In this document: positions 1-64,000 of the stretch, piece after piece
How positions within the stretch are numbered: the first letter of the stretch is position 1
Layout: each line of letters starts with the position of its first letter
DNA from: Anaerolineae bacterium
GTDB taxonomy: Bacteria > Chloroflexota > Anaerolineae > Aggregatilineales > J027
Assembly: GCA_008933735.1 (NCBI GenBank)
Contig: WBUL01000005.1
Coordinates: 183,754 to 247,753, forward strand
DNA length: 64,000 bases
Direction of reading: 5' to 3'
Translations under genes and position numbers: made by a program
The notes under the pieces: model-generated
Seen by the model: the letters and a program-made list of their open reading frames with translations, nothing else
The model's database searches: none
Told to the model about the DNA's origin: nothing

Positions 1-439
1 TGGGTAAGTCCGGGCCGCCGACCTCGCGCCAGTTCCGAACGCTGCCCGAAAAAATCGTTCGCAGTTGGGGGGCTGTCAAGGCGTTCAGTTTCAGCGCTGG
101 ATGAACAATGATTGCAAGGCCGTCTTCCCCAATGGGAGTTGCCCACAGTGTTGAGGCATCGGGTAGGAACATCGTCATTCCAAAAAAGGCAGGGTCTTCG
201 TTGACCTGTTTTTGCACGGCTGACCAGTTGGCTTCGCTCAGGCTAATGATAAACAACGAGTCTTCACGCACATAACTCTGGATGAGATCTCGTGCCAGCG
301 GAGCACTGCTGGTTGTTGCCATGAGCCGCAGGTGCGAAATTTCCGGCGTATGCGTAGCCTGGTGGGCTATACCCCGGCAACCTGAGGCCAGCGCCGCTAA
401 CCCAAATATGACGATGGTACGTTTGGCGGTTTTCAGCAC
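1..439 (-). CDS. Substrate-binding lipoprotein, PstS/phosphate-binding-protein-like (N-terminal part only; gene continues beyond window start)
   Basis: Absent from the ORF track because it is open to the window edge. My minus-strand translation from GTG at 439 gives VLKTAKRTIVIFGLAALASGC (signal peptide plus lipobox Cys), then ...LTAPQLRTIFSGSVRNWREVGGPDLP with no stop down to position 1. The QLxxIFxGxxxNWxEVGG pattern is typical of PBP-like phosphate-binding domains. Confidence 0.5.
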   Translation of the reverse strand, partial: MLKTAKRTIVIFGLAALASGCRGIAHQATHTPEISHLRLMATTSSAPLARDLIQSYVREDSLFIISLSEANWSAVQKQVNEDPAFFGMTMFLPDASTLWATPIGEDGLAIIVHPALKLNALTAPQLRTIFSGSVRNWREVGGPDLP

Positions 440-442
440 ATC

Positions 443-1261
443 CTACCCTCGAATGAGGGCTGCTATCAGACTTACTAACCCGAACATCACGCAGTACACC
501 GCAAAGCCATACAATCGACGCTGCCGGAGATAGTTCATCAGGAAGGCGATACAAAAATAGCCTACCGCCGCAGAGGAAATGTAGCCGACAAACAATGCCA
601 ACCCCAGGTCAGAGTCAACACGCTCGCTTCCGGTGAGAATATCCAGCAGCTTTTTTGCTCCTGCACCAAGAATAATCGGAGTCGCCAGCAAAAAGCTGAA
701 GCGGGCCGATCCTTCTCGAATGATGTTGCGAGACAAACCTGCTGAGATCGTGCTCCCCGAACGCGAAATTCCCGGCACAATTGCCACTGCCTGAGCGAAT
801 CCGATGAGAATCGCGTCAATCCAGGTCATGGAATCCAGGTTTTTTTGAGAAGCGGTAATCTGTTCACTGATCGTTAACAGTGCCGCCGTGACCAGCAGCA
901 TCGCAGCCACAAGCGCGGGTTCAGAGAAGGTTTCCTCAAAATAATCTTCAAGAAACATCCCTGCAAGTGCTGCCGGTAGGGTTCCAACGATGATGAATAA
1001 TAATAGCTTTGCTTCGGTTTCCCGTATGGTGCGCTGGCGCAGCGCGGTTAGCCCGGCCTGGAGCAGCCTGAGCCAATCTTGCCAGAAATAGATGATAATT
1101 GCCGTAGTCGTCCCAACATGCACAGCCACATCGTAAACCAGCGGGGGACTGTCCCAGCCCAGCCACCAGGGCACAAGGACCAGGTGGCCGGAACTTGAAA
1201 TTGGCAAAAATTCAGCCGCACCCTGTAGGATGCCTAAAACGAATGCTTCGATTAGATTCAA
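443..1261 (-). CDS. uppP: Undecaprenyl-diphosphate phosphatase (BacA/UppP)
   Basis: 272 aa polytopic membrane protein. The N-terminus AFVLGILQGAAEFLPISSSGHLVL and the later PGISRSGSTISAG are the two conserved UppP motifs. Confidence 0.9.
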   Translation of the reverse strand: MNLIEAFVLGILQGAAEFLPISSSGHLVLVPWWLGWDSPPLVYDVAVHVGTTTAIIIYFWQDWLRLLQAGLTALRQRTIRETEAKLLLFIIVGTLPAALAGMFLEDYFEETFSEPALVAAMLLVTAALLTISEQITASQKNLDSMTWIDAILIGFAQAVAIVPGISRSGSTISAGLSRNIIREGSARFSFLLATPIILGAGAKKLLDILTGSERVDSDLGLALFVGYISSAAVGYFCIAFLMNYLRQRRLYGFAVYCVMFGLVSLIAALIRG

Positions 1262-1279
1262 AGCCGGTACCCCTTTGGT

Positions 1280-2485
<1,206 letters not shown>

Positions 2486-2598
2486 CTAAAGGCCACTATA
2501 ATAACAAGGTGTAAGAAAATTGCAACCGCCGTATTTTTCAACTCCGGGGCAGATGTGATATTGTAGGGATGGTTATTCGAAGCTAGTAAGGGAAAGAC

Positions 2599-3363
2599 AT
2601 GCTAAGGAAGATTCTATTAACCGGACTGGCGGTTATGATCGCCGTTGGCCTGTTACCCGCGCGATGGGTACAGGCGCAAAGCGGGTCCGTTGCGGATATT
2701 GTCTTGATACAATTCAGTTATTACGTGGGGATCAGCCCGCCGCTGACGGCGGGTGAAATGGATCGGGGGGAACTTGATCGGCCATTTGCCGCCGAATATC
2801 GAATTGACCCGGTGGATTTGCGAAGCGCACCTTTAAGCTGCACTTCACCCATTTTGCCCAATGAAGAAATCGTTGTTGGGGTGGTTGGCTGGCGGGTGCA
2901 GATTACCATGCAGGGGCGCTTTTACGAATTTCGTACCAATTACGGCGGATCGGTCGTTATTCGTTGTGTCAACGGGCAGCCGCTTGATTTTAACGGATCA
3001 GCACGCGGCATCGGCGCTACAATCAGCGGTGAATCGGCCACCACTGCCGCGATGAACCATCTGAGTGGACAGTTGGATGTCGGGACCATCACCATCGAAC
3101 GGGCTGAAAATCCCGGTGAAGATGACCCACGTGTTTTCTACAATTGGCGACCTGTTGTATATGCGGATGCCAGCCTCGGTTGCCCTGTGCGCGGTGTCGA
3201 TTACGATGTGCGGGATACGTTTGCCTACAATGTTAACCTGACGGTCAATGGACGGCGCTATAATTACCGGATACGGGGGGATGGTGGTCAGGTTATCTGG
3301 TGCGTAGGCGGACGCCCAGACCAGAGCAGTCTGGGGATTACCTTCCCCGCTGAAGGGCAGTAA
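2599..3363 (+). CDS. Secreted hypothetical protein with an internally duplicated two-Cys domain
   Basis: N-terminal signal peptide (LLTGLAVMIAVGLLPARWVQAQ). Two related segments are visible: ...PLSCTSP...WRVQITMQGRFYEFRTNYGGSVVIRCVNGQP and ...SLGCPVRG...YNVNLTVNGRRYNYRIRGDGGQVIWCVGGRP. Confidence 0.6.
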   Translation: MLRKILLTGLAVMIAVGLLPARWVQAQSGSVADIVLIQFSYYVGISPPLTAGEMDRGELDRPFAAEYRIDPVDLRSAPLSCTSPILPNEEIVVGVVGWRVQITMQGRFYEFRTNYGGSVVIRCVNGQPLDFNGSARGIGATISGESATTAAMNHLSGQLDVGTITIERAENPGEDDPRVFYNWRPVVYADASLGCPVRGVDYDVRDTFAYNVNLTVNGRRYNYRIRGDGGQVIWCVGGRPDQSSLGITFPAEGQ

Positions 3364-3365
3364 AA

Positions 3366-3713
3366 ATGAGCGACATTGACGACCTTCTTAAGGCGCACAC
3401 ACCCGAAGTTCAGCGAATGGTCTCCGTCCTGCGTGAACTGGTCAAAGCGGCTGTGCCAGAGCTTGAGGAAGAAGGCAAACGCGGTTGGGGTAATATTCTA
3501 TACAAAGCAGGTGAGGTGATCTGTGCGATCTCACCTCACAAAAATCATGTCAACGTGAATTTCTATAAAGGAACCAGCCTCAGCGACCCGGATCACCTTT
3601 TGGAAGGGGATGGCAAAGCACTGCGCCATATCAAAATCCGCAGTGTGGAGGACTTCCCTAGAGAACCCCTGACTCGCATGATTCAAGAATCTTACCGCTT
3701 ACGCAACCAATAG
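3366..3713 (+). CDS. DUF1801 (YdhG-like) domain protein
   Basis: 115 aa starting 3 nt after the upstream stop. The pattern ...GWGNILYKAGEVICAISPHKNHVNVNFYKG...ALRHIKIR resembles the DUF1801 family. Assigned from memory of the family only. Confidence 0.55.
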   Translation: MSDIDDLLKAHTPEVQRMVSVLRELVKAAVPELEEEGKRGWGNILYKAGEVICAISPHKNHVNVNFYKGTSLSDPDHLLEGDGKALRHIKIRSVEDFPREPLTRMIQESYRLRNQ

Positions 3714-3740
3714 CCGCTAAAAACGTAATAGAATAGGACA

Positions 3741-3769
3741 AAAAATCCCATACACTTATGGGATTTTTT
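3741..3769. terminator. Rho-independent, potentially bidirectional terminator
   Basis: Perfect 12 bp stem AAAAATCCCATA / TATGGGATTTTT with a CACT loop. It is flanked by an A-run and a T-run. Confidence 0.8.
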
Positions 3770-3798
3770 ACGTTGCTTTGGGTTGGTAAGGAGAGAAA

Positions 3799-5574
3799 TT
3801 GTACAGACGACGCCACGAACCACGACCTATACCGGATGTTTCAATTGATACCCGACGTGTTCTGTGTTATTTGCGCCCGCACTGGAAACGGATGGTTGTC
3901 GCTTGCATCGCCCTGATCGGTGCGACCCTCCTGGGACTGGTTTTCCCAATGGTGGTCAAGAATCTGCTGGACGAGGTGCTGATCTTGGAGAGCAGTGCAC
4001 AACTCAATCGGCTTACCCTCGGTTTAATGGGGGTATTTCTGCTGCAATCGGTGTTCAAATTTGTCCAGAATTACCAGCTCGCCTATGTTGGTGAACTCAT
4101 TATCCTGGATGTGCGCGAACACCTGTTTAACCATCTGACGCGCCTGTCGCTTGGTTTTTTCAATGATCGTCGCACGGGTGAACTGGTCAGCCGTTTTTCA
4201 TCGGATGCGATGCGACTGCGCGGCGTCCTGACTTCTCAGGTCACGACTATCCTTTCTCAGTCGATGACGCTCGTGGGCTCGCTGGGCATGATGATTTACC
4301 TTAATTGGCGTCTTATGGCGTTTATCGCTGTAATTGTGCCTATCATCGTGGGTATAGGCAGGTACTTTGGCGCGTTGATGCGGAAACTCAGCACCGAAAA
4401 ACAGGATGCCGTTGCTGTTTCAATGGTCACCGTTGAAGAAGCAATCACCGGGATTCGGGTGGTGAAGTCGTTTGCGCGGGAGGATTTTGAAGAGCAGCGC
4501 TACCGCAAAAGCCAGGACGATGTTTTCCATGTCGCTCGCAAAAATATGCGTGTGAACAACATCTTTAACCCGTTGATGTCTTTTGTTGGGTTTGCGTCCC
4601 TTTCAGCATTCTTATGGATGGGCGGGCGCGAAGTCCTGGCCGGGAATCTTTCGGCGGGAGAACTGGTTGCCTTCATGTTTTACGGTTCTAATGTCGCCGG
4701 CAGCCTGACCAGTTTTGTTGGGGTGTATACCAGTGTGCAAGAAGCCATTGGCGGTACCAAGCGCATTTTTGAGATCATCGATATGCAGCCAGAGATTGCC
4801 GACAAGCCCCACGCAAAGTCTTTGCCTGCCGTGACTGGCGAAATCCGGTTCGAGGACGTATCGTTCGCGTATCGGGAGGGAGTGCCTGTGCTGCATAACA
4901 TTAATTTGACGGTGCTGCCCGGCGAAATTCTGGCGCTCGTTGGGCCATCGGGCGCGGGCAAAACAACGCTGTTTAATTTGATCCCCCGTTTTTACGATCC
5001 GGATTCAGGCTGTATCAGGGTCGATGGAATGGATATTCGGGAGGTTACCCAGCGCAGTTTACGGTCACAGATTGGCATTGTGCCACAGGATACCCAGCTT
5101 TTTGGCGGGACCATCCGTGATAACATCCTCTACGGCAAATTAAACGCGACGGATGCAGAACTTATTGAAGCCGCCGAAGCCGCCAATGCACACGAGTTCA
5201 TCATGGAATTTCCCGACGGCTATGATACGGTCGTGGGGGAGCGCGGTGTGAAGCTCAGCGGTGGACAGCGTCAGCGGATTGCCATTGCACGGGCGATTCT
5301 CAAAAATCCGCGTATTTTACTGCTGGACGAGGCCACCAGTTCTCTTGACAGCGAGTCGGAAGGCCTGGTACAGGAAGCCTTACAGCGTCTGATGCACAAT
5401 CGCACAACTGTGATTATCGCGCACCGTCTGAGCACCATTAAGTCGGCGGATCGAATTGCCGTGCTGCAAAAAGGGCAGATCATTGAACTGGGTACCCACG
5501 AAGAATTGATGGCTCATGATCAGCTTTACGCACGACTCTATAACATGCAGTTCCGTGAACTGGAAGTGGCGTAG
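3799..5574 (+). CDS. ABC exporter, fused permease/ATPase (MsbA/type I exporter family), paralog 1
   Basis: TTG start after AAGGAGAG. Six-helix TMD, Walker A GPSGAGKTT, signature LSGGQRQR and Walker B ILLLDEATS. Confidence 0.9.
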   Translation: MYRRRHEPRPIPDVSIDTRRVLCYLRPHWKRMVVACIALIGATLLGLVFPMVVKNLLDEVLILESSAQLNRLTLGLMGVFLLQSVFKFVQNYQLAYVGELIILDVREHLFNHLTRLSLGFFNDRRTGELVSRFSSDAMRLRGVLTSQVTTILSQSMTLVGSLGMMIYLNWRLMAFIAVIVPIIVGIGRYFGALMRKLSTEKQDAVAVSMVTVEEAITGIRVVKSFAREDFEEQRYRKSQDDVFHVARKNMRVNNIFNPLMSFVGFASLSAFLWMGGREVLAGNLSAGELVAFMFYGSNVAGSLTSFVGVYTSVQEAIGGTKRIFEIIDMQPEIADKPHAKSLPAVTGEIRFEDVSFAYREGVPVLHNINLTVLPGEILALVGPSGAGKTTLFNLIPRFYDPDSGCIRVDGMDIREVTQRSLRSQIGIVPQDTQLFGGTIRDNILYGKLNATDAELIEAAEAANAHEFIMEFPDGYDTVVGERGVKLSGGQRQRIAIARAILKNPRILLLDEATSSLDSESEGLVQEALQRLMHNRTTVIIAHRLSTIKSADRIAVLQKGQIIELGTHEELMAHDQLYARLYNMQFRELEVA

Positions 5575-5587
5575 CACGGCTGTTCGC

Positions 5588-7607
5588 TCACTGCCGGGGG
5601 AAAAAAGGAATATCCGACTGGATAACAGATTCTATGGGTATCACATCATTAGCAAAGGGCTGTTGGGTGGTCAGGTCAAGCGGGCTTAATCGAACGATGT
5701 TGGACACCCAGTAAACTCCGGTTGAGAGTTGTAAACAGTCCTCATCAACCGGGGACGAGAGGAAAATCTGCCGAATATCCGTGATGGGCTGCCTGCTTTC
5801 CCACTCCGAAATTGGATACAGGTTGCCCCATAAATCTCCATCAGCCTGCCCCACAAATTCTGCGCCGCAAAAGGCATGAACAAAGACGCGCACCGGGGCA
5901 GGCTGGTCTATTTCCCACTGGGTCAGAATTGTGATCGTTTGCTGGTCTGAAGCAAAATGCGCCTCAGCATGGAGTAGTGATAGACCAATTTCAGGGTAGG
6001 CCACCTGGGGAGCCCCCGGCAGGGTCGCCGCATGTCCACCCGTATACACGGGGTAAAAATCTTTTCCCTGGAAGTAGGTCACGATGACATGGTCGGTCTG
6101 GTCGAGAGTGCTGTATAGCTCTTCCCCGAAAATCGGGGAATTCTGGGGTGTAAAATTAAATGGCTTATACTTAATACTTTCCAGGTGCGCTGCCACGCGG
6201 TCAAAAGGGGCGGCAGCGGGTTGATTGGTGTTCAGGCGGACAAAGGCGTTGTAATCGCTGCCGTTCAACATAAACACGCTGCCTTCCGTGCCGAGCAAAA
6301 AGGTTGTTTTATGAGGTGAAAGATACGCCGGCGCATTCACCAGCAGCACCTGCTGGTCGTTATAAATCAAGTGTGATTCCACTACGTCTATCAACTGCCA
6401 GCCGTATTGACTTTGCAGGAGCATTTCTTCCCGCCGCGCCGACAGAAAAGGAAGGCTCACCAGCACCGGGACTGCTAACAGGGTAAGCACCATATTTCGC
6501 CAGAGGCGTTTGAACGAATGGAGCAGCCCCCCAAGAGCTGCTCCCCAGAAAAGGCTCGCTCCCAGTGCGCTGATATACATGAGGCGCGGCGAACCGAGGG
6601 TGTAGTTCAGTTCCAGGAAAAATATAGAGGGTATGGCAGCTATCAAATACCAGCCAAGACCGAACAGTGCTGGCAGCATCAGGCGGGGGGGCACGAAACC
6701 AGACCAGGACAAGAGTAAGCCCTGCCAGCCCGATGGTGAGCGCCATCGAAAGGTTAATGTAGGGTGAGGCCTCACCATAGCCTAAGATGCGGCGTGCAGC
6801 CGCGTGAGTCGGATAGCCCAACCCCTGCAAAAAATAGGAGGCGGTGAAGTTGGGGGAGACATTTCGTGTGATGTAGGCTTCCGCCGCGTGCGGCACGGTA
6901 TATCGAAGACCCAGATACACTCCTGACAGGGCAATCACTGGAAGCAGTATGGCGGCTGTACGCCAGAAGTTCGGCCGAACCCGAAATGCTCTCACCATCA
7001 CCAGCCCTACCATAAAAGGCAACAGCAGCACCCCATTTTCGTGAGCGAATGTCCCCGCAAGAGCGCTGAACCAGACCAGCATCAAAATTGGGAATCCGGC
7101 ACGTTTTTGCAGCCATCTTACTGATGCCCACAGAGACAGGCAGACGGCGAAGCCGGTCAGGATGTGGAAAAAGGAACTGATCCATATCACGGCCTGATAG
7201 CTGAAGGGGAAAATAATGAAGGCAGTCCCGGCGATCCCCATGGCTCCCCGGCTTTTTTGAGAAAGATGATAGGCGATTTGCCCGATGAGAACACCCGTCG
7301 CACCAAAAAGGAGAACGTTCAGCCAGTGGTATACAGCAGGTTGACGGGGCGAAATGATTTCATCCACCAGTTTCCACACAGAAAAGGTCATCGGACGGTA
7401 GTAGGGAAATGCCGGATCACCATCCCACTGCTCAATACCATCGCCCTCGGTCACAATCTGAAAATTGGGGATGTCATCCAGATAAAACGGAATGCGGACA
7501 GTGTATCCATATAGCAAAATGGCAATCAGCAGGGGAAACACTGCCCATAGTAGATGAAATTTCTTGCTCATGCCACCTATCATAGACAGCCTTGAGATGG
7601 CATTCAA
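5588..7607 (-). pseudogene. GT-C fold membrane glycosyltransferase (PMT/ArnT/TMTC-like), split by a frameshift at a C7 (plus-strand G7) tract
   Basis: Two overlapping minus-strand ORFs (6360..7607 and 5588..6778). Each reads as plausible membrane protein only on one side of the G7 run at 6685-6691. The N-terminal first-loop motif IPFYLDDIPNF (DD motif) and many TM helices fit a GT-C enzyme. Removing one C would fuse them into a roughly 670 aa protein. The start could also be M at 7571. Confidence 0.6.
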
Positions 7608-7703
7608 GGGAGGGGCAGTTTCAAGGAGCGATTGATTTTTACGCTCCTCTTACGGTCGGTGTGCTAGACTCGCATTGTTCTACTTTTCACGAGGTAAGCC
7701 CTT

Positions 7704-9497
7704 ATGCGACGAAGACGCCGCCGTTTTGCCCCTTCCGATGACAAACCTCTGCCCGAAGTACCCGTCAGCTACCGCCGTCTGTTTGGATATTTGCGCCCGT
7801 ACTGGCTGCGAATGGCGATTGCGATTGTGATGCTGCTGCTGGCCTCGCTGCTGGGGCTGGTGTTTCCGTTGGTGATACGGAATCTGCTGGATGTGGTGCT
7901 GGATTCGGACAGCGTAGACCGTCTGAATCAGTTCACGGTGTTTCTGGTTGTGGTTTTTGCCGGGCAGTCAGTCCTGCGCTTTTTTGAAGGCTACAATCTG
8001 GCCTACATAGGCGAACGGATTGTGCTGGATTTGCGGAAAAGCCTGTTTGAAAAACTTACTGAACTCTCCCTCAATTTTCATACTGAACGGCGCGTTGGGG
8101 AACTGGTGAACCGTATTACCGAAGATACCACGAAGCTGCAATCGGCACTGACTTCAAGCCTCAGCACCACCCTGTCACAGAGTGTCTCGCTGATGGGGGC
8201 GCTGGTCATCATGGTGGTGCTGAACTGGCGGTTGATGACCTTCATCATCGTGATCATCCCGATCATCGTGGTGATTGCAGTATTTTTCGGGTTACGCCTG
8301 CAAAATCTCAGCCGCCGTCGTACCGATGCCAATGCAGATGCAACGGTGGTTGCAGAAGAAACCCTCAGTGGGATTCGAGTGGTTAAATCCTTTGTGCGTG
8401 AAGCTTATGAGACTCAGCGCTATGACAGCCGTCTGAGCGCCGCCTTCAAAATCACCATGCGGCTGATTCTGGTGCGGAATATTTTTGGGCCTGTTATGGC
8501 ATTTATCGGGTTTGGCTCGCTCGCAGGATTTTTGTGGTTTGGCGGACGGGAAGTACTGGAAGGGCGGCTTTCCGGTGGCGAGTTCGCCGCGTTTATGCTG
8601 TATGGATTCACGGTGGCCGCCAGTATTGGTAGCTTTGTCGGACTGTACAGTGAATTGCAGGAAGCCATAGGGTCTACCCGCCGCATTTTTGAAATTCTGG
8701 ATACCCCTCCCGCGATTGACGATGCCCCTGATGCGGTTACATTGAACAATGTCGAGGGCCGGATTAGCTTTGAGGATGTCCATTTCGCCTATGATTCACG
8801 CTCGCCTGTTTTGCAGGACATTGATCTGGAAGTCCATGCGGGCGAGGTTTTGGCCCTGGTTGGGCCGTCCGGAGCGGGTAAAACGACTCTATTTAACCTG
8901 ATTCCGCGCTTTTATGACCCTCTGTCCGGCGTGATTAAAATCGATGGGCACGACATTCGGCGTATTGCCAACAAAAATCTGCGCTCACATATTGGTATTG
9001 TGCCCCAGGATACCCAGATTTTTGGCGGGACGATCCGGGAAAATATCCTCTACGGCAAACTTGACGCCAGCGAAGCGGAACTGATCGAAGCCGCAAAAGC
9101 GGCGAACGCCCACGAGTTTATTCTGGAATTTCCTGATGGCTATGATACCGTTGTGGGGGAGCGGGGCGTGAAGCTCAGCGGTGGGCAGCGTCAGCGCATT
9201 GCGATTGCGCGGGCGATTCTCAAAAATCCGAGCATCCTGCTGCTGGACGAGGCGACCAGTTCCCTGGACAGCGAATCGGAAGGATTGGTACAGGAGGCGC
9301 TGGAACGGCTGATGCAAAACCGCACAACGATTATCATCGCGCACCGCCTGAGTACTATTAAGGCGGCTGACCGGATTGCGGTTCTGGATGATGGGCGGAT
9401 CACCGAACTTGGGACGCATGAAGAACTTATGGCGCATAATGGTCTGTATGCCCGGCTCTATAATTTGCAGTTCAGGGAGGTGGAATTGATGCCATGA
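7704..9497 (+). CDS. ABC exporter, fused permease/ATPase (MsbA/type I exporter family), paralog 2
   Basis: Same architecture as 3799..5574, with Walker A GPSGAGKTT, LSGGQRQR and ILLLDEATS. The NBD is nearly identical to paralog 1 at the protein level. Confidence 0.9.
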   Translation: MRRRRRRFAPSDDKPLPEVPVSYRRLFGYLRPYWLRMAIAIVMLLLASLLGLVFPLVIRNLLDVVLDSDSVDRLNQFTVFLVVVFAGQSVLRFFEGYNLAYIGERIVLDLRKSLFEKLTELSLNFHTERRVGELVNRITEDTTKLQSALTSSLSTTLSQSVSLMGALVIMVVLNWRLMTFIIVIIPIIVVIAVFFGLRLQNLSRRRTDANADATVVAEETLSGIRVVKSFVREAYETQRYDSRLSAAFKITMRLILVRNIFGPVMAFIGFGSLAGFLWFGGREVLEGRLSGGEFAAFMLYGFTVAASIGSFVGLYSELQEAIGSTRRIFEILDTPPAIDDAPDAVTLNNVEGRISFEDVHFAYDSRSPVLQDIDLEVHAGEVLALVGPSGAGKTTLFNLIPRFYDPLSGVIKIDGHDIRRIANKNLRSHIGIVPQDTQIFGGTIRENILYGKLDASEAELIEAAKAANAHEFILEFPDGYDTVVGERGVKLSGGQRQRIAIARAILKNPSILLLDEATSSLDSESEGLVQEALERLMQNRTTIIIAHRLSTIKAADRIAVLDDGRITELGTHEELMAHNGLYARLYNLQFREVELMP

Positions 9498-10507
9498 GAG
9501 CGATGCAGCTCACAACTCCTGCACCTGTCGAAACCAAACCTCTGCACCTGTTAGTGTTGGATCCTCCTGTGCCCGCGCCGGATCACCTGCTGGTGCGCGT
9601 TCTTGCCTGCGGAGTGTGTCATACCGATTTGCATCTTGTGGAAGGGGAACTCCAAAACCCGCAGTTACCTATTATCCCAGGGCATGAAATTGTTGGCGTT
9701 GTGGAATCCGTTGGCGCACAAGTGACCCGTTTTCAACCCGGCACACGAGTCGGGATCCCCTGGCTGCATGAAACCTGCGGGGTGTGTGAATTTTGCCAGC
9801 GCGAGCAGGAAAATCTGTGTGAGAAGGCACGCTTTACCGGTTACACCGCGCAGGGCGGTTATGCCGAATATACGACGGTGCACGAAAACTTTGCCGTACC
9901 TGTCCCCGAAAATTTTTCCGATGTTGAAGCAGCGCCGCTCTTATGTGCGGGAATCGTGGGTTACCGTTCGCTGCGCCTCTCCGATTTACAACCGGGTGAA
10001 CGTCTGGGGTTGTATGGTTTCGGTGCAAGCGCCCATATTGGCATTCAGGTGGCAACTTACTGGGGCTGTGAGGTGTTTGTTTTTACTCGCAGCACTGATC
10101 ATCAAAAACACGCGCTGGAACTCGGTGCAAAATGGGTGGGTCAGGCACACGATTCCCCGCCCGTGAAACTGGATCGTGCGATTATTTTCGCGCCTGCGGG
10201 ATGGATCGTGCCTCAAGCGCTGGGGCAGCTTCGCAAGGGAGGAACCCTGTGCATCAATGCGATTCACATGAGTGACCTTCCTGTAATGCGCTACTCCCTC
10301 TTGTGGCATGAGCGCACGATTCGCAGCGTCGCCAACGCGACACGCCGTGATGCCGAGGAATTCATGCGGTTGGCGGGGAAGATTCCGCTGCAAATAACAA
10401 CACAGACCTTTGATTTAGATGAGGCGAATCATGCCCTGCTGCAAATGAAAACCAGCCAGATCAAGGGGTCGGGCGTCCTGAGAATCAGCCAACCCGACCC
10501 GTCGTGA
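9494..10507 (+). CDS. Zinc-dependent alcohol dehydrogenase (MDR family)
   Basis: Catalytic zinc ligands in GVCHTDLHLVEG and PIIPGHEIVG. Structural zinc loop CGVCEFCQREQENLC. The start overlaps the ABC gene stop by 4 nt. Confidence 0.85.
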   Translation: MRAMQLTTPAPVETKPLHLLVLDPPVPAPDHLLVRVLACGVCHTDLHLVEGELQNPQLPIIPGHEIVGVVESVGAQVTRFQPGTRVGIPWLHETCGVCEFCQREQENLCEKARFTGYTAQGGYAEYTTVHENFAVPVPENFSDVEAAPLLCAGIVGYRSLRLSDLQPGERLGLYGFGASAHIGIQVATYWGCEVFVFTRSTDHQKHALELGAKWVGQAHDSPPVKLDRAIIFAPAGWIVPQALGQLRKGGTLCINAIHMSDLPVMRYSLLWHERTIRSVANATRRDAEEFMRLAGKIPLQITTQTFDLDEANHALLQMKTSQIKGSGVLRISQPDPS

Positions 10508-10600
10508 CTTCACTATACGCTTCAGCAGAAAAAGCAAAAGACCCCGTTGCTGTAAATTCAAGGTCATCGCCGCCATTTCAGCGGATCAAGGTCTCGGAGG

Positions 10601-12604
10601 TCACTGAAGAGAGGTAGAACTCGTCGCCAAATTAAGAGCTTCCTGCTCTGCCCTGTATTCCTCGGTTTCGTGCCACTTGATGCGGTAGGGATACTTCTTC
10701 TCACCCTTGTAGTACGGTGTGAATCTTCGATCCGGGGAGAAGTGATTCAAATAGCGGCAGGTGATGGTGTGCCAGTTCCAATGCGGAAATGCCTTCAGGA
10801 TTTCCCACTGCGGACGAGCAGCATCCACCATCTCACGCAGCCGCTGCAATTCCGCCTGCGTCCAGTGCTGGCGGAAATCACCCCAGCGGAAGATGACCGA
10901 TGAAGTAGAACCGTCACGCCAGAAAATAGTCAGTTCGCGTCGCACTTCATCCAGCAGTTTCACTTTAGCATAGGCTGCCAGCGCCTCGAACAATTCTCGG
11001 CGGTTCGCTGCGGGGACATCCTGCCAACGAGCGATGATTTTGTTCAGCACCGGACGGGCATCTTCCAGCACCTCGCGCTGGCGCTTGCCCTGCCTCAATT
11101 CAAGCTGGACCGCGCGAAGCCGTTCAATCTCACGCTCATTGGCGGCATAGCTGGCTTCCAGGTTACGCACCATCTCCGGGTGCTGCAAGGTCTTGAGGTT
11201 TTCAAGGATGGCGGTCTTGGCACGTTCCGCACCCCGAATTTCGTTTTCAATCCGGCGCAGTTCGCTGTGACCATCTTCACGAGTGCTGGCTAAGGCTGCC
11301 TGCCATGCGGTTTCATCAATTGTCGTCGCCTTCAGCCGTTCCAGCAGCAGGGTATCAATGCTCAAATCCATCCGGCTGGCTTTTACGCTGAAAACAACGA
11401 CCCCGCGCCGATTCCGCAGCGCATACTGATACACTTGGTTATGGCTGTTCCATTGGGTGTGCAGCCGTCGGTGCAGATAATCTGGGGCATCAGAGAACAC
11501 GACTCCACCATAAATAGGGGGTGCTTCCGTTCGATCTTTGGCATCGTGACGGTTATAGGTGCGGTAGGGCTGATACGCCGGGTTGGGGTCGCCATAAAAG
11601 TCCAGCGGGGACAGCGCATTGAAGGCAAACATAAACAGGTCCTCATCCACGATGGGTTCATGGTTGTAGAAGCGGGTAATTGCGCCCTGATGCACCCAAT
11701 GCCCCATGTAAACCACATTCGTTAGCAGTTTGTCGATCCCGGAGAGTGACGGCACAATCCGCCCGGTAAACATCGAACGATAGTCCATCCGCATGTCCGT
11801 GCGGAAACCTTCTGGTGTGAGGTGTGCGACTTCCTCCGGTTCAGGCAGAAAGGGTCCGTGCTGCTCGACGTATTCCCACGTTTTCTGCATGTTGCGGTTG
11901 AAGCGTTTGAACAACTCAAAGTAGACCCGGATCGCATCCGCACACGGCGCAAAAGGCACATAGCGGCGGTGGTTCGGATTGGGGCTACCGTTGGGCAGTT
12001 TTGGACGCATGTCCACCATATACCCGGTGATGATGGCGCGTCCGGCCCATAATCCTTGCTCGTGCAGATAGGCGCGGCTCTTATGCAGTCGTCCTTTGAT
12101 GTGATACTCAAGGAAGTCCGCCGCGTGCTGCGCTTCCTCGCGGAAAATCTTCATGTGGTAAGCACCCATCATCGGGTGATTGAAATCATACACCATGCGT
12201 GGAGTCATCACCCGCACGTTGTTGCGTTTACAGGCATCAATGAACAGGTTGGTCTGGATTTGGGTCACGTCGCGGAAGAAACGGTCTACTTCCTGCGCCG
12301 CGACCAGGCTGATTTGTCCGCTCTCGATGAGTGCCATCAGCCGCGCCATGCCTTTGCGGTCTGCCAGTTTGGTGGTTCCACTGACCCCCGCATCCATGTC
12401 AATCATCTCGATGCTGTCCCGCGCCCAGCCCTGTCGGACGAGGTGTTCAAACATATCGACGGTTTGCAGCGTCGTGTTGATGTTGCCAATCTGAGCATCG
12501 GTGGACTGGCGGTAGTAAATGGCGCAGGGACGATCCACCGGCAGCGGTTCAAACCGATACGGATCAACGAGGGTCTGTTCGGGGCGCTTGTATTTGGTTG
12601 CCAA
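10601..12604 (-). CDS. Large serine recombinase (integrase)
   Basis: 667 aa with a TTG start after AAGGAG. The N-terminal resolvase domain carries CAIYYRQSTDAQ (nucleophilic Ser), DAGVSG and EVDRFFRD. A long recombinase domain and a C-terminal coiled-coil (ENEIRGAERAKTAILENLKTL...EREIERLRAVQLEL) follow, as in phage-type large serine integrases. Confidence 0.9.
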   Translation of the reverse strand: MATKYKRPEQTLVDPYRFEPLPVDRPCAIYYRQSTDAQIGNINTTLQTVDMFEHLVRQGWARDSIEMIDMDAGVSGTTKLADRKGMARLMALIESGQISLVAAQEVDRFFRDVTQIQTNLFIDACKRNNVRVMTPRMVYDFNHPMMGAYHMKIFREEAQHAADFLEYHIKGRLHKSRAYLHEQGLWAGRAIITGYMVDMRPKLPNGSPNPNHRRYVPFAPCADAIRVYFELFKRFNRNMQKTWEYVEQHGPFLPEPEEVAHLTPEGFRTDMRMDYRSMFTGRIVPSLSGIDKLLTNVVYMGHWVHQGAITRFYNHEPIVDEDLFMFAFNALSPLDFYGDPNPAYQPYRTYNRHDAKDRTEAPPIYGGVVFSDAPDYLHRRLHTQWNSHNQVYQYALRNRRGVVVFSVKASRMDLSIDTLLLERLKATTIDETAWQAALASTREDGHSELRRIENEIRGAERAKTAILENLKTLQHPEMVRNLEASYAANEREIERLRAVQLELRQGKRQREVLEDARPVLNKIIARWQDVPAANRRELFEALAAYAKVKLLDEVRRELTIFWRDGSTSSVIFRWGDFRQHWTQAELQRLREMVDAARPQWEILKAFPHWNWHTITCRYLNHFSPDRRFTPYYKGEKKYPYRIKWHETEEYRAEQEALNLATSSTSLQ

Positions 12605-12686
12605 TGCTTATCTCCTTTCCAAACAAAACGCCCTGCTCCCGCGAAAGTGATACGGCAAGAGCAAGGCGCATATTGTACAATGCTTC

Positions 12687-12902
12687 CTAGCCCTGCGACG
12701 TGGTGACATCACTCGCGGGGTCAGCCAGATCGGAGTGTTTCCGCACTTCGGTCTGGCGCAACAACGAATTGCTCTCAGTGTACTCATTTTCGTCCAGCCG
12801 CGCAACAATCCTGAGCAGTGAGCGATAAACGCTTTCCAGATTCATGCCCTGCTGGTTATTCAGTTGTGGAGTTGCTTCATGTGCTGTGGGTTCAGCCTTC
12901 AA
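12687..12902 (-). CDS. Small acidic hypothetical protein (position compatible with a recombination directionality factor)
   Basis: 71 aa ORF overlapping the upstream RHH gene by 11 nt and lying immediately upstream of the integrase. No recognisable motif. Confidence 0.3.
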   Translation of the reverse strand: MKAEPTAHEATPQLNNQQGMNLESVYRSLLRIVARLDENEYTESNSLLRQTEVRKHSDLADPASDVTTSQG

Positions 12903-13101
12903 CCCGGTCTCCTTGTTGAGCCTTGCGGTGATACGCCACCGCTTCCAATATGAAATGCCGCGCCATGTAGGAGTCGGGCAGTCTGAGCTGCTTTGCCAGT
13001 GCCTCGATCTCGGCGCGTTCCCGGTCCGTCAGCCGGATCGCAAAGATTCTTTTGCGTGTCACCTGTCGCACGGGTAGGGTAGGGATGTTGGGTTTCTCCA
13101 T
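12892..13101 (-). CDS. Ribbon-helix-helix protein (MobC/CopG-like)
   Basis: 69 aa. RIFAIRLTDRERAEIEALAKQLRLPDSYMARHFILEAV fits a beta-strand followed by two helices, as in RHH/MobC-type proteins. An ACGGAG SD lies 7 nt upstream of the ATG. Confidence 0.6.
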   Translation of the reverse strand: MEKPNIPTLPVRQVTRKRIFAIRLTDRERAEIEALAKQLRLPDSYMARHFILEAVAYHRKAQQGDRVEG

Positions 13102-13313
13102 TGTTGTGCTCCGTCGTTTTACTCATGGTTCCAGCGTAGCACACTGGCCCTGCGCGAACCCCGCATTTTTCCAGTTTCGGGTTAGCAATCTTGCGAAGGT
13201 GTCTGAAATATTTCAGCTTTCCCGCAAGGAAACAAAAGGCTGACTGCTCAGTGTGTGGTACACCCACGTTTTACCGATGCAGTCAGCTTATCAAAGTCAG
13301 GTCACGCGACCCG

Positions 13314-13368
13314 TGTAAAATTGGCAAATCTGACCGTCAATTTTGGCAAATCGCCCGTTAATTTTACA
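13314..13368. promoter_or_regulatory. Operator-like repeat unit: 9 bp inverted repeat enclosing two TTGGCAAATC direct repeats
   Basis: TGTAAAATT (13314-13322) and AATTTTACA (13360-13368) are perfect reverse complements. TTGGCAAATC occurs at 13321-13330 and 13343-13352, 22 bp apart. Confidence 0.45.
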
Positions 13369-13390
13369 TCTCGTCAGTTGGGGTAGAAAA

Positions 13391-14974
13391 TCAGAACAGT
13401 GGCACCTGCCGGGGAATGGATGGCAAGAATTCTTGCTGCCAGTCAAACAGTTCTCCTACGGGGAGATTGCCCAATTCTTTCGGTTCGAGTTTGTACAATC
13501 CACCGCCGTAGACACGTCCTTCATCGACCAGCTTCTCAACTGCGATGTTTTGCAGCGAATACCAGATAGTGTGCTTCAGTTCGGGTCTATCGGCAAGCGC
13601 CTGGGCAAGCATCTGATTCGGATAGATATTCAGATAGACGTTTGGTGCAACTGCCCGCGAATGATTGAGGATAAATCGAAACGGATTAGCTGCGCGATCA
13701 TTGGACGGTCTGCCCATGTAGGTACACAGAAATGGCGACGGTGTGCGTTTATCCTGAGCATACCAGACGGTGCGATGCCGACACAAATAACCATCCTTAA
13801 TCCCTTGCGCTGCTCCAAGCTGAAAATAATGCCAGAGCGCCGGATAGTTCTCAGCAACTTCATCTTCTGGCAAATCACAGTTTAGCAGCCACAACGGGCG
13901 CTTGAGCAACGGACTGCCGTTTGGGTCTGCCAGCACCTCATCGCTTTCAAGGTAGCGTGGACTGGGGAGGATGGGCGTTAAAAATGCGGAGGGTAGTTCA
14001 TACTGACGTATCCGCTGTGTGTCAACGATGAAGAAGTCATTCGCGCCAGTGGCGATACCACGCTTGATCTCGAACAGATCGCGGAAGCGGGGTTCTATAC
14101 TTCTCGCAGTACGCACGGGGCGTTTGGGAAAGCGTGTCCACTTCCGTTCTTGCCGCAGTGTTTCGAGCGAAACATGCTGGTGCAGGCGCGGCGTGTCGAT
14201 GCTCCCGCCGAGTGAAAAACGAACTTCATGATTTGGACGTGGTTTCCGCTTGCGAAACCAGACGATTACAGAAGATACCAGCGCATCATCGAACTGCACT
14301 TCTTCGGGGTCAAACCGATGAATTTCCAGCAGCGTGACTTGAGCGGTGAGATACTGGCGAACCGCGCTGCCGTAATTCACATCCATGAACTCACTTGGGA
14401 TGAGCCATCCGGCGATACCATCCTCCTGAAGCCAGGCATGAGCAATCCCAATAAAATACACGTACAGTCCAGCTAATCCGCTCAACCGCATGTGAATAAT
14501 CTGGGCTGTTTGCGCTTGCAGGCGCTTTTTAGCTTCCGCGAGTAAGTGATGGTGGCGCACATAGGGAGGATTGCAGATGACCAGATTGTACTTGTCGTCA
14601 TCCTGCTCCGGCGGAGGAGCCTGTGTGAAATCACCGATCACAATTTCGGTGCGGCGATCACGCCATAACAGACGTGCTGCTTCCCCATAATGCGGATCAA
14701 TCTCATAGCCTCTTGCCGCCGCAATTTGGTCATTTGGGAACACCCGCAGCAGGGCAGAGTAAAATGCCCCTGTGCCTATCGCTGGATCGAGAAAACGAAT
14801 GGGTTTGCCAATGGGTAAGAACCGCTTTGCCTGCTCAAGCATGGAGGTGGCGAGCAGAGACGGCGTAGCGAACTGTCCAAGCTGATTGCGCTCGATTTTC
14901 GACTTTGCTGAATCAAGTTCAGTTTGCCGTTCCAATCGCTGGGCTTCGAGGAGATGCAGAGCATCCATTGTCAT
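13391..14974 (-). CDS. N6-adenine DNA methyltransferase, gamma class (Eco57I/TaqI-like) with C-terminal target-recognition region
   Basis: QFATPSLLATSML, motif I FLDPAIGTGAFY and motif IV VICNPPYVR, in the gamma-class order. Confidence 0.85.
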   Translation of the reverse strand: MTMDALHLLEAQRLERQTELDSAKSKIERNQLGQFATPSLLATSMLEQAKRFLPIGKPIRFLDPAIGTGAFYSALLRVFPNDQIAAARGYEIDPHYGEAARLLWRDRRTEIVIGDFTQAPPPEQDDDKYNLVICNPPYVRHHHLLAEAKKRLQAQTAQIIHMRLSGLAGLYVYFIGIAHAWLQEDGIAGWLIPSEFMDVNYGSAVRQYLTAQVTLLEIHRFDPEEVQFDDALVSSVIVWFRKRKPRPNHEVRFSLGGSIDTPRLHQHVSLETLRQERKWTRFPKRPVRTARSIEPRFRDLFEIKRGIATGANDFFIVDTQRIRQYELPSAFLTPILPSPRYLESDEVLADPNGSPLLKRPLWLLNCDLPEDEVAENYPALWHYFQLGAAQGIKDGYLCRHRTVWYAQDKRTPSPFLCTYMGRPSNDRAANPFRFILNHSRAVAPNVYLNIYPNQMLAQALADRPELKHTIWYSLQNIAVEKLVDEGRVYGGGLYKLEPKELGNLPVGELFDWQQEFLPSIPRQVPLF

Positions 14975-15921
14975 AATCCAAACTCCGCCAGATCATCCAT
15001 CCGATGCTCCCACACCCAATCAATCCCCTCAGCGGCTTCGTAGCCCAAATAACCGCTGTCGAAGTAGCCACCCAATAACAGGATGAAGCGTACCTGATCC
15101 CCGAAAGCGTTCCGAAGCTGGCGCATTTTGGTCGCTTCTTCTTTGCGTCGTTTGTTGGTATTGGTGAAATCCCCGGCGGATTTGGCTTCCACCAGCAGCG
15201 GTAGATCACCAACCGTTGCTGATCTAGGCATGATGACCGTATCAATCGGGATGTTGACCACAACACTCCCTTCCTGCATGGCCGTGACATTGACGCGATG
15301 GGCAAAAGTTCCCGGCAGCATTTGCCGCAAATTTCGCATTTCGGATTCGGCATAGCCGCGTGTTTCAAGCCAGAGGGTGATCCGCTGAAGCTGGCGTTTC
15401 TCCTGAGCGTTCCGAATCAAGGGATCAGTGAGCATCCCGCACAGTCGATCCGCAACCACCGTTGAGGCGCGTCTGACTTCTTCAAGAGTTGGATCAGTAT
15501 CCCGGTTGAACCAGATGAAAATGTCTTGATCGATCAGATGGCTGATAACTGACGTAATCCGCTCAAGCTGCTCACGAACGACTGTTTCAGGGAGATTGGG
15601 CGAGATGCGCTTGTGGCGCTCCATATTCGCAATCAGGCTCTTGGAAACCTGTGCCAGCCCTACAAGACGGTCACGCGCAATCGGAGGTGAAGTGGACATC
15701 CGCAGCATCTCCAGTGCATCCGGGTGTTGAAACAGGAGATCGCCCGTCAGCCGCCGCAGGTTATCAGTACGCAGCAAAATATCTTCCACGTAGACTGTTG
15801 CACGCGCACGAGTCTCTCGATAGGTGATGGGCGCATATTCCAGAAACCAGCGATTGTAATCATCCACTGAGAGTTGTGTGTCGGCTTTCCATCGCTGCGG
15901 CTTGTCTAAGTTGACTGCCAT
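14971..15921 (-). CDS. Putative type II restriction endonuclease (PD-(D/E)xK)
   Basis: 316 aa. The stop overlaps the methyltransferase start (ATGA). Candidate catalytic core NIPIDTVIM...PLLVEAKSAGDF (D ... E-x-K). Confidence 0.55.
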   Translation of the reverse strand: MAVNLDKPQRWKADTQLSVDDYNRWFLEYAPITYRETRARATVYVEDILLRTDNLRRLTGDLLFQHPDALEMLRMSTSPPIARDRLVGLAQVSKSLIANMERHKRISPNLPETVVREQLERITSVISHLIDQDIFIWFNRDTDPTLEEVRRASTVVADRLCGMLTDPLIRNAQEKRQLQRITLWLETRGYAESEMRNLRQMLPGTFAHRVNVTAMQEGSVVVNIPIDTVIMPRSATVGDLPLLVEAKSAGDFTNTNKRRKEEATKMRQLRNAFGDQVRFILLLGGYFDSGYLGYEAAEGIDWVWEHRMDDLAEFGL

Positions 15922-16001
15922 TCAACCTTCTACATTGTATAGAGACCAGTTTGAGAGAAGTTTATCATACAAATGAGCGGTTGGCTTGGGTAATGGCTCG
16001 C

Positions 16002-16072
16002 AAAAAATATAGGGCTGGCGACTGCTCACCAGCCACAGAAATAAAAACGACTGTCCGTTTCACGCTGGACAG
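16002..16072 (-). terminator. Two tandem rho-independent terminators after the sigma-like gene
   Basis: Minus strand: CTGTCC-agcgtgaaac-GGACAG followed by tcgTTTTTaTTTc (overlaps the stop codon), then GGCTGG-tgagcagtcg-CCAGCC followed by ctataTTTTTT. Confidence 0.55.
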
Positions 16073-16950
16073 CCGTAGACTTTGTTCAGTTCCTTGTGCG
16101 CGTTTCGCCGCAGCATGTGGATGGTGTATTTCGATAACCCCAGCCGCTCAACCAGCGTCTTGCAGCTTTCGTAGGCTCCCATGCTTTGCACCGTCGCTGC
16201 CATACGGAGATTGCCTTCCGCCTCGTAGCGTGCGACCAGGCGTAGCAGCGGTGCTTCTACTCCGGCAAGATGACGATCCCGCCATGTTTCTTGACGCGGC
16301 TTGAACAGTTCCAGCTTCTCACACAACTCCTCGCGCATCGGCTTAACCACGCTCGTCAGCCACCAGCATTTCTTCGTCCCGCTGCGTCCAGCGATGGCTG
16401 CCGCATCGTCCGGTCCGACTTCGGTGGTGATGTAGTACAATGCTGCCAGATGGGGCAAGCTGTCCACGTATTTCTCCGCCATTTCGGTGATGACCTTTTC
16501 GATGTCGATACGGAGATCAATCGCCTCGGCATAAGTCGCGTAACCGATGATGTGGGAATGGTCGTAACCGTCAATGATAAAGTCGTCTGGATCGCCGCTG
16601 CGGGTGGCGATATCCTCCAGATACATCTCCCGACGGTAGAACTTGCGGTAAAGCTGAGGGTTGGTACGGTTCAGCAGCAGCTTGAGCGCTCCACCTTGGT
16701 CCACTGCTGCCAGCATGGAGGTATCGGCACTGATGTCCATCCACAGCCGCATAAAGGCGTGAGCAATCAAGTCCGGGATATCCAACTCGTGATTGCGGTA
16801 GTAGCGCAGCAGACGGTTGAAGCTGGGGATCAAATCATCGTAAATCTGCTCAAAAGTACGTTGACCAGCCCAGCCAGTCGGATAGGTCGCAACACGCGGA
16901 AATGGACGAATCTTGGCTCTGATACTGGAACGAACATCGTTGTCGAACAT
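16060..16950 (-). CDS. ECF-like sigma-70 family protein with C-terminal extension
   Basis: Region-2-like segment FEQIYDDLIPSFNRLLRYYRNHELDIPDLIAHAFMRLW. Region-4-like HTH LPHLAALYYITTEVGPDDAAAIAGRSGTKKCWWLTSVVKPMREEL. A further C-terminal HTH-like segment is CKTLVERLGLSKYTIHMLRRNAHKEL. Strong GAGGAGG SD. Confidence 0.5.
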   Translation of the reverse strand: MFDNDVRSSIRAKIRPFPRVATYPTGWAGQRTFEQIYDDLIPSFNRLLRYYRNHELDIPDLIAHAFMRLWMDISADTSMLAAVDQGGALKLLLNRTNPQLYRKFYRREMYLEDIATRSGDPDDFIIDGYDHSHIIGYATYAEAIDLRIDIEKVITEMAEKYVDSLPHLAALYYITTEVGPDDAAAIAGRSGTKKCWWLTSVVKPMREELCEKLELFKPRQETWRDRHLAGVEAPLLRLVARYEAEGNLRMAATVQSMGAYESCKTLVERLGLSKYTIHMLRRNAHKELNKVYGCPA

Positions 16951-17535
16951 AGGGACTACCCCTCCTCAAATACGCTGGAACGCCAGCACGTTGAGCGCTA
17001 CCGCTCGACCATGCGGGGACAGCGCAGAAGGGGGTGACTGTCCAGCACGAGCGCAGCGAGAGGCAGTGGTTCGGCAGTCCCGCCGGAACGGTGGTACTGG
17101 CGTACCTCTGCTGGTGCTGGAGAGGGGGTTCCCTCGCGCTGTACAATCGTCCGCGCGGCGGTAGTGCGAGGAGAAAGGCTGTCAAACTGTGGCTGGAAAC
17201 TGGCTGACCGTGCTTTGGAGAGATGCACAAAAAAGCGATGTGATGAACACCGCTTCGTTGTTGTCGCTTTCAGGCGATTCACATGCAAACTGAGAGGCAA
17301 CACGCTCTAGACAACTTAAGTCAATGATAAAATCTTTGATTATTGCACTCTGGCTCTAAGTTGGAATTTAACATTGTAAGAATGCTCTGAATCTAATGTC
17401 GATACTTGTCTAGCCTTATATTTGTTATTTCAGCATGAAGCGGAACGACTGATCAACAACTCGACTTCTGATATACCGCAGCATTCTGACTCTGCATTGA
17501 TCGGTACAACATCAAGAGATTTATGGAGGATGTCT

Positions 17536-19545
17536 ATGCACGAAGTGAATCTACTCGTCAATATCACGGTAGCACTGACGGTAGCTTTCTGCGGTGGTCT
17601 GGTCGCACGTCGGCTGGGAATGCCAACCATTGTAGGATATCTCGTTGCCGGGGTGCTGATCGGCCCTTTTACCCCTGGCTTTGTCGGCGACACCGAAGCC
17701 ATCAGCGAGTTAGCCGAAATCGGTGTCATTTTCCTGATGTTCGGTGTCGGCATTCATTTTTCGTTTAGAGATTTGTGGTCGGTTCGAGATATTGCAATTC
17801 CAGGCGCAGTCTTACAAATGGTCCTAGCAACCGGAGCAGGGCTTTTGCTGAGTCAGTTCTGGGGATGGTCAATTGGCTCAGGACTCGTCCTGGGTCTGGC
17901 AATTTCGATTGCCAGTACAGTCGTGCTGCTGCGTGGATTGATGGATCAGGGCCTACTCAATACCACGCATGGGCGTGTTGCTGTTGGTTGGCTAATCTTA
18001 GAGGATATTGCAACTGTGCTTATTTTGGTACTCCTTCCAGCATTATCCCCCGCCTCACAAGAGAATACGGCAAATACAATCCTGCCAGCCATTGTAAAGG
18101 CCGGTCTTTTCATTGGCGTTATGGTCTTTGCAGGGGTACGTGTTGTACCCTGGATTTTGCTGCGTATTGCGAAGATTGAGTCACGCGAGTTGTTCATCCT
18201 GACCGTCCTGGTCATTGCGCTTGGCACCGCGCTGGCTGCCGCTGAGTTTTTCGGTGTTTCCCTTGCCCTTGGCGCTTTTTTAGCCGGCGTTGTTGTCAGT
18301 GAATCAGCACTTGGTCATCAGGCAGGCGCTGAGGTTCTTCCATTTCAACAAATCTTCGCTGTCCTCTTTTTTGTATCCGTCGGAATGCTGGTCAATCCAG
18401 CCTATCTGCTTGCCAATGCTGGTCCGGTTCTTGTGCTTACCGGGTTCATCGTTCTTGGTAAATCCCTCGTTACCGCCCTGTTGGGTTTCATTTTCCCGCA
18501 CCCGGCCCGCACGATATTGGTCGTTGCTGCTGGATTGAGCCAGATTGGAGAGTTCTCATTCATTGTTGGTCGAGCGGGATTAGCGTTAAATCTCCTCAAT
18601 CAAGAACAGTATTCGCTCATCCTGGCTGGCGCTTTGCTGTCTATTATGGTCAATCCCCTAATGTTTCGGGCTGTTCCCCATATCGAAAAGCTGCTACAGC
18701 GTGCGCCGTCCATCTGGAGGCGGCTCAATCACCAGCGGGAGATCAATTTAGCCGTTGCCGAAAAACTCGCTGGACACGTCGTAGTCCTGGGTTACGGGCG
18801 AGTCGGCCAGTACATTGTGAACGTGCTTGGACATCTCAATATCCCCCGTCTTGTCGTTGAGATGGATGCAGCAAAGGTGGCGGAGTTAGAGCGTGCAGAT
18901 GTCCCGGTACTGATGGGCGATGCAGCGAATTCTGAGCTGCTCAATCATGCCGGTTTAGAACACGCGCGAGCGCTGGTCGTGACACTCCCTGAAGAGGCAG
19001 CGGCGGAGATTGTCGTTTCAACAGTCCACAAACTAAGACCAACTCTACCGATTATTGTGCGAGCGTCAACGCAATCCGGTGTCAGTCGCCTGGTTCAACT
19101 GGGCGCTCACGATGTCATTCATCCTGAACTGGAAGGCGGGTTGGAAATCATGCGCCATACCCTCCTCAGATTGAACTTTGCGCCTAATGAAGTTCAATGG
19201 TATGCCGATGCTGTCCGCCGGGATCAGTATGACTCTTCCATTTCAACAGTTGAAGAGCATCGGGTGCTGGATCAAATGATAACGGCTGCTAAGGGAATGG
19301 AAATTGCGTGGCTGCCGATTCCCGAAGAAAGCCCTATCGTTGGGAAGACGATTGCCGAAGCGAATTTGCGCGCGCTCACCGGCGCTTCCATTGTGGCTAT
19401 GCTTCGGGAAGGGCATCTGATAGCGAATCCCAAATCGGCTACTCAGTTTCATGGAGGCGACATTGTAGGCGTGATTGGCGAAAGCATTCAGGTACAGCAG
19501 GCGAGAGGAGTGATTTTGTCAGGAGAGCTGGAGGACATTTTGTAA
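17536..19545 (+). CDS. Cation:proton antiporter, CPA2/KefB-KefC type with TrkA-N and TrkA-C (RCK) domains
   Basis: About 12 TM helices, then the Rossmann motif HVVVLGYGRVGQ and a C-terminal RCK_C-like segment. The ORF opens at 17422, but ATG 17536 has a GGAGG 6 nt upstream. Confidence 0.85.
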   Translation: MHEVNLLVNITVALTVAFCGGLVARRLGMPTIVGYLVAGVLIGPFTPGFVGDTEAISELAEIGVIFLMFGVGIHFSFRDLWSVRDIAIPGAVLQMVLATGAGLLLSQFWGWSIGSGLVLGLAISIASTVVLLRGLMDQGLLNTTHGRVAVGWLILEDIATVLILVLLPALSPASQENTANTILPAIVKAGLFIGVMVFAGVRVVPWILLRIAKIESRELFILTVLVIALGTALAAAEFFGVSLALGAFLAGVVVSESALGHQAGAEVLPFQQIFAVLFFVSVGMLVNPAYLLANAGPVLVLTGFIVLGKSLVTALLGFIFPHPARTILVVAAGLSQIGEFSFIVGRAGLALNLLNQEQYSLILAGALLSIMVNPLMFRAVPHIEKLLQRAPSIWRRLNHQREINLAVAEKLAGHVVVLGYGRVGQYIVNVLGHLNIPRLVVEMDAAKVAELERADVPVLMGDAANSELLNHAGLEHARALVVTLPEEAAAEIVVSTVHKLRPTLPIIVRASTQSGVSRLVQLGAHDVIHPELEGGLEIMRHTLLRLNFAPNEVQWYADAVRRDQYDSSISTVEEHRVLDQMITAAKGMEIAWLPIPEESPIVGKTIAEANLRALTGASIVAMLREGHLIANPKSATQFHGGDIVGVIGESIQVQQARGVILSGELEDIL

Positions 19546-19689
19546 ACTGAATAGGGATGTAATCTTTCAGATCGTGTGTCTAAAATGTGAGAACTATATG
19601 AATTGTCTCGATAAGCGATGCCTCAAGCTGCTGGCATAAAATCGCCATTTTTGAGCGAGCTGTCGTTTAAGATTACGGAGATTGAAATT

Positions 19690-20373
19690 GTGCGAATACT
19701 TCTCGTAGAAGACGAAGAGGGGATTGGAAAGTTTATCTGCCAGGGACTCCGTGAAGCCGGCCACCGAGTCGATTGGGCTAAGGATGGCGAGAAAGGGTTC
19801 GATTATGCGCTTGACGCGGAGTATGACGTGATCGTGTTAGACCTTATGCTGCCCAAAATGGATGGACTTCAACTGCTGCAAGAACTCCGGCAGCGCGCAG
19901 TTAAGACCCCCATTCTCGTCTTAACGGCTCGTGATGCCGTTGAAGATCGGGTGAAAGGTCTGAATACCGGCGCAGATGATTATCTCACCAAGCCGTTCGA
20001 CTTTTCTGAACTGCTGGCGCGGATTAATGCGCTACTCCGCCGCCCGCCGCTTCAGACTACGAATATTCTGCAAGTCGCCGATTTGGAAATGGATACCACG
20101 AGGCGAATTGTGCGACGTGGGGGACAGATTTTGGAGTTAAGCCAGCGTGAGTTCATGTTATTGGAATATCTGATGCGAAACGCCGGGCATGTACTGACGC
20201 GAACTCAAATTGGTGAGCGTGTGTGGGGCTTTGACTTCTACAACGAATCCAACGCGGTAGACGTTTACATAGGCTATCTGCGGCGAAAAGTTGATAAAAA
20301 CGCCGCGATTCCGCTCATCAAAACTATTCGAGGGGTAGGTTTTTGCCTGAGCGGTGATGAAAATGATGACTAA
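19690..20373 (+). CDS. OmpR-family response regulator
   Basis: Receiver domain RILLVEDEE ... VIVLDLMLPKMDG ... LTARD ... K. Winged-helix C-terminus ...TIRGVGF. GTG 19690 with a GGAG upstream is preferred over ATG 19618. Confidence 0.9.
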   Translation: MRILLVEDEEGIGKFICQGLREAGHRVDWAKDGEKGFDYALDAEYDVIVLDLMLPKMDGLQLLQELRQRAVKTPILVLTARDAVEDRVKGLNTGADDYLTKPFDFSELLARINALLRRPPLQTTNILQVADLEMDTTRRIVRRGGQILELSQREFMLLEYLMRNAGHVLTRTQIGERVWGFDFYNESNAVDVYIGYLRRKVDKNAAIPLIKTIRGVGFCLSGDENDD

Positions 20374-21754
20374 ACTTGCCACTATTCGACTGCGCCTGAC
20401 CCTGTGGTACACGTTTTTCCTGGCTCTAACCGTATTGGGCTTTAGTTTTTATCTTCACTTTGAACTACAAGATAGTTTGTCTATACAGATAGACGAAGGG
20501 CTTCAAGTTGCTGCTTCTCATCTGCTTGTGGATGTGAACGATACTGTAAATCCCCCTGCTCTGCATCCCATGTCTGACCAGGCTGAAGATTATTTGGTGC
20601 AGTCCAGTTTTGCTCTGAGATTAGTCGAGGCAGACGGGACAGTTGCCGCTGATGTGGGCGGGTTCCCCTCCTTAGCGTTCTCGCCACCTGCTGCGGCCAG
20701 CTTCGAAACCGTCGTTATCAACAACATACCCTGGCGTATTTACACGCAGCAGATTGAAACGCAGACAACACGGTTTGATGTCTGGTTGCAAATGGGGCAA
20801 TCGCTCAATATCGTCCAGGATACGCAGAGCAACTTGTTGAGGCTCATTCTGTTTGGTCTGCCCGTGACTCTCATCATTGCGACGTTGGGCGGCATTTTCA
20901 CAGCAAATCGGGCGCTGCATCCGGTGGATACCATTACACGCACCGTCCAATCCATCAACGCAACCGATATGTCTAAGCGTATCCTTTATCACGGTCCAAA
21001 CGATGAGTTGGGGCGCTTGACCGAAACCCTCAATTCGATGCTGGATCGAATTCAGTCAGCGTTTGATGCTGAAAGACGTTTCACCGCCGATGCTTCTCAT
21101 GAATTACGCACACCGCTCACGGCGATCAAGGGGCAGGTTGATGTTACCCTTACTCGAAAGCGCACGCCAGACGAGTATGAGAAAGCATTCCATCATATTC
21201 AACGTGAGACAGATCGCCTGATTCGTTTGGCAAACGATTTGCTGTTCCTGGCACGCTTAGACAGTACCCCACAGCGTTGGAAAGCTGAACAGGTCAACTT
21301 GAGCGACCTGTTGGAAGCGGTTGTCGAGCAGGTAAGGGTGGTAGCCGAAGACAAGTCCATCCACCTGACTGCTGATATCCCACCGCATGTATTTGTGCAA
21401 GGCATCGCTGACCATTTAATACGACTTTTTCTCAACCTCATGGATAACGCGGTCAAGTTTACCCCCATAGGCGGGAATATCTCGATAACCGTTAACCAAT
21501 TGCCAACTGAGGTTCAGGTTCGGGTAAAAGATAATGGTCCTGGCATCGCACCTGAGCATGTGCCGCATCTATTTGAACGGTTTTACCGCGTAGAAAATGA
21601 TCGGACCTACAAGGGTGGAGGTGCCGGGCTTGGTCTGGCAATTGCCGATCAAATCGCGCGAGGACATGAAGGCGCGATTAGCGTAGACAGCATCCCCACC
21701 AAGGGAACTTCCTTCATCGTTCGTTTGCCCCTGTCACTCACGCCTGAAAAATAA
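20354..21754 (+). CDS. Sensor histidine kinase (two TM helices, periplasmic loop, HAMP, HisKA, HATPase_c)
   Basis: H-box ADASHELRTPLT, N-box NLMDNAVKFT, G1 DNGPGI and G2 GGAGLGLAI. Overlaps the regulator gene by 20 nt. Confidence 0.9.
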   Translation: MMKMMTKLATIRLRLTLWYTFFLALTVLGFSFYLHFELQDSLSIQIDEGLQVAASHLLVDVNDTVNPPALHPMSDQAEDYLVQSSFALRLVEADGTVAADVGGFPSLAFSPPAAASFETVVINNIPWRIYTQQIETQTTRFDVWLQMGQSLNIVQDTQSNLLRLILFGLPVTLIIATLGGIFTANRALHPVDTITRTVQSINATDMSKRILYHGPNDELGRLTETLNSMLDRIQSAFDAERRFTADASHELRTPLTAIKGQVDVTLTRKRTPDEYEKAFHHIQRETDRLIRLANDLLFLARLDSTPQRWKAEQVNLSDLLEAVVEQVRVVAEDKSIHLTADIPPHVFVQGIADHLIRLFLNLMDNAVKFTPIGGNISITVNQLPTEVQVRVKDNGPGIAPEHVPHLFERFYRVENDRTYKGGGAGLGLAIADQIARGHEGAISVDSIPTKGTSFIVRLPLSLTPEK

Positions 21755-22081
21755 GAACGTTCTTAGGGTTATCTTATCCTTTCCACAATCTTCTCCGATA
21801 AGCTCAAGCATAGTCTGAGGGATGAAGACTGTTGGTTTTGTGTGCCTTTTTTCAGCCTAACGAATAGCAACCGGGAGGAGGAGATAGATTATACAGTCCA
21901 TCGTCATCAAAGTGACGTATAAGCATTTTCCTGACTACTCCTCGAATCCATTCACATTCAACAGCCTGAACAACGGCTTAAAAGCAAAACTTTTATCTTC
22001 GTCTGAAGAACTGTCAAACGATAGAACCTACCGATTCTTGGACAGCCTATAGATGGCTGTTCGGGTCATGGGAGTTTTTCA

Positions 22082-22396
22082 GTGCCTGAGTTCAGCCTTA
22101 AGGTGCCGCTCACGCTTGTCCTGCTCAGTGCGGCACTGTGGACATTTGGAATCGCTTACTGGCGGCCCACATCGCTTCACCAGAACCGTGTAAAGCGTTT
22201 GTTTACAACGATTCTTGAAGGATTAGTTTGTGCTGGAATATGGAGTGCAGTTCTCCTGCTTGGTGAAAGGCTGTCAACAGGAGCAGCCTTAATTAACGGA
22301 TGTCTTGCTGGGTTGGCATGGACAATCACAGCGTTTTACAGCCGGAGCCGATACAAAACTACCCTCCAGCAATCCCTGGAGTCCGAGGAGGGTTAG
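22082..22396 (+). CDS. Small membrane protein (3-4 TM helices), hypothetical
   Basis: GTG start with a GGGAG upstream. Hydrophobic segments are visible. The stop abuts the next start (TAGATG). Confidence 0.4.
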   Translation: MPEFSLKVPLTLVLLSAALWTFGIAYWRPTSLHQNRVKRLFTTILEGLVCAGIWSAVLLLGERLSTGAALINGCLAGLAWTITAFYSRSRYKTTLQQSLESEEG

Positions 22397-22885
22397 ATGC
22401 GATTATCTTCAGTTATTTTTATGGTATTGGAAGCATATTTGCTCGCTTTCCTCACCCTCAAAACGTATGTGGTCTTAACGGCGGTTCCTGGGCTGCCAAA
22501 CACAATTCTGGAAATATTCCTAAACTGCGTCAGTTTCTATATCCATCTCAACCTGTTGCTGAGGCGATTATGGGCATGGTGGGTCGTTTTCGCGCTCAAC
22601 GTCATGGGTTTGGCGCTGGCATTTTCGCTGCTCATATCACGCGGCGAACCGTTTCCCTGGGGAATGGTGCTTGAAAGCGCTTTTATGCTTGTGCTGCTTT
22701 ACGCTAATCGCCATATGTATCTTAAGCCGCTGCGATCCAGACCTTTCGCAATATCTACAAGTTCCAGAAAAACATTGGAACCGCATTATGGCGGCTTCGG
22801 CCCATCCCATACCCTCAAAAGTAGTGAAGTGAATCATCCCCTTCATAATGGGAACCAACCGGATAACGAGGAGATGCCTACATGA
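22397..22885 (+). CDS. Membrane protein (about 4 TM helices), hypothetical
   Basis: 162 aa, hydrophobic N-terminal two thirds. The stop overlaps the antiporter start (ATGA). Confidence 0.45.
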   Translation: MRLSSVIFMVLEAYLLAFLTLKTYVVLTAVPGLPNTILEIFLNCVSFYIHLNLLLRRLWAWWVVFALNVMGLALAFSLLISRGEPFPWGMVLESAFMLVLLYANRHMYLKPLRSRPFAISTSSRKTLEPHYGGFGPSHTLKSSEVNHPLHNGNQPDNEEMPT

Positions 22886-24141
22886 CAGAAACCGTACAAT
22901 TCTTTCTTGCGCTGGGAGTCACAATCGGTTTTGCGAAGCTGATGGGCTATCTCACGTATCGGCTGCAACAACCAGCAGTGTTGGGGGAACTCCTGGCGGG
23001 TGTGATCATCGGTCCCACCGTGATCAATCTTCTCGGTATGCCCGCATTGTTTCCAGACGGGCACAGCGTCGAACACACCTTGATTGAAGTCGCCGAAGTG
23101 GGTGTCCTGCTGCTGATGTTCATGGCGGGAATGGAAGTTGATCTCGATAGTATGTTGAAAGTCGGACGACCTGCCTTGCTTGCGGGGCTGCTCGGTGTTT
23201 TCGTTCCGTTGGTAGTCATTACCCCTGTCGTCATGCTGTTCAGTTACCCCTTTGAAAAGGCACTATTCGTGGGCATTCTGTTAGCTTCGATGAGCACGAG
23301 CATCAGCGCCCAGGTCATGTTGGAATTGGGCGTTTTGAAACGACGAGAAGGTTTGACACTACTGGGTGCGGCGCTCGTAGATGATGCCATAGTTATTCTT
23401 CTGCTTTCTCTTTTCCTTGCCATCAATCCGGGTGGAATCGTCGCTGTTGCTGAAAGCCGGTCAGTAGTTGAAGTGCTGCTGCGGATTGCTGGCTTTCTGG
23501 TCGTTGGATTTTCGATAAGCTGGGTGGCGCTTCCTCGCCTGGCGAACTTGATTAATCGTCTCCCAATTGCCGAAGGAACGCTGATGTTTGCGATTGTCGC
23601 AACGCTGCTTCTCAGCTTCGCGGCGGAGTTTTTTGGCGGTATAGCAGGTATCACGGGCGCTTTCATTGCCGGGGTATGCATCAGTCGTGCGCGACGGGGT
23701 GTCGTTGAAAAAATAGAGCGCGGCATTCACGGGGTCAATTATGGTTTGTTAGTGCCACTGTTTTTTGTGAGCATTGGGCTTAGAGCGAACCTGCGTCTGC
23801 TGACAGCAGACATTTTACCTTTCGCCTTGACCATGACCATTCTGGCAATTCTCACCAAAATCGTAGGGGCAGGCGGTGGAAGTAAGCTGGGTGGTTTCGA
23901 TTGGAGAAGTGCTTCTCGTGTCGGACTAGGCATGATCAGCCGCGGTGAGGTAGGCTTAATTATTGCATCAATTGGTGTGGGTTTCGGAATTTTGCAGGCG
24001 GAAGTTTTCACAACGGCTGTATTTGTCGTTCTCGTGACCACGATTATCACGCCGCCTCTTGTGCGTTGGTCGTTCCGCGAGAGTACAACTCCTGCCACAC
24101 CAAACATTGAAGCTGCGCAGCAGGTTGGTCAAGAAGGATAG
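22882..24141 (+). CDS. Cation:proton antiporter (CPA2 family, transmembrane domain only)
   Basis: 419 aa polytopic protein. The N-terminus LALGVTIGFAKLMGYLTYRLQQPAVLGELLAGVIIGP is typical of Na_H_Exchanger family proteins. GAGGAG SD. Confidence 0.85.
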   Translation: MTETVQFFLALGVTIGFAKLMGYLTYRLQQPAVLGELLAGVIIGPTVINLLGMPALFPDGHSVEHTLIEVAEVGVLLLMFMAGMEVDLDSMLKVGRPALLAGLLGVFVPLVVITPVVMLFSYPFEKALFVGILLASMSTSISAQVMLELGVLKRREGLTLLGAALVDDAIVILLLSLFLAINPGGIVAVAESRSVVEVLLRIAGFLVVGFSISWVALPRLANLINRLPIAEGTLMFAIVATLLLSFAAEFFGGIAGITGAFIAGVCISRARRGVVEKIERGIHGVNYGLLVPLFFVSIGLRANLRLLTADILPFALTMTILAILTKIVGAGGGSKLGGFDWRSASRVGLGMISRGEVGLIIASIGVGFGILQAEVFTTAVFVVLVTTIITPPLVRWSFRESTTPATPNIEAAQQVGQEG

Positions 24142-24146
24142 CTAAA

Positions 24147-24503
24147 ATGTACATGATTATGTTTGTTTCAAAAGATGTCGAACAAGCATCCGAGATGCTG
24201 GATGTGTGGGTGAAAGCCGGCGTTGCGGGCGTTACCATCCTCGAAAGTGCAGGGATGCAGCAGGCGATGGGAAGTGGAATTCGGGCAGATGTGGGGATCG
24301 TTTTTTCTCTCAAAACGATGCTGCGAGCGCAGGAAATTCACCATCGCACGCTTTTTTCAGCCATCAAAGATGAGGAAACACTCAATCGCGTGATTGAAGC
24401 CTCCACCAAACAGGTGGGGGACTGGACACGGCCTGATGTAGGCGTGTTGTTCGTCTGGCCGTTAACGCAAGCGTATGGGTTGGACAAAAAGCTAAATTCA
24501 TAG
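24147..24503 (+). CDS. P-II-like (ferredoxin-like beta-alpha-beta x2) small protein, hypothetical
   Basis: 118 aa starting 5 nt after the antiporter stop. The hydrophobic/amphipathic pattern is YMIMFVS - EQASEMLDVWVKAG - GVTILESAGM - long Gly/charged loop - RTLFSAIKD - ETLNRVIEAS - GVLFVWPL. This matches a P-II-type fold with a T-loop-like insert. Inference only. Confidence 0.4.
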   Translation: MYMIMFVSKDVEQASEMLDVWVKAGVAGVTILESAGMQQAMGSGIRADVGIVFSLKTMLRAQEIHHRTLFSAIKDEETLNRVIEASTKQVGDWTRPDVGVLFVWPLTQAYGLDKKLNS

Positions 24504-24545
24504 GAAAGATGAATCATCTCGTAAGCAGGCGTTCTGGCGATATTC

Positions 24546-24986
24546 ATGGACACAATTCTGGTTCAAGCGAGTGACTACCCCTGGACAATGGAGGCACTGC
24601 ACCTCGCCTGTGGTTTGGCGCGCCGCCGGGGTACGCACATTACGCTCTTAAGGTTAATTCCGGTCCAACCGCACTGGCTTGGCACTGATTTTGGTTTGGC
24701 TATAGTGTCGTTTCACGAATGGAAAAACTTGAGCGAGTATCACGCGACGGCTGAGGACTATGGTGTAGAGCTTGTCTTTCAACCTATGCAGTACATTAGT
24801 TTTCATGACGCAGTTATTCAAGCCGTGTCGTTTCTGAAAGCTGCTATAGCTTTTGTAGATATACCGTCGAGCAGCTTTTCCTGGTGGGACAGATTTCGGA
24901 TTCGCGGTTTAGAACGGCGATTGGCGAAAGTGAACTGCCACCTCCAGACACTCCATACGATCCCTAGACTAATGCTGCCGTCGTAA
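24546..24986 (+). CDS. Universal-stress-protein-like domain protein (degenerate)
   Basis: 146 aa. ILVQASDYPWTMEALHLACGLARRRGTHITLLRLIP resembles the N-terminal strand-helix-strand of USP domains. Confidence 0.35.
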   Translation: MDTILVQASDYPWTMEALHLACGLARRRGTHITLLRLIPVQPHWLGTDFGLAIVSFHEWKNLSEYHATAEDYGVELVFQPMQYISFHDAVIQAVSFLKAAIAFVDIPSSSFSWWDRFRIRGLERRLAKVNCHLQTLHTIPRLMLPS

Positions 24987-25020
24987 AAATTCCATAAGTT
25001 AGTTCTTCGCGGAGAAGTCT

Positions 25021-25569
25021 ATGGTGTATCGTGGCATTTGCTTGCTTTCAGTGATCGTGCTCACCATGATCCTGGCATCCTGTGATACATCCGATGCGCC
25101 GTTATCGACCAGACCTCTGGAATCGGTTGTTAGCAGAGACCTTCACATTGTAATGGGGCAGACCATCTATGTGCCTGCCTATTCAGAGATTTTCTACGGC
25201 ACCTCGGTGAGAACGGTGCCGCTCGCAGTCACCCTCGCCATACACAACACAGATGTTGACTCGGCGATTATCATTCAAGCGGTTCGATATTATGATACGG
25301 ACGGTAATTTGGTGCGGGAGTACGTCACTGAACCTGTGGAGATTCCGCCATTGGCAACCACTGGATTTATTGTCGAAAGTCAAGATACAAGTGGTGGATG
25401 GGGTGCGAATTTCATTGTCGAATGGGGAGCGGAAGAACCGGTTTATGAACCGATTGTTGAAGCCATTATGATTAGCACAGAAGGAAATGGGGTGTCGATG
25501 ATTAGTCCAGGGCGCATCGTTTCCGAGATCCAAGCAAGCTCGGAGGCATCTGCGACCAGCGCCAATTAG
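25021..25569 (+). CDS. DUF3124 family lipoprotein
   Basis: Lipobox LASC. GQTIYVPAYSEIFYG...LAIHNTD...IIIQAVRYYDTDGNLVREY...PPLATTGFIVESQDTSGGWGANFIVEW matches my memory of DUF3124. Confidence 0.65.
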   Translation: MVYRGICLLSVIVLTMILASCDTSDAPLSTRPLESVVSRDLHIVMGQTIYVPAYSEIFYGTSVRTVPLAVTLAIHNTDVDSAIIIQAVRYYDTDGNLVREYVTEPVEIPPLATTGFIVESQDTSGGWGANFIVEWGAEEPVYEPIVEAIMISTEGNGVSMISPGRIVSEIQASSEASATSAN

Positions 25570-25678
25570 TATCGGACGAGACAAGTCTCAGCATACGGCG
25601 GTAAAAGCCATTTAGCCGATGAGATGCTAATCTAGTTTCGACAAACGAAAATATCCGTCTGTAGATGACATCGCTTCT

Positions 25679-25956
25679 GAACCAGTGTCACAATCGTCAC
25701 AGCTACATATTCAGTCTGTTGATGCGTGCTACGGATACCCTGTGTGATTCTGTATTTTGTAGCCTGAATGCGGTTCTGTGACTGGTTCGCTGGTTCATCT
25801 GTGACAGTGATGATTGTAGAGTCTGCTGTAGGAAAAAGAGAGTGCCTCTCTCAAGTGAACCAGTGTCACACCTGAAACAGGCACTTCTATGAGCTTTCAC
25901 TGCAATGATTCGCATTGCGATGCTGTCACTGAACTACCGTCACAGTCGTCACAGCC
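25679..25956. repeat. Iteron field (GTCACA core; GAACCAGTGTCACA and CGTCACAG units) - candidate replication origin
   Basis: GAACCAGTGTCACA at 25679-25692 and 25857-25870. CGTCACAG at 25695-25702, 25938-25945 and 25947-25954. Inverted copies CTGTGAC at 25776-25782 and 25799-25805, next to GGTTC (the complement of GAACC). A variant GTCACT at 25925-25930. Confidence 0.6.
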
Positions 25957-28854
25957 CAGAAAATCGGCCTTCAACTGCCACAAACGGGTAGGTATCCCCC
26001 GGATGCGGCGCTGCACGGTCAGGTTGTTTGTGCCGGGGATCAACCAGCCATCTTCCTTCAACTGCGCGCCAATCGCAGGTGTATTGAACTTGAGAGGTTG
26101 CACCCGCAGGACAGCGCGGTGAGCGACATCGGGCAGCAGATACACATAGCGCTCGTCCAGATAACCGACGATGGTGGTTCCCGGGCGTGGTTCTTCAGGT
26201 TCACGCATATCTCGTGCCAGCATGAGTTCGCCACTGGCAAGTAGCTGACCCAGCGTGTCAATGAATACCTGCCCGGCACGTTCCTGCTGCACCGCTTTGA
26301 TTGTCTCTACGATGCTATCCTGCCACGAAGGTAATACCTCGTCGCAGTCCAGTTCCGCCGTAAATCGCCGGAGCATCTGGTAAGTTGTGACCAGCACCGC
26401 CCAGTTCTGCACCATGCGTCCAGTGTTCGCCTGTCGTCCCAACTTGCTTGTGAGGCTGTCTCGGTAGCCCTTTACATTCGACTCAAAACGGCTTGCCAGT
26501 TCCTTCGCCAGTGTTCCCTCATCCGCCTGCGCCGCAATCCACTGGATAAATTTCGCGGTGAAACCGGGGAGTTGGTCGCGCACCGCTTCCAGTTTCGCCA
26601 GCGCCGCCCCACCCGGATCGCGCTTCTCCCAGGGTGGAATTTCCAGCACCAACATGCGCGACAGGATTGAGACTTCCCCCTCAAGCGTGGTTTCGCCAGT
26701 GGACAGTAGCAGTCCCCGACAGGGGCGCTCGTGTCGCAGTTTGGTTTCGCGGGTTAGCCTGCCACGCCCCATCCCACGCGAATAGCTCTGTAAAAAACGG
26801 GTGAAAGTGCGCTCGTCGGCATAGATGGTTTTGTAATCATCAACCCAATACAAGGTATCTGCCAGCGCATAGCCCAGCGCCTCGACAGTGTTGATGGTAT
26901 CGCCCCACTGACCCGGTGGCGTGTCGCGGGTGAACTTCCCGTAGAAACTGGTCAACAGTGAGGCGATTTCCGACTTGCCGCTCCCTGATGTCCCGACCAG
27001 ATGCATTGCAGGACGAGTTGCGGCGGCGGGAAAGAAGCGCTGCACGACGGGGAGCATAGCGAACGCGATGAGCGACGATGCAAGGTGATTGGGAAGTGTG
27101 GCGATGGCTGCCTTAAACGCTTCCAGGCTCTCTTGCCAGCCCGCGCCGCACAAGCGGTAGTCGCGCAGGCGGGTTTCAAGCTCGACCTCTGGTGGTTCGA
27201 TGATCTGTCCATCCGCATGGACGCTCATTTCCGGTGAAACATACACCCATTTGCCATTAATCTCCGTCCAGCCCATAAAGCGGTAGGTTTTGCGACGTGG
27301 GTATGTACCTGACAATGCCAGAATCGCGGGAGCAAGGTGACGGATCATCCCGGCGCGGACGGTGAAGTTTTCCCCCGCGTGTCCAGCGATAAAACGCTGC
27401 AAGGCGTTGGGATCACCAAACAGTTCACTCGGCACATGCAGCGTCAGCGTTTCCTCGCCACAGGTCAGTTCCAGCACCGTCAGATGTTCGACCTGCCCAT
27501 CATCGTCCATACGAGAAGTACGCTCCAGTATCCACCCAACCCATCCCGCGACGGTCTGGCGGCTTGTACCGCGCTCAGTCTGTTTTTCAAACACCATACA
27601 CCCATCGGCGATGAGATACTGTTCTGTCGCGGATGCGGCAGCAAAGATGGCACGGTCTAATTCGCGCTTCGCCTCTCGATACAGCCGGTCAAGGTCAGCG
27701 ATTTTTAGCCCATCGCCGCACAACACCTTGAGGCGCTGGCGTTCGGCTGCCCACTCGACAGGATTGAGGTGAGCGCAGGCAGTCACAGCCTTGCTAATCT
27801 GCTCCATCGTCGGGTGTTCACGTTCTGTCTCTGGCTGACCAAAGCGGCTGACGAGCTGCTCCACCTGCTGGCGTGCCTGTTCTCTGGGTGCGGCGATAGG
27901 TTCACGCGCTAAGCGGCTGAAGGCACTCCTGATCGTTGCCAGTGCCTCGCGTTCACTGCTGCCGCTGGCGAGGTGGCGCGGGATGAGTTCGCGTTCCGCA
28001 TCCGTCTGGCTGTAGCCCGCATCGCGCAGTTGACAGGCTGCCGCGAACAGTTCAGTGTTGCGACTGCCGTTCGCAGCGCCGGATGCCAGATAGCTTTCGG
28101 TGCGGGGTGGCAGTGGGTGGTGTCCGTTTCCATTCAGCGTCACTACCTTCAAGCTATCGAAGCTGGGTTGAGCGGGTTGGCTCTCTAACCAGACGAAAGT
28201 ATTCAGCGGATAACGCCGTTCCGGGTGACTTTCAACTACATTGACCACCACACCGCCGCGCTCTGGCTTGGTATTCACCGAATCCGGCAGACGCATGATG
28301 CCTGCGACAGTTTTGACGTATTCGGGATCACCCCCTAATGCTGCGAACAAGCCGCGCAGAATGCCTGCGATTTTCTGTCTATCCTCATCACCCTGAAGAT
28401 GGAACGGCTGATCCAGCAGCCAGTAACCATGCCAGCCGCCCCCACTGTCCAGGATGAACGATGGCACGGGGTCGAAGTCTCTGAGTCGCGTTAAGTTCTG
28501 GTCGCGCTGATGGGTATTGTTGCCACAATCAACATCGACCCATAATGCCGTAACGAGCGCGGCAGCTTCCGCCTTGCCCTGCTTCAACTTTCGCAAACAG
28601 GGGGCGAAGTACACGCCATACCCCTCGTGATTGAGTGTCTCCGCCTGCTTAAGCGCGGCTGACAGTTCGGCCTTCTTGCCCATCCGTCCCCAGAGTGAAC
28701 GCACCTCGCCGGTGGTTGGGTGAATGCAGCGCAGTTCGAGGTAGAGGTTATCCGGGCTTCCTTTATAGAGCGCATTCAGAAATTCGCGTCTCCCAAGATC
28801 GGGCGTGTCTAAGGTATCTGTCTTGTTCACAGTTCCATTCTGTGTCATACTCAT
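25897..28854 (-). CDS. Replication protein: AEP/RepB'-type primase(-polymerase) fused to a P-loop (DUF927/SF3-like) helicase
   Basis: 985 aa. N-terminal YGVYFAPC...ALWVDVDCG...ILDSGGGWHGYWLL...RLPDSVNTK (primase catalytic motifs). Central Walker A VGTSGSGKSE and Walker B-like YWVDDY. Confidence 0.8.
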   Translation of the reverse strand: MSMTQNGTVNKTDTLDTPDLGRREFLNALYKGSPDNLYLELRCIHPTTGEVRSLWGRMGKKAELSAALKQAETLNHEGYGVYFAPCLRKLKQGKAEAAALVTALWVDVDCGNNTHQRDQNLTRLRDFDPVPSFILDSGGGWHGYWLLDQPFHLQGDEDRQKIAGILRGLFAALGGDPEYVKTVAGIMRLPDSVNTKPERGGVVVNVVESHPERRYPLNTFVWLESQPAQPSFDSLKVVTLNGNGHHPLPPRTESYLASGAANGSRNTELFAAACQLRDAGYSQTDAERELIPRHLASGSSEREALATIRSAFSRLAREPIAAPREQARQQVEQLVSRFGQPETEREHPTMEQISKAVTACAHLNPVEWAAERQRLKVLCGDGLKIADLDRLYREAKRELDRAIFAAASATEQYLIADGCMVFEKQTERGTSRQTVAGWVGWILERTSRMDDDGQVEHLTVLELTCGEETLTLHVPSELFGDPNALQRFIAGHAGENFTVRAGMIRHLAPAILALSGTYPRRKTYRFMGWTEINGKWVYVSPEMSVHADGQIIEPPEVELETRLRDYRLCGAGWQESLEAFKAAIATLPNHLASSLIAFAMLPVVQRFFPAAATRPAMHLVGTSGSGKSEIASLLTSFYGKFTRDTPPGQWGDTINTVEALGYALADTLYWVDDYKTIYADERTFTRFLQSYSRGMGRGRLTRETKLRHERPCRGLLLSTGETTLEGEVSILSRMLVLEIPPWEKRDPGGAALAKLEAVRDQLPGFTAKFIQWIAAQADEGTLAKELASRFESNVKGYRDSLTSKLGRQANTGRMVQNWAVLVTTYQMLRRFTAELDCDEVLPSWQDSIVETIKAVQQERAGQVFIDTLGQLLASGELMLARDMREPEEPRPGTTIVGYLDERYVYLLPDVAHRAVLRVQPLKFNTPAIGAQLKEDGWLIPGTNNLTVQRRIRGIPTRLWQLKADFLGCDDCDGSSVTASQCESLQ

Positions 28855-28872
28855 CGTATTCCTTTAGATGGT

Positions 28873-28929
28873 ACACAGGGGTTTGGAGCGCACACGTTTG
28901 GCGACGGTAGGCGCTCTTCTCCCCTGTGT
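28873..28929. other. Long interrupted hairpin between relaxase and primase genes
   Basis: ACACAGGGG (28873-28881) pairs with CCCCTGTGT (28921-28929). The inner AGCGC (28887-28891) pairs with GCGCT (28911-28915). No T-run follows on either strand. Confidence 0.4.
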
Positions 28930-28939
28930 GCTTTCTCGG

Positions 28940-29953
28940 CTAAAGTTCAAAATCGGGTGATATATCCCTTGTTGGTTGCCCATATCCCCCTATTTCCTCG
29001 ATCAATGCCGTGCGTTGTTCAGCATTCATCCCATTGAGAAATCCTGCCAGTTCTTTGAGTTTGTCCATGTCGCCGTTCATCGCCTGTGCCAGCACCTGCG
29101 CGAAAAAGGCTGCCTGTTCATGCGGTAGCCCTGCCGCCAGCGGACGAAATTCCAACCGGAGTGGATCCGAGTCGTCCTCAGTGTGTGTTGGGTAGTAGCG
29201 GTAAAAGCCAACAGCAGTTTGCTGCGCATCGGTGCGCCGCGTGCCACACCAGACATTCCAGCTTTCACCTTTGTCGTCGATCATGACACCATGCGGTTCG
29301 TCCGCGACGATCTGGCGCTCCTGCTCACGAACAGCGGCTAACTCGTCGTAGCGCTGCTCCCAGTCGGGACCGACATAGCGTTCCATCTGCGCGACCATTG
29401 TCTGCTCGGTCACATCATGCAGCATCTCGATGTGATTGACTTTGCGATTGCGGCTGAAGAACAGCGGCACGCGCTGCCCATGCTCCTCGTCATACACGGT
29501 CCCCGGTAAGACAATGTGTGTATGCGGGTCGTGTAATCCGGGCGCTTGTGGATCGCCCGTCAATCTGTGATGGAGGACATATGAAAATTCGACCCCGGTA
29601 TCCAGCCCACGCTCTTCAAAGAACCCGTTGACTGTGCTTTCAGTCAACTCGCGGACAAACTGCTCACGCTCCTCCGGCGCGACCATTGCCATCAAATCTG
29701 GATTGGGGTTACAGACCAGGCTGAAGGTCAGCACATGCTCGCTTTTCAGGTCGTCACAGTGATGGGCGATTTCAGCTACCGAACCGCCCATGCCGTGATC
29801 CACCCAGCGTTCCCGTCCGGTAACATGCCGCGCTGCTTCATCCCGACTTTCACGATACGTCAGATACCGCAAGAGATTCTTCGACTGTTTCGCGCCATCG
29901 TCAGAAGGTTTCTTGTACTGCACATTGGCGACACACATCTGCTTTCTGTCCAT
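28940..29953 (-). CDS. MOBQ-like relaxase (MobA/VirD2 superfamily)
   Basis: The N-terminus VQYKKPSDDGAKQSKNLLRYLTYRE parallels the RSF1010 MobA start (IYHLTAK...ADYIQRE, from memory). Histidine triad GLHDPHTHIVLPG. Confidence 0.6.
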   Translation of the reverse strand: MDRKQMCVANVQYKKPSDDGAKQSKNLLRYLTYRESRDEAARHVTGRERWVDHGMGGSVAEIAHHCDDLKSEHVLTFSLVCNPNPDLMAMVAPEEREQFVRELTESTVNGFFEERGLDTGVEFSYVLHHRLTGDPQAPGLHDPHTHIVLPGTVYDEEHGQRVPLFFSRNRKVNHIEMLHDVTEQTMVAQMERYVGPDWEQRYDELAAVREQERQIVADEPHGVMIDDKGESWNVWCGTRRTDAQQTAVGFYRYYPTHTEDDSDPLRLEFRPLAAGLPHEQAAFFAQVLAQAMNGDMDKLKELAGFLNGMNAEQRTALIEEIGGYGQPTRDISPDFEL

Positions 29954-30256
29954 CTAGCCCTCGCGTTTGCGTGTCACCCGCTCGATAAAGCCACTGAGCA
30001 TGGTCGTCAGCGTTTCGACTTTGGTATCCAGCGCGTCCACCTTCGACTCGATGCCTTTAGCAATCGCCCGGCGCGACCCTGGCAGGTCTTCCTGCGATGC
30101 GAGATAGTAGTTCACCGCATCCCGCAGCAGGTCATTCTTGCTGACGAAATTCCCGACGCGGCTGCGAACATTCCGCAGTTCTTCCAACCGCCGCATCTGG
30201 TCGGGAGTCAGATTGACGGTCATGCGTTCGCTGTAGGGATTGGGTTTCTTCTTCAC
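29954..30256 (-). CDS. Ribbon-helix-helix protein (relaxosome accessory/CopG-like)
   Basis: 100 aa. RMTVNLTPDQMRRLEELRNV...NDLLRDAVNYYL is an RHH pattern. The stop abuts the relaxase start, and the start overlaps the HU-like stop (4 nt). Confidence 0.6.
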   Translation of the reverse strand: MKKKPNPYSERMTVNLTPDQMRRLEELRNVRSRVGNFVSKNDLLRDAVNYYLASQEDLPGSRRAIAKGIESKVDALDTKVETLTTMLSGFIERVTRKREG

Positions 30257-30549
30257 TCCAATGCTCCTTCCTTGATATAGGCATTCAACACGAACTGACG
30301 AAACTTCCCTGTGGGACGAAAACGCACATATACCCGCTTGACGGTTCGCTGTCCTACCGCGCCGCCACTGCGGACGGTCTGCACCTCAACGGCCAGTTTG
30401 CCCAGATCGGCAACCGTCACGGTCTCACCCGGCTGTGCCAGTTCATCAAGCCACAGTTCTGTCATGACTTCCAAGACCTCCGCCACGTCGCGCCGTTTCA
30501 AGCGCGGCAGGCGTTTGCTGATTTCGGTGACTGTTTGACGGTGATTCAT
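30253..30549 (-). CDS. HU/IHF-like DNA-bending protein
   Basis: Using the internal ATG at 30549: MNHRQTVTEISKRLPRLKRRDVAEVLEVMTELWLDELAQPGETVTVADLGKLAVEVQ...VRFRPTGKFRQFV follows the HU/IHF helix-helix-beta-arm layout. The upstream 58 codons of the listed ORF look like read-through noise. Confidence 0.7.
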   Translation of the reverse strand: MNHRQTVTEISKRLPRLKRRDVAEVLEVMTELWLDELAQPGETVTVADLGKLAVEVQTVRSGGAVGQRTVKRVYVRFRPTGKFRQFVLNAYIKEGALE

Positions 30550-30551
30550 CT

Positions 30552-30935
30552 TTACGCTTCTCCTGTCTTGCATTCGTTCCCATCTGGCTGTAAAGCGCGA
30601 ATGAAAACTAAAATCGGCTGAACGGGCGTGATGCGAATTGGGAACGCATCCGGCTCGCGGGTGCGTTCGGTGGGCGCGGCAAACCGCGTCCACGAGTGCG
30701 GCGGCATCTCTGCACCGCCGCACTCATGCAGGGGCGACAGCCGCTGCATCCAGCCCTCCGGCGCATGAGGAGCCAGCGTATTTAGCTGGCTTGCGGCGGG
30801 GAGAAGGTCAATTTGGATACCTACTCCCCATCCCCGCCGCGCGAAGTCGCAGCGCCTCGACGCTGCGACGGGCATGGCTGTGCCATGCACTGCTTTTTGC
30901 TGTGCTGTCCTACACGATGGGATGATCTGCTCCAT
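30552..30935 (-). CDS. Uncertain 127 aa ORF filling the ParR-like/HU-like gap (may instead be a non-coding oriT region)
   Basis: The ATG at 30935 is preceded by GGAGG at a 6 nt spacing, right after the upstream stop. The stop lies 2 nt before the HU-like ATG. The product is R/A/P/C-rich with no motif, and the DNA is packed with perfect inverted repeats. Confidence 0.3.
   Translation of the reverse strand: MEQIIPSCRTAQQKAVHGTAMPVAASRRCDFARRGWGVGIQIDLLPAASQLNTLAPHAPEGWMQRLSPLHECGGAEMPPHSWTRFAAPTERTREPDAFPIRITPVQPILVFIRALQPDGNECKTGEA
30642..30888. other. Cluster of GC-rich inverted repeats - candidate oriT
   Basis: IRs: GAACGCA/TGCGTTC (30642-48 / 30662-68); GAGTGCGGCGG/CCGCCGCACTC (30694-704 / 30715-25, 11 bp); ATGCAG/CTGCAT (30726-31 / 30744-49); GTCGCAGCG/CGCTGCGAC (30846-54 / 30861-69, 9 bp); GCATGGC/GCCATGC (30872-78 / 30882-88). 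Confidence 0.35.
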
Positions 30936-30946
30936 ACACAACCTCC

Positions 30947-31369
30947 TCACCACTGGGAACGTTTCATCCGCTGCGTCCGGCGGTCACTATCGTTGTCTGA
31001 CAGAGCGGGTTCAGTGGACTCTAGGGCAATGCCATTCGCTGGCGCTCGTGCTTCAGGCTGTATCGCAACCTGGGCTGCACCATTGGCTGCCACATGCTGC
31101 ACTAACCGTTCCAAATAGCCGGGCATCTCATTCAGCGCGTCTCGTATCCATAAGGTATCCTGTCTGACTTCCAGCAGTTCGGGGATGGTCAGCAGTTTGC
31201 TCCGGCGCGGTTGCTTGCCCAGATACCCCCGAATCAGATCACGTAACGCATCGCTGCGTTCGCCCTCATCAATCCCTTCCCACCAGTCCAGGATGTCGCT
31301 GTCAGTGTCCTCGAACACCTTGAACGTAATCATCCGATAGCGGCGTTTGCTTGTCTTGCGCTTTGCCAT
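30947..31369 (-). CDS. ParR-like RHH partition adaptor (hypothetical)
   Basis: 140 aa directly downstream of the ParM-like gene. A basic N-terminus is followed by RMITFKVFEDTDSDILDWWEGI...RSDALRDLIRGYL (strand plus two helices). Confidence 0.45.
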   Translation of the reverse strand: MAKRKTSKRRYRMITFKVFEDTDSDILDWWEGIDEGERSDALRDLIRGYLGKQPRRSKLLTIPELLEVRQDTLWIRDALNEMPGYLERLVQHVAANGAAQVAIQPEARAPANGIALESTEPALSDNDSDRRTQRMKRSQW

Positions 31370-31448
31370 ACTTATCTCTCCTCTGAGTGGGTCTTACCCG
31401 TATCACCCATTGGGCTGACCAGTAAGACCCGCCTCGATGCTGAACTCC

Positions 31449-32513
31449 TCACTTCCGGGCAGCGAAATGGGCGTAGTGCAGATAACCTCTGGCGTTCGCC
31501 ATCTGCGCGTCCGGCACCAGCTTCGTCTGCGGGTAGGCTTCGACTACCTGCTCATATACCAGTTCCGCGCCACCGCCAGACAGGTAAATCACATCGACGG
31601 TTGTGCCGCGCTGCCACTTTTCCGACAGCAGATTCAGTGTCGCGCTGCGGAGCGGAGCAAGGGCTTCTTCCACCTCATGGCTGTAATCCACTGGCTTGCC
31701 GCTGGCGGTGAAAATGCCTGTCCTCAAAACCTGCTCGACAATCCGGTGGGGCATCTTCTCGCGGTAGTCCCGTTCCAGCATGGCGGCGATCCGCTCCTGC
31801 GCGGTATAAACCCCACTTTCCACGCTGCCGCTTTCGGCATCCACAAAGTCGCCGTCATCGTCCAAAATGATGTCTACGGTGTACGTGCCAACATCGACCA
31901 CGCCGGTTCGCATGTAGGTGTGATAAACGTTGATTTCCCCCTGCTCGGTGAGCATCATGGCATACGCACTGCCGTAAGGCTGCGGCATGACCATCACTTC
32001 GGTGACATTGGCGATGACCTCGGTGGAATCAGTTTTGATGAGATGCTGCCCCTGAAGCGCCTGCTTGAGTCCACCCGCATCCCGCATGTGATCAACAGGC
32101 AACCCACTGCACAATCTGAGATGGATGACATCCCCGCCCGACATCCCCTGTGCCAGCTTGCCAATCGCCGCTTTCGCCAGCCGCAGCCGGAAGGTGTTGC
32201 CCATCGTCTTTTCGTTGGCGGTGCGCCCACGCAGCCGGAGTAATTCACCGGGCGGAAGCTGCGCCAGCGCCAGATCGCCGACAAACCAGGTCGAGCCGTC
32301 TTCATCTGTGAGCTGGTCGCCGGGGTATTTGGCTGCCAGTGCCTCCTGCTGGAACTTGATTTCGCGGGCATGACCCGCAACCGACGGAAAAGCGATTGCG
32401 GTCTGATCCGTCACGACTTTGGTGACACCGTAACCGATGTCCAAGCCCACCGTGAAGATGCCGCCCGATGTAAGAGATGCTTCGGATACCTGCTGATTTT
32501 TACGCCTGTTCAT
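31449..32513 (-). CDS. ParM/StbA-like actin-fold plasmid segregation ATPase
   Basis: Phosphate-1 motif VGLDIGYGVTKVV, phosphate-2 motif VVDVGTYTVDI and adenosine motif VIYLSGGGAE. ATG 32513 has a GGAGG 7-8 nt upstream (the ORF opens at 32546). Confidence 0.8.
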   Translation of the reverse strand: MNRRKNQQVSEASLTSGGIFTVGLDIGYGVTKVVTDQTAIAFPSVAGHAREIKFQQEALAAKYPGDQLTDEDGSTWFVGDLALAQLPPGELLRLRGRTANEKTMGNTFRLRLAKAAIGKLAQGMSGGDVIHLRLCSGLPVDHMRDAGGLKQALQGQHLIKTDSTEVIANVTEVMVMPQPYGSAYAMMLTEQGEINVYHTYMRTGVVDVGTYTVDIILDDDGDFVDAESGSVESGVYTAQERIAAMLERDYREKMPHRIVEQVLRTGIFTASGKPVDYSHEVEEALAPLRSATLNLLSEKWQRGTTVDVIYLSGGGAELVYEQVVEAYPQTKLVPDAQMANARGYLHYAHFAARK

Positions 32514-32527
32514 TCGATCTGCCTCCA

Positions 32528-32566
32528 TAAAACAAAAACAGCCCATCTACTCCTCATCGGTAGATG
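32528..32566 (-). terminator. Hairpin plus T-run immediately upstream of the ParM-like start
   Basis: Minus strand: CATCTAC-cgatgagga-GTAGATG, then ggcTGTTTTTGTTTT. It lies about 150 nt downstream of the PD40 gene stop and ends about 2 nt upstream of the ParM SD. Confidence 0.5.
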
Positions 32567-32614
32567 CGGCTGAAGAACCCGCAAATTCAATTGGGGAACA
32601 ACGGTTCAGGGCAA

Positions 32615-32651
32615 CTGCGACTTCGCCGGGGTCAAAACTCTGCGATTTCGC
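32615..32651. repeat. Direct repeat CTGCGA(C/T)TTCGC x2 upstream of the ParM-like gene (parC-like candidate)
   Basis: CTGCGACTTCGC at 32615-32626 and CTGCGATTTCGC at 32640-32651, with a 25 bp period. Each copy is internally near-palindromic (GCGA..TCGC). Confidence 0.3.
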
Positions 32652-32711
32652 ATGAGTATCACCTGTCAGATGACATTTACGGATGTGTGAAGAAAAGCAT
32701 CTCGTGCTCTG

Positions 32712-34208
32712 CTACTGTGACCATTCAAAATACTGCCATAACGGGAAGGATGGGTTTTCGTAGAGGGGAAGCCCATCTGCCAGAATGCGTAAGTCATCTT
32801 CGCTGTGGCGATAGGCAAGCAGGCGGTTGGTCGGATTTTCGATTGGATTACTGATGACCATATACAGCCACCACTCACCATCTGGCGATTCCCGGACAAA
32901 TCTGGCCTGGGGTTCAGGGGCGGGCAGCGACTCCCCTGTCTCCACATTAACGGACAGCGTGCGCGGAAAGACGCTTAAATCTTCCGCGTACAGCAGATGC
33001 ACCCATTCGCCATTGGCTGACCAGGCTACCGGACGGTCAGGCACTGGTTGAAGCTGAATATAACCAGTGTATTCCTGACTGCTTGCCCAGATAAGACCTT
33101 CGGGCCCGTGTATTTCTACAGCGGACTGGTCGGGCTGTGGTTGAAACGTGGCAGCAACATACGGCCCATACGGGGACAAATCAACATCTGATGGGGCTGG
33201 GCCGCTGTAAATAAGATGTTCCTCGCGGCGAAAGCGGCTGGCTTCTACATATACCGCCTGGAACAGCCCATCCGGAGTGGTCTGAGTGCGCCAGAAGGCC
33301 AGTGTCTCTCCGTTCCAGCGCGGGCCGCCGACAATCGCTCCCAGATCGGACTGGCGCATAGAATCCAGATTCAGACGCTGTAAGCGGTTGCGCTGAACAA
33401 AGGCGAGTTGATTTTCACCCACACGAAGCTGGGTTCCGGTTCCAAAGTACGCCGCCGCATATTCCTCGGTTTCCAGCAGGCCGATTGCAGTCGCATCCGG
33501 TACATTGATTGGGCCAACAAGGTAACGTCCATCTGGCAAAAACAGCCCTTCTTTAATGTAAGCGGCCAGGGGGTTCTCCGGGTCGGGGGTGGGTGGCACA
33601 AGTGCCCGCGTCTGCCTCCCATCAGAAAGCCGCACTGCATAAATGTTCGGGGTGGCAAACAGGCGTCCGTTGCAGGCGAGCATGACCTCCCCGGTGAGCC
33701 ATGTCAGAATATTAGAGGGGCAGGGCATGAGGGCAACAACAGCCTTGTTTTGCAGGTCTATCAGAAGTGATTGGTAGTTGACTAACCTGGAAGCCACCGC
33801 ATAGTTTCCATCTGGCGAAACCGAATCGACCCGCACAAATTCATACAAAAAATCCAACTCCTCTGGTGTGGTCACAGCCAGCACCTCGCTTAACTGGTTG
33901 CTCAGAACGTCATACGCCTGTATCGTCACAGCAACATTCGCCTCAATGGGATCATAGGTTACGACGTACAGGGTCAGTCCATCAGGCGACCATTCTGGCA
34001 GGGCCAGTTCCACATCTGCCGCACCAAACAGTACACGGGCTGGAATCGTGCTCTGAAACCAGTCGTTGTTCATCATCATGGCAACCCGTACCTCGCCGCC
34101 TTGCAGCCCGTAGGCGAAGGCATAATCCGGGGTGGATTCTTGAGACTGGATTCTTGAGATGGGAAATACGGGTATCAAGAAAACGAGAAGGAGTGCCAGT
34201 TTACGCAT
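32712..34208 (-). CDS. Secreted PD40/TolB-like beta-propeller repeat protein
   Basis: Signal peptide. Repeated xSPDGxxxxx blades: WSPDGLTLYVV, VSPDGNYAV, LPDGRYLV, ESPDGEWWLY. Confidence 0.6.
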   Translation of the reverse strand: MRKLALLLVFLIPVFPISRIQSQESTPDYAFAYGLQGGEVRVAMMMNNDWFQSTIPARVLFGAADVELALPEWSPDGLTLYVVTYDPIEANVAVTIQAYDVLSNQLSEVLAVTTPEELDFLYEFVRVDSVSPDGNYAVASRLVNYQSLLIDLQNKAVVALMPCPSNILTWLTGEVMLACNGRLFATPNIYAVRLSDGRQTRALVPPTPDPENPLAAYIKEGLFLPDGRYLVGPINVPDATAIGLLETEEYAAAYFGTGTQLRVGENQLAFVQRNRLQRLNLDSMRQSDLGAIVGGPRWNGETLAFWRTQTTPDGLFQAVYVEASRFRREEHLIYSGPAPSDVDLSPYGPYVAATFQPQPDQSAVEIHGPEGLIWASSQEYTGYIQLQPVPDRPVAWSANGEWVHLLYAEDLSVFPRTLSVNVETGESLPAPEPQARFVRESPDGEWWLYMVISNPIENPTNRLLAYRHSEDDLRILADGLPLYENPSFPLWQYFEWSQ

Positions 34209-34307
34209 GAGACGCCCTTTCAGTACGCCTTATGAGTATACATCAAGTTTGACACACCGCTGATGTTGCCTTCAGAATTAAAGGAAACTATCGAGAAGGG
34301 TTTGAGG

Positions 34308-35066
34308 ATGGCTAAGCCGATTGGACTGCTGTTGTTTATGATGCTGGCTGGCTTTGCCGGTGTAACACCTGGACGTGCTCAAGAGGATGTGCTGCCTGTG
34401 GTGATTGCCCTGCAAGAACTGCCGCGCGGGTTTCTGTTGACCGAGGAGTCTGTCATCGGCAGTTCGCCTGTCGTAGGGATCGCGCTGTATCCGGCGGCCT
34501 ATGTGCCAGCCGGAGCAGTACAGAGTTTAGAGGAGGTGGTGGGTAAACAGGTGCGGTTGGATGTTCCCTTTGAGCAGCCGATTTCCGCGTATTTTCTCGC
34601 GCCAGACCTCCGGCAAAACCCTGCTGCCGAACTGCCTTTTCCGGTATCTCCACCGGGCTATCGTGTGACCCAGGATCGAACCGACTATGTGGAGTTGGTT
34701 TACGACCAGCCGGAAAAACTGCGCTTTCCAGAGGAGGTGGCGGCGGGCGACACGGTAATGGTGATTACGACGACGGGATTAAATGACATCTGGCGCGATG
34801 AGACTCAGATGCTTATCCCTCGTGTTATGGTGGCGCAACTCACGGAAGATGAGATTATATTTTCCGCTGCACCGGAGGACATCACGCGCCTGAATGAATA
34901 TCTGGGGACGGGCTTTCCCGTCACATTGGCCGTTTATTCACCACTTGACCCAGCGATCCCTACTTCTGACTTGATAAGCTGGCAGGTGCTGACAACCCGT
35001 CCGGTGAATCCGCTGGTTTTGCCCGAAGGCGCAGATGTTTTGAATTTAAGGACATTAGACCTATGA
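34308..35066 (+). CDS. SAF-domain / CpaB-like secreted protein
   Basis: N-terminal hydrophobic anchor, then LPVVIALQELPRGFLLTEESV...YVPAGAVQSLEEVVGKQVRLDVPFEQPI, which resembles the SAF domain of CpaB/RcpC. The ORF opens at 34263. Confidence 0.4.
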   Translation: MAKPIGLLLFMMLAGFAGVTPGRAQEDVLPVVIALQELPRGFLLTEESVIGSSPVVGIALYPAAYVPAGAVQSLEEVVGKQVRLDVPFEQPISAYFLAPDLRQNPAAELPFPVSPPGYRVTQDRTDYVELVYDQPEKLRFPEEVAAGDTVMVITTTGLNDIWRDETQMLIPRVMVAQLTEDEIIFSAAPEDITRLNEYLGTGFPVTLAVYSPLDPAIPTSDLISWQVLTTRPVNPLVLPEGADVLNLRTLDL

Positions 35067-35656
35067 AAAGTCTTCTTATGATCTTTCTAACTATGGTGGC
35101 TTTGGCGGGTTTGCGGAAAACGGATACTCGCCAGGAAACGGTCACGATTGCAATTGTCAATCAGCCGGTCGTTCGGGGAACCGTTTTTACCCCAGACCGT
35201 GTGACAGGCGCGACACCTGTCGTTCAACTGGTGGAATGGCCCGCCGCGCTGGTTCCCTCTAATGCAATTTCCAATGTTCAGGACATCATTGGCAGGATCG
35301 CAAAGTCAGATATGCCGACGCGCACCCCTGTTTTGGCGACGAATCTGGTGGATGAGATGACACAGCTCAGCCGTATCGGGTCGGATGTAGCCCTGTTTAC
35401 TTCACCGGGAAATCTTGCCGTACCGCTGGATCTGCGGATTTTGACGGTGGCAGGTGTGCAGCCTTTTTCGTGTGTTGATGTCGTAGGAATGTTTGATTTC
35501 GGGGAAGATATCGTGACGGTTTTTATGCTCGGCCCAGGGGCAGAGGTCGTAGAAATCGGACAAAAAAATATAATTGTCTCCGTGCTGTCGGAGCATGTTA
35601 TCACGCTGGTGTGGGCACAGGATATGGGAATCCCGCTAAGTTTACAGCCGTGTTAG
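35063..35656 (+). CDS. SAF-domain / CpaB-like protein (second tandem copy)
   Basis: 4 nt overlap with the upstream gene. VTIAIVNQPVVRGTVFTPDRV...LVPSNAISNVQDIIGRIAKSDMPTRTPVLATNLVD follows the CpaB SAF pattern. Confidence 0.4.
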   Translation: MKSLLMIFLTMVALAGLRKTDTRQETVTIAIVNQPVVRGTVFTPDRVTGATPVVQLVEWPAALVPSNAISNVQDIIGRIAKSDMPTRTPVLATNLVDEMTQLSRIGSDVALFTSPGNLAVPLDLRILTVAGVQPFSCVDVVGMFDFGEDIVTVFMLGPGAEVVEIGQKNIIVSVLSEHVITLVWAQDMGIPLSLQPC

Positions 35657-36120
35657 CTGGTCAACAGACGTGGTGTCAGCAGCCAGACCAGCGAGCCTTT
35701 GAGAAGGGATTTGGTCTGAAAATCGACCCGGGCCAGACCGCCTTTTTTCATGATAATGCTGCCACCGCCGATGACCTTGCTGACTGTGTAGCTGAAATCC
35801 GGTTCGTGCCCGACCACCATCAGCTCATCTTCAGTGAAGTCTTCCAGCAGTTTTTGCAGCTTGTCGGGGTCAAAGCCAGGCGCCAGCAGCTCGCGGGAAT
35901 AGAGTGGACATTTGAGATTTTTAGCGACAATCTCGGCCGTCTGGTAGGCCCGTACCAGCGGACTGGTGTAAATCGCGCTGGGATGAATATCCAGGGCAGC
36001 GAATTTTTTGACGCTCAATTCTATTTTGCGGATACCCTCTTTGGTTAACACTCGTTCGGCATCCGGTTTTTTGGGGGAACGATCTTCGGCAAGTCCATGC
36101 CTTAAAAAATAGATTCGCAT
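35653..36120 (-). CDS. sixA: Phosphohistidine phosphatase SixA
   Basis: 155 aa. MRIYFLRHGLAEDR (RHG catalytic motif) and a later VVGHEPD. Confidence 0.8.
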   Translation of the reverse strand: MRIYFLRHGLAEDRSPKKPDAERVLTKEGIRKIELSVKKFAALDIHPSAIYTSPLVRAYQTAEIVAKNLKCPLYSRELLAPGFDPDKLQKLLEDFTEDELMVVGHEPDFSYTVSKVIGGGSIIMKKGGLARVDFQTKSLLKGSLVWLLTPRLLTS

Positions 36121-36211
36121 GAATTTTCCTTCATTTAAATTAAGGGTTGCTCAATCTTAGTGATATAATAACATGTCGTAGGACTAAAGAAAAAAGCAAA
36201 GGACTGAATTC

Positions 36212-37795
36212 ATGGCTCGAAGAACCCGTTTTGCTTTATTATTGGGCTTGATTGTACTTCTTCTGGGGGCTGTGGTTATTTTTGCCTCCGGCGCGTTTAA
36301 AAAATCTTCCGCTTCCGCATCTGAATCTCCGGTTGCACCCGAAGTCAAAACGGTCCCCCTGATTGGCGAAGGTGACCAGCTTCTTGTCTGGACAGCCCCC
36401 GCTGTGCTGCCAGATACCCAGGCAGCAAACGCAACGGGCGATGTTGCCCTGGTAGACAGCGCGGGAAATGTTGTTCCAGTGGTGAAAGTTCCTGATGGCG
36501 CCAATCGAGTGATTGCGTGCGGTGCGAACGCGCTTTCCCCGGATGGCCGCCACTTCGCGTTTTTTATGGGGGTAGATAGCAATCAGGGAGGGGAAATTTT
36601 CCTGATGACCGATGGCGGCACCCCAACCCCGATTGATAAGGTTCAATACCTGGCCTGCCAGGGCGGGAATGGCCGTTTTAACTTCTCTCCGGACAGCAGC
36701 CGCTACGCCTACATTGCTTACGAATCTGATGCCCGCCAGTCCGAATTTGCGGATGGTACGCTGCGGGTGGGCAGCACCAGCGATTACAGCGTTGCTTTTG
36801 AGGAACGGAATGTCACGTCCTTCGACATTACTGATGAAGGCGTCGGCTACCTGCAATTTTTCACCAACGAAAAAAGAGAAGCTGATGAAGCCGCCATTGC
36901 CTTCTGGGATGGCAGTTCTGCCCGCGAGATTACCGCTTTTAATGTGGCGGAAGGCTGCCGCTATACCAGTGGATATATCAAAGTCGGCCCGAATGGTCAT
37001 TTGTGGGTGGTGATCCGAGAACTTTGCCGTGATCGCAACGAATGGCAGCTTTATGACGTAAATCCCGAAGACCGGAGTGTGCTGGTAGTGTTGAAGGAAG
37101 AACCGCGTGGCGCATCGGTCAGCTACGCCGAAACCAACAACATCATTTTCTCACCTGATGGCGAAACCATGTTCTATACGCTGCCGGATGGTGTGGGCGC
37201 GAACAGTGTGACCCTTTACGCTGCCCCTGCCAGCGATTTTGCCGCCAAGAAAGTGGTTATTAATGGGAAGGCGCGTTTCCGCACCTATGGCGGTTCAGTG
37301 AATGCCAATCCGGTCATTTCTCCTGATAAAAACTGGCTGGCGGTGGTTTCTGACGATGGCAACAGCAATTACAAACTGCATATCGTGAACCTTGCAAATC
37401 CGGACGCTGCGCCGTTGGAAGTAGAAGCGGGCAGCCGGGGCGATTCAATTACCTTCGTGCAGTTTACGGCGGACAGCAGCCGTCTGATCTACACGGCTGG
37501 CGGTGTAAATGGGGCAGATAACTCCCTGTTTGCGATGGAACTGTCATCGGGCAGCGCCTTCCGCATCCAGCGTGGCAATTTCACGGGCTGGGCGGCGGTT
37601 TCCCCCGCCGGTGATGAGGTTGCAATCCTGGACTACCAGATTCAAGCAGAAGGGATTCGTGGCCCCGATTTTGTGAATCTGGAAGTGATTAACGTGGACA
37701 GTGGTGAAACCACGACACTGCTGACTGGTGGCGAGGTAATTGACGGCGAAGTAAAAAACACCAAATTCTTCGCGCCGTTCCTCTGGCTGAAGTAG
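36212..37795 (+). CDS. Secreted PD40/TolB-like beta-propeller repeat protein
   Basis: Signal anchor. Repeats LSPDGRHFAFF, FSPDSSRYAYI, FSPDGETMFYT, ISPDKNWLAVV, FTADSSRLIYT. Confidence 0.6.
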   Translation: MARRTRFALLLGLIVLLLGAVVIFASGAFKKSSASASESPVAPEVKTVPLIGEGDQLLVWTAPAVLPDTQAANATGDVALVDSAGNVVPVVKVPDGANRVIACGANALSPDGRHFAFFMGVDSNQGGEIFLMTDGGTPTPIDKVQYLACQGGNGRFNFSPDSSRYAYIAYESDARQSEFADGTLRVGSTSDYSVAFEERNVTSFDITDEGVGYLQFFTNEKREADEAAIAFWDGSSAREITAFNVAEGCRYTSGYIKVGPNGHLWVVIRELCRDRNEWQLYDVNPEDRSVLVVLKEEPRGASVSYAETNNIIFSPDGETMFYTLPDGVGANSVTLYAAPASDFAAKKVVINGKARFRTYGGSVNANPVISPDKNWLAVVSDDGNSNYKLHIVNLANPDAAPLEVEAGSRGDSITFVQFTADSSRLIYTAGGVNGADNSLFAMELSSGSAFRIQRGNFTGWAAVSPAGDEVAILDYQIQAEGIRGPDFVNLEVINVDSGETTTLLTGGEVIDGEVKNTKFFAPFLWLK

Positions 37796-37807
37796 ATGAT
37801 TAGAATG

Positions 37808-37836
37808 GGATAGGCTTGTGGAGCCTGTCCTTTTCT
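37808..37836 (+). terminator. Rho-independent terminator
   Basis: GGATAGGCT-tgtgg-AGCCTGTCC (one G-U pair) followed by TTTTCT. Confidence 0.65.
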
Positions 37837-37851
37837 GCAAAGCGCTAACAC

Positions 37852-37881
37852 AAAAAAGGCGGTCAATGTGCCGTCTTTTTT
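37852..37881. terminator. Second, bidirectional-looking terminator
   Basis: AAAAAAGGCGG-tcaatgtg-CCGTCTTTTTT. Confidence 0.6.
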
Positions 37882-37929
37882 GTTGGGTGGGTTAGAATAG
37901 AGTGGAAAAAATACAAGGAGCTTTTTGGC

Positions 37930-38511
37930 ATGTCTACAATGACTAACGGCTGTCTTGGATTGATCATCAGTATTCTGGGAGCGCTGGGTCTACTCGGATT
38001 GTTAGGGGTATTGGGGATAGAACAGCCGCCCCTGCCCGAACCTTTTGCAGTGACGGTGGAACCGTTTGCGACCTGGACTCCTTTGCCCACACCGTTTGCG
38101 TCGCCAACCCCCACTGCGACTCCGGTCGGCGAAGCACATCCGGCTGAAGTTGGTGACCAGGAGGGTGAGATTCCGGTCGGCGGCGGCGAAGTCTGGATGT
38201 ACGATGGGGAAGCAGGCGAAATCATTTCAATTTCAATTCGCGCCGATAACCCCGCCAACGACACGACGGTTGAGGAGCGTATTGAACAGGGTTTGCTGGA
38301 TGTCTACGCCTATGTCTATGACCCGGATGGTTTTTTGCTGGCGGAAGCCGATGATATTGAATCCGGTATTTTGACCGATGTACAGATTGATGAACTGGAA
38401 CTGCCCGTAACCGGAACCTATCGGATTGAAGTCCGCAGTTGGGATAATACCAACGGCGGTGGTTACACCCTGTCGATCAAATCATCGCGCAGTCTTGCCC
38501 CTACACCCTGA
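37930..38511 (+). CDS. Secreted protein with pre-peptidase C-terminal (PPC)-like domain
   Basis: TM/signal segment, a Pro/Thr linker, then GEIISISIRADNPANDT...YAYVYDPDGFLLAEADD...LPVTGTYRIEVRSWDNTNGGGYTLSIKS, typical of PPC domains. Confidence 0.55.
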   Translation: MSTMTNGCLGLIISILGALGLLGLLGVLGIEQPPLPEPFAVTVEPFATWTPLPTPFASPTPTATPVGEAHPAEVGDQEGEIPVGGGEVWMYDGEAGEIISISIRADNPANDTTVEERIEQGLLDVYAYVYDPDGFLLAEADDIESGILTDVQIDELELPVTGTYRIEVRSWDNTNGGGYTLSIKSSRSLAPTP

Positions 38512-38591
38512 GGGGGTTAGCCTAGGCCAGAACCTGCTGACAGGCCACACGTATAGTAGAATAAAATATGCTTTGAAATGGAGATGCCTGA

Positions 38592-41027
38592 ATGCCGCCG
38601 ACCCCGGCTGTTTACCCCCTGACTTTACGTATCGCGGCTGATGCTCGTACCGGACGCACTGTCTATGCTGATGACCAGAGCTGGGAGGTGGCGCTTGGTC
38701 AAAATGAGCAGCCGGCGATTGCCCTGCAAACCCGCTACGGTGGGCGGGTTGGGTTGCTGCGGGTGGTACCAATGGTGAGGAGTGAAAGCCAGGTATGGTA
38801 TGAAACACAGCACCTGACCAGTCCACCGCGACTCGCACTGCTTGCACCGGACGCGCTGCGCGTTGATGCGGAGATCATTCCCGATGTGCAAGTGGGCTTT
38901 TATGCGTGGGTGATGCATTCGCAGGCAGTTGGCGGAAGTCTGATTTTTAGCAACAAAACCCAACACCCACTGAAGCTTACCGCCGAATTGGTGGCTCAGG
39001 CCATGCGGGAAAAAAAGCCCGTCCCAATGAGTATGTTGTCGCTGGAGACACCTCATGGGCCGGCAGTTGGGCTGTCGCTGGGGCAGATTGGCAATCTACA
39101 GCCCGTTTTGCTCATGGAACGAGCACACGAAAATCCTTCTCCTCGGTTGAGCACGCCGCTCACCATTGCGGCAGGGAAAACCGCTTCCGTAAAATTTGTG
39201 ATCGCAGCGCTGCCCCATTTGGAAGATTCATTAGAAGAAGCGTATCTCTGGTTATACAACGCGGATTGGAACGCTCATCTAATGTCGATTCAGCGGCGGC
39301 AGCTTCCGATGATCGAAACGGGCGACGATGAGGTTGATGCGGCAATTATGCTCAGCCAGCAGGCTGCGCTGCGGAGTCTCATTGGCAAAACAGATCACTT
39401 TCCCTATCCATCTCCGGTATTTGTACGTCTGCCGTCGATGGGGTTTTCACCCAACGGCACAGGCTCTGACCATATTCGTCCCTGGGAAGGGCAAAACGCG
39501 CTTGATACCTACCAGCTTGCCAGTACTTTAGCCGTGCTTGATCCGGCTTTGGTACAGGGAATCATAAAAAACTATCTGTCAGTCCAGCAGCAGGACGGGT
39601 TTGTGGACGCCGCCCCTGGTGCGGCAGGTCAGCGGGCCGGGGTACTGCTCGCGCCATTTCTCGCTCAGTTAACAGCCCTTGCATATCAATATTCCGGTGA
39701 CAGAACATTCGTCTCGGAAATATATCCTCGGTTGCTGAAATTCTATACGCGCTGGTTCGCCCAGGATGCAGATGGAGATGGTTTTCCTGAATGGGAGGCG
39801 GGACACTATTCCCTGCCCATGATGCTGCCTCACCCCGAATCATTGCTGGCGCAGCTCGAATCACCTGAGCTGGGCGCGTATTTGCTGAATGAAGGGCGAG
39901 CGCTGGCATTTCTGGCGGCGGAAGCGGGCCAGCAGGCGGAATGGAAAAAAGCAGCACGGCATCATGAAAAACTGAAGGTGGCTGTGCTGGACACCTGGCA
40001 GGATGGCCGCTTTATCTATCGTGACCGTGATTCTCATCAGGAATTGGTGGGCGAAATGCTGTTCAGGGCGATGGGAGACCAGACATTGGCCGCGCCTGTG
40101 ATCCTTCAGTCGCCGAGAAGTGTGGTGATTCAAGTAGAAGGTGGCGGAAACAACAAACCCAGGATGCTCAAGGTAACGCTGGAAGGGATTGACCGGAGCG
40201 GGAAAGCAGCCTCCGAAGTCGTGGAAGGTACAGCGTTCACCTGGTATCGGGGGAAAGGCTCAGCCATGACCCGTACTGTGTGGCAGCGCGTTGACCACCT
40301 GAAAGTAGAAGGCTTGAGCCGCGTTTACGAATATCAGGTCAAAACGCCGGACTTTACCCGGCGCGACCTCAGCCAGCTTTTACCCTATACGGCAGAGTTT
40401 CTGGATGAGGCAGGACAAAGAGTATGCCTGAATTACCTGAAAGAAAATTACTGGCGCGAGTATGGGCTTGCCGCCGCCGAAACCCCGCAGCCTGACGACC
40501 TGCACAACCGCATGGTGCTTCCCTGGGCGATGATGATAGGACTGGCGCTGCTGGAGCGGGGAGAACCGCGACTCAGCGCCGAACTGTTCGAAAAAATTAC
40601 ATCGGTGCAGGTCAAGGTCTTAAAGGAACAGGGCAGTTTTTTCCAGTGGTATGATGTGGTGAAGGGGGTTGGACTGGGGCTTCAGGAGCACACCACCGGA
40701 CTCGTTCCACTGCATTGGTTGATGCAGTTGATTGGCGTAGTCGTGCTCGATGGTGGTACAGTTAATGTCCTGAGACCGTTTGGCCTGAAGAAGAAAGTCG
40801 CCCTGGTGCAGCACGGCATCAAAATCGCACGCAGCAGTCGCAAATTGAGCATTAAATTTGCCAGTGGACACGCTGTTGAACTTCCTGCTGATGCGCCACC
40901 GCAGATTGTCCGTGATCCTAAGTATCACCCGACCCAGGAACCGATGATAGAACCGCCAGCCCCCAAACGTACCCGGAAGCCTGTGCAAACGGGTAAGATC
41001 CCCCTGTCGAATGATGGGGGGTTGTAA
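38592..41027 (+). CDS. Large (alpha/alpha)6-barrel glycoside-hydrolase-like protein (GH63/MGH1/debranching-like), uncertain
   Basis: 811 aa. The central QQQDGFVD ... FAQDADGDGFPEWE motifs resemble six-hairpin glycosidases. This is a low-resolution call. Confidence 0.4.
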   Translation: MPPTPAVYPLTLRIAADARTGRTVYADDQSWEVALGQNEQPAIALQTRYGGRVGLLRVVPMVRSESQVWYETQHLTSPPRLALLAPDALRVDAEIIPDVQVGFYAWVMHSQAVGGSLIFSNKTQHPLKLTAELVAQAMREKKPVPMSMLSLETPHGPAVGLSLGQIGNLQPVLLMERAHENPSPRLSTPLTIAAGKTASVKFVIAALPHLEDSLEEAYLWLYNADWNAHLMSIQRRQLPMIETGDDEVDAAIMLSQQAALRSLIGKTDHFPYPSPVFVRLPSMGFSPNGTGSDHIRPWEGQNALDTYQLASTLAVLDPALVQGIIKNYLSVQQQDGFVDAAPGAAGQRAGVLLAPFLAQLTALAYQYSGDRTFVSEIYPRLLKFYTRWFAQDADGDGFPEWEAGHYSLPMMLPHPESLLAQLESPELGAYLLNEGRALAFLAAEAGQQAEWKKAARHHEKLKVAVLDTWQDGRFIYRDRDSHQELVGEMLFRAMGDQTLAAPVILQSPRSVVIQVEGGGNNKPRMLKVTLEGIDRSGKAASEVVEGTAFTWYRGKGSAMTRTVWQRVDHLKVEGLSRVYEYQVKTPDFTRRDLSQLLPYTAEFLDEAGQRVCLNYLKENYWREYGLAAAETPQPDDLHNRMVLPWAMMIGLALLERGEPRLSAELFEKITSVQVKVLKEQGSFFQWYDVVKGVGLGLQEHTTGLVPLHWLMQLIGVVVLDGGTVNVLRPFGLKKKVALVQHGIKIARSSRKLSIKFASGHAVELPADAPPQIVRDPKYHPTQEPMIEPPAPKRTRKPVQTGKIPLSNDGGL

Positions 41028-42685
41028 TGCAATTTTCGCTGAAAACAGGTTTATTATCTCTGGCGGGCGGGGCATTCTTATTTGTGTCTGCTGCGTTTTT
41101 AACTCGTGAACTGGCTGTTGAAAATGAAGTCGAATTTGTGTTTATTACAGCGACTCCACGTCCTCAGCAGGCCGCGCCTACGCTCATCCCGACACAGGTG
41201 ATTCCCACACCTATTGCTGCCCTGCCAACTGATTCTCTGACGCCAACAGATCACCTTATAACTGATACGCCGCAGCCACCGACACTCACACCAACGGTTT
41301 CTCCCACCTCTACCGCGACCCATACGCCTGAGCCGCTTCATCTGGTCATGATTACCAGCGAGGTAGGGGCGTTCCTGCGCGGCGGGCCGGGGGTGGATTA
41401 TGAAGTAGTAGGGGAAGCGCTACCGGGGAGTGTTTACAAAGCCCTGGCCTACCAGAACCGCGATGAGAATCGCTGGTATCTGGTCGAACTGCCCACTGGA
41501 GAGACCGGTTGGGTTTCTGCGCTGGTGGCTTTACCGGCCGAAGGGACACAGCCGGAAGCGATTGCGCTGGCGGCGACAATGCCTCCGACCCCGCTGCCAA
41601 CGTCAACTGTTACGCCGACCTCTACCAGTACCCCTCCTTTGGAGGCCGATGCCTACGTGAGTTATGAACGTGATAAACTGCGCCTCCGGAGTGCCCCCAA
41701 CAACGAGGCAGAGGTGCTGACCCTGCTGGCGGAACTGACCCCTTTGACCCTGCGTGCCCGAACCCAGGATAATGTCTGGTACAATGTCATGACCGCTAAT
41801 GGCCGCGAAGGTTGGGTTATGTCCCAGTTTGTGACCGTGAATCTGTCGCTTGATGGCGTCCCGATCATCCAACCAACCCCAACGGCATACAGGCCAAATG
41901 TCAACGATTGCATTTCTGTAGTCGGCGATTCGATGCCTTATGGGCACATCATTTATAAAATACCCGGTTATGGGTTCAGCACCGTGCGGGCGACTCCGTT
42001 CAGTGTGGTGCTTGCCAATCAGCTTGGGGCCGCCGGACGCAGCCTGACCGTCCTGGATCGAACCGTGCCCGCGTCACTGCTGTGGGACAATGGGCGAATT
42101 CCCTACCGGAAATCTCCGGAATATGCCATGCTGCTGAATGATCGCTGTCGTTTTACGGTGGTTGTGCCTTTCCTCAATGATTTGAGCGTTGGCGAAGATC
42201 GCCCTGATGCGGTTGGTGCCCATATGACCGACCTCACAACCCTGGTGCAGACCTTGAACCAGGTCAATCCAGACGGTGAGATTCTGATCCTTGGATTTTA
42301 TTACGGCACACCAGCCGAATTTGTCTGGTCATATGCCAAAGGATATACGGTTGAGAGCGTCAACTTATTCAACCAGCGCTTATTTGAAGCCTGTGCACCG
42401 GGGGGAACGCTGGGTGTGTTTGGGAATGTGACCTGTGCCCCTATCGAAAATGTGCTGTGGGCCGTCGGGAACGGGGCGTTCGCTGGAGAAGCACAGGAAG
42501 AAACCGTCAGGGCGTCGCTCTATGAGCCGCTTCCCGCGGATGGGCTGCCCCTGTTTGAAGAGTACTGGATGCTGCACCCGGATGATCCGATCATTGGCGA
42601 TGGGATTCATCTGAGTGAACAGGGCAAAATCACGCTGGCACAGTTTGTGATTACGCAGTTAGTTGCCATCAACCCTGACTGGTAA
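41027..42685 (+). CDS. SH3b-domain plus SGNH/GDSL hydrolase protein
   Basis: The start overlaps the upstream stop (TAATG). TM anchor, P/T-rich linkers and two SH3b-like segments (GAFLRGGPGVDYEVVGEAL...WYLVELPTGETGWV; LRLRSAPNNEAEVL...WYNVMTANGREGWV). SGNH block I is ISVVGDSMPYG and block V is GDGIHLSEQG. Confidence 0.6.
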   Translation: MQFSLKTGLLSLAGGAFLFVSAAFLTRELAVENEVEFVFITATPRPQQAAPTLIPTQVIPTPIAALPTDSLTPTDHLITDTPQPPTLTPTVSPTSTATHTPEPLHLVMITSEVGAFLRGGPGVDYEVVGEALPGSVYKALAYQNRDENRWYLVELPTGETGWVSALVALPAEGTQPEAIALAATMPPTPLPTSTVTPTSTSTPPLEADAYVSYERDKLRLRSAPNNEAEVLTLLAELTPLTLRARTQDNVWYNVMTANGREGWVMSQFVTVNLSLDGVPIIQPTPTAYRPNVNDCISVVGDSMPYGHIIYKIPGYGFSTVRATPFSVVLANQLGAAGRSLTVLDRTVPASLLWDNGRIPYRKSPEYAMLLNDRCRFTVVVPFLNDLSVGEDRPDAVGAHMTDLTTLVQTLNQVNPDGEILILGFYYGTPAEFVWSYAKGYTVESVNLFNQRLFEACAPGGTLGVFGNVTCAPIENVLWAVGNGAFAGEAQEETVRASLYEPLPADGLPLFEEYWMLHPDDPIIGDGIHLSEQGKITLAQFVITQLVAINPDW

Positions 42686-42696
42686 CTGCGGTAAAA

Positions 42697-43725
42697 TTGA
42701 GAGAATTTTTCTGGCAGGATTCAGGGATGCAGCCAACCTCCGAGTTTATTTTTCAGAATGCAGCGGTGGGAATTCTGATTGTTGGGAGTCAGGGAGAACT
42801 GCTGCGGTTGAATGCTGCCGCGATTGCGATGCTTCATGTTTCGCTGGATTTTGTCCAGGGAAGACCGGTCGGCGAGATTTTCCGAGAGAATCGTTCGCTG
42901 GTTCGCTTGGCGCTGCCAGGTGGCCCCAAACAGCTGAAAATCCGTCTTGCCGATAACCGCCTCGCTTCAGGAGTTGGAGGCGATGTACAAGGGCTGCGGA
43001 TTGTTATCCTGCACGATATTACCGAACGGCATGACCTGGATTCACGGCGGGATGCGCTCATCAAAGCGATTTCTCACGATTTACGCAATCCGATTAATGC
43101 GCTGGGGGGCTACGCGGAATTGGTGCGGAAGTTTGGCACGCTGAATCCGCAGCAGGAACGCTTTATGACGCGCATTCAGCAAACGACCAATAAGCTGTAT
43201 GAAATGACCGAAAAGCTGGTTGATTTGTCGTGGATTGAGGCCGGAATGCCCCTGGAGCATGTTCCCGTTGAATTAATTGGCCTGACCCGCGAAGTGATGC
43301 GCGAATTGTCCTACGAAGCCTATAAAACGGGGGTCAGTATTGTAAACAGCATCCCCGATGAGTGTCCGGCGGTGATGGGTGATCCACGCAGCCTGAAAAA
43401 AGCGATTTATTATTTGCTGGATAACGCCATCCGCTATTCAATGGGCGGTAACAATGTGGTTATTCACGCCTGGCATAATCGAGCAAATGTCTATTATACT
43501 GTCGCAGATCAGGGAATTGGCATTAGTCCGGAAGATCAGCCCAAAATCTGGGATCGGATGTGGCGTTCCAGCGATGAGCGCGTGCGGGATGTCGCGGGGG
43601 CAGGCATCGGATTAACCTATGTGCGGACCGTGATTAAACGGCATGGTGGTAAAATCCATGTGGACAGCACCCTGAATGAGGGGTCAACTTTTACTTTTGA
43701 ACTTCCACTCATGCGAGGCATCTGA
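42697..43725 (+). CDS. Cytoplasmic PAS-histidine kinase (no cognate regulator adjacent)
   Basis: H-box ISHDLRNPINAL, N-box LLDNAIRYS, G1 DQGIGI and G2 GAGIGL. Confidence 0.8.
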   Translation: MREFFWQDSGMQPTSEFIFQNAAVGILIVGSQGELLRLNAAAIAMLHVSLDFVQGRPVGEIFRENRSLVRLALPGGPKQLKIRLADNRLASGVGGDVQGLRIVILHDITERHDLDSRRDALIKAISHDLRNPINALGGYAELVRKFGTLNPQQERFMTRIQQTTNKLYEMTEKLVDLSWIEAGMPLEHVPVELIGLTREVMRELSYEAYKTGVSIVNSIPDECPAVMGDPRSLKKAIYYLLDNAIRYSMGGNNVVIHAWHNRANVYYTVADQGIGISPEDQPKIWDRMWRSSDERVRDVAGAGIGLTYVRTVIKRHGGKIHVDSTLNEGSTFTFELPLMRGI

Positions 43726-44484
43726 ATGCTGCTGGCGTCTTTTGAAAACATCCGTGATTTTTGCGAGCGTATGTATTGGGACTGGCCGGATTCGATTACT
43801 GAGTACAGTGATGGGTATGTACTCAATTACAGCGGATTGACCTGGCTTTCCGGTGCAAATCAGCTCTGGGTGGACGATCCTTCGATTGTAACTCCGATGT
43901 TTCTGGAATACTGTTCGCGTTTTTTTCGCCGCTATCGGGCAGAATGGAGCATCGTGGTCATGCCCGTCGTACAGCCAGATTTAAAAGACCGTATTTTGCG
44001 GGCGGGGGGGTATATTCGCTGGGACAGCCCTGTCATGATTCTGGAAGGGATGCCTGCCGCCGTGACCAGCAGCCATATTCACATCCGTCCTGTTCGTGGG
44101 AGTATTATGGAACGGCAGGCCCAGCGCATTTTAAGCGAGGCGTTTTATGTTGACCATGCAGTGAATCTGCGTCTGGTACGCCCCGATCATGAAACCGACC
44201 CGGCAATTTCTCATTATATGGCTTATTATGATGAACAACCGGCAGCCGTAGCAACGATGACATTGACTCAGGACATCGCCGGAATCTGGAATGTCGGAAC
44301 GCGGCGCATGTTCCGGCGGAAAGGGTTGGCCTCGGCGCTGATGTATCAGATGTGCTACGACGCATATCATTATGGGTATTCCCATACGATGCTGATGGCG
44401 AGCAGTATGGGACAGCCTATCTATGAAAAAATGGGTTATACCATCGTTGGTGATGTACTGTATATGGGTTTAGCGAGTTATTAA
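43726..44484 (+). CDS. GNAT family N-acetyltransferase
   Basis: Acetyl-CoA binding motif FRRKGLASALMYQM. The start abuts the kinase stop (TGAATG). Confidence 0.7.
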   Translation: MLLASFENIRDFCERMYWDWPDSITEYSDGYVLNYSGLTWLSGANQLWVDDPSIVTPMFLEYCSRFFRRYRAEWSIVVMPVVQPDLKDRILRAGGYIRWDSPVMILEGMPAAVTSSHIHIRPVRGSIMERQAQRILSEAFYVDHAVNLRLVRPDHETDPAISHYMAYYDEQPAAVATMTLTQDIAGIWNVGTRRMFRRKGLASALMYQMCYDAYHYGYSHTMLMASSMGQPIYEKMGYTIVGDVLYMGLASY

Positions 44485-44492
44485 TGGGGTAA

Positions 44493-45404
44493 ATGATGGT
44501 GCAGCACGATACCAAACCACATGTGGAAGCCGATTTAGACCCAACCCGACCACGCTATGATTTTGAAGTTTCGCCGGAGGTCTCAGATTTTATCCCTGCA
44601 CGACCTGATGGTGTCCGAATCGCGCTGGTGCATTTTGAACCGGAGCAGCATAAAAGCGACAACATGCAGACAGCGGTGCGGTTGGCATGGCAGGCAGCGG
44701 ATGAAGGGGCTAACATTATCTCCTTTCCGGAAATGTTTTTGCTGCCCTGGGTGTTTGCCTCGGAGGAAGTGGACGCCTATGAACACCTGGCTGACCCCTT
44801 CAATGGCAACATCTGGACACCGTTAAGGACGCTCGCCCGCGATAAACAGGTGGTGCTGGTGTGTCCGTTTTTTGAGCGTGGCGACGATAAACGAAATTAT
44901 AATAGCTGTCTGGTCATTGACATTCATGGAGAAATCGCGGGCTGCTACCGCAAGCGTCACCTCCCACCCGATAATGAACGACTGCATATAACCCCTGGTG
45001 ATGGTATTTTCTCAGCTTTTCAGACCGCTTATGGGCGTGTTGGTGTGTATATCTGCTACGATAACTTCTTCCCGGAAGGGGCGCGGGCGATTGCGCTTGA
45101 TGGGGCGGACATTGTGTTTGCGCCGTCCGCCTCGACTGAAATCGACGCCGCCTTCAAGTGGGAAATCGCAATTGCCTCTCACGCCCTGGCGAATGGTATC
45201 CCCTGGGTGCGGATTAACCGTATCGAAAGCCCTTGCTACCGGGCGAGTTTTGTCGCGCTGGCGTCCGGGGAAATTGTGCCGGTAGACAGCGACGAAGGAT
45301 TTGCACTGGTGGAGATTGATTATACTGATACAGACCGAGTCCGGGCGAAATGGCCTTTTATGGAAGATCGCCGACCCGACCAGTATCAGGTTTTGGTGAA
45401 GTAG
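44493..45404 (+). CDS. Carbon-nitrogen hydrolase (nitrilase superfamily)
   Basis: Catalytic E-K-C triad contexts ISFPEMF, YRKRHL and VYICYDNFFPE. Confidence 0.8.
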   Translation: MMVQHDTKPHVEADLDPTRPRYDFEVSPEVSDFIPARPDGVRIALVHFEPEQHKSDNMQTAVRLAWQAADEGANIISFPEMFLLPWVFASEEVDAYEHLADPFNGNIWTPLRTLARDKQVVLVCPFFERGDDKRNYNSCLVIDIHGEIAGCYRKRHLPPDNERLHITPGDGIFSAFQTAYGRVGVYICYDNFFPEGARAIALDGADIVFAPSASTEIDAAFKWEIAIASHALANGIPWVRINRIESPCYRASFVALASGEIVPVDSDEGFALVEIDYTDTDRVRAKWPFMEDRRPDQYQVLVK

Positions 45405-45509
45405 GCGGCAGCAATACGCAGACCAGCCGTACAGGAATAAATCTGATTTTTGTAGTATAAAAAACGGGGCTGTTACCACAAAAATCAAGGGTGTAGTAAG
45501 ATAGACTGC

Positions 45510-47162
45510 ATGGATGCGAACAACTTTCAGGACGATTATCCCAAAACGCGCCGTCAGGCGCCTGTCACTTCTGTTCATCAGGCCCCCCCGACTGTAGTGA
45601 GCCAGGGAACCGCTCAGTTGGATACCCAGAGCGAGGCGGTGACGGATGTGAGTATGCCCCCTGTCAAAACCGAGCGCTATGGCTACAGCGCCTATGCCCC
45701 CCGGCGGCGATCACAACCGCGCCGACGCCTGTTTGTCGGGGGCTGTCTGGCGGTTGGGGGGGCGTTTCTGGCGTTTGGGGTAGTCGCGCTGATTATCGCG
45801 GCGATTCTGATGCCTCCGATTTACCGAGCCCAGCGACCTGAAATTCAGGAAATCTGGTGCAATCGTGCTGACCGTGTCGGGCTGGGTGGGGTGGTATGTG
45901 ATTGGAAACCTACGCCGCCTTTTGAGTTTTTACCCACGCTTTCCGGCCCGGAAAACACAATCGACCCGATGAGCATCCTGACCCCCGCCAGCGTGACACC
46001 GGATGGAACAACGACCCCTTCTTCCGGAGCTCAAACGACAGAAAGCGGGTTAATACCTACACAGACCCCGCTTCCGACCTTGACGCCAACCTTGCTGCCA
46101 ACTTCTGCACCAACGGCGACTCCAACGCCTGTGCCGACTTCCACTCCGATTCCTGTGCCGGCGTCGTATAAAATCAATAACAGCCGTATCACCTACCAGG
46201 CGCAGTGGTGGAATAACTGTGGCCCAGCCACACTGACGATGACTCTCAGTTACTACGGCTATGCCCAGAATCAGGGACCCGCCGCCAATTACCTCAAACC
46301 GAACAGTGAAGATAAGAATGTCAGCCCTTATCAGATGGTGGCGTATGTGAATGAACAGGCCAGTGCTTCACTCCCTGTACGGGCCCTGTACCGTGTGGGC
46401 GGCGATTCCACGCTGTTAAAAATCCTGCTCTCCCATGAATTCCCCGTCATCGTCGAAAAAGGGTACGAAGTCAATGACCTCGGCTGGATGGGACATTACC
46501 TGCTGTTGATTGGTTATGATGATAACCTGCAAACATTTTATTCCTACGACAGCTACTTAGGCAGCGGCGGCGGGCAGGGACGCCCCGAAGCTTACACGGA
46601 CGTAGATCATTATTGGCGGCAGTTTAACCATGTTTTTATTGTGGTGTATGATCCTGCCCGTGAAGGTGAACTCATGGAGCTGCTCGGCGCGTACAGTGAC
46701 CCGAAGCAGGCCGCGCAGATCGCGCTGGAAGTCGCTCGTGCCGAAGCCGCGGCACGACCAGATGATAATTGGGCCTGGTTTAATCTTGGCAGTGCCTACA
46801 CGATTTTAGGCCAGCACGACCTGGCAGCTCAGGTCTATGACCAGGCGTTTGCGCTGGGAATGCCCTGGCGGACGCTGTGGTATCTGCACACGCCCTATGA
46901 ATCGTATTATGCGGTGGGGCGCTATGATGATGTGCTGGCCCTGGCAAAGTCCGCCGAAAGTACCACCGTGCATGTCGAAGAAACCTTTTTCTACCGGGGT
47001 GGGGTATATGCAGCACAGGGGGATTCTCAGAAAGCAGTGCAGCAGTTTAATCTGGCGCTGACTTATAACCGCAATTTTTATCCTGCTGTCGCTGCCCGTG
47101 ATGCCGTGCAGAACGGCACATTTACGCCGCAGTTGATGTTCAGTGTAGGGCTGGGGCGGTAA
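45510..47162 (+). CDS. Membrane-anchored peptidase C39-like domain protein with C-terminal TPR-like repeats
   Basis: TM helix, P/T linker, then QAQWWNNCGPATLTM (C39-like catalytic Cys context) ...GHYLLLIGYDD. The C-terminus has helical repeats (NLGSAYTILGQHDLAAQVYDQA...). Confidence 0.6.
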   Translation: MDANNFQDDYPKTRRQAPVTSVHQAPPTVVSQGTAQLDTQSEAVTDVSMPPVKTERYGYSAYAPRRRSQPRRRLFVGGCLAVGGAFLAFGVVALIIAAILMPPIYRAQRPEIQEIWCNRADRVGLGGVVCDWKPTPPFEFLPTLSGPENTIDPMSILTPASVTPDGTTTPSSGAQTTESGLIPTQTPLPTLTPTLLPTSAPTATPTPVPTSTPIPVPASYKINNSRITYQAQWWNNCGPATLTMTLSYYGYAQNQGPAANYLKPNSEDKNVSPYQMVAYVNEQASASLPVRALYRVGGDSTLLKILLSHEFPVIVEKGYEVNDLGWMGHYLLLIGYDDNLQTFYSYDSYLGSGGGQGRPEAYTDVDHYWRQFNHVFIVVYDPAREGELMELLGAYSDPKQAAQIALEVARAEAAARPDDNWAWFNLGSAYTILGQHDLAAQVYDQAFALGMPWRTLWYLHTPYESYYAVGRYDDVLALAKSAESTTVHVEETFFYRGGVYAAQGDSQKAVQQFNLALTYNRNFYPAVAARDAVQNGTFTPQLMFSVGLGR

Positions 47163-47181
47163 AAAACGCAGAGCCATGCTT

Positions 47182-49044
47182 TTAAGGCTGTTCTGTCCAG
47201 AGGGTAGCGCCCTGAGGGTGTTCTGGAAGCGGCAAAACCCCATGTTCGACCAGGCTTCCCTGGTTCGAGAAAAATTCTACAAAGCGTGTACCATTGGGGA
47301 TGCCGCCGTGCTCAACGGGCATCGGTTTAGCAGGGCGAGGTGTCTTGCTGCGGTGTGCCACCACGATAATCCGGCCTTCGCTGCTTTCTCGCTGATAGGC
47401 AAAAGTGTCTTCCTCGACCGCAAGCATCTGAAAGCCGCCGCGCTGCAAGATTTTTGAACGACGCCGCAAAGCAATCAGGCGGCGGTGAAAATCCAGCAGT
47501 TCCGTATCCCATTCAGTCTCATCCCAGATCATGCAGCCGCGTGAGCGAAAACGGGGTACGTCTTCCATGCCGATTTCATCGCCGTAATAAATGGATGGCA
47601 CACCAGGGAAGGTCATCAGAATCACAACGGCCAGGCGATGAAGTGCATCATTTCCGCCCAGCACCGAGCGAATCCGTGAGGTGTCGTGGCTGTCCAGCAA
47701 ATTGTACTGCTGCAAGGCAATGGCCCAGGGAATCGCGGCACGCCGGGCACGCCAGGTGGTTTCCAGGGCTGTCGTGGGCCATGCGTGGGGCGACTGGATT
47801 TCCTCCTCCAGTCCAGGTGCGTGCGTTTGGTAACCGCGCAGCCAGTGTTGCAGCGGGATCGACATGCCCATGTAGTTCATCACCCCGTCCAACTGGTCAC
47901 CCTGAAGCTGGACGCTGGCATCAAAGAAATTCTCTCCCATCAGATAGGCATCGGCCCGTGTTTCCTTGACCGCCTGCCGAATGCCCCGTCCGACTTCTAC
48001 CCCTACCTGGGTTTCGCCCTGTCTGCCAAGCATATTCGCCACATCTACCCGCCAGCCGTCCGCCGAGTACGGAGGTTTCAGCCATCGCCGGAATATCGCG
48101 TCCACACCTTCGTAAATACGGCGGCGCAGTTCAGCGCTGCGGTAGTTGAGTTTAGGCAGCGACCAGACCCCTAACCAGGTAGCATAGTCATTGGGATGGT
48201 TGTTAAAGGTGAAAAATTCGGCTTCCTGCGCGTTGGGATTCTGACGTGCATTCTGGAACCAGTGGCTGTAATACCCGCAGTGATTCGGTACGATGTCCAC
48301 GATATAGCGCATGTTGCGCTCATTGAGTGCCTGCCGTAGCTGAATCAAAGCGTCGTTTCCGCCGAGATGAGGATCAACCGATTCGTAATCCACCACATCA
48401 TATTTGTGATTGGTGTAGGCAGTAAAAATCGGATTCAAATACAGGGCAGTCACTCCAAGCATTTCCAGGTAATCAAGGCGCTGGACGATACCTGGCAAAT
48501 CTCCACCATAAAACACGAGGTGAAAGGATTGGCTATCCGGGGCGGCTGTGCCCCAGGGATACGTCGTGGGGTGTTTTCCTCGAAATTCATACTCATGTGG
48601 CTGCGGGTCGTTGGAGGGGTCGCCGTTGGCGAAGGTATCCGGGAAGATTTGGTAAAACACTGTCTCTTGCAGCCAGGCCGGAGAGTTGTAATCTGCCAGA
48701 ATGCGAAAATCGGTATTGTCTAGCGGTTCGTGATTGGTCGGGCCTGCTGCTGTATACCACCAGATACCGTCTTCCGCCTCCACCAGAAAGCGGTAATGGA
48801 CAGTGGGCTCATTGATATGCAGATCAACTTCCCACCACTGTACAGGCGATTCACGCTGTGCCTTTTTCATCGGGACAATGAACTGCTCGCCATCGGGGAA
48901 AATCCGCAAAAACAGACGCTTGACGGGGGCATTTTCACCAGCCCGCAGCCGTACCTGGATGGTTTCTCTCAAACGCGGGTACAGGTTGGACACGTATTTT
49001 TCTGAGCCGTCGTGATGCAGCGTGTTTAACCAGGCGGGAAGCAT
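47182..49044 (-). CDS. GH13 alpha-amylase family enzyme (neopullulanase/maltodextrin glucosidase-like)
   Basis: GH13 regions I-IV: YIVDIVPNHCG, DGWRVDVANM, YLMGENF and LLDSHDTSR. An N-terminal beta-sandwich domain is also present. Confidence 0.85.
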   Translation of the reverse strand: MLPAWLNTLHHDGSEKYVSNLYPRLRETIQVRLRAGENAPVKRLFLRIFPDGEQFIVPMKKAQRESPVQWWEVDLHINEPTVHYRFLVEAEDGIWWYTAAGPTNHEPLDNTDFRILADYNSPAWLQETVFYQIFPDTFANGDPSNDPQPHEYEFRGKHPTTYPWGTAAPDSQSFHLVFYGGDLPGIVQRLDYLEMLGVTALYLNPIFTAYTNHKYDVVDYESVDPHLGGNDALIQLRQALNERNMRYIVDIVPNHCGYYSHWFQNARQNPNAQEAEFFTFNNHPNDYATWLGVWSLPKLNYRSAELRRRIYEGVDAIFRRWLKPPYSADGWRVDVANMLGRQGETQVGVEVGRGIRQAVKETRADAYLMGENFFDASVQLQGDQLDGVMNYMGMSIPLQHWLRGYQTHAPGLEEEIQSPHAWPTTALETTWRARRAAIPWAIALQQYNLLDSHDTSRIRSVLGGNDALHRLAVVILMTFPGVPSIYYGDEIGMEDVPRFRSRGCMIWDETEWDTELLDFHRRLIALRRRSKILQRGGFQMLAVEEDTFAYQRESSEGRIIVVAHRSKTPRPAKPMPVEHGGIPNGTRFVEFFSNQGSLVEHGVLPLPEHPQGATLWTEQP

Positions 49045-49279
49045 GGCCTGTCCTTTTCTAAACCGTTTTAGCTAATTGTGGACTTCTTGCCAGGAACTTT
49101 CAAGGGCCATACAAAAAAGGATGGGCCTCAGCAGTATCTCCCCCCATCTTCCCCTCCGATACCCCGGACCCACCCTTGACCCCATGAGAACAGGCAGCAC
49201 ACCTATCCCCAAGGTCAGCAAACCCGATGATGAGACTCAGCGCTTCATCTTATCACGGAGCGGTTAAATGGGGAATTCA

Positions 49280-49747
49280 CTACTTTGTATTTACGCTGAC
49301 GTAGTATTTGTCGCGTCCAACAAGGTCAACCGGCGCCAGGGGAGGCTCAGAGACACTTATCGGGGGCAAATCCAGATGATTTCGCACAAATTCAATTTCA
49401 TCAAAAGTGTAGGCGGTCACCAGCAGCACGCCATCAAGATAGACCGGGAGATTTTCGAAGATGGTTTTCCAGCGTTCCGGATACTTGTTCACGTCGGGAT
49501 GGCGGACCAAAATCAGGCCAAACTTGCAGGCAAAAGGTAAATGGACGGCGTCTGCCTGAACGAGCCAGGTGGAATTTTTTTTCAGGCGCACAATATCCAG
49601 CCCGATAACAGCCCAACCCGGAAGCAGCTTCCGCAGGGCAGGTGCTTCGACAAAAGCACCGCACCCGATATTGAGAAGGCGCGGCGATTGCTGTGAAATA
49701 GGAAGTCGGCGGATGATACTGACAAGCCGAGCGTTACTGTTGAGCAT
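49280..49747 (-). CDS. Small class I SAM-dependent methyltransferase-like protein
   Basis: LLNIGCGAFVE (motif I-like), IGLDI, QADAVHLPF. Confidence 0.45.
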   Translation of the reverse strand: MLNSNARLVSIIRRLPISQQSPRLLNIGCGAFVEAPALRKLLPGWAVIGLDIVRLKKNSTWLVQADAVHLPFACKFGLILVRHPDVNKYPERWKTIFENLPVYLDGVLLVTAYTFDEIEFVRNHLDLPPISVSEPPLAPVDLVGRDKYYVSVNTK

Positions 49748-50489
49748 CGCGTAAACGGCGTGCCATCAGGTCTAAAGCCGGAAAATCACCCTCTGCTAAC
49801 TTTTCTATAACTCTCTCAACATCATAATTCACGCGCCGCAAATCGACCTGCACCTTGCCGCTGTCAAAAGTCAGGATGGCATAGGCCGCACGCGGGTCAC
49901 CATCAAACGGAAAGCCGATGCTGCCAGGATTGACCATCCGCCATCCCCCGCTCACCACACGATCCATTGCCTGATGGGTATGCCCCCCCACCGCCAGACT
50001 GCCTTCCCGGTCAAGCAGAGCATCACAGATTTCATGTTCAGGGGTATCGGGCAGCAAAATCGCTTCATCATCGCCAGGAATGGCATGAAAACCGACGACC
50101 CATCCGAAATCATCCACCTCCAGCGCGAGATCAGTTCCCAACTCCTGAAGGTACTTCATGTCCTCCCACGTCAGCCGTTCCAGCGTCCATGTGAACATGG
50201 CATCACGCTCGCGGGTTTTTGAGGCAGCGCTCGGCCAGTTTTCCTCAGTAAACTGGGGCGTGCGCGGGCGGACACCCGTGCTGAGATAACGGTCGGTGTT
50301 GCCCTGAATGACCTTTGCCTCTTTGAGTTCTCGCACCGTTTGAATGCAGGCGGACGGTTCAGGCCCAAACGCTGCTAAATCACCCAGCACCCAGAGATGA
50401 TCTGCGCCGCCTGCTGTGCCCAGGTCGGCTAACACAGCCTTGAGCGCCTCTAGGTTGCCGTGAATATCGGACAGTACCGCTAAACGCAT
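49734..50489 (-). CDS. Metallophosphoesterase (YfcE/MJ0936-like)
   Basis: LAVLSDIHGN, VLGDLAAFGP, QGNTDRY and GGHTH motifs. Confidence 0.8.
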   Translation of the reverse strand: MRLAVLSDIHGNLEALKAVLADLGTAGGADHLWVLGDLAAFGPEPSACIQTVRELKEAKVIQGNTDRYLSTGVRPRTPQFTEENWPSAASKTRERDAMFTWTLERLTWEDMKYLQELGTDLALEVDDFGWVVGFHAIPGDDEAILLPDTPEHEICDALLDREGSLAVGGHTHQAMDRVVSGGWRMVNPGSIGFPFDGDPRAAYAILTFDSGKVQVDLRRVNYDVERVIEKLAEGDFPALDLMARRLRDAQQ

Positions 50490-50512
50490 GGTGTTTCTTC
50501 CCCCTTTACTGC

Positions 50513-51166
50513 CTACCCAAACTGAATCAGGTGTGCCAGATCAATGCTGTGTGATTTTTCGCGGCTGACGGTGGTGGTTGGGCCATGACCGGGGCAGAGC
50601 ATAAAATCATCCCCCAGCGTTAAGATTTGCTCGACAATACTTTTTTTCAGGGTTGCGGTGTCCGCGCCGGGTAAATCGGTACGCCCAATGCCGTTGTTAA
50701 AAATGCAGTCTCCAACAAAGGCGACTTTGTACTCCGGCATAACAAAGGTGATGTGCCCTGGTGAATGCCCCGGCGTGAAACGCACTTCGAACCGCAGCAA
50801 TCCCAATTGGAGTTTGTCGCCATGTTCTAAAAAGCCGTCCGGTGTCGCCGCTTCATCCGGAACCTGGATACCAAACAACCTCGCCCGCTGGGCCATTTCC
50901 CTGAGCTGTGTCACTTCGTTTTCGTGAATCCGGAGAGGAACGTTCAAAGCATCTTTAACGGGTTTGCTGGCAATTACATGGTCAAAATGAGCGTGGGTTA
51001 TCAAAATCTCGTGGACGTGATAGTCATGCTCTGTGACTTTTTCCAGAATAACCTCAGCGTCCGCTGCCGGGTCAATAATTACTGCATCCCGTGATTCTGA
51101 GTCACCCACGATGTAACAGTTGGTTTGTAGAGCGCCGAGCGGCAGTTGAGAAATTCGCAAAGACAT
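50513..51166 (-). CDS. MBL-fold metallo-hydrolase (glyoxalase II-like)
   Basis: ITHAHFDHV (HxHxDH), TPGHSPGH, GD...F, PGHG. Confidence 0.85.
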   Translation of the reverse strand: MSLRISQLPLGALQTNCYIVGDSESRDAVIIDPAADAEVILEKVTEHDYHVHEILITHAHFDHVIASKPVKDALNVPLRIHENEVTQLREMAQRARLFGIQVPDEAATPDGFLEHGDKLQLGLLRFEVRFTPGHSPGHITFVMPEYKVAFVGDCIFNNGIGRTDLPGADTATLKKSIVEQILTLGDDFMLCPGHGPTTTVSREKSHSIDLAHLIQFG

Positions 51167-51610
51167 CTAATTTCCTTCCGGGGTTGAAGTCGTTTCCGTT
51201 TGAATGTCGCAAATTTGCCACACGCCATCCCGCGCTTCCATCAGCAGCAGAATCGGGCCAGAGGCCGTGGTGTCATACACATCAACCAGATCGCCTAACC
51301 AGATCGCGTACTCGCCGGTCATACGAACGTAGAGATAGTCTTCGCGCAGTTTGCCAGAAACTTCGAAGCTGGCCTGTGATAAATCGACTTTCCCACCTTT
51401 TTCCGCCGCTTCGTCCGCGATTTGTGCCCGCAGACTGAGGATAATCTCCTGGCAAAAATATCGGTTCAGCCCATTCAAATCGCCTTTGTACAGGGCTTCC
51501 AGGCCTGCCTTTGCATTGGGAAGCGGATCACCTGCTTTGTCAGCCTCGGACTGGTCGCTGCACGCGGCGGCCAGCATCAGTACCAGCGTCAGCACCCATA
51601 CATGCCGCAT
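51167..51610 (-). CDS. Lipoprotein, hypothetical
   Basis: Signal peptide with lipobox LAAAC. The start overlaps the upstream stop. Confidence 0.5.
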   Translation of the reverse strand: MRHVWVLTLVLMLAAACSDQSEADKAGDPLPNAKAGLEALYKGDLNGLNRYFCQEIILSLRAQIADEAAEKGGKVDLSQASFEVSGKLREDYLYVRMTGEYAIWLGDLVDVYDTTASGPILLLMEARDGVWQICDIQTETTSTPEGN

Positions 51611-52734
51611 TAATTGGGTTCCTCCGTTGCTTCCATTTCAGCAAGCTGCCCCTGGGTAAGCTGGCACCATTTCCAGCGATTATCCTCATAAACGAGACGC
51701 GCTGATGAACCAAAGGTTGAGGCGACAGAGGTCACCTGCCCATCACCGAATAGAATAATGGTCTGTTCAAGGTTAAGGACGCTGGCTTCGTTCGGATTTT
51801 CTGCCGAAACAACGAAAAATTCCGGGGGGACACGAATATCGGCAACATCTCGTCCGATGTTGATTTCAGCAGGTTCACGAAGAAGCGTCCGGTATTCGCG
51901 GCAGGTATAGCGGTCAAGGTCTTCAGTAGCATAGCGGTAAAAGCCCGTCAGGAAATTCGTTGCGCTGCGTTCACCTTCCCGGTAGCTCCCGCAGAACTTC
52001 CAGCCGTTTTCTCTTATCAGGATGGGATTTGGGAAGTCATCCCGATCCTGAAGGGCAACCACCGCGCCATCATCCCGATTCACTTTGAACGCGCCAAATG
52101 TATTGATTTTCAACGCATATCCGACCGGTTCTGCGCCGCTGATTCCCCATTCGTTGTTTTCAGAGAGGGTAAATTGTCCAAACTTTTCCAGCGAGATCTG
52201 TGCCAGGTCTAAAATTTTCTGGGCGCATACCAGATTTTGGAAAACACTGGTATCTCCCGTGTAAAAAGCCTCATAAAAATTGATTGCTACTTCGAAGGCG
52301 GCATCTTCCGTTAACCCTGTATCTGCTGCGCTGATAATCTCTACTGGCGGGCTGGGCGGGCAGATTTTCCAGGTGCCCTCGTTCGTCATCCGTATGGGTT
52401 CGGCGGGCAGTTGGATAATTGCGCCAGTGGTGTTGGTCACGCTGCCAGAAATCGACACCAACGCTTCAGTTTCACTCATCATTTCGCTGGTGAACGTTAA
52501 TCCGGATATGTCTACTGGAATGCCACCTCGCGCCGTTGTCAGTGCCTGATATTCCAGTTCGGTGAAAGTTGCATCCAGGCAGAGGTAAGACGCCGCCTGC
52601 CCATAAGAATCCGGAGGCGCATTTAACACGGCATCATAGAAAGCTCTGGCGGCTTCCTCAGGGGGGGGCTGCTGTGCCTGCCCATGCATTGCACTCACAG
52701 CGATAATCAGCAGCACTAACAGACGTTTTATCAT
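51610..52734 (-). CDS. Secreted hypothetical protein
   Basis: 374 aa with signal peptide MIKRLLVLLIIAVSAMHGQAQ. No motif recognised. Confidence 0.5.
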   Translation of the reverse strand: MIKRLLVLLIIAVSAMHGQAQQPPPEEAARAFYDAVLNAPPDSYGQAASYLCLDATFTELEYQALTTARGGIPVDISGLTFTSEMMSETEALVSISGSVTNTTGAIIQLPAEPIRMTNEGTWKICPPSPPVEIISAADTGLTEDAAFEVAINFYEAFYTGDTSVFQNLVCAQKILDLAQISLEKFGQFTLSENNEWGISGAEPVGYALKINTFGAFKVNRDDGAVVALQDRDDFPNPILIRENGWKFCGSYREGERSATNFLTGFYRYATEDLDRYTCREYRTLLREPAEINIGRDVADIRVPPEFFVVSAENPNEASVLNLEQTIILFGDGQVTSVASTFGSSARLVYEDNRWKWCQLTQGQLAEMEATEEPN

Positions 52735-52829
52735 GGGATAATCTCCCTTTTAGACCGAGAGCGTCACGATGAGGATTATAAATGCTTGCCCCAATCCGTG
52801 CTAACTGTTTTGGATCAGCAGCATCTTTC

Positions 52830-54158
52830 CTAATTCTGCCACGTGCCTGTCGGAGTTGGCGTCCAGGTCTGGGATGGCGTCGGGCTGCCGTACCATTCCG
52901 CGAATTGGGTTTGTGTGGCGGCAGGAACAGAGGTTAAATGCTCGCTCTGTACAACCGCCGTTGCCTCGGCATCGATGTACTCTTCACGCACAGTTACGCT
53001 GAACAGGGGTTCGGTGTTGACGATGTAGAATTTACGCACAATCTCAAACCACGTTTGCCCCGGACGCAGCATAATTGGCGTTTTATCCTCATCCATATAG
53101 CGGATGTACACCCCGCCCCGGTCACGGTTGCGGAACCATTCTCCCTTGTACCATCGTCCGTCGCGGAACACCCACGCGCCGCCTGTCCCCCATAGTTGAT
53201 GTTCCAATGCAATACCCCCGATTTCACTTTCGTACACATCCGGGCGATCAACATGCCAGACTTCAAGAATCACCACGTTGTCCGTCGTGATTTGCTCACC
53301 GGTGGCGGCGTCGATGTGCGGCAGGCCGCTGTCCCAGCGATAGTATTTGTTATCTTCAGGGTTATACTGCCAGCGTGTCAGAGAACGGTCGCTGTACCAG
53401 TCAATTTCAATGTCATTTGCCAGTTCGCCGCCGGGGTCGGGAGTTTCGTTAAAAGCCAACCCTGTTGCAATCATCCCCTCATTAACCTGACGGCGTTCGG
53501 CCTCTTGCCAGATTGCCACTGTGTTGGCAAACAGGGTATGTTCGAAGGGGCGGCTGTCCCAGCGAATACGGCAGAACGAGGGACAGTTTACCCCAATCTG
53601 AGGGCTTAAGGCTCGCCATTTCCAGTCGGATGCCAGAATAAATTCTCGAATCCAGTCATTCGAGCCGCTGTATCCGAGCAGCGCGTTATAGGCATTGACC
53701 AACTCCAGATCCATCAGGCGGGCAGACCGAATGCTGCCGACCATTTCTGGCGCATGGCTGCGATAAAACGCGGCGAAACGGCTCACACCACCTTCAACTT
53801 CATATTCGTACACAATATCCGCGAAGCTCAACCCGTACTGCGGGCGTACTACTTCAGGGAAATTGCTTATTTTCAAAATTAAGGTGCGGCGGTGGCGGGC
53901 TTCTTCGTTGGGATAGGGAAGTCCGGTAAGTGGATTGATATTGTCGGGAAATTCACGCGGCCCGATGGTCGTCGGGGTGATCGTCGCCGTAGGCGATGCA
54001 GTGGCTTCTGCTGGTGTTCCGCGTGGGGTGTTGGTCGGAATGAAGGTTGGTGTTTCCTGCTGCGCTGTGCCGGTGTGCGCGGTAAAGACTAACCCAACGG
54101 CGATGAGCATCAACAGGCCGAACGAAACGAACAAACGCTGCCGCATAATCTTCCTCAT
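52830..54158 (-). CDS. DUF3048 domain protein (YerB-like)
   Basis: TM/signal segment, P/T linker, then RRTLILKISNFPEVVRPQYGLSFADIVYEYEVEGGVSRFAAFY, characteristic of DUF3048. The ORF opens at 54200. Starts at 54158 or 54146 are more plausible. Confidence 0.65.
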   Translation of the reverse strand: MRKIMRQRLFVSFGLLMLIAVGLVFTAHTGTAQQETPTFIPTNTPRGTPAEATASPTATITPTTIGPREFPDNINPLTGLPYPNEEARHRRTLILKISNFPEVVRPQYGLSFADIVYEYEVEGGVSRFAAFYRSHAPEMVGSIRSARLMDLELVNAYNALLGYSGSNDWIREFILASDWKWRALSPQIGVNCPSFCRIRWDSRPFEHTLFANTVAIWQEAERRQVNEGMIATGLAFNETPDPGGELANDIEIDWYSDRSLTRWQYNPEDNKYYRWDSGLPHIDAATGEQITTDNVVILEVWHVDRPDVYESEIGGIALEHQLWGTGGAWVFRDGRWYKGEWFRNRDRGGVYIRYMDEDKTPIMLRPGQTWFEIVRKFYIVNTEPLFSVTVREEYIDAEATAVVQSEHLTSVPAATQTQFAEWYGSPTPSQTWTPTPTGTWQN

Positions 54159-54229
54159 CCAGAATGCGGCAGATAATTTTACTGGAATCGCTGCTGGCAA
54201 AAACAGACCGTAGGAGATTCGGTGGGTTC

Positions 54230-55162
54230 TTAGGAGGATAAAATAGCCTGTGCCATTATGCGTTCTTCCTGAGAATTGACCTGTACGAAAATTTCATGTG
54301 CTTCTTCCGCCCACTTCCGGGCGTGATCTACACTGCCGTGCCGCAGTTGGTAGCGTGCTTCCTCCATGCAGACTCGCGCACGTGTCACCGCCAGTCGTTC
54401 CGTACTCAGCGCTTCTCGACCCTGAGTATAATAGTGGGCGAGGGGGTAGGCACTGTGGGGGTCTTTTTCGGCAATATGTGCCTGGACAAAAGAAGTCCGA
54501 GCGATAATGACCGCGTCTCTTGTGCCGCTGGCATATTCAAACGCCAGGTTGACCAGGGGCCAGGCAAGGTCAATCTGTTGGCGATGAAGATAAATCTCGG
54601 CCAGGATAAATTTAGCGACCGCATACGAGGTCGTTGAGGCCGCCGTATCTTCGCCGATAATGTCAAGGCAGGTCAGGGCACTGTGTTCTGCCTGCTCATA
54701 GTTTTCCATAGCAAAAAAGGTGGAAGCCATATTACTCTGTAAGTAAGCTTTTACCCGCTTGATATTGTAATCGTCAGAAGCACCTGCCTCGGCAATACGG
54801 AAACCCCGTTTGCAGTATTCAAGCGATTCGGCATCTCTTCCGGTAAGACGCAAATAGTGCGCCAGATTATTCATGCATCGTGCCATACCAAAGTGGTAAT
54901 TCTGGCTCTGATATGTTTGAAAAGCCTTCAGGAGATAGTCTTCTCCTGTGCGGTTATGCCCGTACAGCCAATAAACGATGCCGAGAGTCATATACACCTG
55001 AGCGATAAGCTGATAATCCTGGAAATGCTCAGCGATGGGGATATACCTGAGTAGGGCCTTGGTATCAGTTTCCAGATGTACCTCGCCTCGCAGCGAACGG
55101 TCAAAGATTTCCTGGGTAATTTTGTAGATCATTCGGATTGTGGGGTTTTGTTCTTGGGTCAT
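54230..55162 (-). CDS. TPR-like helical repeat protein, hypothetical
   Basis: 310 aa, all-helical, with repeated A/Y/L patterns (LGIVYWLYGHNRTGEDYLLKAFQTY, CMNNLAHYLRLTGRDAESLEY...). Confidence 0.4.
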   Translation of the reverse strand: MTQEQNPTIRMIYKITQEIFDRSLRGEVHLETDTKALLRYIPIAEHFQDYQLIAQVYMTLGIVYWLYGHNRTGEDYLLKAFQTYQSQNYHFGMARCMNNLAHYLRLTGRDAESLEYCKRGFRIAEAGASDDYNIKRVKAYLQSNMASTFFAMENYEQAEHSALTCLDIIGEDTAASTTSYAVAKFILAEIYLHRQQIDLAWPLVNLAFEYASGTRDAVIIARTSFVQAHIAEKDPHSAYPLAHYYTQGREALSTERLAVTRARVCMEEARYQLRHGSVDHARKWAEEAHEIFVQVNSQEERIMAQAILSS

Positions 55163-55236
55163 TTCAGGCCATTTATCCCTGCTTGTCGTTTAATAGATAC
55201 CATCTGAGTCCACGTTACAGGTGGATTTTGTGAGGA

Positions 55237-55806
55237 ATGGCAACTAAAATCGGGTTTATGAGCATGTTACCTCCCCACCCCAAATGGGTAAATTCCAAGT
55301 TTATCGTGGTGCTGTTGTGGGCGATTTCGCGCTTTAACGACCAACTTCCGTTTCGGGTAATTTTAATGCCATTTGTCCGCATCACGCCAAAATTGTTCGT
55401 TGGCCCTCAATTGACGCGGCGGGGCTGGCTGGCTCTCAAAAAGCATGGTGTGACCGGCATCGTAAATTTGCGTGTCGAATTGGATGACCGCGAAAGAGGC
55501 ATCCAGCCCGATCATTATCTCTGGCTGCCAACCATTGACCATACCTCGCCAACAGTGGAGCAGCTCATTGAGGCCGCCCGGTTTGTCAAAGCGCGGATTG
55601 ATGCGGGCGAAGGAGTATACATCCACTGTGCAGCCGGGGTGGGGCGTGCGCCTCTGGTCGCCGCAGCCTATCTGGTCTCAGAAGGCATGAGTGTTGAACA
55701 GGCACGTGCATTCCTGCGCCAGCGGCGCCCCTTTATCAATCAGTCAGAAAGCCAAAAACAGCGATTAATTCAATTCGCGGAGGCGATTGCGGCAGATGTC
55801 CGGTAA
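55237..55806 (+). CDS. Dual-specificity (Cys-based) protein phosphatase
   Basis: Active-site CX5R loop VYIHCAAGVGRAP. The true start may be an internal Met. Confidence 0.7.
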   Translation: MATKIGFMSMLPPHPKWVNSKFIVVLLWAISRFNDQLPFRVILMPFVRITPKLFVGPQLTRRGWLALKKHGVTGIVNLRVELDDRERGIQPDHYLWLPTIDHTSPTVEQLIEAARFVKARIDAGEGVYIHCAAGVGRAPLVAAAYLVSEGMSVEQARAFLRQRRPFINQSESQKQRLIQFAEAIAADVR

Positions 55807-56644
55807 ACGATTGTTAATTTCGCTGGCTCACCCTGATGATGAGTCATTTGGCCTGGGTGGTTTGATCGGCAAGTATGTCGCGCAGGGTATTGAGGTGGAT
55901 TACATCTGCGGCACAAAAGGCGACCGTGGAACCATTGCTGATGAACATCTGCAAAAATATGGGTCGGTCGAAGCCGTGCGCGATGCAGAGTTAAACTGCG
56001 CGTCGAAAGTGCTTGGTTTTCGGCAGGTCTATAAACTCGGTTATTCCGACAGCGGTATGAGGGGCAGCCCGTTTAATGATGACCCCCACTGCCTCATTCA
56101 GGCCGATGAACAGGCCGTGACAGGACAAATCGTCGGGATCATGCGCGAGACACAACCCCAGGTCGTGATTACGTTTGATCCTTTTGGCGGGTATGGACAC
56201 CCTGACCATATTTATATGCACCACGCGACGACACGAGCCTTCCACGTGGCTTCTGACCCGGCACAGTATCCCGAATTTCCAGGTGTGTATCAGCCCCAGA
56301 AGCTTTATTACATGGTGCTGTCGCGCCGCCAGCTACGGTTTTTTATCCTGCTCATGCGGCTTCGTGGTGTGGATCCACGCAAAGCAGGCGTTAATCAGGA
56401 TTTAGACTACGTAGAAATTCTCGACAATACGCTTCTCCCAACCACCAAAATTGATGTCCACGCCTACAGCGATCTGTGGCAGGCCGCTTCGTTGTGCCAT
56501 GCCAGCCAGGTCAATCCCCGCACCGGGATACCGCGTTTTTTGCGTCGTATCGTGACCCGTCGGCAGTCGTTGTACCGTGCATTTCCGGCGGTTTTTAACG
56601 GTGCAAAATTAGAACGCGATATTTTTGAGGGTGTGCGTTTTTAA
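55787..56644 (+). CDS. PIG-L/LmbE family deacetylase
   Basis: LAHPDDESFGLGG zinc-binding motif and a later HPDH. Confidence 0.8.
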   Translation: MRQMSGKRLLISLAHPDDESFGLGGLIGKYVAQGIEVDYICGTKGDRGTIADEHLQKYGSVEAVRDAELNCASKVLGFRQVYKLGYSDSGMRGSPFNDDPHCLIQADEQAVTGQIVGIMRETQPQVVITFDPFGGYGHPDHIYMHHATTRAFHVASDPAQYPEFPGVYQPQKLYYMVLSRRQLRFFILLMRLRGVDPRKAGVNQDLDYVEILDNTLLPTTKIDVHAYSDLWQAASLCHASQVNPRTGIPRFLRRIVTRRQSLYRAFPAVFNGAKLERDIFEGVRF

Positions 56645-56743
56645 TTCGTTTTGTACTGTGGCAGCTATCGCAGTGTGAAGGCGTTGTTTTGAAATACGCT
56701 GCTGGCACGGTAGAATCGACATAGTAGTAAGGAGTTATGAGAC

Positions 56744-57283
56744 ATGAAAATTGTTTCGTTCGTGTTGTTGATTCTCGCCTTTTTAGTCTCTGCTGCCAGC
56801 GCACAGGAAAAACTTGCGATTGTTTCTGCCGAAGAGTGTGGCGACGGGGTAAGCGCTACGCTGAATGTCAGCCTTTCCGAAAATGAAGTCCTGATTGTGG
56901 GCTGGGCGTATGTCAATGAGGTATACGGTGTATCCGCTAATCAGGTCGTCTTGACCGGGCTGGAATCGGGTGAACAGGAAATTGTCATCCCGCATCTTGG
57001 TGTGCCAGAAGGTCACGAAACCTTTTTTGGCGCCTTAATTCTGGATACGACGAATATGGAAATGCTGCCGGACATCCTCTCTGGTCTGGCGATGGAAGCG
57101 AACCTGGAAGAGCTTGAAGTTGATGAAGAAGACGTGATGGAACTGCTGGAGCAGGTTCCGGCAGCAGGCGAAGTACTCATGGTTGGCGACTGCTCCATTG
57201 AAGGCAAAACCCCAACGGTCAGTAATGTAGAAATTGACTTTGAAGCGCTGCTTGCCGAATTAGAAGGCTTGATGGACGAATAA
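56744..57283 (+). CDS. Secreted acidic hypothetical protein
   Basis: Signal peptide MKIVSFVLLILAFLVSAASA. The C-terminal half is Glu/Asp-rich. Confidence 0.45.
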   Translation: MKIVSFVLLILAFLVSAASAQEKLAIVSAEECGDGVSATLNVSLSENEVLIVGWAYVNEVYGVSANQVVLTGLESGEQEIVIPHLGVPEGHETFFGALILDTTNMEMLPDILSGLAMEANLEELEVDEEDVMELLEQVPAAGEVLMVGDCSIEGKTPTVSNVEIDFEALLAELEGLMDE

Positions 57284-57391
57284 TTCCCCCTGTTTTTGGA
57301 GATGAACCTGCCTGGCTCATCTCCTCCACCAATTCAATAAATTCCTGCTACATTCTCTGTATGACAAATTCCTTGTTTTGGAGATACGTTC

Positions 57392-58126
57392 ATGAAACGA
57401 AGACCTTCACGGACTACGATTATTTTGGGCGTGCTGCTGATTCTGGTGGTGGCAGTTGGGGCAGGTTTATTTGTTTACGATCAGCTTTTTGGTTTGACTG
57501 GGCCGGATGATACCCCGCCAGAAGCGCCTACCTTGCAGGCGGCAGCGGAAAGCCAGCAGGTGGTTTACCGGATCGATCCGGGGCAGTCTGAAGTACGCTA
57601 TAACACAAACGAGATTTTCTTGCGGGAGAATCGCAGCGGTAGTCCGGTAGGGGTCACTCAAGGGATCGCCGGGGATGTTTTAATTGATTTTGCCAACCCT
57701 GCCAACAGCCAGGTGGGCACGATTGTAATCAACGTTGAACAGTTTAAGTCGGACAGCGGCCTTCGTGACGGGCGTATTCGCAAAGAATTTTTGGAGTCCT
57801 CAAAATATCCCGAAGCGACCTTCGTAACCACAGAACTCATCAATTTTCCTGAAAGCCCGGTCGAAGGACAGGAATACCAGTTCCAGATTGCGGGTGATCT
57901 GACCGTCAAGGAGACAACTGCCCCTACTACCTGGGAGGTAACTGCCGTGCTGGAAGGGGACACGCTGCGGGGGTCGGCAAAAACGCAGATTCTGATGTCT
58001 ACCTATAATGTTGGGCCTATCAGTCTGGCTGGGATTCTGGAAACGGAAGATGAAGTCCGGCTGGAATTCGATTTTGTTGCGGTGCGTGTAGTCCAGGCTG
58101 AAGTATCGGAAGAAGCAGGCTCGTGA
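57392..58126 (+). CDS. YceI-like domain protein
   Basis: TM anchor. SGLRDGRIRKEFLESSKYPEATF is the conserved YceI core. Confidence 0.75.
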   Translation: MKRRPSRTTIILGVLLILVVAVGAGLFVYDQLFGLTGPDDTPPEAPTLQAAAESQQVVYRIDPGQSEVRYNTNEIFLRENRSGSPVGVTQGIAGDVLIDFANPANSQVGTIVINVEQFKSDSGLRDGRIRKEFLESSKYPEATFVTTELINFPESPVEGQEYQFQIAGDLTVKETTAPTTWEVTAVLEGDTLRGSAKTQILMSTYNVGPISLAGILETEDEVRLEFDFVAVRVVQAEVSEEAGS

Positions 58127-58599
58127 GTCTTTTCCCAACCGACAGGATTATCGTAGGTGGGTTGTGTTACGTGGTTCAGGACGGGCAGGCCCTGATGCTC
58201 AGACGTAACCGCCCGCCGCATCAGGGCCGCTGGACTGCACCTGGCGGTAAACTGGAGCACGGGGAGTCACCTCAGCAGGGGATTGTACGCGAAATGGTCG
58301 AAGAAACAGGCCTTTTGATCCCGAATCCGGTTTTGCGAGGCGTTGTGACGGTGGTTGATGTGGCGGTACCCGTTCATTGGCTCTTGTTTATCTTCCGCGC
58401 CGAAGAATTTCAAGGGAACTTGATCCAGACGGAAGAAGGTGAACTGCGCTGGATTTCCGTAGATTGTCTTGCTGAATATCCTATGCCGTACAGTGATGTG
58501 GTCTATCTGCCGCGTGTCCTTCCTGGGAACGGGTCTCTCTTCCACGCCAAATTTGTTTACGATACGCCTGATCGGTGCATTGAAGAGGTTTTCTACTGA
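58123..58599 (+). CDS. NUDIX hydrolase (MutT-like)
   Basis: Nudix box GGKLEHGESPQQGIVREMVEETGL. Confidence 0.85.
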   Translation: MSLFPTDRIIVGGLCYVVQDGQALMLRRNRPPHQGRWTAPGGKLEHGESPQQGIVREMVEETGLLIPNPVLRGVVTVVDVAVPVHWLLFIFRAEEFQGNLIQTEEGELRWISVDCLAEYPMPYSDVVYLPRVLPGNGSLFHAKFVYDTPDRCIEEVFY

Positions 58600-58672
58600 T
58601 TCTGGTTAATCAGGTACATCGCGGCAGGTTTATAATACTTACTGAAGTGCCGATTTCTGAGGAAAGTGCGCG

Positions 58673-59779
58673 ATGCGTTTAACCTGTGCGCGGATCATTT
58701 TATTTGGTTTGTTGTTTAGCATTCTGGGTTTTCTGGGTTATTTACTTGTGACCGATTTGTATAACGATTACCAGGCCAGGCAGGAACGGGAAAATTTGCA
58801 TGAGGAACATCTTGAAAAATATGGGGATGAACTCATGTCGATGTGCAAAAATGTCGATGCTGCTGTAAATGCTGATTTCCCTGTGTTCGAAAACCCGCCG
58901 CGCTTGCTGGTGTTGGAACGGAACAGCGATTACGCCCATGTCTGGCATGAAAGTCAGGCGAATTACCCGGAAAACACTGAACAGGTGGATTTAATCATCT
59001 GTGCGGACGGGAAAGGGAAGGGGCAGAAAGTCGAAATTGAACGCTGCCCTTATGAAGGAACCAGCAGTGTAGTCATCCGCTACCGGCTTGACCCGCAGGT
59101 AATCGCGCTGATCCCATCAACGGGAGAAGTCGTCGCTGCTGCGACAATCCCCGGTGGGGAGGTCGGCGGCTGTCCATTTTCGATCCCTGATAATTCTAAA
59201 AACCGTGAAGTCGTTGGGCAACTGCCGGATGCCAGCGTGCTGGTCAACTGGGTGGATGAGCAGAATCGCCAGAGCACGACGCGGCAGATTTTTGGAGATT
59301 CTATTATGGGATTGTGCGAAAATCCGCCATCTCAAACCAGTGTGAATCCCTTGAGCCTGGATGACCCGCCAAAACTGCTGCTGCTTGATATTGCCCATAA
59401 CACGGCGCACCAGTGGCAGGCCGCGCTTCCGGTTGATTGGCAGGCCGCCAGCCCCGATGAGTTGGATGCTGTCGTCTGTATCTCTCGTTTGGACAATGCC
59501 GAGGCGGAAATCACCCAGACAGGAACCTGCAATTTCACCACCTTTGGCAGCGGTGGTCAAACCATTACAGGGACACAGGAAGTGCCGCTTTACCTCCGTT
59601 CACTACATGTGGTTGTCCTTGATCCTGAAACGGGTGATGTGCTGGCAATAGACGGCATTGAGGGTTATACCTCCGGTTGCCCATTTTCTATTGGCGCGGA
59701 CGAATTTGACGGTATTTATAGCAACTGGCCTACAGTGAATACATTTCAGACCTGGTTTTCGGAAACCCTTTTGCCCTGA
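58673..59779 (+). CDS. Membrane-anchored hypothetical protein with an internally duplicated three-Cys domain (GCPFSI motif)
   Basis: TM helix, then two roughly 125 aa units. Both start (N/D)PP(R/K)LL(V/L)L, end ...GCPFSI..., and close with (N/T)W(V/F)(D/S)E. Confidence 0.5.
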   Translation: MRLTCARIILFGLLFSILGFLGYLLVTDLYNDYQARQERENLHEEHLEKYGDELMSMCKNVDAAVNADFPVFENPPRLLVLERNSDYAHVWHESQANYPENTEQVDLIICADGKGKGQKVEIERCPYEGTSSVVIRYRLDPQVIALIPSTGEVVAAATIPGGEVGGCPFSIPDNSKNREVVGQLPDASVLVNWVDEQNRQSTTRQIFGDSIMGLCENPPSQTSVNPLSLDDPPKLLLLDIAHNTAHQWQAALPVDWQAASPDELDAVVCISRLDNAEAEITQTGTCNFTTFGSGGQTITGTQEVPLYLRSLHVVVLDPETGDVLAIDGIEGYTSGCPFSIGADEFDGIYSNWPTVNTFQTWFSETLLP

Positions 59780-59806
59780 TAAGTCGTTCAACCGCTTGAC
59801 TCACCG

Positions 59807-59847
59807 GAACTTTTGTTCTAAGATGATAGAACAAAAGTTCTTTTTTT
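59807..59847 (+). terminator. Strong rho-independent terminator
   Basis: Perfect 13 bp stem GAACTTTTGTTCT / AGAACAAAAGTTC, loop AAGATGAT, then TTTTTTT. Confidence 0.85.
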
Positions 59848-59869
59848 GGACGAAAAAAGGAAGGTTTCT

Positions 59870-60223
59870 ATGACCAAGCGTGGATTTGCCCACATCGAAA
59901 TTCCTGCGAAAGATCGTGATGCGGCTGCCAAGTTTTACCATACGCTGTTTGGCTGGGAGTGCCAGCACATGGGAGAACCCTCACCATATACCACCTTCCA
60001 GACAGGAAATGTTGGTGGTGGTTTTCCGGATGTTTCTGATGATAACCCGATAGGCAGTGTGATTGTTTACATCGAAAGCACGGATCTGGAAGCGGACGGC
60101 AGCTTGATTGAACAACATGGTGGCAAACTCCTTTCCCCCGCATTCCAGGTGGGTGAATATGGTTGGATGCGTTATTTTGAAGACCCCTCTGGCAACAAAC
60201 TGGCACTCTGGAAAAACGCTTAA
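59870..60223 (+). CDS. VOC (glyoxalase/bleomycin-resistance) family protein
   Basis: FAHIEIPAKDRDAAAKFY...WMRYFEDPSGNKLALW. ATG 59870 is preceded by AAGGAAGG (the ORF opens at 59846). Confidence 0.75.
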   Translation: MTKRGFAHIEIPAKDRDAAAKFYHTLFGWECQHMGEPSPYTTFQTGNVGGGFPDVSDDNPIGSVIVYIESTDLEADGSLIEQHGGKLLSPAFQVGEYGWMRYFEDPSGNKLALWKNA

Positions 60224-60245
60224 TCCGTTCTCGTCGCTGATTGGA

Positions 60246-60272
60246 GGCGAGTCGCACGGCTCGCCTTTTTTA
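60246..60272 (+). terminator. Rho-independent terminator
   Basis: GGCGAG-tcgcacgg-CTCGCC followed by TTTTTTATT. Confidence 0.75.
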
Positions 60273-60356
60273 TTCCCCGGACGCCATTGATTGGCCTGAC
60301 TGTTGCCGTTAAAATAAACTTCACAGGCATCTTAGAAATTAACGCGGTAACGAAAA

Positions 60357-61769
60357 ATGAAGTATCACATCCAAACTCTGGGCTGTCAGATGAATGTTGC
60401 AGATTCGCAGCGCCTTGCCAGCGAACTCGAACGGTTAGGCTACCGGGCAGCGATTGAACCCGATGATGCCGAAATCCATGTCATCAATACCTGTGTGGTG
60501 CGCCAGCAGGCCGAAGACAAAGCCTGGAATCGCCTTCAGCAGCTTAAGCGCATGAAGGAAAAAGACCCCTCGCTGGTCATCGGGTTAATGGGCTGCCTGG
60601 TAGGGGTGCGCGACCCCCTGCGACTGCGAAAACAAGTGCCTTTTGTGGATGTCTTTATCCCGCCCAGCGAAGTTGAACCCATGACTGCGTTTCTGAAGGA
60701 TCGCAGTCTGGAAGCCGACATCGTGACCGAACAGGTGGCACAGCGGGCACGGTTGGAAGCAGTCATGGATGACATGTATCCGGGCTACGATACCGCGATT
60801 ATCCTGCCCGAACATGAAAAAAATCATCTGGTGTCCGGCTTTATCCCGATTGTCTATGGCTGTTCCCATGCCTGTACCTTCTGCATCATACCCTTCCGGC
60901 GGGGAATCGAGCGTTCGCGCCCGGTGGGGGACATTGTGCAGGAAGTTCGCAGCCTGGCCCGGCAGGGGGTGAAAGAAATCACGCTGCTGGGACAAATCGT
61001 GGATCGTTACGGCAAAGATATTTCCGATGGGCCGAATCTGGCACAGCTTTTGCGTGTGGTGCATGACGTGGCTGCCGAAGAGGGTGTCTATCGCATCCGT
61101 TTTCTGACCAGTCACCCGAATTATTTTACGACAGATATTATGGAGGCAGTTGCGGAACTGCCCCTGCTGATGCCCCATTTTGAGGTGCCGGTACAGGCTG
61201 GTAATGACGATGTGCTGGAAAATATGAAGCGCGGCTATACCGTGCAGGAATACCGTGACCTAGTGGCGCGAATCCGTGCGTTTGTGCCCAATGCGGCGAT
61301 TAATACAGACATCATTGTTGGTTTTCCTGGCGAAACCTCCCAGCAGTATCAGGATACCTATAATCTGTTGGAGGAACTGAAGCTGGATAAGGTGCACGTC
61401 GCAATGTACTCGCCGCGCCCTGGAACCGTTTCTGCCCGCCGCATGGAAGACGATGTCCCCAGAGAAGAAAAGAAACGCCGCCATACCGCCATCGAAGACC
61501 TGCAAAGCCGCGTTGCAGCGGAAATCAACCAGAAATTTCTCGGTGCAACGGTTGAAGTACTGGTTGAGGATAAGGTCAAGAACAAGTGGCGTGGACGCAC
61601 CCCGCAGAATAAGCTCGTCTTTTTCTCCGATGATACACAGGACTGGCGCGGCAAACTGGTAAATCTGGAGGTTATCTGGACTGGCCCCTGGAGTATGCAG
61701 GGACGCCTGCCAGGGCGAGAGGATCGACCCGAACACATGCCGGATGTCATTCCTCTCACGGCGATCTAA
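60357..61769 (+). CDS. miaB: tRNA-2-methylthio-N6-dimethylallyladenosine synthase (radical SAM methylthiotransferase)
   Basis: N-terminal MKYHIQTLGCQMN (UPF0004 cluster Cys residues), radical SAM CSHACTFCIIP and a C-terminal TRAM-like domain. Confidence 0.9.
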   Translation: MKYHIQTLGCQMNVADSQRLASELERLGYRAAIEPDDAEIHVINTCVVRQQAEDKAWNRLQQLKRMKEKDPSLVIGLMGCLVGVRDPLRLRKQVPFVDVFIPPSEVEPMTAFLKDRSLEADIVTEQVAQRARLEAVMDDMYPGYDTAIILPEHEKNHLVSGFIPIVYGCSHACTFCIIPFRRGIERSRPVGDIVQEVRSLARQGVKEITLLGQIVDRYGKDISDGPNLAQLLRVVHDVAAEEGVYRIRFLTSHPNYFTTDIMEAVAELPLLMPHFEVPVQAGNDDVLENMKRGYTVQEYRDLVARIRAFVPNAAINTDIIVGFPGETSQQYQDTYNLLEELKLDKVHVAMYSPRPGTVSARRMEDDVPREEKKRRHTAIEDLQSRVAAEINQKFLGATVEVLVEDKVKNKWRGRTPQNKLVFFSDDTQDWRGKLVNLEVIWTGPWSMQGRLPGREDRPEHMPDVIPLTAI

Positions 61770-61809
61770 AGCTCAGCCTGTGTTAAGCAAATAGAAATAT
61801 GTTAATAAT

Positions 61810-61833
61810 GCCGTAAATCCTACGGCGTTTTTT
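61810..61833 (+). terminator. Rho-independent terminator
   Basis: GCCGTA-aatcc-TACGGC followed by GTTTTTT. Confidence 0.75.
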
Positions 61834-61899
61834 GATTCAGGACGATTGTGAGGTAAATCATGTGACAAATTTCACAATCTTACTGCAAGATTCTGTACT

Positions 61900-62724
61900 A
61901 TGCTTGGCAGTGGAGTTTTGAAAGAGGCAAATAACTCAATGCGTGAACATCACCAACGGGTCATCAAACGTCTGGTGGACAAATTCTATGATGACCCGCG
62001 CTATCTCGGTTTGATTGTGGGCGGTTCAGTCGCAAAAGGCTGTGCAGCGGACGACTCTGATGTTGATATTATTCTGGTAGCCTGTGACTCCGAATACCAC
62101 AAACGCTATCAGAGTGGCGATCTGTTGTATTTTGACGATACCCTGTGTGATTATCCTGGCGGTTACGTCGATGGCAAGGTCGTGGATTTGCAGTATCTGA
62201 AAGACGTGGCCGACCATGGCAGCGAGCCAGCACGTGCGGCATTCGACGGTGCGTTCCTGGCATATTCGCATGTGGATAAATTGGCAGATATTCTCAAACA
62301 CATCCCCGTGTATCCCGAATATGACCGCGAGGCAAAATTAAAAGCCTTCTACAGCCAGGTGCTTTTGCTCAACTGGTATGTGGGCGAGGCTGAACGACGG
62401 CACGACAATTACCTGATGACTCATGCGTCGGGCGAACTGGCGCTGTTTGGAATGCGTCTGGTTCTGGCGTACAACCGCATCCTGTATCCTTATCACAAAT
62501 GGGTTGCACGTGCGGTGGAATGCGCTGAGAAAAAGCCCGAAGGTTTCCTGGAACTGATGAACACGATGCTGGAGCAGCCGTGTAAGGCGACAGCACAGGC
62601 TTTTACCGACAGTTTAACCAATTTCCGCGACTGGGGTGTTAGTCACCCACAGGCGGTCGTAAATTTCATGCAGGATCGTGAGTGGAATTGGCGCTCCGGT
62701 CAGCCTCCCTTGCAGGACTGGTAA
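61900..62724 (+). CDS. Nucleotidyltransferase-domain protein (pol-beta superfamily, DUF4037/ANT-like)
   Basis: GGSVAKGCAADDSDVDIILV (GS ... DxD). The start may be the internal Met at 61939. Confidence 0.6.
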   Translation: MLGSGVLKEANNSMREHHQRVIKRLVDKFYDDPRYLGLIVGGSVAKGCAADDSDVDIILVACDSEYHKRYQSGDLLYFDDTLCDYPGGYVDGKVVDLQYLKDVADHGSEPARAAFDGAFLAYSHVDKLADILKHIPVYPEYDREAKLKAFYSQVLLLNWYVGEAERRHDNYLMTHASGELALFGMRLVLAYNRILYPYHKWVARAVECAEKKPEGFLELMNTMLEQPCKATAQAFTDSLTNFRDWGVSHPQAVVNFMQDREWNWRSGQPPLQDW

Positions 62725-62786
62725 TTCCTTAGCCGGTTCTCACCCCCGTTTTATCTCTCCATCATTTTCCTCCTCTATACTAACAG

Positions 62787-62824
62787 GCTGAGTTCGAGGA
62801 CAATTCTCCAACTCAGCTTTTTTC
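62787..62824 (+). terminator. Rho-independent terminator
   Basis: GCTGAGTT-(15 nt loop)-AACTCAGC followed by TTTTTTCTTC. Confidence 0.7.
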
Positions 62825-62888
62825 TTCAGGGATGCACGAAACCTATCAAGCTGCGTCAATGCCTATTCAACACAATTAAGGGGATAAC

Positions 62889-64000
62889 ATGGAATTCAGT
62901 TTGTTTGCTCCATATAACGAATTTGTTGCACTCATTGGCAGTTGGAACCAATGGCAACCCATCGACATGAAAAAAGGCGATGACGGTTGGTGGCGTGTCG
63001 ATGTGCCGCTTAAGGATGGCGAGCATCAATACAAGTTTCAGGTGAAATCCAAAAGTTATTTTGCCGAAGGGAAAATCCTGAGTGTGGCTGACCCTTACTC
63101 TACACGAGTCACCCGCGACTCGGATGAAAATTCGATTATCGTGATTAAAGATGGCAAACGGGTGGTAACAACCTACCAGTGGAAACATGATCAGGTACCG
63201 CTGCCACAAAACCCTCAACTGGTTATTTATGAAATGCACATCGGGGATTTTTGCGGAGGCCCTGGTGATGTCAAAGAAGGTACACCCGGCACGTTTGAAG
63301 AAGCTGCTGCCAAGCTGGATTATCTCTCGTCGCTGGGCGTGAACGCAGTAGAACTTATGCCCATAACAGAGTATCCTGGCGACCAGTCATGGGGATATAA
63401 CCCGCGCATCTTGTTTGGTGTTGAAAACAACTACGGCACACCCGACGACCTGTGTGCCTTCGTCGATGAATGTCATGCACGCGGGATACGGGTGATTCTG
63501 GATAAGGTGTTGAACCATGCGGAAATGGAATCGCCCCTGACAAAAATCGACTATACGTACTGGTATCATCGGGAGAATCCTGATGCTCCCCACTTGCAGT
63601 GGGGGCCAAAGTATAATTTTGGCTTCCACGATGAAAAACTTAATGTCTGGCCTGCCCGCCAATATGTTCGGGATTCACTCCTGTTCTGGCTGGAACACTT
63701 TCATGTGGATGGGATTCGTTTTGATGCTACCGCTGTGATTAACAATTATGAGATTCTGGGGTGGCTGCACCACGAAGTTTTTTCATTTTTGGGCGGCATC
63801 AAACCGTTTATCACTATTGCGGAACATGTCCCGCAAGACCCCACCGTAGCGGGTTCGGATGGGCCGCTGGACGCTGCCTGGCACGAAACTTTCTCCAAAC
63901 AAATCATGGCGACCATTGTAGGACGGGAGCAGGACGGGCGGCAGCCCTACAACCTGGACGCGATTATTTCTACGCTCGACCCGCGCCACGAAGGGTTTGA
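62889..64000 (+). CDS. CBM48 (E-set) + GH13 alpha-amylase-family enzyme, 5' part (runs off window end)
   Basis: Not in the ORF track (open to the edge). My translation from ATG 62889 has no stop. MEFSLFAPYNEFVALIGSWNQWQPIDMKKGDDGWWRVDVPLKDGEHQYKFQV is the CBM48/AMPK-beta-like module. GH13 region I is RVILDKVLNH, region II DGIRFDATAV and region III ITIAEH. Confidence 0.85.
   Translation, partial: MEFSLFAPYNEFVALIGSWNQWQPIDMKKGDDGWWRVDVPLKDGEHQYKFQVKSKSYFAEGKILSVADPYSTRVTRDSDENSIIVIKDGKRVVTTYQWKHDQVPLPQNPQLVIYEMHIGDFCGGPGDVKEGTPGTFEEAAAKLDYLSSLGVNAVELMPITEYPGDQSWGYNPRILFGVENNYGTPDDLCAFVDECHARGIRVILDKVLNHAEMESPLTKIDYTYWYHRENPDAPHLQWGPKYNFGFHDEKLNVWPARQYVRDSLLFWLEHFHVDGIRFDATAVINNYEILGWLHHEVFSFLGGIKPFITIAEHVPQDPTVAGSDGPLDAAWHETFSKQIMATIVGREQDGRQPYNLDAIISTLDPRHEGF

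Follow-up and report, generated by a model that had tools for sequence, protein, structure and literature searches.

We conclude that a field of short repeats at positions 25679-25953 of the 64,000-nt stretch of DNA analysed here (hereafter the window) most likely serves as the vegetative replication origin for a plasmid-like or ICE-like element that has integrated into an Anaerolineae chromosome. The field adjoins and overlaps the 3′ end of rep (25897..28854, minus strand), an ORF for a 985-aa protein with matches to Pfam DUF927 and to PHROG primases. By homology and co-variation, we infer that the two form a SaPI-type Rep/origin module in a new phylum. The original prediction had named the repeats next to rep as a candidate origin, a reading now supported by the conservation of the field, the co-variation of repeat class with the protein, and the fold kinship of the protein to SaPIbov1 Rep and Cch.

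Reading of the sequence and a pattern search located exact copies of GTCACA on the plus strand at 25687, 25696, 25865, 25939 and 25948, and the search of both strands added minus-strand copies at 25777 and 25800. These seven copies of GTCACA/TGTGAC lie within 267 bp (25687-25953) and account for 7 of the 31 copies in the whole 64-kb window, a total that is not over-represented overall (shuffle expectation 32.5). Near-copies are present as GTCACT at 25925-25930 and as TCACAC around 25744. The clustering described in the original prediction therefore stands, while its count of at least eight copies becomes seven exact copies plus two near-copies. GTCACA forms the top cluster among the non-self-overlapping hexamers of the window; self-overlapping hexamers, which confound counts in simulated sequence, were excluded from the scan statistic. 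None of 200 Markov-3 simulated windows reached seven copies for any hexamer (maximum 6), so that the k-mer enrichment check suggested with the prediction came out in its favor, and clustering by chance is excluded for the GTCACA field. The larger units reported earlier were also found: a perfect 14-bp direct repeat, GAACCAGTGTCACA, at 25679-25692 and 25857-25870; three CGTCACAG units at 25695, 25938 and 25947; and two inverted copies beside GGTTC, at 25771-25805. Three copies had been placed inside the 3′ end of rep, where we find two exact copies and one near-copy, encoding CDDCD...SVT.

The repeats of the window fall into four clusters. Cluster D (25679..25701) is farthest from rep and consists of a GAACCA variant at 25679-25684 followed by GTCACA at 25687-25692 and 25696-25701, in a 9/8-bp register; homology with related elements begins at 25677, beside this outermost cluster. 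The C-D spacer (25702..25770; 75 bp between exact repeats) is 55% A+T and has at its center an A-tract plus a GGGTATCC box (25733-25759). Lying between repeats of opposite orientation, it is the proposed melting region. Cluster C (25771..25805), which is inverted relative to A, B and D, carries TGTGAC at 25777-25782 and 25800-25805, with TGGTTC variants at 25783-25788 and 25791-25796 filling the register of the other repeats. Next comes the intrinsic terminator of rep (25829..25888, minus strand), a hairpin of about -28 kcal/mol (25837-25888) followed by a U-run (25829-25836). The arms of this hairpin vary between loci in a compensatory way and stay complementary. Cluster B sits within it, with GTCACA at 25865-25870 flanked in register by GAACCA (25857-25862) and TGAAACA (25873-25879). 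Cluster A (25900..25956, minus strand) lies within the codons of the Rep tail, with GTCACA at 25939-25944 and 25948-25953 and the near-copy at 25925-25930.

The window field thus holds 7 exact repeats of a possible 12, with TGGTTCA or TGTTTCA variants in register elsewhere. In the subclade of the window some repeat positions are taken in register by these variants, which accounts for the 14-bp direct repeat. The A+T content of the field is modestly enriched, at 52-58% compared to 38-44% in the gene, and GC skew is uninformative here because the flanking genes point toward the field. Between 25.5 and 26.0 kb we found no DnaA box, allowing up to one mismatch. Scans of the window for tRNAs and Rfam families were empty, and we therefore set aside an RNA-gene explanation of the field. 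Near-identity searches with the field and its module returned no match among E. coli genomes and phage records.

Homologues of Rep, up to 90% identical, come from metagenome-assembled genomes of Anaerolineae/Aggregatilineales, often on contigs of 0.6-2 Mb and in several copies per genome. We compared the interval from 70 nt before to 300 nt after the rep stop codon in 66 homologous loci with downstream sequence. A hexamer occurs at least six times in the field of 79% of these loci, compared to 0.3% of 660 control windows that we drew from these loci. The four clusters, A(+), B(+), C(-) and D(+), recur in representatives of every main class, each with at most three 6-bp repeats spaced 9 and 8 bp apart: A within the final codons, B at about +37 to +55, the inverted C at about +108 to +125 and D at about +212 to +229. 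Relatives carry up to 13 exact copies, and 12 in the canonical 4 × 3 layout, which starts within or just past the last codons. Across loci the C-D spacer measures 75-116 bp and is 44-65% A+T; representatives of all five classes, though not every locus, have at its center an A5-7 tract followed by a G4 or C4 box.

The commonest hexamer of a field is specific to the lineage and identical to the codons of the Rep tail. The TGTGAC class has 3-13 copies per field and a CD tail (CDDCD...), the TGTGAA class 9-13 copies and a CE tail (CEGCETCE...), the TGAGAC class 4-10 copies and a VET tail (VETVEPPET...), and the GGTGAC and GGAGAC/GTGGAG classes 4-11 copies and a GD tail (GDSGDSGD...). Two loci use other words, TGTGGGGA in L059 and GTAGGGACA in L074. 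The comparison with homologous elements proposed earlier thus returned a repeat field at the same place and with the same geometry, its repeat sequence differing by lineage.

Under a strict criterion for motif clusters, each element has one field within ±10 kb. A looser search revealed that in six loci (L081, L082, L013, L035, L041 and L069) the C-spacer-D unit is displaced by 0.7-9.4 kb, with clusters A and B remaining beside rep. In L081 and L082 the inserted DNA encodes a type I restriction-modification system and a complete type III-A CRISPR-Cas locus. These displacements indicate that the field comprises two modules that can be parted, the junction between them being a hotspot for insertions. 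In the window itself, A+B and C-D are adjacent, and about 8.4 kb of cargo lies beyond D.

Codon usage in the tails points to a constraint on the DNA. TGT makes up 96% of Cys codons in tails compared to 38% in the gene body, and the corresponding values are 77-97% versus 40-52% for GAC (Asp), 73% versus 17% for GTT (Val) and 80% versus 21% for GGT (Gly). Moreover, homologues that have no tail, with ORFs ending in ...ADFIEM, retain cluster A across or past the stop codon. From this codon bias and this retention we conclude that the constraint acts on the DNA and not on the peptide: cluster A is overprinted on the last codons of rep, and the DNA repeat therefore dictates the tail peptide. The overlap of origin repeats and coding sequence that had been proposed for the window is upheld and, as the tail classes and codon bias indicate, is family-wide.

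The domain order of Rep is a RepB′/PrimPol-like AEP primase (about residues 20-225), a helical PriCT-like region, a DUF927 MCM-like helicase, a C-terminal winged helix and a tail. A Pfam scan of rep returned only DUF927 (E 3e-5, above the gathering score), and the Walker A motif is invariant (GTSGSGKS, G621-S628). AF2 models, with a pLDDT of 76 for the whole protein and 77 for the C-terminal domain, show an AEP-like primase, a helical region, a beta-rich N-terminal helicase domain, a P-loop core and an HTH with a beta-hairpin wing. The C-terminal domain (aa 860-966; 25957..26277, minus strand) is a winged helix in the AF2 model. It is the proposed reader of the iterons, a role suggested by co-variation. 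The acidic tail that follows (aa 967-985; 25900..25956, minus strand) is disordered in the model (pLDDT below 50), and the ORF ends in ...GCDDCDGSSVTASQCESLQ. A TAG>TCG change relative to close relatives makes the window Rep nine residues longer.

Foldseek searches of the PDB with the whole protein placed SaPIbov1 Rep (8tch) first, with an E-value of 4e-12, then Cch (5dgk; E 8e-9), followed by the S-2L PrimPol (6zp9) and RepB′ primase (3h20, 3h25). The C-terminal domain alone also had its best PDB match in 8tch (E 7e-5). A profile search of the PDB with the family alignment gave no sequence-level match, and the kinship to SaPIbov1 Rep therefore rests on the fold and on Pfam DUF927.

We asked which protein the repeat class follows by scoring nearest-neighbor concordance of class, for which the chance value is 0.25. 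Within Rep, concordance climbs gradually along the gene, from 0.17 for the primase domain through 0.45-0.62 for the middle regions to 0.83 in the C-terminal domain without the tail (aa 860-962). Chance-level values of 0.22-0.30 were obtained for the 337-aa, RHH (0.30), HU-like and 296-aa proteins, and the value for the 140-aa protein, 0.35, is not significant. ParM, 6 kb away, reaches 0.55, a value attained in 1 of 500 permutations. In blastn comparisons of the window with TGAGAC-class elements, nucleotide identity is about 82% over the primase domain and upstream genes but drops to about 69% in the C-terminal half of rep.

Two residues of the wing, 949 and 950, follow the class: they are RR in all 17 TGTGAC loci (R949-R950 in the window), [KR]S in 6 of 6 TGTGAA loci, KR in 8 of 8 TGAGAC loci, [MILK]R in GGTGAC loci and [IM]R in GGAGAC loci. 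Repeat class tracks the Rep winged-helix domain, especially residues 949-950, and not the primase domain or most neighboring proteins. Physical linkage may contribute to this co-variation, since the C-terminal domain is the coding DNA closest to the repeats; the gradual climb of concordance along the gene and the partial association of ParM point in that direction. Three loci (L035, L041 and L057) combine a TGAGAC-like, VET-like C-terminal backbone with a QRR wing and TGTGAC repeats; these could be recombinants and not evidence of functional coupling.

The comparison may reveal a recognition code in which at least five classes differ at one or two bases of the 6-bp repeat and at the two wing residues, with RR pairing with TGTGAC, [KR]S with TGTGAA, KR with TGAGAC and a hydrophobic residue plus R with GG[T/A]GAC. 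On this view, incompatibility among elements sharing a host would have driven the classes apart. Among pairs of co-resident elements, 1 of 15 share a class compared to 25% expected (P = 0.086, the pairs not being independent), so that avoidance of same-class co-residence is suggestive only. The class-specific acidic tail might, in addition, be a DNA mimic that regulates the winged helix in cis. A joint reading that combines all of these, namely a natural winged-helix/iteron recognition code, classes diversified by incompatibility, a bipartite origin with a hotspot for defense cargo and a tail acting as a DNA mimic, is one that we hold only tentatively and regard as doubtful in its entirety.

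Binding, melting and replication at the field are events that we infer from homology, and the following sequence is proposed. The 985-aa protein would act as a self-loading initiator whose C-terminal winged helix reads the 6-bp repeats (consensus cTGTGAC[a/g]). Rep hexamers would form at clusters C and D, which face in opposite directions, and melt the A-tract spacer between them; the DUF927 (MCM-like) helicase would then unwind the DNA, and the fused RepB′/PrimPol-like N-terminal domain would prime synthesis for extension by the host polymerase. The rep-proximal clusters A and B, the latter within the rep terminator hairpin, may provide a second, separable Rep-binding module.

The gene context, together with the cargo and contigs of relatives, indicates that the window holds an integrated plasmid-like or ICE-like element, spanning roughly 10.6-34 kb; genes beyond about 38 kb look chromosomal. 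Upstream of rep lies a conserved module (28940..32546, minus strand) that is syntenic in most related loci and encodes the 337-aa protein, the RHH protein (29954-30256), the HU-like protein (30253-30723), the 140-aa protein (30947-31369) and a ParM-like actin (31449-32546), all on the minus strand. Other probable parts of the element occupy 10601..17281, also on the minus strand: a large serine recombinase (10601-12604), a methylase plus XamI endonuclease (13391-15921) and the conserved 296-aa protein (16060-16950), which many relatives have at 1.1-1.5 kb from the field. Between the 296-aa gene and the field, the window carries low-GC cargo (about 49%; 17300..25676, plus strand) of ordinary-looking genes, with two Na+/H+ exchangers, a two-component system and DUF3124. 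In the close relative L007 this interval is only about 0.9 kb, and that element carries a type IV (T4) coupling protein, MerB and helicase/methylase cargo. Scans of the 337-, 296-, 498- and 140-aa proteins against Pfam, NCBIfam and PHROG gave no annotation.

A search of contigs for terminal overlaps found no circular one, and all long contigs show the element integrated; autonomous replication may therefore be transient or lost. We also considered a phage satellite of the SaPI/PICI kind. Genes for phage structure, packaging or interference did not turn up in the scans, PHROG matches were confined to replication, partition, DNA-binding and integrase families, and a scan of IMG/VR found no relatives of Rep. 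With no phage-type genes, no IMG/VR relatives and a context of ParM, serine integrase and T4 coupling protein, we rejected this identity. The origin would work in a SaPI-like mode, yet the element itself is not a SaPI.

Other functions for the field have to be weighed against initiation. We consider it unlikely that the repeats are Rep-binding sites for regulation, be it autoregulation or termination of rep at A+B or copy-number 'handcuffing', with the true origin elsewhere in the element. Such a role would fit the location of cluster B inside the rep terminator hairpin, the separability of A+B from C-D and the modest A+T richness. However, the C-spacer-D unit has the layout of a SaPI origin, with inverted iterons and an A-tract (PMC9371898), there is no other motif cluster within ±10 kb, and repeats located 3′ of rep cannot serve as its promoter operator. 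Regulation and initiation are in any case not mutually exclusive, and part of the field, clusters A and B, may have a purely regulatory role. At the other extreme, a chance cluster, or a low-complexity protein repeat with downstream copies that arose by duplication and decay of the gene end, deserves almost no credence. Although the tail is repetitive and acidic, simulations and control windows exclude chance, the inverted cluster C cannot come from duplication of the gene end, and the codon bias and the retention of cluster A in tail-less homologues show a constraint on the DNA.

The ParM-like gene in the same conserved module raises the question of whether the field could be a parC centromere to which the 140-aa or RHH protein binds as a ParR-like adaptor. 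parC sites are arrays of short repeats, and ParM does associate somewhat with repeat class (0.55; 1 in 500 permutations). The field, however, is found 5.5 kb downstream of parM, separated from it by four other genes and at the opposite end of the operon, whereas characterised parC sites lie directly upstream of parM, a location where this element has a different repeat pair, GCGAA(A/G)TCGCAG. Neither adaptor candidate associates significantly with class (140-aa, 0.35; RHH, 0.30) and the strongest association is that of the Rep C-terminal domain, which together make this assignment very improbable. We are just as skeptical of an oriT, or of a recombination or attachment site at the border of the element. 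The start of inter-element homology exactly at the outermost repeat (25677), the T4 coupling protein of relatives and a resemblance of the C-terminal-domain model to TcpK, an oriT-binding winged-helix protein, would agree with one or the other, but the best match of that domain is SaPIbov1 Rep and not TcpK, and domain scans found no relaxase domain next to the field. In 22 related loci the conserved 296-aa gene is found on the far side of the field, often at a distance of about 1.1-1.5 kb; the field is therefore internal, and the apparent border is a cargo hotspot. The recombinase of the element is, furthermore, a large serine integrase, and such enzymes use simple att sites without arm repeats.

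Read as a replication origin, the field and its Rep would be the first replicon described for the class Anaerolineae, since a literature search for such elements in this class found none. To our knowledge, Anaerolineae bacteria lack plasmid vectors, and the 3.3-kb rep plus origin cassette, with several predicted compatibility classes, gives a concrete basis for building one. Dozens of Rep/iteron pairs from nature could be used to dissect how a winged helix reads DNA, and the overprinted tail illustrates clearly how a cis-acting DNA element can determine the C-terminal sequence of a protein. The self-loading helicase paradigm of SaPI and SCCmec would also be extended to a distant phylum and to an ICE/plasmid-like carrier.

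Among known replicons, those of the Rep_3/RepA, pi and TrfA plasmids and of IncQ RSF1010 resemble the present one in having repeats bound by the initiator next to its gene (here predicted), and the N-terminal domain of Rep resembles the RepB′ primase of RSF1010 (3h20, 3h25). Iterons of classical theta plasmids are 17-22 bp long and recur at about 22 bp, whereas the repeats here are 6 bp at 9-bp spacing and the initiator is itself a helicase. A Rep_3 domain was not found in the Pfam scan of rep; because this domain and a DnaA box in the field are both absent, the classical theta-plasmid model does not apply. Of the two origin types that the original prediction had offered for iterons beside rep, theta-plasmid or SaPI-like, it is thus the SaPI type that is retained.

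The alpha protein of satellite phage P4 fuses a primase to a helicase and ends in a winged-helix domain that binds the origin, and P4 carries short repeats (TGTTCACC) in two separated cis regions, ori and crr. This arrangement recalls the split A+B / C-D layout of six relatives, the modules being adjacent in the window, but the helicase and primase families differ and P4 ori is not at the 3′ end of the alpha gene. PriRep5 of SaPI5 and Cch2 of SCCmec likewise combine primase and initiator helicase in one polypeptide or operon, and their C-terminal domain binds short direct repeats downstream, as predicted here (PMC7581432, PMC9371898). Their helicases, however, belong to the D5/Primase_Cterm family and not to DUF927, and Cch2 has only three AAGTG repeats (PMC7581432).

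The closest parallel is with SaPIbov1 Rep (8tch) and SCCmec Cch (5dgk), which share the DUF927 helicase family and are the best fold matches. Both load themselves as initiator helicases, and their iteron arrays lie just 3′ of rep (PMC9371898, PMC7581432). SaPI Reps are self-loading helicases, to which the DUF927-containing Cch is related; their C-terminal winged helix recognises 6-12 penta- or hexanucleotide iterons immediately downstream of rep, and the origin has an AT-rich center with iterons in opposite directions on either side (PMC9371898, PMC7581432). The present system is alike in its C-terminal winged helix, whose best match is the 8tch chain, in its 6-12 hexanucleotide repeats directly 3′ of rep, oppositely oriented around an A/T-rich center (PMC9371898), and, as its repeat classes predict, in having Rep/origin specificity groups. 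Clusters C(-) and D(+), with at least two iterons per side, flank the A-tract spacer and so match the SaPI layout. All traits of the published SaPI description that can be read from sequence are present in this system. In contrast to SaPI and Cch, the host phylum here is Chloroflexota, sequence similarity is below detection by PDB profiles, and the carrier is not a phage satellite but has ParM, a serine integrase and, in relatives, a T4 coupling protein. The module is a variant in its fusion of a DUF927 helicase to a RepB′/PrimPol-like primase, in its 4 × 3 layout of repeats at 9/8-bp spacing, in a first repeat cluster that is overprinted on the coding sequence and specifies the tail, in its at least five repeat classes and in a bipartite field whose two separable modules are split by 0.7-9.4 kb of cargo in relatives.

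The repeat field 3′ of rep, the gene for the 985-aa primase-helicase, is split in six homologous loci (L081, L082, L013, L035, L041 and L069). In all six, repeat clusters A and B still adjoin rep, and cluster C, the spacer and cluster D lie 0.7-9.4 kb beyond. The two parts are found at 5640-5740 and 12427-12545 in L081 and at 11090-11190 and 20520-20650 in L082, where the inserted cargo is, respectively, a type I restriction-modification (RM) system with a CoiA nuclease (5864-12423) and a type III-A CRISPR-Cas system (Csm; 11368-20464). An insertion hotspot lies between cluster C and the rep terminator. Cargo adjoining or inside the field varies from element to element and is mostly defence, including a SNF2 helicase with an Eco57I-like methylase in L007 (13200-22815) and XamI RM in the window (10601-25676). 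The window departs from this defensive pattern: its cargo includes a two-component system together with Na+/H+ exchangers and has a GC content of ~49%.

The rep terminator is a hairpin on the minus strand (25829-25888) with cluster B embedded in it. The sequence of its arms varies between loci while their complementarity is kept: L034, for example, pairs AAAGAGCCTGTGA with TCACAGGCTCTTT, and the window pairs AGTGCCT with AGGCACT. In L056, the hairpin has a 6-nt loop and lacks repeats inside. At the 3′ end of rep (25897-25926), the window reads TCG where close relatives have TAG after ...GGSVTA, which makes its Rep 9 residues longer (SQCESLQ...).

Within the field, positions of the TGTGAC repeat can also be taken, with no change in the 9/8-bp register, by a different word: TGGTTCA/TGTTTCA, which reads GAACCA/TGAAACA on the plus strand. 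It occurs in the window at 25679-25684, 25783-25796, 25857-25862 and 25873-25879, and is present in the window's subclade as well as in L021, L024, L025 and L033. This word may be a weak iteron or the site of another protein. The centre of the C-D spacer holds a conserved element made up of an A5-7 tract, a 3-6 nt gap and then either GGGG(T/A) or the complement of that box; in the window (25733-25759), the plus strand reads GGATACCC...TATTTTG. This A-tract/G-box element is found in all five repeat classes and is absent from some loci. It may serve as a melting site, a priming site or a host-factor site.

A recombination breakpoint lies within rep, at ~27280-27690 of the window (Rep aa ~330-390). 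Compared with elements of the TGAGAC class, the window is ~82% identical upstream of the breakpoint and ~69% downstream. The primase domain and the upstream genes for a 337-aa protein, an RHH protein and an HU-like protein reshuffle independently of the helicase/C-terminal half of rep. Scans of Pfam and NCBIfam, and those run against PHROGs, detected no family for the 337-aa protein (28940-29953), a 296-aa protein (16060-16950) or a 498-aa protein (32712-34208); the first two are kept beside the replication module in many loci, and the 498-aa protein has no homologue among the related loci.

Across the window and related loci, ParM (31449-32546) is significantly associated with repeat class (nearest-neighbour concordance of 0.55 versus 0.24), whereas the genes between parM and rep show no such association. 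One possible explanation is a backbone of ParM and the helicase combined with a mobile primase-to-HU cassette. A possible parC (window 32600-32660) consists of two GCGAA(A/G)TCGCAG repeats, spaced by 25 bp, within the 166-bp gap that precedes parM.

In the MAGs JANRJX, JAIUNI, JACKCH, JAVJSU, JAWKPB, JBGAGR and JALHNT (loci L002-L071), a single genome contains 2-4 members of the family, and these nearly always differ in repeat class. Only 1 of 15 co-resident pairs shares a class, compared to 25% expected (P ~0.09), with the caveat that bins may be composite. This mix of classes is compatible with diversification driven by incompatibility.
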